DNA from: Schmidtea nova | Taxonomy: Eukaryota | Length of the DNA stretch: 64,000 bases | NCBI GenBank assembly: GCA_044892505.1 | Contig: CM097882.1 | Location: 255,874,001-255,938,000, forward strand | Direction: 5' to 3' | Notes under the pieces: model-generated | The model's input: the letters and a program-made list of their open reading frames with translations, nothing else | What the model was told of the DNA's origin: nothing | Database searches by the model: none | Part shown: piece after piece, positions 1-64,000 of the stretch | Position numbering within the stretch: position 1 is the stretch's first letter | Layout: the number at the start of each line of letters is the position of its first letter | Program-made: the position numbers and the translations under genes

Positions 1-10306: not shown

Positions 10307-13300
10307 TATGATGAGAGCAACCAATCAAACAAATACCCACGAGAAAGAGACTGTACCAGAAATAAATCCAACAAACCCGAATCCAACCAACAACGAAGGC
10401 CGAAAAGAGATAATACAAGAAGATGAAGAAGCAGAAAAAGAAACAGAAAAGGAAGTAGAAAAAGAAGGGAACCAAGAAGAGAAAAGGAAACTCGGGAAAA
10501 GAGGAATGATGGTAATTTTGCCAAACAAGCACGTGTTTCGATTCCAATATAACATAAAAGAAGAAGTAGAAATATTGTTCAATAAAGTGAATGAAATGGC
10601 TCCAGGAGTAACGAAACTGCCCAGAGAAGCATTCCTAAAAATAGAAGGTGCACCAGAAGTAAAATTGAAACTAACGGATACATGGGAAAACCTGGGAGTA
10701 GTAGAGACAAAAAGAAATGTGATGGTAATCAAGGAAATAGAACCAGAAGGAATTCCATCGCCAGTGCGTCACGAAACACGAATCAGTCGAATATTTAAAG
10801 GGAAAATGATACGAAGACGGTTGGGAGAAATAGACGAGTTAGAACGAAAAATGAGAAAGGTCGGAGTAGTAGACGACAAGAGTGAATCAACACAAAAAGC
10901 TATTAAAAGTGAAACAAGACCAACGGAAAATACACCAAGTGAAATCAACCAAATAAAACACATTAACATGTTGAGAGGCCAGGCAAAGAAATTCTCAGAT
11001 GACGAAGAGGATAGTGACGTCAGTAGTCTAGCCGGAGATATGCTAAACGAACCGGAAATTGAAGACAAAAAGATAGAAGTAGTAAAGACACCAGAAACTA
11101 TTCAAGTAAAAGAGGACGAGATCCAGAAATTATTAGATAACGCGCTAGAAGTAATATATAATGAGGAATTCATTGACAAGAAACACTATAGAAAATTCAT
11201 GAGAGCAATATTACAAATGAACTATAAAGAGTGGTTACCAGGCCGAGAAGTAGAAACACTAAGCCAGTACGTAGGAAAATTATTAAAAGAACCACTCCAT
11301 GAATATATAATCCTAATAGAGATAAAAACATGTTTGCCAAGGATTTGGATCAAAACTCCACTCACGGAAGATATTTATCAATGGGTAGAAGATAGATTAG
11401 GGAGTTCATATAAAAACAAATTCCTCTATTCACAGAATGGACTAGTGAAGAAAAGGACGCATTTGATAGAAACAGGCATATGGCCAGGAGAGGTGACAAC
11501 ACTATCGATATGCGATGATAAGAGAGAAGAGAACCTACAAGAAGTAGCAAAGGAAGCAAATATGTGTTTCGAGAAGAAGATAAAACCACGGTTAGAATAT
11601 GAGAAAGGACGAATCTTACGAGGAAATCTAAATTCCATGATAGAACAAATCATCCCACAAATCAAAAAACATAGAAAGGAGTTAATGAGAAGCGAATACG
11701 AAAAGTTGAAACGATGTATCGAATGCATACGTGACACAAGTCACACGAGATGGTCACAGATCTCATACGGAAAAGTAATTGCAAAAATGGGAAAAGCAAT
11801 GTTCAGACAAGGGAAAATAACAGATCTGAAAATTGCAGTAGAGTTACCTAATGAGGATACCAAAGAAATTGAAGTGGTAGCAGATTGTACCATAAAAGAA
11901 TTAGTAAATGTCATCAACGAGACACTATTACAAAGAGAACCAGAAGAAGAATGGGAAGATGACATAATCATGAAATACAACGAACATGTATTATGGGATC
12001 ACGATGAAAGACGGCTATATAAAATTGGTATATGGGATAATCACCAAACCATCCACGTTATCAGAATGGACGATACACCAAGAGAAACTGCTAAGGATGA
12101 GAAAAGAGAACGGGAACGACAAAAAGAAGTTGTGCATAAATTACAACAAATAGTAGACATTTATCGAAATTGGCGGATTTGGCCAGAATGGGAAGATGTA
12201 TTAGAAGAACTCAATCTCAACAGACGATTACGAACACCTGTAGAAAAACAATGGAACGAACGAGGAAAATGTTGGGAACCAAAAGCAGGCGAATACGAAG
12301 AGGAATACGGAATAGGCATAGAAGACGATCACAAACCGGAAACCGGAAGAGTCTGTATGGTAACAAGAAAAGCCATGCCAGCAGATTTAGACGGACCAGA
12401 AACGACAACCATGTGGTTGGAAAGAGAAAAACAAAAAACGGAAGAATTTGTCGAAATATTAAAAACCAATGCGCACGGCAAGAGAAAAGTAGTAAAAGGT
12501 CTCGCAGATTTTTTCGTAGTTAATGGAGAAGACATAACATGCTTGCGTAAAGTAGCAAAAGCAATCGCCGAATACAAAAGAGTTAACGAGTGGTGTCCAG
12601 AACAATTGGATCACGTAATTAAAAAATGGAGAAACCAAGAATTCTCGCAGGAATCGCCACAGAAAGTACACCTAAGAATAGTATATCCGAACCAAGAAAA
12701 GGAAGAGTTTTGGGTAGGGATAGCGGAGAAAGTTCGAGACATTAAAAAGAAATTGAGATATGAACCACCATTCCATTTACAACACCAAGGACGATCATTA
12801 GATAACAGCTTAGAAATTGGAATAACGCCAGCGCAATTAGATATCGCAAATACATTGACAGTAGCAGCAATAGCAGGTCAACCATTGAAATTGAAAGAGG
12901 AAAAGAAACCAAAAGGAAGTATGAGTACGCCGAGCCCAATGAAATCGGTAATGACTCCAGGAACAAGCTCAGAACAAGCTAGAACAACACCAAGAGAGAC
13001 AAGAGAAAGAACACCACCAGAACCATACGATGTAGACGAAATTTTTACAGATAGCGATGATATGTTAGAGGAGTTAATAGAGCTAACAAAAGAGAAAGAT
13101 GATAATATTTTCGAAAGAATTCAAGAATTACCAACAGCAATACCGGTAACCAACACCGAAGATGAAGTCGAACAAGAAATAATCATAGAAGAAGTAAATG
13201 AAATAGCAGAAGAGGAAGCAAGGAGGGCAAATGTAGAAAACGTACAATTCACACAAGAAATGGAAAGATGGTTAGAAGAAAGAGCCAATGAACCAAGAGA

Positions 13301-16300
13301 CGTCACAGAAGAAACTGGACGAGAAACAAGATTAGTAGAAACGGGCACGACAATGGATAAACGACCTAGAGGTAGACCCAAGATGGATCCAGCAAATGTA
13401 GTTATAAAATCAAGAGAGGAAAAAAGACGGGATCAATGGGATTTGTGTCTAAAGAAACTAAATAAAATAGCCGTAACGAAAGAAAAAGAAACAACACAAA
13501 CATACCAAGGCGAGGAATGGATATCAAAGATGTTAATGGAAATACTGGCAATAATCGATCCGGAATTAAAGAAATGGTGGAGAATAAATGAAATAAGCGA
13601 AAGGGCGAAATCACTGCATAGCGCCATCGCACCAATCCTACCAGAACTAATAAAAGAGAAGACAAGGTCAAATCACCTAGATTGGCAAGGAACCACGATG
13701 TTGATAAAGAAGTTAACGGAAGGAGCAGAGACGGATAACAAATATTTAATAGCTATGGCATACACCATCTACAATCTGCTGACACTGAGTAGAGGTCGAC
13801 TGAAACCCACAGCACTTGAAAGACATATAAAGAATACAGCCAAAATTATAGAGAAAGAAATAGAACCGTACATCATCAGTAAAGGAGGATGGGAAACATT
13901 CACAAAAACGAACCAAAAGAAAAACCAAGCCAAAAATATGAAAAAGAAATTCGAAGAGATATTGGGAGAATTGGAAAAGGAAAAGTCGGGAACAGGAAAC
14001 GGGAAATCATCACTAAACCTGAGTTCTATCATTATGATGATGTTAATATGGATGATTAGTACTGACGGAGCAACAGCATTTGAAGTATTCGATTGTGATC
14101 AAATGGCATTAGGTGAGAAATATTCACTACGAGGGACAGAACAATGTAAGGACGCAACCCCAACGGAGCTAAAAACATTAAAAAAGAGACAATTATACCA
14201 CGTATATCAGGAAGCTGAACTGATAAGAACAATGGTCAGAGAATGCAAAGTTTATAAAACCAGATTTGCTTTTTATTGTGGGCACCGCCATTATTCAGCA
14301 ATCGTGATGCCAGGAACGGAAAGAGAATCGGTAATGCTGCAAGGAGAAGACTGTGAAAAATTATTTAAACATGGAGAAGTAGAGACTAGAGATAGAGTAA
14401 AGATAAGAGGAAAAACGGGAGTGATATTGCAACAAACATATTATGTAGCAGGAGCTATTACGGGAGGAGAAGGGTACTGCCAAGGAGCAACATATCCAAT
14501 ATTCGGAGTAGCAGCAACAAACCTAGTGGTAATAGATACGTTTACAGTGGAACTAAAAACGTACGAGGCATTCTTCGATCCAACGACGGGAGAAATGAAA
14601 ACTCTACCTATGTGCAAAATCGAGTCAAACACTTGTCAGACTGGTATGTCAACCCTAACCTACCAGATACGAGGAAAGGAATGTCAACTACAACTGTTAA
14701 AGGAAGCAGAATTCGATGAGATACAAGGGAAAACCTTCCAAGAGGAAGAAGAAGACGAGGCAGCAAGAGGAAAAATACTTCAAGACACAGTACGGGGAGA
14801 GAAAAAGATTGAAACCCGAACACAAGAAAAACAAATTAAAATGAGAAATACACCAACGGTACTAATTACCTCAGATGCAGATATCGGAATGAGGTTTGTA
14901 AAAGGAAAAACAGCCTTGAAATGCGGAGTAGCCATGTTGGAAACCAACTACCCCGGCATTTTTGTATCAAAACAAGAAGTACCTAGTGCGAAACGCAAAG
15001 TACACACGAACGATGTTAAATTACACCTTTACATGAACAATAAAATGGATTTTCTATTCCATAGAGGACAAGCGTCACTACAAAAAGTGTATTACGATTT
15101 AATAAACAACGATTGCATATTAAATAGGGAAATATTAAAGACAAAATTAGCAGTAGCAATCACAAACCCGGATAGTGCAATGCCATTATTACCATTAAGA
15201 GAAGGTCATTTTGGAAGAGTAGTCGGAGAGGTCATGTACGTATACATATGTAAAAAGACAAATGCGAAGGTAGCGACAATGACAAAACTACAACCAGGTC
15301 AGTGTACTAACGAACTAGAAATCGAATATAAAGGGAAAGTAAGATATGTACAACCAGTGACAAGAATCATAAATCCAATAAGCTTCGAACCAAATCCTTT
15401 CAATTGCAGCAACGCATATGGACCACTATACCAAAAACCAGACGGAAATTGGGTTATGTTTCCGTCAAGAACAGAGGTACCAGCACCAAGGGAATTTGAA
15501 TTGATGCAACTATCAAAAGGACGAAAATTTAAAGACGTAGACGTAAGCAATATGGGATTCTATAGCGCAAAGGATTTAGAAGCAGCAAGACAAAACATAC
15601 TATTTCCGGCAAGACGAGAAGCGGTGTTATCCAGTATTGTAACAATAACAGGAGGAACAAATTACCAAGGTGGACCAAATTACGAATTATTATTGTCACC
15701 AGCCCACTTTAAGAAGGCAACGGAAAACATGATGAAAGCGATGTGGGGAAGATTTTTAATATTTGGACAAATGATGGCAGGAATACTTGGTGTTATACTA
15801 ATTATACAAATAATACGGGTAATAATAACGCAAATGTTAGCCTGTTTTGACATCTATAAAAGAGAAAAGAAAGTAAATTGGAAATTGGTGGTAGGATTCT
15901 TACCATTTCTGGCTAAAACAATGGTATTACACGGTCATTCGAAAGATATTCACCGAATAAAGAGACTCCTAAAAATACTGGCAAAAATGAAAGGAACCGA
16001 TGAAGAGGTGGGACGAAAATTTAAAAAGATAATGAATAACGAGCAAGCAAGACAACAACTAAAGAAAGAGAGAAAAGGACTATGGGAAAGAATGAAAGGG
16101 TACAGAACCCAAGACGATTCCAGTGACGACGATGATGATGATAACGAAGGAGGTCAAGTATTTAAAAATCAAGTACCACAGTATGTCGAAAAGAATCCAG
16201 CGGAAATGTGGAAGTGTTACGCACCCCCACCAACTATGTACCAAGAACCAACACCAGGGATGAGACAAAATACAATGCAAATGATGCCGATGACAAACAT

Positions 16301-19300
16301 ATATCCTATGATACCAGAAGACTATAGAACGAGACGGTGCAGAAGCGTAGATCCGCAAGGAGACTCACATACAATTGCAGTAATGTCATCAAACACCGGT
16401 CCAGTATTAACTACAACAATCGAAATTAACGGAAGGGAAATTGAAGCGATGATTGATACAGGAGCAAATATCTCAGCAATAGATATAAAATGGATACCAC
16501 AAGAACAAAGACGGGATATTGAGAGAACCAACGTTCACGTAATAGCATGCAGTAAAGAAGTAGTAGAAGTTTCCGGAAGATGGCGGGTAAAGATAAAACA
16601 TCAAAACACGGAAATCGAAACGTACGTAGCAGTAATACCAGCACTGAGCGTACCATGCATTATAGGTACGGATCTGATGCCAGCATTATTTAAAGAAATA
16701 GTTATTGACCTCGGAACAATGAGATTAAAGGATAGGACAGGACAGATATGCGCAATAGAAGCAAAAGTAACAAGTTCGAAACAAATAATCGTACCAGCAC
16801 GGAGAGAGAAAATATGTTTCGTAAAAATAGATCCTACAATAGAAGGTGACATAATCTTTGAACCCAGTAAAAGATTTGAAAAGAGAAAGTCGTTGCCAAT
16901 GGCAAGGGGATTAGTGAGTGCGAATGACAACGGAGAAATCCCAATAAATGTAGTAAATTTCGATGAAGAGGATAAAATAATTTATGAAAATGAAAGATTA
17001 GGTAAACTAACTCCAATGATAGATATCGAAATACCAATAAAAGAAGGAGTAAAAGAGGAGGAACCCACTTGGAACATTGATAGCCAACTATTAAATGAGG
17101 ACCAAAAGAAACAGCTAGAAAGATTACTGATGGAATATAAAGACATATTCGCAACATCCGATTTAGATTTAGGGACATGCGACGTCACACTACATACGAT
17201 TCCACTAACAGACGAAACGCCGATTGCGTTAAGACCATACAAGTTAGCTGAAGCGCAAAAATCAGTAGCAGAAGCAGAGGTACAGAAAATGCTAGACGCA
17301 GAAGTAATTGAACCAAGCTGCTCACCGTGGCAATTCCCAGTTGTAATGGTGAAAAAGAAAGACGGAACACAACGATTTTGTATTGATTATCGGAGATTAA
17401 ATGCAGTTACAAAAAGGGATACATACCCATTACCAGACATCAACGAGATGTTATTGACATTACAAGGAGCGGCATACTTTACATCATTAGATTTGAAAAG
17501 CGGATACTGGCAAATTAAAATGAAGGAGGAAGACAAAGAGAAAACTGCTTTCACTATCGGAAGAGACTTGTACCAATTTAGGAAAATGCCATTCGGACTA
17601 ACCAATGCGCCAGCATCATTTCAAAGATGTATGAATTTCGTTACCCACGGCATAAAACAATGCATGGTTTACATTGATGACCTACTAATCTACTCAAGCA
17701 CATTTGAACAACACATCCAAGATATCAGAGATGTATTTGTGAGATTGAGACAATGGAAACTTAAGCTCAAACCATCGAAATGCGATTGGGCAAAAGAGAA
17801 AGTGACATTCTTAGGACATATTGTGTCCGCAAAAGGAAAGGAACCAGATCCCAGAAACATTGATAAAGTAAAAGAATGTCCAGTACCAAAGACGATAACG
17901 CAGATCCAAGAATTTCTCGGATTATGCGGTTACTATAGAAAATTCATAAAGGATTACGCAGGAATTGCAAAACCAATCCAGGAGCTAGTAAAGAAAGACG
18001 TATCGTTCATATGGGGAAGCGAACAACAAACAGCCTTCGAAACATTACGAGATAAGTTAATAACTGCACCAATATTGGTTCACCCGGATTTCAAGAAGCC
18101 ATTTTTACTCGCAACCGACGCAAGTGGATATGCAGCAGGAGCAGTGTTAGGACAATATGATGACGAGGGAAAAGAGCGGGTAATCGGATATTATAGCAGA
18201 ACATTCAAGAAACACGAGAAGAATTATTCAGTAACGGAAAGAGAAGCATTGGCGATAATATTAGCAATAAAACACTTTAAATATCTACTATGGGGACACG
18301 TTATATGCATAACCACGGATCATCAACCACTTGTATGGCTAGGACAACACAAGGAAACATCCAGCAGGTTGATGAGATGGGCGATGCAATTACAAGAATA
18401 TTCACCAGATATAAAATTCAAATCAGGAAAAGCGAATGCCAACGCAGATTGTATGTCAAGATTAACGTTTCCAGAACTAACAGACCCAGAAGTGCAAAGA
18501 ATATGCATAGTGATAGCAGAGGACTTGGATTTCAGTGAGTTAAAGAAAGATCAGCAAGAGGATAAAGAACTAAAACCCATCATAGAATTTCTAAGCTCAC
18601 GAAATATGGATGTATTCGAAGACAATGCGGAGTTAAAAGAACACATGAGGAAATACCAACACCGATACACAATAGAAAAAGGATGGTTGTTAATACAAGA
18701 TGGAGAAAAACGATTAATGTGTCTGCCAAGTAATAGACGAAAAGAGATAATAACTCAATACCATGACGGAAAGCTAGGAGGACACATGTCCTCTAAGAAA
18801 ACATTAGATCGTATGAGACAGAAATATTATTGGCCAACAATGGACGAAGACGTAAAGGAATGGATAAAGAACTGTTTAACTTGTGCCACAAGAAAGGATA
18901 GTGGGAAGAAATGGAAAAATCCCTTAAAACCCATGCCAATACCAGCGGAACCAATGACTACCATTGCGATGGATGTAATAGGACCATTGCCAGAAAGTTT
19001 AAACGGGAATCAATATATATTGGTAATAACGGATTATTTGACTAAATTCCCTGAAGCATTTGCGATGCCGGATCAAAAAGCAAAGACCGTAGCAAGAATT
19101 TTAGTAGAGGAAATATGTTGTCGATACGGAACCCCGAAACAAATACTAACAGATCAAGGAACAAATTTTATGAGCGAAATACTAGATGAAGTAACAAATT
19201 ACTTCAGAATAGCTAAATTACGAACGTCACCATATCATCCGCAAACCAATGGACAAACGGAAAGATTTAACGGCACATTGATTCGAATGTTATCCAATTA

Positions 19301-22300
19301 TGTAAGCAAACACCAAACAGATTGGGATGAATACGTAAAGCTATGTCTAATGGCATACAGAATGTCGATACACGCAGCAACAAAATTGAGTCCATTTCAA
19401 TTAATGTATGGAAGGGAATGCAATATGCCAATAGATCTTGAATATCAACCACCTTTGTCTCAATATATGGAGGAAGATGATTACGTCACCAAATTCAAAG
19501 AACGAATGCAAGAGATATGGAAGACAGCTGAACTGAACATAAAGTTTTACCAAGAAAGTTACAAGGACCTACACGATCAAAAGAAAAATGTTAAAACAAA
19601 TGATCTTAAACCAGGAGATTGGGTAATGATAGAAACCCCAGAAATAATACCAGGAACCGTTAAAAAACTACAAAGACCAGGAAAAGGCCCTTACGAAGTT
19701 ATATACAAAAAGGAAAACAATGTGAAGGTAAAACTTGTTAATCGACCATTGATACGACCAATATACGTTAATACATGCAGATGTAAAAAAGTACCAAAGA
19801 CAATAACCACAGCGCCAGAAGAACGAATAATAACCAGATCCCAGACAGCCAGAATGAATATGCTCAGAGCAACCAATGAAAGTACCGAAGCAGAGAACAA
19901 TCAACGAGAAAAAAGAAACAAGGAAATTGTACTAAAAGCCAGAGAAATAATGGGAAAATGGCATGTCAGAGACGATATATTAAGAGATATTCAGTCGATA
20001 ATTAGTGATTACGCAAGGGGACTACCAACAAAACCAGTCATTTCAGAACTACTGGAAAAGATTCCAGAAATACTTTCACTAGAAGACATAGGAGGACAAC
20101 CAGCATTACATAACGCCATAAAATGGGGAGAGGTAGAGAGAGTAAAAGAATTTCTAAAAATCGCTAAGGAAACAAACCAACACCTTGGTTTTGGGAATAA
20201 CGAACAAGAAACACCCTTAATGGTAGCAGCCATCTACAAATCGGATAAAGCAATAATAGACCTTTTGATAAATGCCGATTTCAACTGGACGGAACGCGAT
20301 AGAGAAAACAAAACGGTCTTGAATCACGCAATATGGAGCTCAAATCAGATAATGCTCAAACAAATAATCGAGAAGGCCACTTGGGAAATAGACGAACTGA
20401 TCAAAGGTGATATAATCAAGGAGGCAATAAAAATCGGTAACTGCAAAACAATACGCAAGCTAATAAAATGGAAAAGATCCGAAAATGATACATGGGTATT
20501 AAATATAAACGAAGTATACAGTAAAGGACAAAACGCGTTATTTCAATTCCTATTAAAATTAGTTTGTGATCAGAAAACACTGTTAATATTATTGGACAGA
20601 AGAAAGATCACAATTTCCAAAAACAAAGAGGAGTGTAAATTCGAAAGCGAAAAAGAAGCATTATTCAGGAAAATTAGGGAATGGTGTGCAAAATCGCTAA
20701 CCAAGTCGATAACTTACAAAGATATATCCAATTTTCAAGATAAGTACAAAACGGTGGAGGAAGAGTATGACAAACTAGTAGACATATTAAACCACCCCGA
20801 AAAATGCAAACAATTCCTAGGTCGAAAGGAAAGAGAAAGCAAAAGGAAATTTACACCACTTTTCAGCGCAGAGGTACCATATCAAGAAAGGTTAGATGCG
20901 ATACAGGACAAAGCAAAAGAACTATTACCAGAATTCGAGAATTCTAAACATACACTGGAGATACTCGGATCAATTGTGGAAAAGGTACACGCATATGCGG
21001 AAGGAACTTACAATGAAAACGATATGATGATCATAAAAAGAGAAATGCCAGTGACTTTCTTATTAACAAAGAATGGAGTATTGCCAATACATAGAGCCTT
21101 ACGAGCAGGAAAAGATAGGAGGGTAGTCGAAATTGCACGGTTGATGCAAGATTGCGGAAGTGACATGAACATGAAAGATAAAAAGGGAGATACCCTCATG
21201 ATATTCGCAGCAAGAGCGAACACAAAAACCCGAGTGTTACAGGAACTGTACGAAGCAGGTGCAGGACTCATGGGAAGAACTAACAAAGACAGCTCAATAC
21301 TAGACGTAGCGTTGTTAGCGCACAATTGGGAGGTGATAAATTTCATAAAAACAATCACAAATCAGGAGGAAATAGAATACCTTACAAGGACAGTTAAAAA
21401 AGCTAGCGTACATTCCATGATGCATAACGCTGAACTAACTGAAGCAATACTCAATTGGATGAACCCAAACACCAATGAACCAGCATTCAGGATCAACGAG
21501 TGCATGGAACAAGGCCAAAATTTGTATATAAAGTGTGCATTAATAATAAACAAATGGCCAAAGATAATAGATATCTTCATGAGAAGAAAAGATTTACGAT
21601 TCACAAACAACCCAAAGGAAACAGAACGTACGGACAAATGGAAAGAACTAATGAAAACGTACCTTAATAATTGGATAAAAGCCAAGAAAGAGATTCTAGA
21701 TTGTAAATTAACCGATAAGGAAATACCTAAGCAGGCAGTAACACAAGAATACGAAGCAAGTATACTCACAACCATAACGTATGAAAAAATGATAGAAGCA
21801 GTTAATGTCGAGGACGACATTTTCAACGACCAAAGGGGAGGTGACAATACAGGAAACGACGACGATAGTACTCGAGAAAATCCAGAGGATCATGAGTTAT
21901 CAGATAAAGAGGACAGTGAAGAGAAAGGAAGGGACACAGAGAAAAATGATAAGAACAATGAATTTGGGAAACAAAGAAACAACAACTATAAAAATAAAAA
22001 CGAAGTAAAAAGAACAGGCTACAAACAAACAATAAACCCATTCTTTAAACCAGAACTATTATTACTAACGGTAATCATGACCTTAATTAGTCCAACTCAA
22101 GGAATGATATGTGAAGAAAAAGCGACAATACAAATTGGAAACGCAAAAGGAATCGAACGAGTATGTTGGTCAAAAAAGGACAAAATATCGGGACAAAATA
22201 GTCCAATGGATTGCAGGATCTCAGAATATGAACAAGAAATCATAGAGATCGATGACTTAGAGCTAGATACTTGGTACAGAATGTGCACCGTTCGGAAACC

Positions 22301-23996
22301 AAAGGATCCGAGATCACATAAGACAATTGCATGTGCAAATTACCTAACACCCAAAGTAACCATAACAGTACAGCAGTCATCCAAAGGAGACTATGTCGTA
22401 GGAAAGTGTGGAAGAACAGAGACACAAGGAACAAAAAACAAGAAACCTCAGACAATAGACAGACGAACAACGCCAACTATACAAATTACCATAGACAGGC
22501 CCGAAGTAAGAGTAACCACAAATGAAACTGAAAGAGTGACCTACCAAGCAGAATTACTATGTTTAGCACTCATATTAACAATGTTAAAACGGTTAGAAGA
22601 AGGGATAGACATTGACACAATGGCAGTAACAGAGATGAACGACACCCAAAACACCAACCCAAAGTGTTGGGCCAGAAGCAACGAAGAAATTGGCGTAAGC
22701 GAAATAAAGACGAGTCGGAAAAGGAAAACAAATAAAGTAACCAAGATATCAGAAGTAAAAGCAGACAGGACGTATGAACTATGTTTACTAGAAAAAGAAA
22801 GACACAAGAAAGGAACGACAATTTGTAAAACATTTCAACCTGGGGAAACAATAAAGTTCATACGACGAGGAAGAAGAAATAAACGCACCAAACGGAGAAC
22901 AACTATAATGTTAGAGTTAACCGGAATAGAACCGGACGTCAAAGGCGTATGCTGGAAGAAGCAGGAAAAGAAAACAAACCAGAATACACCGCCGCAATGT
23001 CGAACAAACAGAGGAACAACCACAATACAGATAGAAGGGTTAGAAAGTAATCAAACGTACGAAATATGCCTGATCAGGAAGAGCGACAAAATAACAGTAA
23101 ATGAACTGGAATGCAAAATATATAAAACACCCACCAGAACAAGAATTGGAAAGACAACGCGAAAAAGCAGAAGACAACGGAACAAAGGAAAAACGAGGTA
23201 TACCACTACTTTTAAACCTAATGGACAACAGAAAAACCAAGAAATACAAATAAAAACCGAAAAGAATACTACAGCAACTCTTATACTATGGAGAATAGAC
23301 AATAAAACGTTAGAAATATGTTGGGTAATAGTTCAGAAACAAAGGGAAAGACAGCCACGAGACTGTGGAAACGTGAAAGGAAAAGAGGAAATAAGTATCA
23401 GAAATCTGAAATTCAATAGCGAATACGAGATATGTGCGGTAGAAAAGACGGACATATTAGGAAATCAGCAGGAAAGATGCGAAACGTACTACACACCGGT
23501 AAACTCAACGTCCAAAGGGAAAGTGAGAAAACTCGAATTTAAAGAATTAAGTCAGACAACGAAACAAATGGACGCGGAACAAGTAGTAATAGACCCTTAC
23601 GCAAGATGGACGCCGGAAGAAGTAATTAAAGAAGTTAAAAGAAAACAACAAGAACGAGAACAACTACTAAATAAACTAAAGGGACAATACGGACCAATGA
23701 TTAACCAGAGTGAAATTACGAAGATGGACGTAAACAAACAAGTTAGAGAACTAATTGGTCTGGGAATACTAGCAGCAACTATTCCAGTAATAACAGTATT
23801 ATTAATAATATGGATATATGATGTATTCAACAAGAAACCAATAACACATTGGCCAGATATAAAGATTATGAACTACAGTATAGAATTACCGGAAGAAGTA
23901 CAGAAAGAATTTCAAAGGAGGACGAAAGGCAAAGAATTTTGGAGACAAATAGAAGATGAAGAGCGATACGAAGGAAAGACAGTGATGGTGATATAG
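10227..23996 (+). CDS. pol: 4589-aa polyprotein: Ubl domains, AT-hook, Bcl-2-like, Env, PR, dUTPase-like spacer, RT, RNase H, IN, ankyrin repeats, FN3 membrane protein
   Basis: Uninterrupted ORF with PR IDTGA (16455), RT LKSGYWQI and YIDD (17670), RH DASG, IN HHCC plus D-D-E (MDVIG, TDQGTNF, PQTNGQTER) and GPY. Extra domains are listed separately. Confidence 0.97.
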   Translation: MLRNGQEYKEKRNKKQQERERQPLRINMMRATNQTNTHEKETVPEINPTNPNPTNNEGRKEIIQEDEEAEKETEKEVEKEGNQEEKRKLGKRGMMVILPNKHVFRFQYNIKEEVEILFNKVNEMAPGVTKLPREAFLKIEGAPEVKLKLTDTWENLGVVETKRNVMVIKEIEPEGIPSPVRHETRISRIFKGKMIRRRLGEIDELERKMRKVGVVDDKSESTQKAIKSETRPTENTPSEINQIKHINMLRGQAKKFSDDEEDSDVSSLAGDMLNEPEIEDKKIEVVKTPETIQVKEDEIQKLLDNALEVIYNEEFIDKKHYRKFMRAILQMNYKEWLPGREVETLSQYVGKLLKEPLHEYIILIEIKTCLPRIWIKTPLTEDIYQWVEDRLGSSYKNKFLYSQNGLVKKRTHLIETGIWPGEVTTLSICDDKREENLQEVAKEANMCFEKKIKPRLEYEKGRILRGNLNSMIEQIIPQIKKHRKELMRSEYEKLKRCIECIRDTSHTRWSQISYGKVIAKMGKAMFRQGKITDLKIAVELPNEDTKEIEVVADCTIKELVNVINETLLQREPEEEWEDDIIMKYNEHVLWDHDERRLYKIGIWDNHQTIHVIRMDDTPRETAKDEKRERERQKEVVHKLQQIVDIYRNWRIWPEWEDVLEELNLNRRLRTPVEKQWNERGKCWEPKAGEYEEEYGIGIEDDHKPETGRVCMVTRKAMPADLDGPETTTMWLEREKQKTEEFVEILKTNAHGKRKVVKGLADFFVVNGEDITCLRKVAKAIAEYKRVNEWCPEQLDHVIKKWRNQEFSQESPQKVHLRIVYPNQEKEEFWVGIAEKVRDIKKKLRYEPPFHLQHQGRSLDNSLEIGITPAQLDIANTLTVAAIAGQPLKLKEEKKPKGSMSTPSPMKSVMTPGTSSEQARTTPRETRERTPPEPYDVDEIFTDSDDMLEELIELTKEKDDNIFERIQELPTAIPVTNTEDEVEQEIIIEEVNEIAEEEARRANVENVQFTQEMERWLEERANEPRDVTEETGRETRLVETGTTMDKRPRGRPKMDPANVVIKSREEKRRDQWDLCLKKLNKIAVTKEKETTQTYQGEEWISKMLMEILAIIDPELKKWWRINEISERAKSLHSAIAPILPELIKEKTRSNHLDWQGTTMLIKKLTEGAETDNKYLIAMAYTIYNLLTLSRGRLKPTALERHIKNTAKIIEKEIEPYIISKGGWETFTKTNQKKNQAKNMKKKFEEILGELEKEKSGTGNGKSSLNLSSIIMMMLIWMISTDGATAFEVFDCDQMALGEKYSLRGTEQCKDATPTELKTLKKRQLYHVYQEAELIRTMVRECKVYKTRFAFYCGHRHYSAIVMPGTERESVMLQGEDCEKLFKHGEVETRDRVKIRGKTGVILQQTYYVAGAITGGEGYCQGATYPIFGVAATNLVVIDTFTVELKTYEAFFDPTTGEMKTLPMCKIESNTCQTGMSTLTYQIRGKECQLQLLKEAEFDEIQGKTFQEEEEDEAARGKILQDTVRGEKKIETRTQEKQIKMRNTPTVLITSDADIGMRFVKGKTALKCGVAMLETNYPGIFVSKQEVPSAKRKVHTNDVKLHLYMNNKMDFLFHRGQASLQKVYYDLINNDCILNREILKTKLAVAITNPDSAMPLLPLREGHFGRVVGEVMYVYICKKTNAKVATMTKLQPGQCTNELEIEYKGKVRYVQPVTRIINPISFEPNPFNCSNAYGPLYQKPDGNWVMFPSRTEVPAPREFELMQLSKGRKFKDVDVSNMGFYSAKDLEAARQNILFPARREAVLSSIVTITGGTNYQGGPNYELLLSPAHFKKATENMMKAMWGRFLIFGQMMAGILGVILIIQIIRVIITQMLACFDIYKREKKVNWKLVVGFLPFLAKTMVLHGHSKDIHRIKRLLKILAKMKGTDEEVGRKFKKIMNNEQARQQLKKERKGLWERMKGYRTQDDSSDDDDDDNEGGQVFKNQVPQYVEKNPAEMWKCYAPPPTMYQEPTPGMRQNTMQMMPMTNIYPMIPEDYRTRRCRSVDPQGDSHTIAVMSSNTGPVLTTTIEINGREIEAMIDTGANISAIDIKWIPQEQRRDIERTNVHVIACSKEVVEVSGRWRVKIKHQNTEIETYVAVIPALSVPCIIGTDLMPALFKEIVIDLGTMRLKDRTGQICAIEAKVTSSKQIIVPARREKICFVKIDPTIEGDIIFEPSKRFEKRKSLPMARGLVSANDNGEIPINVVNFDEEDKIIYENERLGKLTPMIDIEIPIKEGVKEEEPTWNIDSQLLNEDQKKQLERLLMEYKDIFATSDLDLGTCDVTLHTIPLTDETPIALRPYKLAEAQKSVAEAEVQKMLDAEVIEPSCSPWQFPVVMVKKKDGTQRFCIDYRRLNAVTKRDTYPLPDINEMLLTLQGAAYFTSLDLKSGYWQIKMKEEDKEKTAFTIGRDLYQFRKMPFGLTNAPASFQRCMNFVTHGIKQCMVYIDDLLIYSSTFEQHIQDIRDVFVRLRQWKLKLKPSKCDWAKEKVTFLGHIVSAKGKEPDPRNIDKVKECPVPKTITQIQEFLGLCGYYRKFIKDYAGIAKPIQELVKKDVSFIWGSEQQTAFETLRDKLITAPILVHPDFKKPFLLATDASGYAAGAVLGQYDDEGKERVIGYYSRTFKKHEKNYSVTEREALAIILAIKHFKYLLWGHVICITTDHQPLVWLGQHKETSSRLMRWAMQLQEYSPDIKFKSGKANANADCMSRLTFPELTDPEVQRICIVIAEDLDFSELKKDQQEDKELKPIIEFLSSRNMDVFEDNAELKEHMRKYQHRYTIEKGWLLIQDGEKRLMCLPSNRRKEIITQYHDGKLGGHMSSKKTLDRMRQKYYWPTMDEDVKEWIKNCLTCATRKDSGKKWKNPLKPMPIPAEPMTTIAMDVIGPLPESLNGNQYILVITDYLTKFPEAFAMPDQKAKTVARILVEEICCRYGTPKQILTDQGTNFMSEILDEVTNYFRIAKLRTSPYHPQTNGQTERFNGTLIRMLSNYVSKHQTDWDEYVKLCLMAYRMSIHAATKLSPFQLMYGRECNMPIDLEYQPPLSQYMEEDDYVTKFKERMQEIWKTAELNIKFYQESYKDLHDQKKNVKTNDLKPGDWVMIETPEIIPGTVKKLQRPGKGPYEVIYKKENNVKVKLVNRPLIRPIYVNTCRCKKVPKTITTAPEERIITRSQTARMNMLRATNESTEAENNQREKRNKEIVLKAREIMGKWHVRDDILRDIQSIISDYARGLPTKPVISELLEKIPEILSLEDIGGQPALHNAIKWGEVERVKEFLKIAKETNQHLGFGNNEQETPLMVAAIYKSDKAIIDLLINADFNWTERDRENKTVLNHAIWSSNQIMLKQIIEKATWEIDELIKGDIIKEAIKIGNCKTIRKLIKWKRSENDTWVLNINEVYSKGQNALFQFLLKLVCDQKTLLILLDRRKITISKNKEECKFESEKEALFRKIREWCAKSLTKSITYKDISNFQDKYKTVEEEYDKLVDILNHPEKCKQFLGRKERESKRKFTPLFSAEVPYQERLDAIQDKAKELLPEFENSKHTLEILGSIVEKVHAYAEGTYNENDMMIIKREMPVTFLLTKNGVLPIHRALRAGKDRRVVEIARLMQDCGSDMNMKDKKGDTLMIFAARANTKTRVLQELYEAGAGLMGRTNKDSSILDVALLAHNWEVINFIKTITNQEEIEYLTRTVKKASVHSMMHNAELTEAILNWMNPNTNEPAFRINECMEQGQNLYIKCALIINKWPKIIDIFMRRKDLRFTNNPKETERTDKWKELMKTYLNNWIKAKKEILDCKLTDKEIPKQAVTQEYEASILTTITYEKMIEAVNVEDDIFNDQRGGDNTGNDDDSTRENPEDHELSDKEDSEEKGRDTEKNDKNNEFGKQRNNNYKNKNEVKRTGYKQTINPFFKPELLLLTVIMTLISPTQGMICEEKATIQIGNAKGIERVCWSKKDKISGQNSPMDCRISEYEQEIIEIDDLELDTWYRMCTVRKPKDPRSHKTIACANYLTPKVTITVQQSSKGDYVVGKCGRTETQGTKNKKPQTIDRRTTPTIQITIDRPEVRVTTNETERVTYQAELLCLALILTMLKRLEEGIDIDTMAVTEMNDTQNTNPKCWARSNEEIGVSEIKTSRKRKTNKVTKISEVKADRTYELCLLEKERHKKGTTICKTFQPGETIKFIRRGRRNKRTKRRTTIMLELTGIEPDVKGVCWKKQEKKTNQNTPPQCRTNRGTTTIQIEGLESNQTYEICLIRKSDKITVNELECKIYKTPTRTRIGKTTRKSRRQRNKGKTRYTTTFKPNGQQKNQEIQIKTEKNTTATLILWRIDNKTLEICWVIVQKQRERQPRDCGNVKGKEEISIRNLKFNSEYEICAVEKTDILGNQQERCETYYTPVNSTSKGKVRKLEFKELSQTTKQMDAEQVVIDPYARWTPEEVIKEVKRKQQEREQLLNKLKGQYGPMINQSEITKMDVNKQVRELIGLGILAATIPVITVLLIIWIYDVFNKKPITHWPDIKIMNYSIELPEEVQKEFQRRTKGKEFWRQIEDEERYEGKTVMVI
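11823..12065 (+). other. Ubiquitin-like domain in the polyprotein (clearest of up to four; others near 10503-10740, 11300-11510, 12663-12870)
   Basis: LKIAVELPNEDTKEIEVVADCTIKELVNVI...IIMKYNEHVL..D.RRLYKIGI..QTIHVI follows the ubiquitin beta-grasp pattern. Confidence 0.65.
13420..13910 (+). other. Bcl-2-like helical domain in the polyprotein
   Basis: BH2-type motif EPYIISKGGWETF (13869-13901) ending an all-helical region of about 150 aa. BH1 NWGR is degenerate. Confidence 0.65.
14010..15930 (+). other. env: Envelope glycoprotein, chuvirus-like / class III fusion type, embedded in the polyprotein
   Basis: Internal signal peptide SIIMMMLIWMISTDGATA|FEVFDC, then YSL..EQC, CKV...FYCG and a Cys-rich ectodomain. 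C-terminal WGRFLIFGQMMAGILGVILIIQIIRVII TM. Confidence 0.8.
20090..21360 (+). other. Two ankyrin-repeat clusters after integrase (~20090-20500 and ~21060-21360)
   Basis: GQPALHNAIKWG, ETPLMVAA, KTVLNHAI, GVLPIHRAL, GDTLMIFAA, SSILDVAL. Confidence 0.85.
22040..23996 (+). other. Type I membrane protein module: signal peptide, four FN3-like repeats, TM, short tail
   Basis: LLLLTVIMTLISPTQG signal. Repeats IDDLELDTWYRMC, VKADRTYELCL, IEGLESNQTYEICL, IRNLKFNSEYEICAV. TM LIGLGILAATIPVITVLLIIWIY. Confidence 0.7.
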
Positions 23997-24121
23997 GAGG
24001 CGGGATATGACTGTAAATAATAGTGTAAATAACAATGCATTACCGTAATAGTATGGGTATCGATATTATAAAAATATAAAAAGAGAAATCGAGAAAACGA
24101 TTAATGTATATAATTTAGAAA

Positions 24122-24478
24122 ATGAACGAACAGGAAGAAATAGCAGAAACTACTATGGCTATGCGATGGAAAGCCCAGTGTGACATGTTAATACGAACAA
24201 TCAACTCACTACAAAATCAGTTAATTGAGAAACAGAATTTGTTATCCGAAAGTTATAATAATAGTTTTGAACAACTCCACAGAATCGAGGAGCAACAGAG
24301 ATTGATAACGCAACTTACCAGAGAGAATCAAGTGATGAGCGACATAAATCAGAGACAAGCAATAGAGATAGACCGTTTAACAATGGGAGAGACAGAAGAA
24401 GCAGAGGATGGATGGACAAATTGGGCAATAAACAGATCAGAAAACGACCCAGAACCAGATTCAACAAACGAGCCGTAG
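24122..24478 (+). CDS. Accessory coiled-coil protein (118 aa)
   Basis: ATG ORF with the element's A-rich codon style, heptad pattern and an upstream TAG acceptor. Confidence 0.7.
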   Translation: MNEQEEIAETTMAMRWKAQCDMLIRTINSLQNQLIEKQNLLSESYNNSFEQLHRIEEQQRLITQLTRENQVMSDINQRQAIEIDRLTMGETEEAEDGWTNWAINRSENDPEPDSTNEP

Positions 24479-24568
24479 ATAAATAAAGCGAAAAATTGTA
24501 AATATGTAAAACAAAAACAAGAAAAATCAAAAAATAGATAACAAATCAAGTGTATATATCATTGTAGA

Positions 24569-25951
24569 ATGAATACAGAAGGAAAAGCCGAAGAGCGGAT
24601 AATCGAAATTTTGAGAGCCGAGAACAGGAAATGGAGTCTGAGACTCACTTGTGTAAATTGTAAAAACATAATATTGAAACCAAGACAAACCCTATGCGGA
24701 TGCAGAGTATGTACCAAATGCATACACGAGTTAAGTATGAAAAGACCACCAGAATGTCCAGAATGCAAAGAAGGTCAAATAAAATTCGAAGAAACCGGAC
24801 CAGATAGAGCAACTCAGAGAGAAATCATGAACACGAAAACCGAATGTATAAATCAACCATGTATATGGCAAGGACAAATACGCGATCTCGAGAACCATCT
24901 GGAGAACTGCGAAGAGAAGAGAACTGAATGTAACAAATGCCAACAAAAAATAACTATAAAGAATAAAGAGCAGCACAAAGATGAATGTAAAGAAGAGGAA
25001 AGTCTATGCGAATATTGTGGAACTCGAGAAACGAGGAGAAAGATCGAAGAAGAACACCTGAATATAAAAGAGGAGAAAGTATGTAGACAATATGTAGGAA
25101 TATGTTCAAACGAATGCGAGATAACGGTAGAAGTAAAATTACAAGAACATTGGAAAGTGTGCACGGAGAAACCAAGGGAATGTCCTTATAACAAACAGGG
25201 ATGTATGGAGAAAAGAACGCAAAAAACCATGAAACAACATCTGGAGGAAGCATTACTAAAGCATGCGGAAATGACAAACGAAGCAACAAAAGAAACCGAA
25301 CAAACAATCAAAAAATTAGAAAGAGAAATAGAGTCACACAAGATAATGGTAAACCTACTGTTGGAAACCAGAGAGCAATTCGAACTAACACGAGAAAAGA
25401 TGGAGGAAAAGATAAAAGCTATCGAAGAACTGGCTAAAGGAATGAAAATCCAGTACAACAAACTCACCCAGGATACCGAGGAAAAGTTACCAATCGCACC
25501 ATATGTGTGGAAAGTGACAGATTTTAGAAACAAATTAACAGAGGCCAGAAATATGACGAAAACAGCAGTAATAAGCCCACCATTTTATTTATGGAGAAAC
25601 GGAGCTAAAGTGAGATTGAAGCTATACCCAAATGGAGACGGAAGAGGACGAGGAACACATGTGTCAATATTTTTCTCGCTATGTAAAGGAGAATACGACG
25701 ACCTAGTAGAATGGCCCTTGAAAGTAGGAGTCATCATTAGAATCAGAAGTGTAACAAAACCAGTAGAAAAATTCTTTGAGACAGAGAAACATGCGAGTAC
25801 GAGCGAGAAACCAACCACAGAATGTGGATTAGCAGCGGGAGAACCAATGTTTATAACGAAAGAAAGCCTATGGGAACGATTATATGCAGACACCCTATAC
25901 ATAGAAATGGAAAGGAATGAGAAAGCGGATAGAAAAGAATGGTTGACGTAA
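24569..25951 (+). CDS. TRAF-family protein (RING, TRAF zinc fingers, coiled coil, MATH domain), 460 aa
   Basis: RING CVNC...PRQTLCGCRVCTKC...CPEC; zinc fingers; MATH YVWKVTDF...ISPPFY...KLYPNGDGRGRGTHVSIFF...GEYDDLVEWP. Confidence 0.93.
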   Translation: MNTEGKAEERIIEILRAENRKWSLRLTCVNCKNIILKPRQTLCGCRVCTKCIHELSMKRPPECPECKEGQIKFEETGPDRATQREIMNTKTECINQPCIWQGQIRDLENHLENCEEKRTECNKCQQKITIKNKEQHKDECKEEESLCEYCGTRETRRKIEEEHLNIKEEKVCRQYVGICSNECEITVEVKLQEHWKVCTEKPRECPYNKQGCMEKRTQKTMKQHLEEALLKHAEMTNEATKETEQTIKKLEREIESHKIMVNLLLETREQFELTREKMEEKIKAIEELAKGMKIQYNKLTQDTEEKLPIAPYVWKVTDFRNKLTEARNMTKTAVISPPFYLWRNGAKVRLKLYPNGDGRGRGTHVSIFFSLCKGEYDDLVEWPLKVGVIIRIRSVTKPVEKFFETEKHASTSEKPTTECGLAAGEPMFITKESLWERLYADTLYIEMERNEKADRKEWLT

Positions 25952-26066
25952 CAAGAGAAGTGATCGTGTAAATAATATGTACAGTTAAATACCCAAAAAT
26001 TATTATATAAACAAAAAATAACTGATATATAAACCGATTAAAAAATTTTTTTTTGAAATTATAGCA

Positions 26067-27128
26067 ATGGGAAATATCGAAGTATGCTTACAGGAAATTA
26101 CGATGCATCAAGCAGAAGCGATTAGCGATCATCTAGAACAGATTGAAATATGGGTCAATGCATATTATGGAAAGCAAGAGGAGATAGAGAGACAAGCCGA
26201 ATTATTAAAAGAAGCGGAAAGATCAAGTCAAAGAAGTCGAGAAAAAATAGAAGAAGTATACAAAATGCTACAACAACAAAAGGAATATTACCAGAGAATG
26301 ATGAAAGAGCGACGAGAGGAAAGAGACAGACAGCAGATGGAAGCTGAACACAAGATGTATTCGATTACAGAACAAGCAAGATACTGGAAGAAAGAAGCGA
26401 AAGAATCTTACGAAAAAGCTAGAGAAATAATAGAAAGGACAGCTTATAGTGATGATTGGAAGTTATATAAAGAGATCGATGAACTAAAAGACGAGTTAGA
26501 GCAAAAAATCAACCAGGAAGTGTTAAATAAAAGATGGAATACAAAAAGACAGCAATTTATCCGCGAACAAGCAAAGAAAATTAAAGGACTAACCTATCAA
26601 GTTCAAAGAATGGGAGAAGAACTAGCTAATCAAGAACAACTGAAAACTATGCTCACCGGAATATGGAATCAGAAAGAAGAAGAGATGAAGAGAGATATAA
26701 ATGGTTATCAAGGGGTGATTACTCAAAAGAAAATAGAGCTAAAAAGAACCAGAGAAAGGTTAAAGGAAGCGAAGCAAAGTTATGAGGAAAATTTAACGAA
26801 TTTGATGAAAGAAAACGAAGAATTGAAACAGAAACGAGTAACAGTACTAGCAATACCCAAAGAAACAAGTACAACGGCAGCCGTAACAAAAATGATGAAA
26901 GAAGACGAACAAAAGACAAAAGTAATCGAATTAGAGAAGCAAATAGAAACATTAACAGAACAAGCAAATTACCTAGAATATTTGCTGGACGAGGAGATCC
27001 AGATATCTCACATGTATCGAGATGAAGTCGAAATGTGGAGGAGCAGGGTTGTTTGGATACCACTCCCCACGAACCAGGTAGAACCTCAGGACGAAGGTTT
27101 CTACGAACCAAACGAGACGATTGTGTAA
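26067..27128 (+). CDS. Accessory long coiled-coil protein (353 aa)
   Basis: E/K/Q-rich helical ORF with an upstream TAG acceptor. Confidence 0.8.
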   Translation: MGNIEVCLQEITMHQAEAISDHLEQIEIWVNAYYGKQEEIERQAELLKEAERSSQRSREKIEEVYKMLQQQKEYYQRMMKERREERDRQQMEAEHKMYSITEQARYWKKEAKESYEKAREIIERTAYSDDWKLYKEIDELKDELEQKINQEVLNKRWNTKRQQFIREQAKKIKGLTYQVQRMGEELANQEQLKTMLTGIWNQKEEEMKRDINGYQGVITQKKIELKRTRERLKEAKQSYEENLTNLMKENEELKQKRVTVLAIPKETSTTAAVTKMMKEDEQKTKVIELEKQIETLTEQANYLEYLLDEEIQISHMYRDEVEMWRSRVVWIPLPTNQVEPQDEGFYEPNETIV

Positions 27129-27210
27129 ATAAAGCGGAAAATATATTTTTGTAAATAATTGTATGAAATGTAGTATCAAATTGTATTGACCTACCTGTAA
27201 AGAAAACAGT

Positions 27211-27783
27211 ATGAAAAAGCTCAGAATACCGATATTCCTATACCTAATAACAATCACCCTACAAAGAGAAGATCTTCAACTCACAGAGAAGGAGCTACGA
27301 GCCCTACCCGAGAAAACCTATCAAGAACTAGATAAACTAATCAGCGAAGCAACACAAGAAATCACCCAACTTCAACAGATAACATCAGACAACCCAAACG
27401 ATGAAAAATTTCAACAGGTCCTATATGAACATCGAATCAAATTGAAAACAATCAGAAAAACCCTAAAGGAAGGTCGAGAACCCATAAAAAGCTTAGCCCA
27501 AGCAGAGATAGAATATCAAGAAAAATGGATCATCGCAATTATAATAATCCTTGCACTCAGCGTGACCATTATCGCGATCACAATCCTCATAACATCATAC
27601 CGAGTGAAGATCTTAAAACAAAAACATGTCATCCTGAATCGAACAACAATACAAGACATCAGAACCCAAAAGCGAATGAGAAAACACCTAAACCAAATCC
27701 AAAGCCACTACGAACTACGAACAATCAGCGAAAGAACCCCAATCCAATCCAATACCAATCATGAAATCAAAGAGCTTGTGTAA
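27211..27783 (+). CDS. Accessory membrane protein (190 aa; hydrophobic N-terminus, helical hairpin, TM)
   Basis: N-terminal LRIPIFLYLITITL; TM WIIAIIIILALSVTIIAITILITSY followed by a basic tail. Confidence 0.75.
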   Translation: MKKLRIPIFLYLITITLQREDLQLTEKELRALPEKTYQELDKLISEATQEITQLQQITSDNPNDEKFQQVLYEHRIKLKTIRKTLKEGREPIKSLAQAEIEYQEKWIIAIIIILALSVTIIAITILITSYRVKILKQKHVILNRTTIQDIRTQKRMRKHLNQIQSHYELRTISERTPIQSNTNHEIKELV

Positions 27784-27952
27784 AACTGATATATTACATT
27801 CACTTTATGTATGATCCACTTACATTTAACAACAATATGACTTTGTGCTTACGTATAAAATCTATCACCTTATGTGATTCTTTGTGTATATGTAAATTGA
27901 CATTTATCTGCTTAATTTTTATGTATGATGATATAGGTGTAAATGTATAATT

Positions 27953-27987
27953 AATTGCGGGACGCAATTTTAGGGGTCCCCGAGTGA
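27953..27987 (+). promoter_or_regulatory. Plus-strand priming region: hairpin AATTGCG-GGA-CGCAATT followed by an atypical PPT (AGGGGTCCCCGAGTGA)
   Basis: Immediately 5' of the 3' LTR; 7-bp perfect stem. Confidence 0.6.
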
Positions 27988-53699: not shown

Positions 53700-55030
53700 T
53701 ATAGAGAAGAATTTTGAAGGACTTAGTAAAACGTATTACTTATTGATTTATTGAGTTCAAGGTAGAAGCAGCGAATCCAAGGATCATTCGAATAGTAACA
53801 GAGGAAAATCTTAATGAGTAAAATAACCAAATCAAAGCCAGTGAACAACCAGATAAATTTGCCAATTGTTGAATTTAAGTCAGTAGTGAGTAATCATTAA
53901 ATTTTGGGTATTATAGATTTGTGCTATTATTGGCGAAGTGTCGTAATAAGAACTGTATAATAACCTGTCGTGGTATTAAATTGGTCGTTTCATTGTAATT
54001 TGTGTAGCTATCTGTGATAATAATTAAGGTTAATATTGCCTGAAAATTGCAATTTAGTGGGTCAAATAAAGCACGCTTGAAGTCAGAGAATTGATTGGTA
54101 AATTTTTATTTCACCAATAACCCAACATATTTTGGTGAGTCCAGTGTGATCAAAGGTTGATGGAAAATTATTGAATAAAAATATTTGTGCTTTATTTCGG
54201 TGTAATTAAAATTGGAAAAATGTATTGAAAAGAAATTCGTGGAAACCTTTTGTAATAGAGTGAAAATATTAAAGCTAATTGTGGAAAGGTAAAATATTGA
54301 TTGTATTAATAATTTTGAAATTTAGATTTTGTGCAATTGAGAAAATAATTTATTAAAGTGAATCGATATAATTTCCGAAAGCAGAGTGAAAAAGAATCCA
54401 TAATGAATAGTGAAAATTTGCCAGTTTTTATTGATAAAGAAAATAATAATTTCGCCAGTTATCAAAGATTACCAGTAGAACAATATGAAGGTGATCCAAT
54501 AAATTTTGTTGATTTAATGGCCGATTATAATATGTGTAAAGGTTCAATTTTTATTTTTATTTTACTTTGTTGTTTGTTGTTGGCATTTGATGGTCTCACC
54601 CTTTTTATTTTTGGTAAAATTCTAAATTAAATAATGCTAAAAGAAAATAAAAATTTCAAATTGAAATATTGAAAAATTAATTCCTATAGTAATAAACCAC
54701 TATAGGAATTAGAAATAAAAAATTGATTGAAAACAAAAACCTAAAGGAGATACAATTTTTAAGAATTTATGGACAATAATTTAATCTATTAATTTGTATT
54801 TGAACTTTCTTGAGTATTGTACACAACAAGCACCCGAATCCGCCCCGATACAATTTTAAGGAGACTCGTTCTATAGTTGTTCAAAATCTAAATGAAACAG
54901 TGAGCGAGTTGACATATCATTTGTCGACTCTTGCAAGCAAATCATTTGAAGAAGATTCAAAACAACCAGGTTAAGCCTAGCAAATGCAAGAACTAGTTCA
55001 AAACCAATTTTATTTTAGGAATAAACAAAG
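53700..55030 (+). mobile_element. Truncated Gypsy relic: LTR end at 54127, degenerate tRNA-Trp-like PBS at 54133-54151, gag fragment from 54358
   Basis: ...AATAACCCAACA end, TGGTGAGTCCAGTGTGATC, and gag-like YEGDPINFVDLMADY. The 5' LTR boundary was not located. Confidence 0.5.
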
Positions 55031-57287
55031 AGATAAAACCATATTTTTAATCGTGGAATTATAGTAAATTTGCAGGTAATATAATATAATAATATTGTTT
55101 CGGCTGATGTGTGCATCATTAGTTTTATATGCGTCTGTGTGCGCATTGTCTGTTGGACAGTTTCATGACTGTGTGCGCGTTGATATTTTTGTTTATTATG
55201 TCTCGCGTCCGTGTGCGCGATTTGTGACAATTAAGTCCTTAGGTATTTGTATCGCGTCCATGTGCGCATGTATATATTTGTTGCCTTATTGTCATCAGTG
55301 TGCGTTTTTGTGGTAAATTGATTTTGTTGGATTTTCAATTCGGGATTGAGAAAAAAATCGTGGAGTTTAAAATTTGGTTGTTTTATCGAGTCTTGGGTTT
55401 TAGGTAATTTTCAAATTTTGATTAGTGGGAAGGAGTGATTTTTTTGGCAATTGAAATTTTGACAGATTTTTTAATTTGGATATATATTCAAATTCTGCTG
55501 TGATTGATTCGAATTTTTTCGAATGACTTCAAGCTTGATCTTATTACATATTAATCATGTTGGCAACGTTCTCACACAAGAAGACTCTAATTCGATAGTT
55601 GAGATTCAAACTGAAGACGATGCTTTGGAAACGAAAGAGTGTATTTCTATAGATTGGAAATAATATTATGTCCCCAAGAGATATCAATCCTACTTTTCAA
55701 TTTAAGAAAGTTTATTGTGATTCAAGGTCAATTTTAAAATCGAGAAATCAAACATCTGATGTACGTCAACAATCCAATGCTTCTTTTGATGATTACAAGT
55801 TAAAAAGTGATATCTCCGACAGTATATTTGCTGAGACAATAAAGAATTTCATTGATGCTTCTTTTGATCGTTACAAAAATGCAGTATGTTGGCTGATGAA
55901 ATAAAAGGTTTATTAAAAATGGTCTTGGCTCGATTCAAATATAATAATATAATAATTGATTTAGTTTATTTGTAATAATATTTCCACTTTACGTATTTAA
56001 ACGCATTTCAATGTACATTAAAACAAACGAAGTTACAAAAGAGTTACTTATATATAGCTCCCCGGAAAAAGTGCGGAGCATGTGGAAATCATTGTCTGAA
56101 ACGAACACACTTTTTATTTACAGGTGTGTATAGATTTGCGACAATTTTGAGGAGATATAGAAAAAAAAGAAAAAAAAGGTTTATTGTAGATTTTTTATAA
56201 GTGTTTTTAGGTTATTTTTTGGTGCGTATCAACCGTGCGTATCAATTCAATTGTCCTATAGTTCTTTCACGTATCCAATATGCGAAAGATGTCTTTTTGG
56301 ATCTTGTATTTGATGAAGGTTTGTCATGTTGGCTGTTTTTTAGAATCCAATTTTTGTTTGATTGTTTGTTCTTTAAGTCTTGAGTTTCAATTGATGTGGT
56401 TGGTTTGTATGTTTGTTCGGTGTTGTTCGGTATTGTTGTATTTGTCTCAAAATCATTCGTTTGATTTTGATTTTGGATGTTGTGTTGGTGAATGTAGCCG
56501 TCATTTAGACTTGTACTAAAATATTGATTACCACGAAATCGTTGTTTCTTTCTATGCCGTGTTCGACTTTATGGTCTTGTGAATTTGTTAGTTCGATGAA
56601 ACCTAATGCTGGTTTTAATCGACTTAAGTTTATTGTCTGATTTTGTGCATGATTATCAATGATCTTTAAAAGTTTGTGTGGGCCTATGTATTTCGGTTTT
56701 AAACCAGAATCAGATGTTGTTCTGATCCAAACTTGAGTTGCTTTTACAAAGCTTCTTGGAATATAAGGTTTGTATGTGGTACTTGTTGTGAATTGAGGGT
56801 CTGAGTTGATAGTGAGAAAGTGTGCTCTTGCTGTCTCGAGTTCCTCTAAAGTTAGACTGTTTCCAAAATCTATGATCTCGGAAGGTAATGAAGTTTGTGT
56901 TACAAGTAGAAGTTGAGAAGGAGTTGATCCTGTAGTTGTAGATAGAGTGTTTCTCCATCCCATTAAAATGAAAGATAATGACTTGGTCAAACCTTTTGAG
57001 ATAGAAAGTATTCTCAGAGAGGTTTTCAAAGTCCTGTGAAATCATTCTAATAGACCATTTGTCTGTGGGTGGTATGCTGTAGAGATTAAATGTTTGATTA
57101 CTAATCTTTCAGTGAGATGCTTGAAGATTTGGGATTCAAATTGTGCTCCGCGATTTGTTATGATGTTCCTAGGAACGCCGTAAAGTGAAATCCAATCTTG
57201 GACGAATTTGGTTGCTTCATTTTTGGCTGTAATTGTTTTTAATGCGATTGCTTCGAACCAGCGTGTTTTCTGCCAATCATAGTCAGT

Positions 57288-58939
57288 GGTCGTGCCCGCT
57301 TACTAAAAATATTTTTAAAATTAATTAAATAATAATTAAAATAATTAATTGGGTGCTTGATCGCTGTGAGAGATTGTGGAGCGAACCTGGAAGCCGTAAA
57401 AACGGACTTATCGAAATCTATATAAATCTTATATGCTGAGAATTAATTAATGCATAAGTTCAGATGGAATTGTCTAAAAACCTGTCATTATTTGCGAATG
57501 ATTTCATAGAAAATTCGTTGTAACAGTTTTGCCTTTTATCGATTATATTCTTCGAATCTGAGTCGTCAAGATTTTAATTGGATGATTTATCTTTTAATAT
57601 TCGAATATGAATTTATTGATTGAGAATTTATGTGGATTTGCAATCGATTCAAGAGAATATCCAACAAAAATGATAAAAGGCTTCCGGCCGTTGATTCACA
57701 AACCGATGAAGCAGAAATCATCCATTTTCAAAACAAAAATGTTTTTAAAAAAATTAAATTATGGTATCAGAATGTTGTCGTTAATTCGTCTTCAAATTTC
57801 TGTTACAACTGGATGGGACGATGAAATTGATGTTGATGTAAACGAAGAAGATATTGAATGAGCAAAGAAAATTTCCGAGTCTGATGTTCTGGATACAAAA
57901 TGGGATGATTGGTCATAACCTTGAAAGAACAAAAATTATGCGTATTTTTATTCTAATTAACTAAAAATGCACGTTATTGAATTAATTTTCTATTCATGGA
58001 AGAGGTCTATTTAAATTTAATTGATAATTATTCAGAAAAGTGAATTTATTAATTATTTTCATATATTCACAGATTAATGTAAATGTTTAATTTTATTGCT
58101 GAAGGATTAATGGATTTGTTTATCTGTGTTAATTAATTTAATTGTGGCAGATTTAACTTTAATTTTAAAATAATTGCTGAGGATTTTTAATTTAGTTTCG
58201 GTTTCATGGAATGAATTTTTGGGAAGAATTGTTGTTTTGGGATTAATGAAATTTATGAATTGGATTTAAAATTTGATGAATTAACTTTGTTATAAACTTT
58301 GGAATTTTTGCTTTCGTTTTGGTATCCTTTAGGAAGAAAAATATTGAAACTTTTGAATTTAAATTGTGATTTAATTGTAATTAACTTGGGTTAAATTTTG
58401 GAATTTGGTTGGAATTTATTATTTTCGGAATATTCAATTTTAATAAATGTCTTCGAGTTCGAGAGTTTTTGATCCTCATACGACTATTTTTTCACCCGAA
58501 GGTAGATTATTTCAAGTCGACTTGGCATTTAAAGCGATTGCGTTGGATTGATTACTTTCTGTTGATGTTCGAGATAATGATTGTGACGTAGTTGCTACAC
58601 AAAGAGGTTCCAGGTAAAATGAACAAAAAGAATTCAGCTACAAGATTATTTAACATTACTGATTGTACCGGTTGCGTTAAGACCGTAATGATTCCTGATT
58701 GCGGATCCCAAATATGCCGTGCACAACTGGAAATTGCACGATGTGAATGCAGCTATGATTATGAAATGTCCTGTGACAGGATTTGTCGATGTATAGCTGA
58801 TATTAATCAATTGTACACTCAATCAGCTGCAATGATGCCATTAGGCTGTTCAGTGGGAAAACAGCTGGAAGCTATAAGCTATGGAGGAAGGACGCTTCGT
58901 AAAAATAAAGAAAGCAATTGGAGCTGGACTCGCCGAACC
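57288..58939. mobile_element. 1652-bp insertion splitting the relic integrase, 7-bp TSD AGTCAGT, carrying gene fragments
   Basis: AGTCAGT at 57281-57287 and 58940-58946. The integrase reads ...HILT|MIGRKTRWFEA across the junction once the insert is removed. Confidence 0.7.
58447..58852 (+). pseudogene. PSMA6: Proteasome subunit alpha-6 (20S alpha1) N-terminal pseudogene fragment, intronless, with a stop and a frameshift
   Basis: [31 protein letters not shown]...RIADINQLYTQSAAMMPLGC-like sequence versus PSMA6 [24 protein letters not shown]...IADISQVYTQNAEMRPLGC. Confidence 0.88.
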
Positions 58940-61900
58940 AGTCAGTATGTGAATATATCCGTAATCCATTGGTAATGGGCCTACTAGGTCAATGTGTACA
59001 ACATCAAATCGATTTCCAGTATGAAAATTCATTATTGGTGGTTTAGTGTTTTTGCTTATTTTGTTTTGTTGACAAAACAAACATTGTGATACCCAATCTT
59101 TTATATCTTTTTTCATGAAAAGCCATACAACCCTGGTTCGCAAGAATTCGTATGTTGATGAAGAACCTGGGTGGTGTAAGTCGTGGATTGCTGAAAAAGC
59201 TGGTTTACGTAATGGGACTGCGAGTACAAGTCTCATGCAGCCTGGGATTGAAATGTCATAGTCGACGTCATCGAGATTGAGGTGCCCAGATGAGAAAACA
59301 GATATATCTTCTTCTTTTGGCTTGTGTCTCTTGAGTTCGTCTACTGAAATGAATGGCTGGTGAGTTGTTGCGCAGGAACTTTTAGAAAGACAATCTGCAA
59401 CAATGTTTTCTCTGCCAGCTATATATGTGATTGTGCAACTGTATTCAGTAATATATGAGATTTGTCTCTGTTGTCGAAGAGATGGGTCTCTCATAGTTAT
59501 GACATGTACCAAATATTTATGGTCTGTGAATATAGTAAAGTTTCGTCCTTCAAAAATATGGGGGAAATGTTTAATGGAAAGGTAAACTGCTAAGAGTTCG
59601 TGGTCGAAAGTTGAGTATTTCTGTTGTGCCGCGTTCAGTTTTTGTTAATGGAATTCTAAAGGTTCGGGAGTTCCTTGATTGATTTGGTGCAAAACAGCTC
59701 CAATTGTTTTGTTCGAAGCGTCCGTCGTCAAGATGATCGGAAGATCTGGTTTTATGTATGCCAGTGTTTGTATTTTTATTATTGACTTTTTAGCTATATT
59801 AAAAGAGTGTAGAGCTTCGTTGCTCCATTTAAATAGTTCATTTATCTTTCCATTCGACAAATTTGTCATTGGTGCTAAGATTTCTGAGATTTTAGGTATG
59901 AATTTGTGGCAGTAATTTATTGTACCAAAAAAATTTTGGAGTTGTGTCACCGCTATTGGTAGTTCAAAATTTTTGATGCAATCTAGTCTTTCTTGAAAAG
60001 GTCTAATCCCATCACTTCTAATGATATGTCTTAAAAACGGGCTTCTTCTTGAAAGAACTAACATTTTTATGGTTCATTTGTAAGTTATTGGAATGTAGTG
60101 CGTTAAAGACTAAATTAAGATGCTTTTCGGATTCGGTGGTATTTTTGGACCCTATTAAGGTATCCTTTACGTATGCGACCACAAAGTTGAATTTTCCAAG
60201 TATGTTGTCAATGTGTCTCTGGAAGGTTTGTGCTACGTTCCTTAGTCCGAAAGGCATGTAGAGATATTCGTATAATCCTATTGGTGTAATTACTGCTGTT
60301 TTGCATATATCCGTGGGATTCATTGGGATTTGATGATACGCTTTCTGTAAGTCAATGGTTGAAAAGACTTTGGCATTCGTTAAACGGCGTAAAACTTCAT
60401 TTATTTATGGCATTGGATAAGAATCTTGAACGGTTACATTGTTGAGTCCCCTGTAGTCGCCACATTGTCAGTAGGTACCATCTTTCTTGAGTACTAGATG
60501 TATTGGTGATGCCCATGGTGACTGAGATTTTCTGACAATTCCATTTTCCTCTAGTTTCGAAAGTTCTTTCCGAACATATTTCAATTTTTCATTGGTGAGA
60601 GGACGTACCTTTTCGCAAAGTGACAATGTTGGAGTTGTGACTATTAAATGTTGGTACAATCCAGTGTTATTTACGGAATTATTCGTCTTAATATTTATGT
60701 TATTGTAACGTTCTAGGAGAGTTTGTATATATGGGTGTGTATTTCTGTTTAAAAGTGATTGATTTTCCGTTATTGCTTTGACGGTCTGACTGTTTGATTT
60801 AAAAATTTTCTGGTTCTTGCAATCGACTAAAAGATTTCTTGTACCTAAGAAATCGGAACCAAATATTGGACAAGTGACATTCGCAATATGGAATGTCCAT
60901 TCAAATAAGTCAGGCATTTTGTCTATACAAAATGTAATGTGTTTGGTTCCAGTAGTATATACTGGTGAACTATAAGCTGCGCTCATTTGAACTTTTGTGT
61001 TTTTGTCTGGGCTGAAAATGTTAGGTAGTAAGGATACGCTTGAATCAGTATCTATAAGGAAATTTAATAGATTTTGATTTGAAGAAAGGTTATTGAAAAA
61101 GGAAGAAAAAACAGGAAGTTGGAATGAAGAAGAAATAGAGGAAATTTGGTTGCCGTCGACTTCTGTCGCTTGAAGTAAGGGCACTACAAGTTTTTTGATT
61201 GCTCTTTTTCGAATTGTTTGGAGTTACTGGTTGAATACTTTTGAATACGACATTTTCTTGCTTGAATTTTTTATCGGGCATGATAAATACAAACATCAAG
61301 TGTTTTGCATGTCGGTAGTTTATTTTGCCTTTCGCAACCTATATTACAAACTCTTGCGTCTTTTCTAAACTTTTGGTGAAAACGACAAAGTCGTTTATTT
61401 CTGTTGAACGAGTTGCTTCGGCTGGAACTGTTGTAGTTGATTCGTGTATCTTTTCTACTGTGCCTATCTATTTGTAGATTGTCCAATTTCTGAGATAATT
61501 TCTAGATGGCGTTTACTATTAAGTTTTCATTAGTAATTTCGGTTCTTTTACTAATCGCGTTGACGGTTGGGTTAATGGTTTGCGTTATGTCAGCGATTCT
61601 ATTATTTACTATAATCCCACTTCTGATACCCTTTTAATCGTGGAATTATAGTAAATTGGATAATTGCCCATTTTGATTTATTATCGGCCGAACTCTAAAT
61701 CATCCCCGACGGTTCGTCGGGCTTCTTATTTTCATAAAATTTCTACAACAAATTAATTTAGTAAAGATTTAGCTTATTCTTTTATTTCTGGTTCTTGAAT
61801 AATTTGCTTCGAGTAATAAAAGTTTTTTGTTGACTAGACCAGGCCCCCATGCATTTCGAGTTTTCTTTTATCTCAGGGTTTTCATACACTCAATTAGTCT

Positions 61901-64000
61901 GGAGTAATCAAATCAATTTGTTGACAACTCGGGTTTTCCAATGGTTTGTGTTTTCCATTAAGTAATTAATTTTTTCAATTAATTTGTATTTTCTTAATAT
62001 TTATTTCGGAGGACATCCATAATTTTAAGTTATTATATTTGAATTTGTCACATTATTTAGCATCAGTCCATGCCAGTTTCCCCAGCAAAATATTAATTTT
62101 TAATTTTCCAAATTTTAATTAGTTTTTGTACTTATTATTAATTTTTAAATTTTCATGTTTTTATTGATTTGCACTTAGTTTTGGTGCCTTTTACTTTCTT
62201 ACTATACTTATGAATTATGATTATTCAATAGCATCAAACCCAAAAAAACAACCAATACAAAATTAAATATACCAAAGATTTTCTCTAAATCTTAGGGGAA
62301 AACTTAGGAGGAATTGTACTTCCCTCATCCTAAATTGTAAATGAAAACTACACCGAGATAACATCAAAAAGCTTCAGTTTCGGAGTCTACGAATTCATTT
62401 AATTTTTAGACCACGATAGGAATTATCACGGATTTATCCAATGATGACAATCGTTCGAGAATTTTTAACTTTAAAGAAAATGTCATCCATTAACCGAACG
62501 TAATAGAATCGTTCCCACTGGCTGTTAGAAGTCTAGGATTTAATTACCTATTGCTTAATCGCCATAGAAAAAAAGGCAAAATTGAAAGATCAATTTTTGT
62601 CCTAACCAGAATAAAAATGAATCCATCCAAAGTGTGGACATTCATATCATTTCAGAACCTGAAATGGGAAGGTGGGAGCATAATTTGGTGAAATAATCTG
62701 CCAGGAGCTCATCAATATATTCTACATTAAACATAAAATATCAAATTAATTTAATCACATATAATAATGGAATTAATTAAAAATTTATTGATGATAAAAT
62801 TCATTCATTATGGGATCATAGAGTCTTATTGCATAATAACTTGTATAGAGCCAGCTAGGCATCCGAGAGATTGTACAGATGACGTTAAAAATAACAAGGA
62901 TTCTAGTAAAAACTTTATTTTAGAAAACTCTTGGAAATTTCTTCGCCAAATTTTAGCGGGGTTCAAGATGAACGGACCACTTAAAACAAAGGGAAAATGT
63001 ATAATTGTTCGGAAAATTAGGCTGTAGAAATAGCCAAATCGTTGTAGAAATTTAAAATAACATAGGATTCCTTTTTATTTTTCGAAAAGATATAAATTTA
63101 GTAGTTTATAATTTATATTTAACCATCGAGTACCGAAACCTCGAAAATGGGATCGGGAACCGGTGCGGGTACAAACGTAGCACAAATTCAAATTGAACTT
63201 AAAGTTAATATAATAGTAAAATAATTTAGATATTCATTTTGGAGCATGATCTATGCGTTTTAAAATCATAAAATATAGTGATTTCTTATTTATATTTGAA
63301 ATTTATAGAATAATTAATTTGCAGATTTTACTAAGAATTTATGGAATTGGAAATTTATAATGGAAGCTTATGTACTTTTCATTAATTCTGTCCAAATGCT
63401 TGATATTGAAATCACATTAACTAACTAAATCCATTTTTTCCTAATTCAGAAATAAAAGTTACTTTCCCTCTCCCGTTTGATGTAGTTGCATAAGGATATT
63501 ATGTATTTGTATGCATCATGAATATGTGATAGTTCCTTTTAATAAAATGTTCATGCATCTTTAATGTTAATGGTTATATAATGACTTATTTATACCAAGT
63601 CATAGTAAATTGTGAAATGGTATAAGTGGTGGGTTATTGGTTATTCGCGAAAATTTACTACTTCCAATAACCTCGCATATAAACATTGAAAACCATCTTT
63701 TTGCCCGCAACAGTGTAACGTTGTTACTACAACAAATGGGTGGACATTCGCAAAAGGTGAGTGTCGAATGAATCGAAACTAATTGATCGAATGTCACTTG
63801 TGGATTCAATCGCGACCGATAGAAGATATTGTGACCATTTTTGTCTCAACTACTGATTTATCAGCTAAATTCACTTTAAATCGTTAAATAATTAAAAGAA
63901 TATTAATTCATAAAACCATTACAATCAAGCATTCATTTTGTACGACTCAATTCGTAAGGCTTATTCGGGTAACAGAAACATTCATTAAATAAAGGGGAAT

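Follow-up and report, generated by a model that had tools for sequence, protein, structure and literature searches.

A predicted Bcl-2-like domain ahead of the internal Env signal in a Burro-like giant retroelement of Schmidtea nova

Organisation of the element

The window, by which we mean the whole stretch of 64,000 nucleotides that was analysed, carries a Gypsy LTR retroelement of 28.2 kb (Table 1). Given the complete identity (100%) of its two LTRs, their TG and CA ends and the 4-bp target duplication GCTG that flanks the element at 3001-3004 and 31233-31236, the insertion is young. Gag occupies a frame that overlaps a second frame of 4,596 aa, in which cargo, the Bcl-2-like domain, Env, the Pol enzymes and ankyrin repeats are joined, and which also holds a second signal and transmembrane segment after these repeats. 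The fusion of the domain into a retroelement polyprotein, as claimed by a first-pass annotation made from the letters alone, is borne out, and its motif lies in the same frame as Env, protease, reverse transcriptase, RNase H and integrase. Other copies have an unbroken frame of 5,140 aa and therefore the window's copy has one frame break after Gag, which is either a mutation or an assembly error. An accessory frame near the 5' LTR ends in a RING finger of the kind found at the end of IAP proteins; Pfam found no BIR in this frame.

Table 1. Features of the element, with positions in the window
Feature	Position	Strand	Basis or remark
5' LTR	3005..6249	+	3,245 bp, TG...CA; 100% identity to 3' LTR
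Accessory frame with C3HC4 RING finger at its end	6575..7039	+	Pfam PF13920, E 2.3e-11
Gag, three CCHC knuckles	8573..10306	+	out of frame with the remaining polyprotein in the window's copy
4,596-aa frame	10206..23996	+	cargo, Bcl-2-like domain, Env, PR, RT, RNase H, IN, ankyrin repeats
Probable ubiquitin-like domain (weak)	11829..12038	+	Pfam PF18036, E 0.11, under cut-off
Extra N-terminal helix preceding the core	13413..13490	+	model helix 3-28; outside all structural matches
Bcl-2-fold core, predicted helices 1-8	13497..13925	+	AlphaFold, Foldseek, VIA
BH1 position, TDNK instead of NWGR	13731..13742	+	alignment of 34 element domains
BH2 motif YIISKGGWETF	13869..13901	+	in frame 10206-23996
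Linker, 37 aa, net positive	13902..14012	+	between BH2 motif and signal
Internal Env signal sequence	14013..14078	+	hydropathy and -3/-1 residues, 7/7 families; predicted cut 14078/14079
Env ectodomain and transmembrane segment (15771-15827)	14079..15827	+	viral fusion glycoprotein; Pfam PF24664, E 1.2e-71; hydropathy
Protease, reverse transcriptase, RNase H, integrase	16413..19241	+	Pfam
Ankyrin repeats, best stretch of three	20106..20375	+	Pfam PF12796, E 1.1e-12
Accessory TRAF frame: TRAF zinc fingers, MATH domain	24542..25951	+	Pfam PF22486, E 2.1e-21; PF02176
3' LTR	27988..31232	+	3,245 bp, TG...CA

Copies and sister families

A search of the species' own genome gave 1,108 candidates, 150 of which were listed. 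Among these 150 matches, with identity classes counted by hand, 81 have an identity of at least 94%, two fall at 87-93% and 67 at 83-86%; 24 belong to frames with a length of exactly 5,140 aa, and four carry a stop within the domain. A genome search with the Pfam Bcl-2 profile found host genes and two more element families above the cut-off, and three further families were reached by hopping from one of the Pfam-found families and by searching with the Env family. Counting the window's family and its 84% sister, seven element families were seen. The order of Bcl-2 domain, linker, signal and Env is kept in all seven, whose lengths differ greatly, and the domains of sister families share only about 20% identity with that of the window.

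Sequence homology and predicted fold

Taken alone, the window's domain matches Pfam Bcl-2 (PF00452) at E 0.1 and 13.6 bits, against a curated cut-off of 31.4. Single-sequence searches of PDB sequences and of 1.84 billion representatives gave no match, and the domain was likewise unmatched in a protein database (near and longer lengths), with an alignment query and in the Atlas; such blanks are evidence of neither absence nor novelty. Copies of sister families B and C exceed the curated PF00452 cut-off, 29 of 34 element domains match the Pfam profile at E<=1 (best 2.6e-8), the window's family aligns with the sister families with an hhalign probability of 93.6 (E 2.1e-7), and a joint profile of the 34 domains matches Bcl-xL at E 1.6e-8. 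Because two of the families had been picked with a Bcl-2 profile, the comparison was repeated with 10 rows from families picked without one; this profile was weak, and four designed repeat proteins ranked ahead of Bax, which it reached at E 0.0044.

An AlphaFold model built from a 34-row alignment of natural element copies has nine helices and a mean pLDDT of 73.6, with the lowest confidence at residues 82-89, in the region of the helix 3-4 groove. All 40 Foldseek matches listed from the PDB belong to the Bcl-2 family, led by Bfl-1 (E 8.8e-4), and in a viral library the viral Bcl-2 and E1B-19K proteins rank at the top. Against 48,161 chains, VIA likewise placed Bfl-1 first (Z 13.5, 136 residues aligned, rmsd 2.9), with Bcl-2 folds in the top 34 rows and the first unrelated row at Z 5.8. 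Helical bundles can attain a Z near 13 through arrangement alone, and therefore we place weight on the uniformity of the VIA list and on the gap beneath it. The corresponding 10-row model, from families chosen without a Bcl-2 profile, was poor (pLDDT 58.5); its 38 listed Foldseek matches were nonetheless all of the Bcl-2 family, albeit weak (best E 0.013). With the AlphaFold and Foldseek check run in this way, the fold suggested by the first-pass annotation is upheld, and the models make it nearly certain that the window's domain adopts a Bcl-2 fold.

The predicted fold most resembles cellular pro-survival proteins, namely Bfl-1/A1, Bcl-xL, Trichoplax trBcl-2L2 and Hydra Bcl-2-4, with Z of 12.3 (Bcl-xL) to 13.5, 132-137 aligned residues and a shared BH2. 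In contrast to these, the window's domain has 7-15% identity, lacks NWGR, carries an extra N-terminal helix and lies inside a polyprotein, where its predicted anchor comes from an internal Env signal. It is also similar to the viral homologues A179L, KSHV Bcl-2, BHRF1, GIV66 and CNP058 (Z 10.8-11.9), as a divergent predicted fold in a selfish genome. The viral homologues, however, are encoded by separate genes of large DNA viruses and their BH3 binding has been measured, whereas the domain described here belongs to a retroelement and is known from its sequence and model.

Motifs and boundaries of the domain

The helical domain ends in the predicted BH2-like YIISKGGWETF, as had been noted, and the glycine and tryptophan of BH2 are invariant in all 34 aligned rows. 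A BH2-like pattern, written after the motif was seen, occurs once in the 4,596-aa frame and in 2 of 2000 shuffles. The noted loss of NWGR from BH1 extends to every element domain aligned (0/34): the position reads TDNK in the window and NRDR in sister family C, against NWGR in Bcl-xL, and the BH1 arginine is replaced by lysine in the window's family and by valine in two others. One family C copy has NW here, which was rejected as an ancestral trace, being confined to a single row of 34.

The span originally given to the domain, 13420-13910, stands in part. The Bcl-2 core corresponds to model residues 31-173, at about 13497-13925, whereas the preceding helix lies outside every structural match. 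This extra helix keeps an L-x-x-I/M motif in 34/34 rows; by eye it had looked BH3-like, a reading left unsupported by a profile search that found no BH3 peptide among eight PDB rows at E<=10. Just upstream of the domain, at 13362-13382, stands RPRGRPK, with RGRGRPRK at the equivalent place in family B, a sequence which we take to resemble an AT-hook.

Purifying selection on the domain

The window's copy was compared with four copies of the nearest sister family by simple counting, with synonymous sites partly saturated (dS 1.0-2.7), and on this basis dN/dS is 0.044-0.083 for the Bcl-2-like domain, 0.08-0.10 for the linker, 0.03-0.04 for the Env signal (defined in three of the four comparisons) and 0.07-0.08 for the start of Env. 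Judged by these sequence comparisons, the domain is maintained as a protein under purifying selection of a strength equal to that on Env.

The internal Env signal as a putative anchor

An Env signal had been placed about 35 aa after BH2, and indeed 37 residues separate the final phenylalanine of GGWETF from the hydrophobic stretch, and 59 separate it from the predicted start of mature Env. Signal peptidase favours small residues at positions -3 and -1 of its cut. In all seven families a hydrophobic stretch behind the domain ends in such residues at -3 and -1, ahead of a conserved Env start. The stretch begins 35-50 residues past the BH2 tryptophan in the element families, and 13-25 residues past it in three host genes with a same-exon tail. 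In two families the Env Pfam profile starts inside the stretch, which is therefore more probably a signal belonging to Env than a Bcl-2 tail that was captured.

The hydrophobic stretch behind the Bcl-2-like domain thus doubles as the Env signal, and a signal-peptidase-type site in 7/7 families makes it likely that the signal remains on the domain after the cut as its membrane anchor. We consider it probable, from these sequence features, that the domain is membrane-anchored at least for a time.

The release of such a product from the polyprotein may involve the element's own protease. A recurring motif that may mark its sites, defined post hoc, occurs six times in the main frame, where shuffles give 0.7, and in several cases stands at Pol borders. 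The nearest candidate upstream of the Bcl-2-like domain lies at 12348; none was found by this pattern in family D or in the window's linker.

Derivatives that lack Env and Pol (L141:5271-7133 and L147-L166) fuse the first Env codons in frame with the polyprotein's last membrane segment; Gag, the signal and both the ubiquitin-like and the Bcl-2 domain are retained. By hand count, their junction is spanned by about 80 among the 150 matches listed, and at 14 of 20 loci read there is no stop in the 240 residues upstream of it. These derivatives were rejected as support for the anchor: the 27 pairs (of 36) for which dN/dS is defined all exceed 1, with 0-2 synonymous changes, and purifying selection was not seen among the young copies compared.

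Origin of the domain

The position common to the seven families suggests a single capture. As had been called for, a phylogeny with host Bcl-2 genes was run, on the shared core of seven element and nine host rows, from which five further host rows that were partial or carried a stop had been omitted. The elements come together in 58% of bootstrap trees, with a p-AU of 0.49, so that this tree does not resolve their grouping. A first tree had united them at 99/99, a result that was overturned as its alignment had included the element-only helix. The host group represented by L036 scores best by profile against the element domains; in the core tree, pairings of the elements with this group, with L031 or with a Bok-like pair are neither favoured nor rejected, and no donor stands out. 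Among the host Bcl-2-like genes, L036, L038, L042, L050, L056 and L059 are without NWGR and cluster together, and L038 reads through to its tail with no intron.

Relation to Burro elements

The Bcl-2 domain and its place before Env were already known, having been in print since 2018-2019, and are not a discovery of this study. Section 7 of PMC6431247, with reference to Grohme 2018, describes a BCL2-like motif in Burro elements, preceded by a ubiquitin-like motif, and an Env in frame between BCL2 and protease, so that the novelty implied by the first-pass annotation is not supported. The same text regards an apoptotic role of the motif as worthy of experimental confirmation, and describes a Burro-like element of Dugesia tigrina with an ORF1 of 5,140 aa and MATH/TRAF in a separate frame. 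The present analysis contributes the support from predicted structures, the signs of purifying selection, the occurrence in seven families and an anchor model that can be put to the test. In the literature searched, as far as it was available, the Burro Bcl-2 domain has neither a predicted fold nor a model of its anchoring nor a test of its function, and further papers or supplements may contain one; the accessible text of PMC11410931 and PMC8532177 mentions Burro and not Bcl.

The element resembles the giant planarian Gypsy elements Burro and GYPSM1 in its size class, in the order Gag, ubiquitin-like domain, BCL2, Env, PR, RT, RNase H and IN, and in its ankyrin repeats, mononegavirus-like Env and MATH/TRAF in a separate frame. 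The weak ubiquitin-like match likewise stands in the order given in the part of PMC6431247 seen. As a Gypsy LTR element in the range of ~25-30 kb or more, with many copies, ankyrin and MATH/TRAF cargo, a giant ORF1 (broken after Gag in the window's copy), an in-frame Env between Gag and Pol, and BCL2 before Env, it is Burro-like. The likeness to the Dugesia tigrina element extends to a frame of exactly the same length in the 24 copies mentioned above. However, that element is described with two CCHC knuckles and with its TRAF frame upstream, against three knuckles and a downstream TRAF frame here, and the window's element is therefore filed as Burro-like with no claim of identity, the two having been compared by description only.

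The same arrangement of Env between Gag and Pol, with an ectodomain flanked by a signal or by two membrane segments, is reported for flatworm GAG-ENV-POL errantiviruses of the HSV/gB type in the consulted portions of PMC13524379, whose text and seven supplements, to the extent available, contain no mention (0 matches) of a Bcl-2 domain. Burro1 is reported, as relayed at second hand in part of PMC13465017, to protect stem cells from apoptosis through a RING-BIR (IAP) region. In the window, Pfam gave no BIR match in the nine frames scanned, and the part of PMC6431247 seen is silent on a BIR in the 5,140-aa element.

A possible role in cell death and its alternatives

Given the predicted fold, the selection on it and the neighbouring signal, we narrowly favour a reading in which a Burro-like polyprotein carries a Bcl-2 domain that is likely anchored by the Env signal and likely inhibits the death of the element's host cell. 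During synthesis of the polyprotein, the internal signal would insert into the ER membrane, and signal peptidase would cut at 14078/14079 and release Env into the lumen. The upstream product would keep the hydrophobic stretch and have its Bcl-2 domain in the cytosol, in the orientation given by a cellular Bcl-2 tail anchor. The element's protease would cut upstream, perhaps near the candidate site at 12348, to leave an anchored product of roughly 575 aa, and the domain would then bind pro-death relatives of Bcl-2 by way of a remodelled groove, in the manner of divergent viral Bcl-2 proteins.

That the domain has an anti-death function seems to us somewhat more probable than not, because the closest folds are those of cellular pro-survival proteins, BH2 is kept, and viral Bcl-2 proteins, according to excerpts of PMC7022251, have little sequence in common with their mammalian counterparts, rely mostly on the canonical groove, and in many cases have a TM region that is needed for pro-survival activity. 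Partners would exist, as the host genome has an NWGR-bearing Bcl-2 gene (L031) and a Bok-like gene that matches chicken BOK at E 2.2e-17. Against an anti-death function weigh the loss of BH1, the uncertain groove and the TRAF, RING and ankyrin cargo. In addition, the action of Bcl-2 is central at mitochondria (PMC7022251, in the part seen), and an ER anchor would hold the domain away from them. A more specific proposal, which we put forward tentatively as it is rather doubtful, is that the Env signal becomes a tail anchor once signal peptidase has cut, so that each Env is made with one ER-bound Bcl-2, which could block an ER death route, for example one run by a Bok-like protein, with no need of an NWGR groove.

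Among other roles, the domain might be a non-apoptotic scaffold like vaccinia A52, A46 and B14, in which a Bcl-2 fold blocks innate signalling of the TRAF/NF-kB type. We regard this as unlikely, though the strongest of the alternatives. In its favour, BH1 is lost in 34/34 rows, and the element's cargo includes TRAF/MATH, RING and ankyrin parts, along with a weak match to a ubiquitin-like domain. The first-pass annotation had pointed to such poxviral TLR blockers, and the model does match them, but at VIA Z of 7.9 for A52, 7.1 for A46, 5.3 for B14 and 8.4 for N1, below the 12-13.5 of cellular pro-survival proteins (13.5 for Bfl-1, 12.3 for Bcl-xL). Moreover, BH2 is kept, and NF-kB inhibition by Bcl-2 folds is described as confined to poxviruses in the excerpts of PMC7022251. 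A fold score fixes function in neither direction.

Somewhat less probable still is that the domain has given up any role in regulating death and serves as a membrane-proximal part in assembly, which holds the Gag precursor at the ER and brings the Env signal into place. Its fixed place directly before that signal in 7/7 families of very different length would suit such a part, as would the low identity of about 20% between sister families and the window. On the other hand, BH2 and a complete eight-helix fold are more than a spacer needs, and GAG-ENV-POL elements are present in nematodes and bryozoans as well, while a Bcl domain goes unmentioned in the text and seven supplements of PMC13524379 as far as seen.

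It is improbable that an anti-apoptotic domain becomes soluble or is re-targeted, with the remnant of the signal removed by a membrane protease, as has precedent in hepatitis C core, or with the linker cut by the element's own protease. As in cleavable signals, the hydrophobic stretches are short and polar residues come after them; however, the linker contains no instance of the protease motif defined post hoc, and it is conserved (dN/dS 0.08-0.10). Finally, a decayed passenger or a chance resemblance, to which the blank or marginal single-sequence searches might have pointed, is largely refuted by the profile, fold and selection results and is very improbable.

Should the favoured anti-death reading hold and the domain protect cells, the benefit to planarian stem cells reported for Burro1 (second-hand, in part of PMC13465017) would gain a second mechanism, and a retroelement would be using a strategy familiar from large DNA viruses. 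If the block of an ER death route were true as well, it would represent a second anti-death arm beside the Burro1 IAP, common to at least seven families.

Other regions of the element

Two frames of 176 and 198 aa (4291-4821 and 5126-5722) lie inside the LTR, are repeated in the 3' LTR and match no Pfam family. No Pfam family is matched either by the accessory frames at 26022-27128 and 27190-27783, of which one is charged and coiled-coil-like and one has a single membrane segment. At 22032-23810, the second signal-like stretch and the second membrane segment of the 4,596-aa frame enclose about 550 residues of repeated beta-rich units with a weak Pfam match to fibronectin type III (E 0.087), and this region is probably a second surface protein.

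Follow-up and report, generated by a model that had tools for sequence, protein, structure and literature searches.

The polyprotein of a giant Gypsy long terminal repeat (LTR) element from Schmidtea nova ends, downstream of the integrase, in a second predicted membrane protein whose ectodomain consists of four related repeats, two of which have a well-supported fibronectin type III (FN3)-like fold in structural models. The feature, highlighted in the first-pass annotation, is real and lies within a known kind of element, and its interest is less in the single protein than in a conserved slot that swaps its contents. All coordinates refer to the window, that is, the whole 64,000-nucleotide stretch of contig CM097882.1 that was analyzed. 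The element has the following parts:

3005..31232, forward strand: whole giant Gypsy LTR element, 28,228 bp, with TG...CA ends and a 4-bp target duplication (GCTG)
3005..6249, forward strand: 5' LTR, 3,245 bp, the same in sequence as the 3' LTR (100% identity) and containing ORFs of 158 and 194 aa
6578..7039, forward strand: accessory RING-finger ORF (Pfam zf-C3HC4_3, 2.3e-11)
8573..10306, forward strand: gag ORF with CCHC knuckles (zf-CCHC, 6.5e-9), first ATG at 9032
10206..23996, forward strand: polyprotein ORF, 4,596 aa, stop codon at 23994-23996
14007..15836, forward strand: first glycoprotein (env), with an internal signal peptide, a gB/chuvirus-type fusogen ectodomain (Pfam Monjiviricetes_fusion, 3.4e-71), and a transmembrane (TM) segment (hydropathy)
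16413..19790, forward strand: protease, reverse transcriptase, RNase H, and integrase (PR-RT-RH-IN; Pfam)
19860..22040, forward strand: ankyrin-repeat region (Ank_2, 8.3e-16) and acidic linker, upstream of the second signal peptide
24569..25951, forward strand: accessory TRAF-like ORF of the same element, with a TRAF zinc finger and a MATH domain (MATH_2, 2e-21)
27988..31232, forward strand: 3' LTR, 3,245 bp

The gag and polyprotein ORFs overlap in different frames, and the polyprotein is ordered as an N-terminal accessory region, env, PR-RT-RH-IN, ankyrin repeats, and the second membrane protein. The identical LTRs, the TG...CA ends, and the target duplication point to a recent insertion, and, as judged from its sequence, this is an intact, recently inserted env-bearing Gypsy element that is Burro-like by description. 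The genomic surroundings are AT-rich and microsatellite-rich, and the flanks of the element consist of AT-rich repeats. The presence of LTRs, gag, a gB-type env, and then PR-RT-RH-IN in Gypsy order matches the GAG-ENV-POL errantiviruses with HSV/gB-type env, which share both the gene order and the env type with the element according to the available part of the study describing them, and the env resembles, by eye, that of a Schmidtea mediterranea errantivirus (PMC13524379).

The accessible text on Burro/GYPSM1, a giant Gypsy element of planarians, describes an env in frame upstream of PR with similarity to mononegavirus-like fusion proteins, as well as ankyrin, MATH/TRAF, and RING domains, with MATH/TRAF found as an accessory ORF in a Burro-type element of Dugesia tigrina (PMC6431247). 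The giant LTR format, the position of env, and all three of these domain types recur in the S. nova element. Going by the same text, the element differs from Burro in size (28.2 kb vs >30 kb), in having gag as a separate ORF rather than within the pol ORF, in the lack of a BIR domain in the ORFs scanned (none in 13 element segments searched with Pfam), and in the downstream position of its TRAF ORF (PMC6431247). A BCL2-like stretch of the element had no Pfam or PDB match, and a ubiquitin-like domain was detected only as Ubiquitin_4 at E 0.062, with a ubiquitin match at 4.4e-5 in the relative P0049 (see below).

The last 651 aa of the polyprotein open with an internal signal peptide and continue with four Cys-bearing, mutually related repeats (R1 to R4), which a stalk and a TM helix connect to a tail of 57 aa. 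The layout is as follows:

22041..22103, forward strand: second internal signal peptide, aa 3946-3966, with cleavage predicted after G3966 (rule and hydropathy)
22104..22361, forward strand: R1, identical to R3 at 26 of 83 positions
22545..22604, forward strand: internal hydrophobic stretch that is paralogous to the signal peptide, as seen when each is aligned together with the repeat that follows it (R2 and R1, respectively); unsuited in length and charge to be a TM helix
22605..22853, forward strand: R2, the most diverged repeat, without the C'-strand Cys; model pLDDT mostly <50
22863..22898, forward strand: polybasic stretch with three overlapping R-x-K/R-R motifs, disordered in the model and adjoining the B strand of R3
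22890..23135, forward strand: R3, FN3-like six-strand (B-G) core in the model; best Z 8.4, rmsd 2.7, 76 aligned residues
23160..23180, forward strand: second basic stretch, RKSRRQR, with a minimal RxxR only, within a 36-aa linker of net charge +12
23244..23501, forward strand: R4, seven-strand FN3-like model; best Z 8.7, rmsd 2.6, 83 aligned residues
23502..23747, forward strand: stalk with an amphipathic, probably helical segment (hydrophobic moment; helix inferred)
23751..23819, forward strand: C-terminal TM helix, aa 4516-4538 (hydropathy)
23823..23996, forward strand: predicted cytosolic tail of 57 aa and stop codon, at the ORF end

The segment had originally been delimited as starting at 22040; its end is indeed the in-frame end of the ORF, but the start falls one base off frame, the first full codon being 22041 (aa 3946). 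Both flanking hydrophobic elements proposed in the first-pass annotation were recovered: the predicted signal peptide has a 12-residue uncharged core (LLLLTVIMTLIS) and a cleavage site after G3966 compatible with the -3/-1 rule, and the C-terminal TM helix has a mean hydropathy of 2.46 across 23 aa. Because this second signal has no upstream Met of its own, we read it as an internal signal, like that of env. Judged by hydropathy and the cleavage rule, the segment has the makings of a type I membrane protein, namely, a signal h-region with a -3/-1 site, one C-terminal TM helix, and sequons. Of the designation "membrane glycoprotein," the first word holds up, the protein being type-I-like, whereas the glycosylation is conjectural, the seven sequons (4.3 expected) being no more than chance provides (12% of shuffles reach seven).

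Four Cys-containing repeats with a common core had been noticed at the outset, and the corresponding motif, [LV]x5Yx[ILM]C, occurs exactly four times in the entire polyprotein, each time within this segment (nt 22257, 22755, 23040, and 23406). Shuffled ectodomains contained the motif 0.007 times on average and at most once in 2,000 shuffles, a comparison that overstates the surprise because these repeats served to define the motif. Four of the six repeat pairs were more similar than any of 1,000 shuffles, R2-R3 was reached by 1 shuffle in 1,000, and R2-R4 by 47 in 1,000. Three Cys, one Trp, and the Tyr are invariant in all four repeats.

AlphaFold2 modeling of R4 from a four-row alignment yielded seven strands (pLDDT 77, with the A strand at <50), and the seven-stranded sandwich topology of FN3 was found for this repeat only. 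In a structure search (VIA), the best 16 of 50 rows for R4 all had titles naming FN3 domains (Z 8.1-8.7, rmsd mostly 2.4-2.9); a Z near 8 is borderline and, according to VIA's own note, may reflect a common arrangement. Foldseek matched R4 best to FN3 monobodies, with a probability of 1.0 and E values of 0.004 at best, none reaching E 0.001, and the viral fold library likewise gave none at E 0.001. A joint model of R2 and R3 was confident for R3 alone, which aligned to FN3 domains across strands B-G only (model residues 99-178); this model also has a strand before the polybasic stretch that is not aligned as part of R3. FN3 domains are typified by a Leu in the E-F loop combined with a Tyr in strand F and by a Trp at the end of strand B. 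The Tyr is present in all four repeats and the Leu in three, with Val in R2; a Trp at the end of strand B is found in R4 only, the invariant Trp being located in strand C instead.

At the sequence level, Pfam fn3 (PF00041) matched neither the whole segment (E up to 1) nor any of the four repeats (E up to 10), and a PDB search with the four-repeat profile gave only E 0.8-1.2 (contactin-4, chitinase), with nothing meaningful for the ectodomain. Identity to the FN3 matches in the PDB was 9-21%. In the Atlas, the ectodomain reached FN3 clusters at 0.84-0.86 (recognition 1406), which is below the Atlas threshold and a lead only. Despite the borderline Z scores, the consistent ranking of FN3 domains accords with the E-F motif and with the lead from the Atlas, and an FN3-like fold for R3 and R4 is well supported by the models; R1 would share it, given its similarity to R3 and R4. 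The earlier description of four FN3-like repeats thus applies to R3 and R4, extends to R1 by sequence similarity, and is in doubt for R2, which was modeled poorly.

The hydrophobic stretch between R1 and R2 had been recorded as a second internal one. It is present, with 11 uncharged residues, a hydropathy peak of 2.98, as high as that of the signal peptide, and KR immediately after. Its identity is another matter: an alignment of signal peptide and R1 with this stretch and R2 keeps both parts in register (score 80), and among all 23-residue windows of the polyprotein, the best matches to the signal peptide are those that cover it. A role as a TM helix or a working signal was ruled out by its length, its charge, and a poor -3/-1 site. 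A more fitting reading is that of a relic, left by duplication of a signal-plus-repeat unit, that would pass into the lumen; the alignment shows that the ectodomain expanded by tandem duplication and that the duplicated unit at one time comprised the signal peptide as well. Were the stretch instead to stop transfer, R1 alone would be lumenal and R2-R4 cytosolic, a topology for which the hydropathy peak and the adjacent KR could be cited. We consider such an inversion very improbable, given that only 11 residues are uncharged, that the best 19-mer has an insertion score of +7.6 vs -1.9 for the real TM helix, that R2-R4 contain paired Cys and four sequons, and that the relatives have no such inner stretch.

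The ectodomain is strongly basic, with a net charge of +36 compared to +10 for env. In the polyprotein, the 12-mer richest in basic residues is RRGRRNKRTKRR (nine K/R, reached by 1.2% of ectodomain shuffles), and it contains three overlapping R-x-K/R-R motifs, the optimal furin type (three reached by 2.3% of shuffles). This single optimal cluster, at aa 4221-4230, is located between R2 and R3; only the minimal RxxR is found between R3 and R4, and R-x-K/R-R is missing from the R1-R2 and R4-TM junctions. Therefore, at most R3 could be freed alone, and furin shedding of single FN3 units, as suggested by the first-pass annotation, has little in its favor, all the more so as the ectodomains of the FN3-like relatives P0049 and P0050 contain no R-x-K/R-R at all. 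The polybasic linkers proposed along with it exist as basic stretches, but RRGRRNKRTKRR may not be a clean linker because it directly precedes the B strand of R3, where the A strand or the A-B loop is expected. The overall charge would suit glycosaminoglycan binding as well as cleavage, and a furin cut between R2 and R3 may be a lineage-specific extra.

Word-based searches with the segment found no homologues among proteins of 2,527-8,043 aa (2,418 candidates) or 358-1,140 aa (6,051 candidates). The four-repeat profile run against 1.84 billion representatives gave 47 weak matches, proteins of 558-3,775 aa with mostly 3-8 matched stretches, two at E <=1e-10 and none at 1e-30. The env-to-ankyrin part of the polyprotein was more informative as a query: it retrieved 17 matches among long proteins, four of which have env inside pol (P0049, P0050, P0051, and P0052) and are 33-40% identical to the element in env and 54-58% in RT-RH. 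In an RT-RH tree of 14 rows, rooted at the midpoint and leaving out P0061, P0065, and the too short P0063 and P0064, the element and these four form one branch (support 98/97). Among the other matches examined (n = 11), eight have no post-integrase hydrophobic stretch, and three have a signal and TM pair about 550 aa apart that is probably an ordinary env in its usual position.

All four env-in-pol relatives have a signal-like stretch after the integrase followed by an ectodomain, and in three (P0049, P0050, and P0051) a TM helix and a basic stop-transfer run come next; P0052 ends in a weak hydrophobic stretch with no clear TM. A second membrane protein after the integrase, which the initial reading regarded as nonstandard for Gypsy elements, thus recurs throughout this group. 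Its ectodomain does not stay the same. P0049 and P0050 have homologous ectodomains (blastp E 3e-6 to 7e-6), each comprising a pair of FN3-like motifs and a stalk rich in Thr, and that of P0049 reaches FN3 clusters in the Atlas at 0.92 (recognition 1693; below the Atlas threshold and a lead only); P0052 has an immunoglobulin (Ig) domain directly after the signal (Pfam 4e-8); and P0051 has a Cys-rich domain of about 100 aa. The net charges of the four ectodomains are near neutral (+8, -2, +4, and 0). This pattern, drawn from only four relatives, suggests that the post-integrase position is a conserved slot with interchangeable ectodomains: FN3-like pairs in two, Ig in one, and Cys-rich in one.

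Direct descent linking the repeats of the element to those of P0049 and P0050 is unsupported. Neither hmmsearch nor blastp matched them, profile-profile comparison gave a probability of 11% and E 0.003 over 23 columns (two controls, E about 0.7), and the Cys pattern of the P0049/P0050 units is unlike that of the element. Independent capture and deep divergence would both be compatible with these observations. The segment could also be an inert passenger, either a decaying fragment of a captured gene or one that is translated without function, as the degenerate R2, the degenerate duplicated signal, and the failure of the above searches to find a sequence homologue of the ectodomain might suggest. 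This is quite improbable in view of a reading frame open across 651 codons, with 73 and 30 stops in the other two frames, the three Cys and the Tyr kept in all four repeats, and the recurrence of the architecture in all four relatives at 54-58% RT identity.

The four topogenic segments show a clean alternation, and the polyprotein is most likely threaded through the membrane by these signals: signal 1, lumenal env, TM 1, cytosolic PR-RT-IN-ANK, signal 2, the lumenal FN3 array, and TM 2 followed by the cytosolic tail. Signal peptidase would then free the second protein from the polyprotein, and furin might clip it between R2 and R3. Downstream of the integrase, at aa 3217, lies a protease-site-like motif, cleavage at which would separate the ankyrin part. 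A spliced mRNA for the second protein is a weaker alternative to this route and rather unlikely, a lead that rests on an acceptor-like site at 22053 (ranking 6th of 444 in the ORF when scored crudely) together with a donor-like site at 6012, downstream of an ATG in matching phase; the donor is a weak one, no ATG in matching phase precedes the better donors, and the test was post hoc.

Class III fusogens, such as herpesvirus gB, work with separate receptor-binding proteins. We consider that the second protein has a nearly even chance of being such an attachment partner for the gB-type env. It would travel with the fusogen on particles or on the surface of the producer cell and dock onto target cells through its FN3 units and its strongly basic, possibly heparan-sulfate-binding stretches, leaving fusion itself to env. 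This reading is favored because the slot tracks env, because the slot holds adhesion-type folds on stalks, and because the protein is encoded together with env, in one ORF, which implies co-expression. Several points count against it: rhabdovirus-type class III fusogens bind receptors unaided; the basic character and the furin motifs of the element are not common to its relatives; the amount of protein may be low if it is made only within the Pol polyprotein; and the range of the slot is poorly sampled, with only four relatives, one of which, P0052, lacks a clear TM.

The TRAF, RING, and ankyrin domains carried by the element make host manipulation just as much in character and provide the ground for the main rival, in which a captured receptor or adhesion ectodomain, displayed by the cell that carries the element, would act as a decoy, mark that cell as "self," or modulate adhesion, next to the element's cargo for anti-apoptosis and ubiquitin signaling and with no entry role. 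Cytokine receptors and adhesion molecules are typically built from FN3 and Ig folds, as the titles of the matched structures illustrate, differing domains in one slot would suit a cargo site, and the IAP region of Burro1 is reported to protect stem cells from apoptosis (cited in PMC13465017, of which part was available). We nevertheless regard an exclusively host-directed function as somewhat unlikely: neither the structure matches, with their low identity, nor the PDB sequence searches singled out a specific receptor family, the cytosolic tail has, by eye, no TRAF-binding consensus, and the slot tracks env throughout the clade. Env-like proteins are also known for receptor interference, and the ectodomain, on the surface or shed, might occupy or down-regulate the receptor of the element's own env and so exclude superinfection. 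Co-expression with env would fit such a role, as would a soluble R1-R2 piece that the furin cluster could release. We rate exclusion as improbable, as interference is normally exerted by the receptor-binding domain itself, so that the proposal collapses into the attachment model, and the ectodomains of the FN3-like relatives are free of furin motifs.

Building on attachment, we tentatively propose, as a possibility short of even, that the clade of giant env-in-pol Gypsy elements encodes a two-component entry machine: a conserved gB-type fusogen relocated upstream of pol and, after the integrase, in what is ordinarily the place of env, an attachment protein whose ectodomain would have been replaced repeatedly by captured host adhesion folds (four FN3, two FN3, Ig, or small Cys-rich). 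Two-component entry is familiar from herpesviruses, where gB acts with gD and gH-gL, and from paramyxoviruses, where F acts with HN, H, or G. The likeness is that of a fusogen with a separate surface protein; there is no homology, and the putative partner here, encoded within the polyprotein of a retrotransposon, is an FN3/Ig array of host-like type. If the proposal is correct, module swaps would set the cell or host tropism of each element, as in herpes- and paramyxoviruses.

Animal surface proteins with FN3 domains (Dscam, fibronectin, L1CAM, NCAM, receptor phosphatases, and cytokine receptors) resemble the ectodomain in the fold of R3 and R4, the Leu/Val-x5-Tyr motif at the E-F strands, and the tandem array on a stalk with a TM helix. 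They differ from it in that the repeats of the element show low identity, escape the Pfam fn3 model, have a weak or missing A strand, and carry two Cys pairs each along with polybasic inserts, and no donor family can be fixed. The planarian nidovirus PSCNV offers a further parallel, with a huge single polyprotein, captured ankyrin and fibronectin-type domains, and predicted signal peptidase and furin cuts, as given in the available part of its description (PMC6211748). It is an analogy only, PSCNV being an RNA virus with fibronectin type II rather than type III domains and an unrelated replicase (PMC6211748).

In search listings and the opening parts of abstracts, we found no description of FN3 or of a second membrane protein in a Gypsy element, of such a slot, or of two-component entry of this kind in a retroelement; the primary Burro reports, outside this scope, may note it. 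The accessible text on Burro contains no mention of fibronectin and describes no second membrane protein (PMC6431247). For the GAG-ENV-POL errantiviruses, the main text contains none of the terms FN3, immunoglobulin, ankyrin, and fibronectin, the seven text supplements contain none of fibronectin, FN3, and ankyrin, and the only post-integrase domain discussed in the available material is a chromodomain (PMC13524379).

A conserved second protein with swappable adhesion domains would, if confirmed, account for part of the unannotated half of Burro-type polyproteins. It would also provide a marker for whether such elements spread between cells and a handle on how they choose target cells, stem or germ cells being an example. 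The customary description of an env-bearing retrotransposon has a single envelope protein. If the second protein is what it appears to be, giant invertebrate elements would be complex viruses in which docking and fusion fall to different parts, or else routine remodelers of the host cell surface.

The (I/M)NM(M/L)R motif recurs at domain borders of the giant Gypsy polyprotein (10302, 10962, and 19854 on the + strand) as well as at the end of gag, and is probably the cleavage site of the element's own protease. A BCL2-like stretch, recognised by eye and by analogy with Burro, the giant planarian Gypsy elements, is continuous with the env signal peptide, and the ankyrin region is likewise continuous with the internal signal peptide of the second membrane protein (second signal). 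Once cleaved, these signals could be retained as membrane anchors for the respective upstream domains. The BCL2-like stretch produced no match in Pfam or PDB.

Features in the window (coordinates, strand, description)
4345-4821 and 29328-29804, +, 158-aa ORF, one of two in each LTR
5138-5722 and 30121-30705, +, 194-aa ORF, the other of the two
6256-6273, +, primer-binding-site-like sequence, 6 nt 3' of the 5' LTR
7514-7696 and 7836-8073, +, pair of short tandem-repeat arrays, both in the leader that separates gag from the RING ORF
13470-14078, +, BCL2-like stretch continuing into the env signal peptide
24122-24478, +, 118-aa accessory ORF, coiled-coil-like by eye
26067-27128, +, 353-aa accessory ORF, coiled-coil-like by eye
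27211-27783, +, 190-aa accessory ORF
56500-60800, -, broken second Gypsy pol (RT, RNase H, and integrase), split over several frames

Three relatives that carry env inside pol (P0049, P0050, and P0051) each contain two protease-like motifs. In P0049, ankyrin repeats lie between these motifs (aa 1972-2530), so that they precede RT instead of following integrase; cargo modules thus change position within the polyprotein. Three other long Gypsy polyproteins (P0056, P0058, and P0059) possess a post-integrase signal and TM pair, about 550 aa apart; no env family appears among their listed Pfam domains. The second pol in the window is only a distant relative and showed no env match.

Pfam scans yielded no meaningful match for the LTR ORFs or for the 118-, 353-, and 190-aa accessory ORFs. 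In the 190-aa ORF the N-terminus is moderately hydrophobic, and a strong TM around aa 105-125 precedes a basic tail, so that the element possibly encodes a third membrane protein here. The primer-binding-site-like sequence resembles a tRNA-Pro site.

A donor-like site in the LTR, right after an ATG (6012/6013, +), matches in phase an acceptor-like site where the core of the second signal begins (22053/22054, +), although the donor is weak and the comparison post hoc; such a splice would provide the second membrane protein with its own start codon. T-rich YAG acceptor-like sites were identified at 5132, 6574, 24118, 24567, and 26064 (+). Because these sites lie 1-5 nt upstream of the ATGs of five accessory ORFs, their placement suggests that the element produces a set of spliced mRNAs, as complex retroviruses do.

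Follow-up and report, generated by a model that had tools for sequence, protein, structure and literature searches.

A complete TRAF with an all-cysteine RING in a Burro-type element of a planarian genome, likely taken from a host TRAF clade

The Burro-type Ty3/Gypsy element in the window, by which we mean the whole stretch of 64,000 nucleotides of Schmidtea nova DNA that was analysed, carries a complete TRAF gene whose RING ligands are all cysteines. A preliminary description of this DNA had read the histidine-to-cysteine change as a sign that the element had made an altered E3 or a dominant-negative protein. As the same cysteine is found in host, Dendrocoelum and echinoderm TRAFs, that reading falls, and on the sequences compared the all-cysteine RING is the normal state of an expanded planarian TRAF clade, the flagged change being an ordinary one. 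The broader proposal that a host-derived TRAF is carried and maintained by the element stands, given its position in the tree, purifying selection and the fixed CGC motif. On balance we favour the view that this TRAF of a Burro-type element, conserved across five subfamilies, was taken once from the host clade and serves as an adaptor in the TRAF signalling of the host, by which the element-producing cell would be kept alive.

The TRAF is the second of four short ORFs that lie 3' of the polyprotein, and the element is laid out as follows.

3005-31232, + strand: LTR element of 28,228 bp (28.2 kb), from its LTR pair and Pfam domain order
3005..6249, + strand: 5' LTR of 3245 bp, TG...CA, with ORFs of 158 and 194 aa inside (LTR comparison)
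6256..6273, + strand: primer-binding-site-like stretch (sequence), with a putative likeness to tRNA-Pro
6578..7039, + strand: 153-aa ORF with an IAP-type C3HC4 RING at its end (XIAP RING, E 2e-10)
9032..10306, + strand: gag, 424 aa, with CCHC knuckles (Pfam)
10227..23996, + strand: polyprotein of 4589 aa with mononegavirus-type fusion glycoprotein, protease, RT, RNase H, integrase and ankyrin repeats (Pfam)
24122..24478, + strand: 118-aa accessory ORF preceding the TRAF, under purifying selection (subfamily comparison)
24479..24568, + strand: 90-nt spacer before the TRAF ATG with AATAAA, two TGTA[ACT]ATA and a TGTAG acceptor-like end (sequence)
24569..25951, + strand: TRAF accessory ORF of 460 aa, ATG to TAA in a single frame (Pfam, PDB and fold matches)
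24650..24766, + strand: RING with all-cysteine ligand set, C28-C66 (alignment to solved TRAF RINGs)
24845..25264, + strand: five TRAF-type zinc fingers, aa 93-232 (Cys/His spacing, zf-TRAF match, ligands conserved in the alignment)
25253..25477, + strand: long helix, a predicted coiled coil, aa 229-303 (AlphaFold2 model)
25502..25909, + strand: MATH/TRAF-C domain, aa 312-447 (Pfam, PDB, Foldseek)
26067..27128, + strand: 353-aa accessory ORF following the TRAF, without Pfam match, under purifying selection (subfamily comparison)
27211..27783, + strand: 190-aa accessory ORF with a hydrophobic stretch, without Pfam match (Pfam scan)
27988..31232, + strand: 3' LTR, 100% identical to the 5' LTR, with 4-bp target duplication GCTG (LTR comparison)

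As the LTRs are identical and the element is bounded by a 4-bp target duplication, the window's copy is a very recent insertion. The fusion glycoprotein (PF24664, E 2e-67, polyprotein aa 1537-1878) lies in frame ahead of the protease (aa 2063), a Bcl-2-like stretch in the polyprotein gives weak matches (Pfam E 0.12, Bcl-xL E 1.4), and no BIR domain was found in the nine element ORFs scanned with Pfam. Elements named Burro or GYPSM1 reportedly go back to Jurka 2007 and Grohme 2018. They are described as giant Gypsy elements of planarians with MATH_TRAF_C, BIR, BCL2-like and ankyrin domains and an in-frame env (PMC6431247), and the element in the window has in common with them the giant LTR organisation, a fusion glycoprotein in frame before PR-RT-RH-IN, ankyrin, MATH/TRAF-C and apoptosis/ubiquitin extras. 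In the published elements, however, MATH_TRAF_C is part of the polyprotein in Burro1 and of an accessory ORF upstream in Dugesia tigrina, whereas here the full RING-ZnF-coiled coil-MATH TRAF is an ORF of its own downstream of pol. In addition, gag is a separate ORF and BIR was not found, unlike the Burro1 layout in which gag is fused to the polyprotein and BIR is part of the cargo, and the length of the element is slightly under the >30 kb stated for Burro (PMC6431247). Likened to the published Burro1-4 by description, the element is Burro-type and not Burro1 itself.

MATH/TRAF-C cargo in Burro is already published (PMC6431247). A full RING-bearing TRAF ORF in Burro is described neither in section 7 of that paper nor in the excerpts of other papers searched; Grohme 2018 or Jurka 2007 may show it. 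The genome searched (G000) also holds an element of the Burro1 layout (L085, G000:C1:97577000-97586999; L086), with gag and MATH in a single 4706-aa frame, and L085 is 46% identical to the window's element over 1702 aa. In a MATH-only tree (148 columns) the MATH of the L085 polyprotein groups with the element TRAFs and with rows P0034/P0163 (95/88), a grouping that suggests one capture, later cut down.

The complete RING-ZnF-coiled coil-MATH architecture first noted for the ORF holds, as a single frame of 460 codons encodes RING, five zinc fingers, coiled coil and MATH in this order with Pfam, PDB and fold support. The MATH (aa 312-447) matches PF22486 over the cut-off (E 2e-21) and a PDB entry at E 1e-22; the zf-TRAF match (E 7.8e-5) is under the curated cut-off and the Pfam score of the RING is weak (TRAF3_RING, E 0.04), while aa 22-151, comprising the RING and ZF1, align to solved TRAF6, TRAF2 and TRAF5 at E 9e-12 to 8e-10. 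In the AlphaFold2 model (80-row alignment, mean pLDDT 93.7, pTM 0.52) a 75-residue helix at aa 229-303 precedes the MATH, and the nearest folds by Foldseek are the MATH domains of TRAF3/5/2. The protein thus shows the marks of the TRAF family, namely a C-terminal MATH, a coiled coil before it and an N-terminal RING with zinc fingers, and the fourth RING ligand is Cys45 in place of the histidine of the vertebrate form. CGCRVC stands opposite CGHRFC/CGHRYC of the solved TRAF6/2/5, and the alignment bears out the all-cysteine set proposed earlier, with eight ligands at C28, C31, C43, C45, C48, C51, C63 and C66 (C45 codon at 24701-24703). Judging from named planarian and echinoderm TRAFs that also have cysteine there, histidine at this position is not defining for the TRAF family at large.

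Vertebrate TRAF2/3/5/6, the best PDB and fold matches, have a RING, a linker helix with Arg, zinc fingers, coiled coil and MATH as in the element TRAF, but differ in the histidine ligand and in a Phe of the dimer motif, and the Ubc13-facing loop of TRAF6 is not conserved in the element TRAF. The Phe of the TRAF6 motif is Gly77 here and is likewise not Phe in six host TRAFs. Not4/CNOT4 has a C4C4 RING in which eight cysteines hold two zinc ions, and it is an active E3 (PMC4431670, excerpt); being unrelated to TRAF, it shows merely that an all-cysteine set is compatible with activity. As all-cysteine RINGs can be active, the change from histidine to cysteine implies neither loss nor gain.

The gene has taken on the composition of the element, as had been noticed in its A-rich style. 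Fourfold sites of the TRAF are A 0.59 / T 0.07, like the polyprotein (A 0.62 / T 0.10) and unlike six host TRAFs (A 0.30-0.39 / T 0.20-0.41), showing that its synonymous sites carry the A bias of the element. The MATH scores 68 bits against Pfam compared to 137-141 for two host TRAFs; as this domain has drifted from the host family, its ligands may differ.

Two findings could have undone the preliminary description, a TRAF ORF missing from other copies of the element and a CGC private to the window's copy. The ORF is present in other copies, as a protein search of G000 gave 92 scored matches (of 5465 candidates), 80 of them without a stop within the match, and the identical TRAF protein lies at 13 loci, the window's own included. 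A private mutation is ruled out, since all 50 copies examined, the best 30 of the 92 and 20 chosen from lower ranks, read CGC, and a degenerate RING pattern searched genome-wide gave 541 matches with Cys codons and 0 with His codons. An exact 30-mer of the window's subfamily has 70 matches in the genome, and none of the eight cysteines is lost in four other subfamilies, whose identity to it is about 78, 66, 52 and 43%. In all five the TRAF follows pol and the 118-aa ORF and precedes the 353-aa ORF. Leaving out the saturated dS values between distant subfamilies, dN/dS of the TRAF is 0.125 against the 78% subfamily (bootstrap 0.09-0.17) and 0.135 against the 66% subfamily, the neighbouring accessory ORFs are similar, and the RING alone gives about 0.19. 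These comparisons indicate that the element TRAF has long been maintained by selection, and it is almost certain that the gene is functional for the element. At one locus, L092 (G000:C2:167490000-167497000), an internal deletion has fused part of RT to the TRAF MATH in one frame.

The cysteine is shared with the host. A MATH profile search of G000 gave 150 scored matches, and 34 loci outside the element family were scanned for a RING, which was found in 16 and was absent within the fetched flank of 18. All 16 read CGC. The only histidine RING among the host loci examined is that of L058/L108 (G000:C2:134.53 Mb), a TRAF4-like gene with introns that reads CGHHCC. Cysteine is also present in Dendrocoelum lacteum TRAF-2/-4/-5 and in three echinoderm TRAF3-like proteins, and the literature searched, so far as its text was available, holds no description of the CGC state of planarian TRAFs. 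The planarian TRAF2/3/5-like family (D. lacteum TRAF-2/-4/-5, Dugesia japonica TRAF2-like A, L051, L055, L056, L057, L070 and L081) agrees with the element TRAF in domain order and length, has the CGC RING, often in one coding frame, and falls in the same clade; the element TRAF differs in its A-rich synonymous sites, in being only 26-32% identical to that family and in its hundreds of dispersed copies in a mobile element.

The phylogeny with host paralogues, which had been proposed as a check, placed the element TRAF within the planarian CGC clade and gave no support to a histidine-to-cysteine change on the element branch. IQ-TREE on 40 rows unites the five element rows (100/99); P0034/P0072 join them (98/98), and the group nests in a 24-row clade that includes TRAFs of the G000 host and of named planarians (100/99). 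This tree can be explained by two H/C changes, neither on the element branch, and the echinoderm TRAF3-like cysteine is a change separate from the planarian one. The planarian clade is recovered both by FastTree on 74 rows and by IQ-TREE on selections of 38 and 40 rows; the rows omitted from the smaller trees were mostly long-branch or without name, the element rows are compositionally skewed, and the planarian clade is unresolved at its base. That the cysteine originated in the element, there to retune or inactivate the RING, might be argued from the histidine found in most other animal TRAFs (79 of 161 outside relatives; in the others the residue is Cys in 17 and a different one in 14, and no RING was detected in 51). 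As the same cysteine is in host and Dendrocoelum TRAFs, however, and as neither of the two changes that are needed at the least lies on the branch of the element, we give this reading hardly any credence; it would survive only if every CGC TRAF of the host stemmed from the element. We are nearly certain that the cysteine was inherited from the host. A single, ancient capture from the host's own planarian TRAF clade with all-cysteine RINGs is the likely origin of the element TRAF.

A close host donor was not found in G000, the best host match being 32% identical, and a search of G000 with P0034 returned as top matches the element copies and L056 at 31%, again with no close donor. The sister rows P0034/P0072 may themselves be element-borne. 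The lack of introns had been taken as a sign of retro-capture, an argument that does not survive, since the 16 host RINGs represent 14 distinct loci of which 8 run from RING to MATH in a single frame, 5 are two-exon genes and 1 is broken, so that intron lack proves nothing on capture. As non-element TRAFs of the host are also CGC and often single-frame, neither of the two flagged features is an innovation of the element. Capture via RNA would be plausible for an LTR element.

We also considered the host TRAFs as relics in Burro copies, an idea that found no support, as gag and the fusion-protein part of the polyprotein have no match in 180 kb flanking host TRAFs and these flanks hold merely other Gypsy pol fragments (25-42%) plus LTR pieces, namely a single solo LTR (87%) some 4 kb away from a TRAF and short LTR-end fragments. 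About 9 kb upstream of L056 there is one 29% match to the 353-aa ORF, in a layout unlike that of the element. At about 405-455 Mb of G000:C2 host TRAF/MATH genes are densely clustered; some are single-frame, others have two exons, and near-identical copies stand in tandem.

Based on these data we propose that the element TRAF would trimerise by its coiled coil and MATH and dimerise by its RING and linker, alone or with host TRAFs, as TRAF2/3/5 do, and would act as an E3 partner or scaffold, not as a Ubc13 ligase working on its own. The dimer-side residues Q40, R46, D79, R/K84, E85 and I86 are kept in 5/5 subfamilies, whereas the loop that follows C28, on the E2 side, differs between them, a pattern that excerpts of PMC5702613 report for TRAF2/3/5/6. 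R84 aligns with the linker Arg of TRAF6 and TRAF5, which both need for dimer activity and through which a weakly active TRAF can complete an active heterodimer (PMC5702613, excerpt). As the dimer side is kept, the E2-side loop is variable and R105 is found in one subfamily only, an adaptor or E3 partner is favoured over a stand-alone ligase or a pure decoy.

The outcome would be pro-survival, jointly with the IAP-type RING of the element. This direction is suggested by that cargo and by host planarian TRAF knock-down, which leads to more cell death (PMC7586133, in part; see also excerpts of PMC8807557), and we give a pro-survival adaptor role an even chance. In ORF111L of ISKNV a host TRAF has likewise been captured, here independently by a DNA virus of fish; it acts on host death signalling and promotes apoptosis through TRADD and caspase 8 (PMC3352826, excerpt), so a captured TRAF can act in the opposite direction.

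A dominant-negative decoy, which would enter the trimers of host TRAFs or sit on receptor tails and dampen signalling in immunity or cell death, is in our judgement unlikely. T27 and K32 of the element TRAF align with E69 and L74 of TRAF6 at the Ubc13 interface (PMC6874479, excerpt), the loop that holds them differs between subfamilies, and the RING is the least conserved TRAF domain against the 78% subfamily (60% compared to 88% for the MATH), all of which would suit a decoy. Yet TRAF2 and TRAF5 also depart from TRAF6 in the Ubc13 loop, and TRAF5 nevertheless supports heterodimer activity (PMC5702613, excerpt); the cysteine, being the host state, lends the decoy nothing; and the RING and five zinc fingers, which a pure decoy would not need, are kept at dN/dS 0.1-0.2. 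The opposite case, a stand-alone active E3 whose C4C4 RING builds ubiquitin chains on host defence or element proteins, could appeal to the eight ligands and P64 that are invariant in five subfamilies, to the activity of the Not4 C4C4 RING (excerpt of PMC4431670) and to R84 and R105 of the window's subfamily, which match the two ubiquitin-contacting arginines of zebrafish TRAF6 (PMC5702613, in part). R105, the ZF1 Arg, however, is found in the window's subfamily alone, its place being taken by Ser in two of the others and by Ile or Lys in the remaining two, and the variable E2-side loop is made up mostly of polar residues. We regard such an enzyme as quite improbable.

The constant place of the TRAF between the 118-aa and 353-aa ORFs, with like selection on all, and the presence of a fusion glycoprotein would also fit a TRAF that serves the element itself, in particle assembly, trafficking or release, by scaffolding the accessory proteins encoded beside it. 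Related Burro elements, however, keep just the MATH, inside the polyprotein (PMC6431247), and the remaining cargo is apoptosis-related, which leaves this role only a slight chance. The adaptor that we prefer can be extended to a larger scheme, which we offer as a long shot: an early single capture of a whole TRAF by Burro, expressed from an operon via spliced-leader trans-splicing, would form with the IAP-type RING, and perhaps the Bcl-2-like domain, an anti-death module in stem cells, the MATH-only cargo would be its cut-down descendant, and hundreds of copies would add to the planarian TRAF signal. As a complete signalling adaptor under selection is at hand instead of a stray MATH, the idea of Burro as a 'tinkerer with apoptosis and ubiquitination' (PMC6431247) becomes testable with one gene, and planarian TRAF counts and RNAi designs can include the element copies.

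Lying behind a 4589-codon frame, the TRAF ORF needs its own message, and it might be translated from a processed sub-genomic RNA via the acceptor-like site before its ATG. The TGTAG end of this spacer is present in 5/5 subfamilies. There are four 3' spacers of 82-125 nt (23997-24121, 24479-24568, 25952-26066 and 27129-27210), and 4/4 end in a YAG no more than 4 nt ahead of the following ATG (mean in shuffles 0.29, 0 of 2000). The motif TGTA[ACT]ATA, picked after inspection of the spacers, occurs 7 times in their 412 nt compared to twice in ORF sequence of 18,340 nt (mean in shuffles 0.34, 0 of 2000; host flanks 0.18 per kb). It presumably corresponds to a Pumilio element. In the flatworm Macrostomum, operons with spacers of about 100 nt are resolved by trans-splicing (PMC8629364, excerpt), and the resemblance of the 3' ORF spacers to an operon processed by cis- or trans-splicing may be taken as a lead only. 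Contigs of four runs (one study, kind unrecorded) cover the region evenly with no joint at the acceptor-like sites and are uninformative on expression.

Other parts of the element were noted in passing. The 153-aa ORF (6578-7039) has a RING without a BIR, behind a 100-residue N-terminal part without domain assignment, and the leader between it and gag holds a tandem array of 30-31-nt units at 7514-7696. The LTR ORFs at 4345-4821 and 5138-5722, repeated at 29328-29804 and 30121-30705, have no Pfam match; in a solo LTR at L105 both of their proteins are 87-88% identical. The C-terminal part of the polyprotein, at about 21900-23996, likewise without Pfam match, has repeated Cys/Trp/Tyr modules and a hydrophobic stretch near its end and resembles a membrane protein ectodomain. 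On the - strand of the window, at 56874-60764, lies an unrelated degraded Gypsy pol with 26-34% identity to that of the element.
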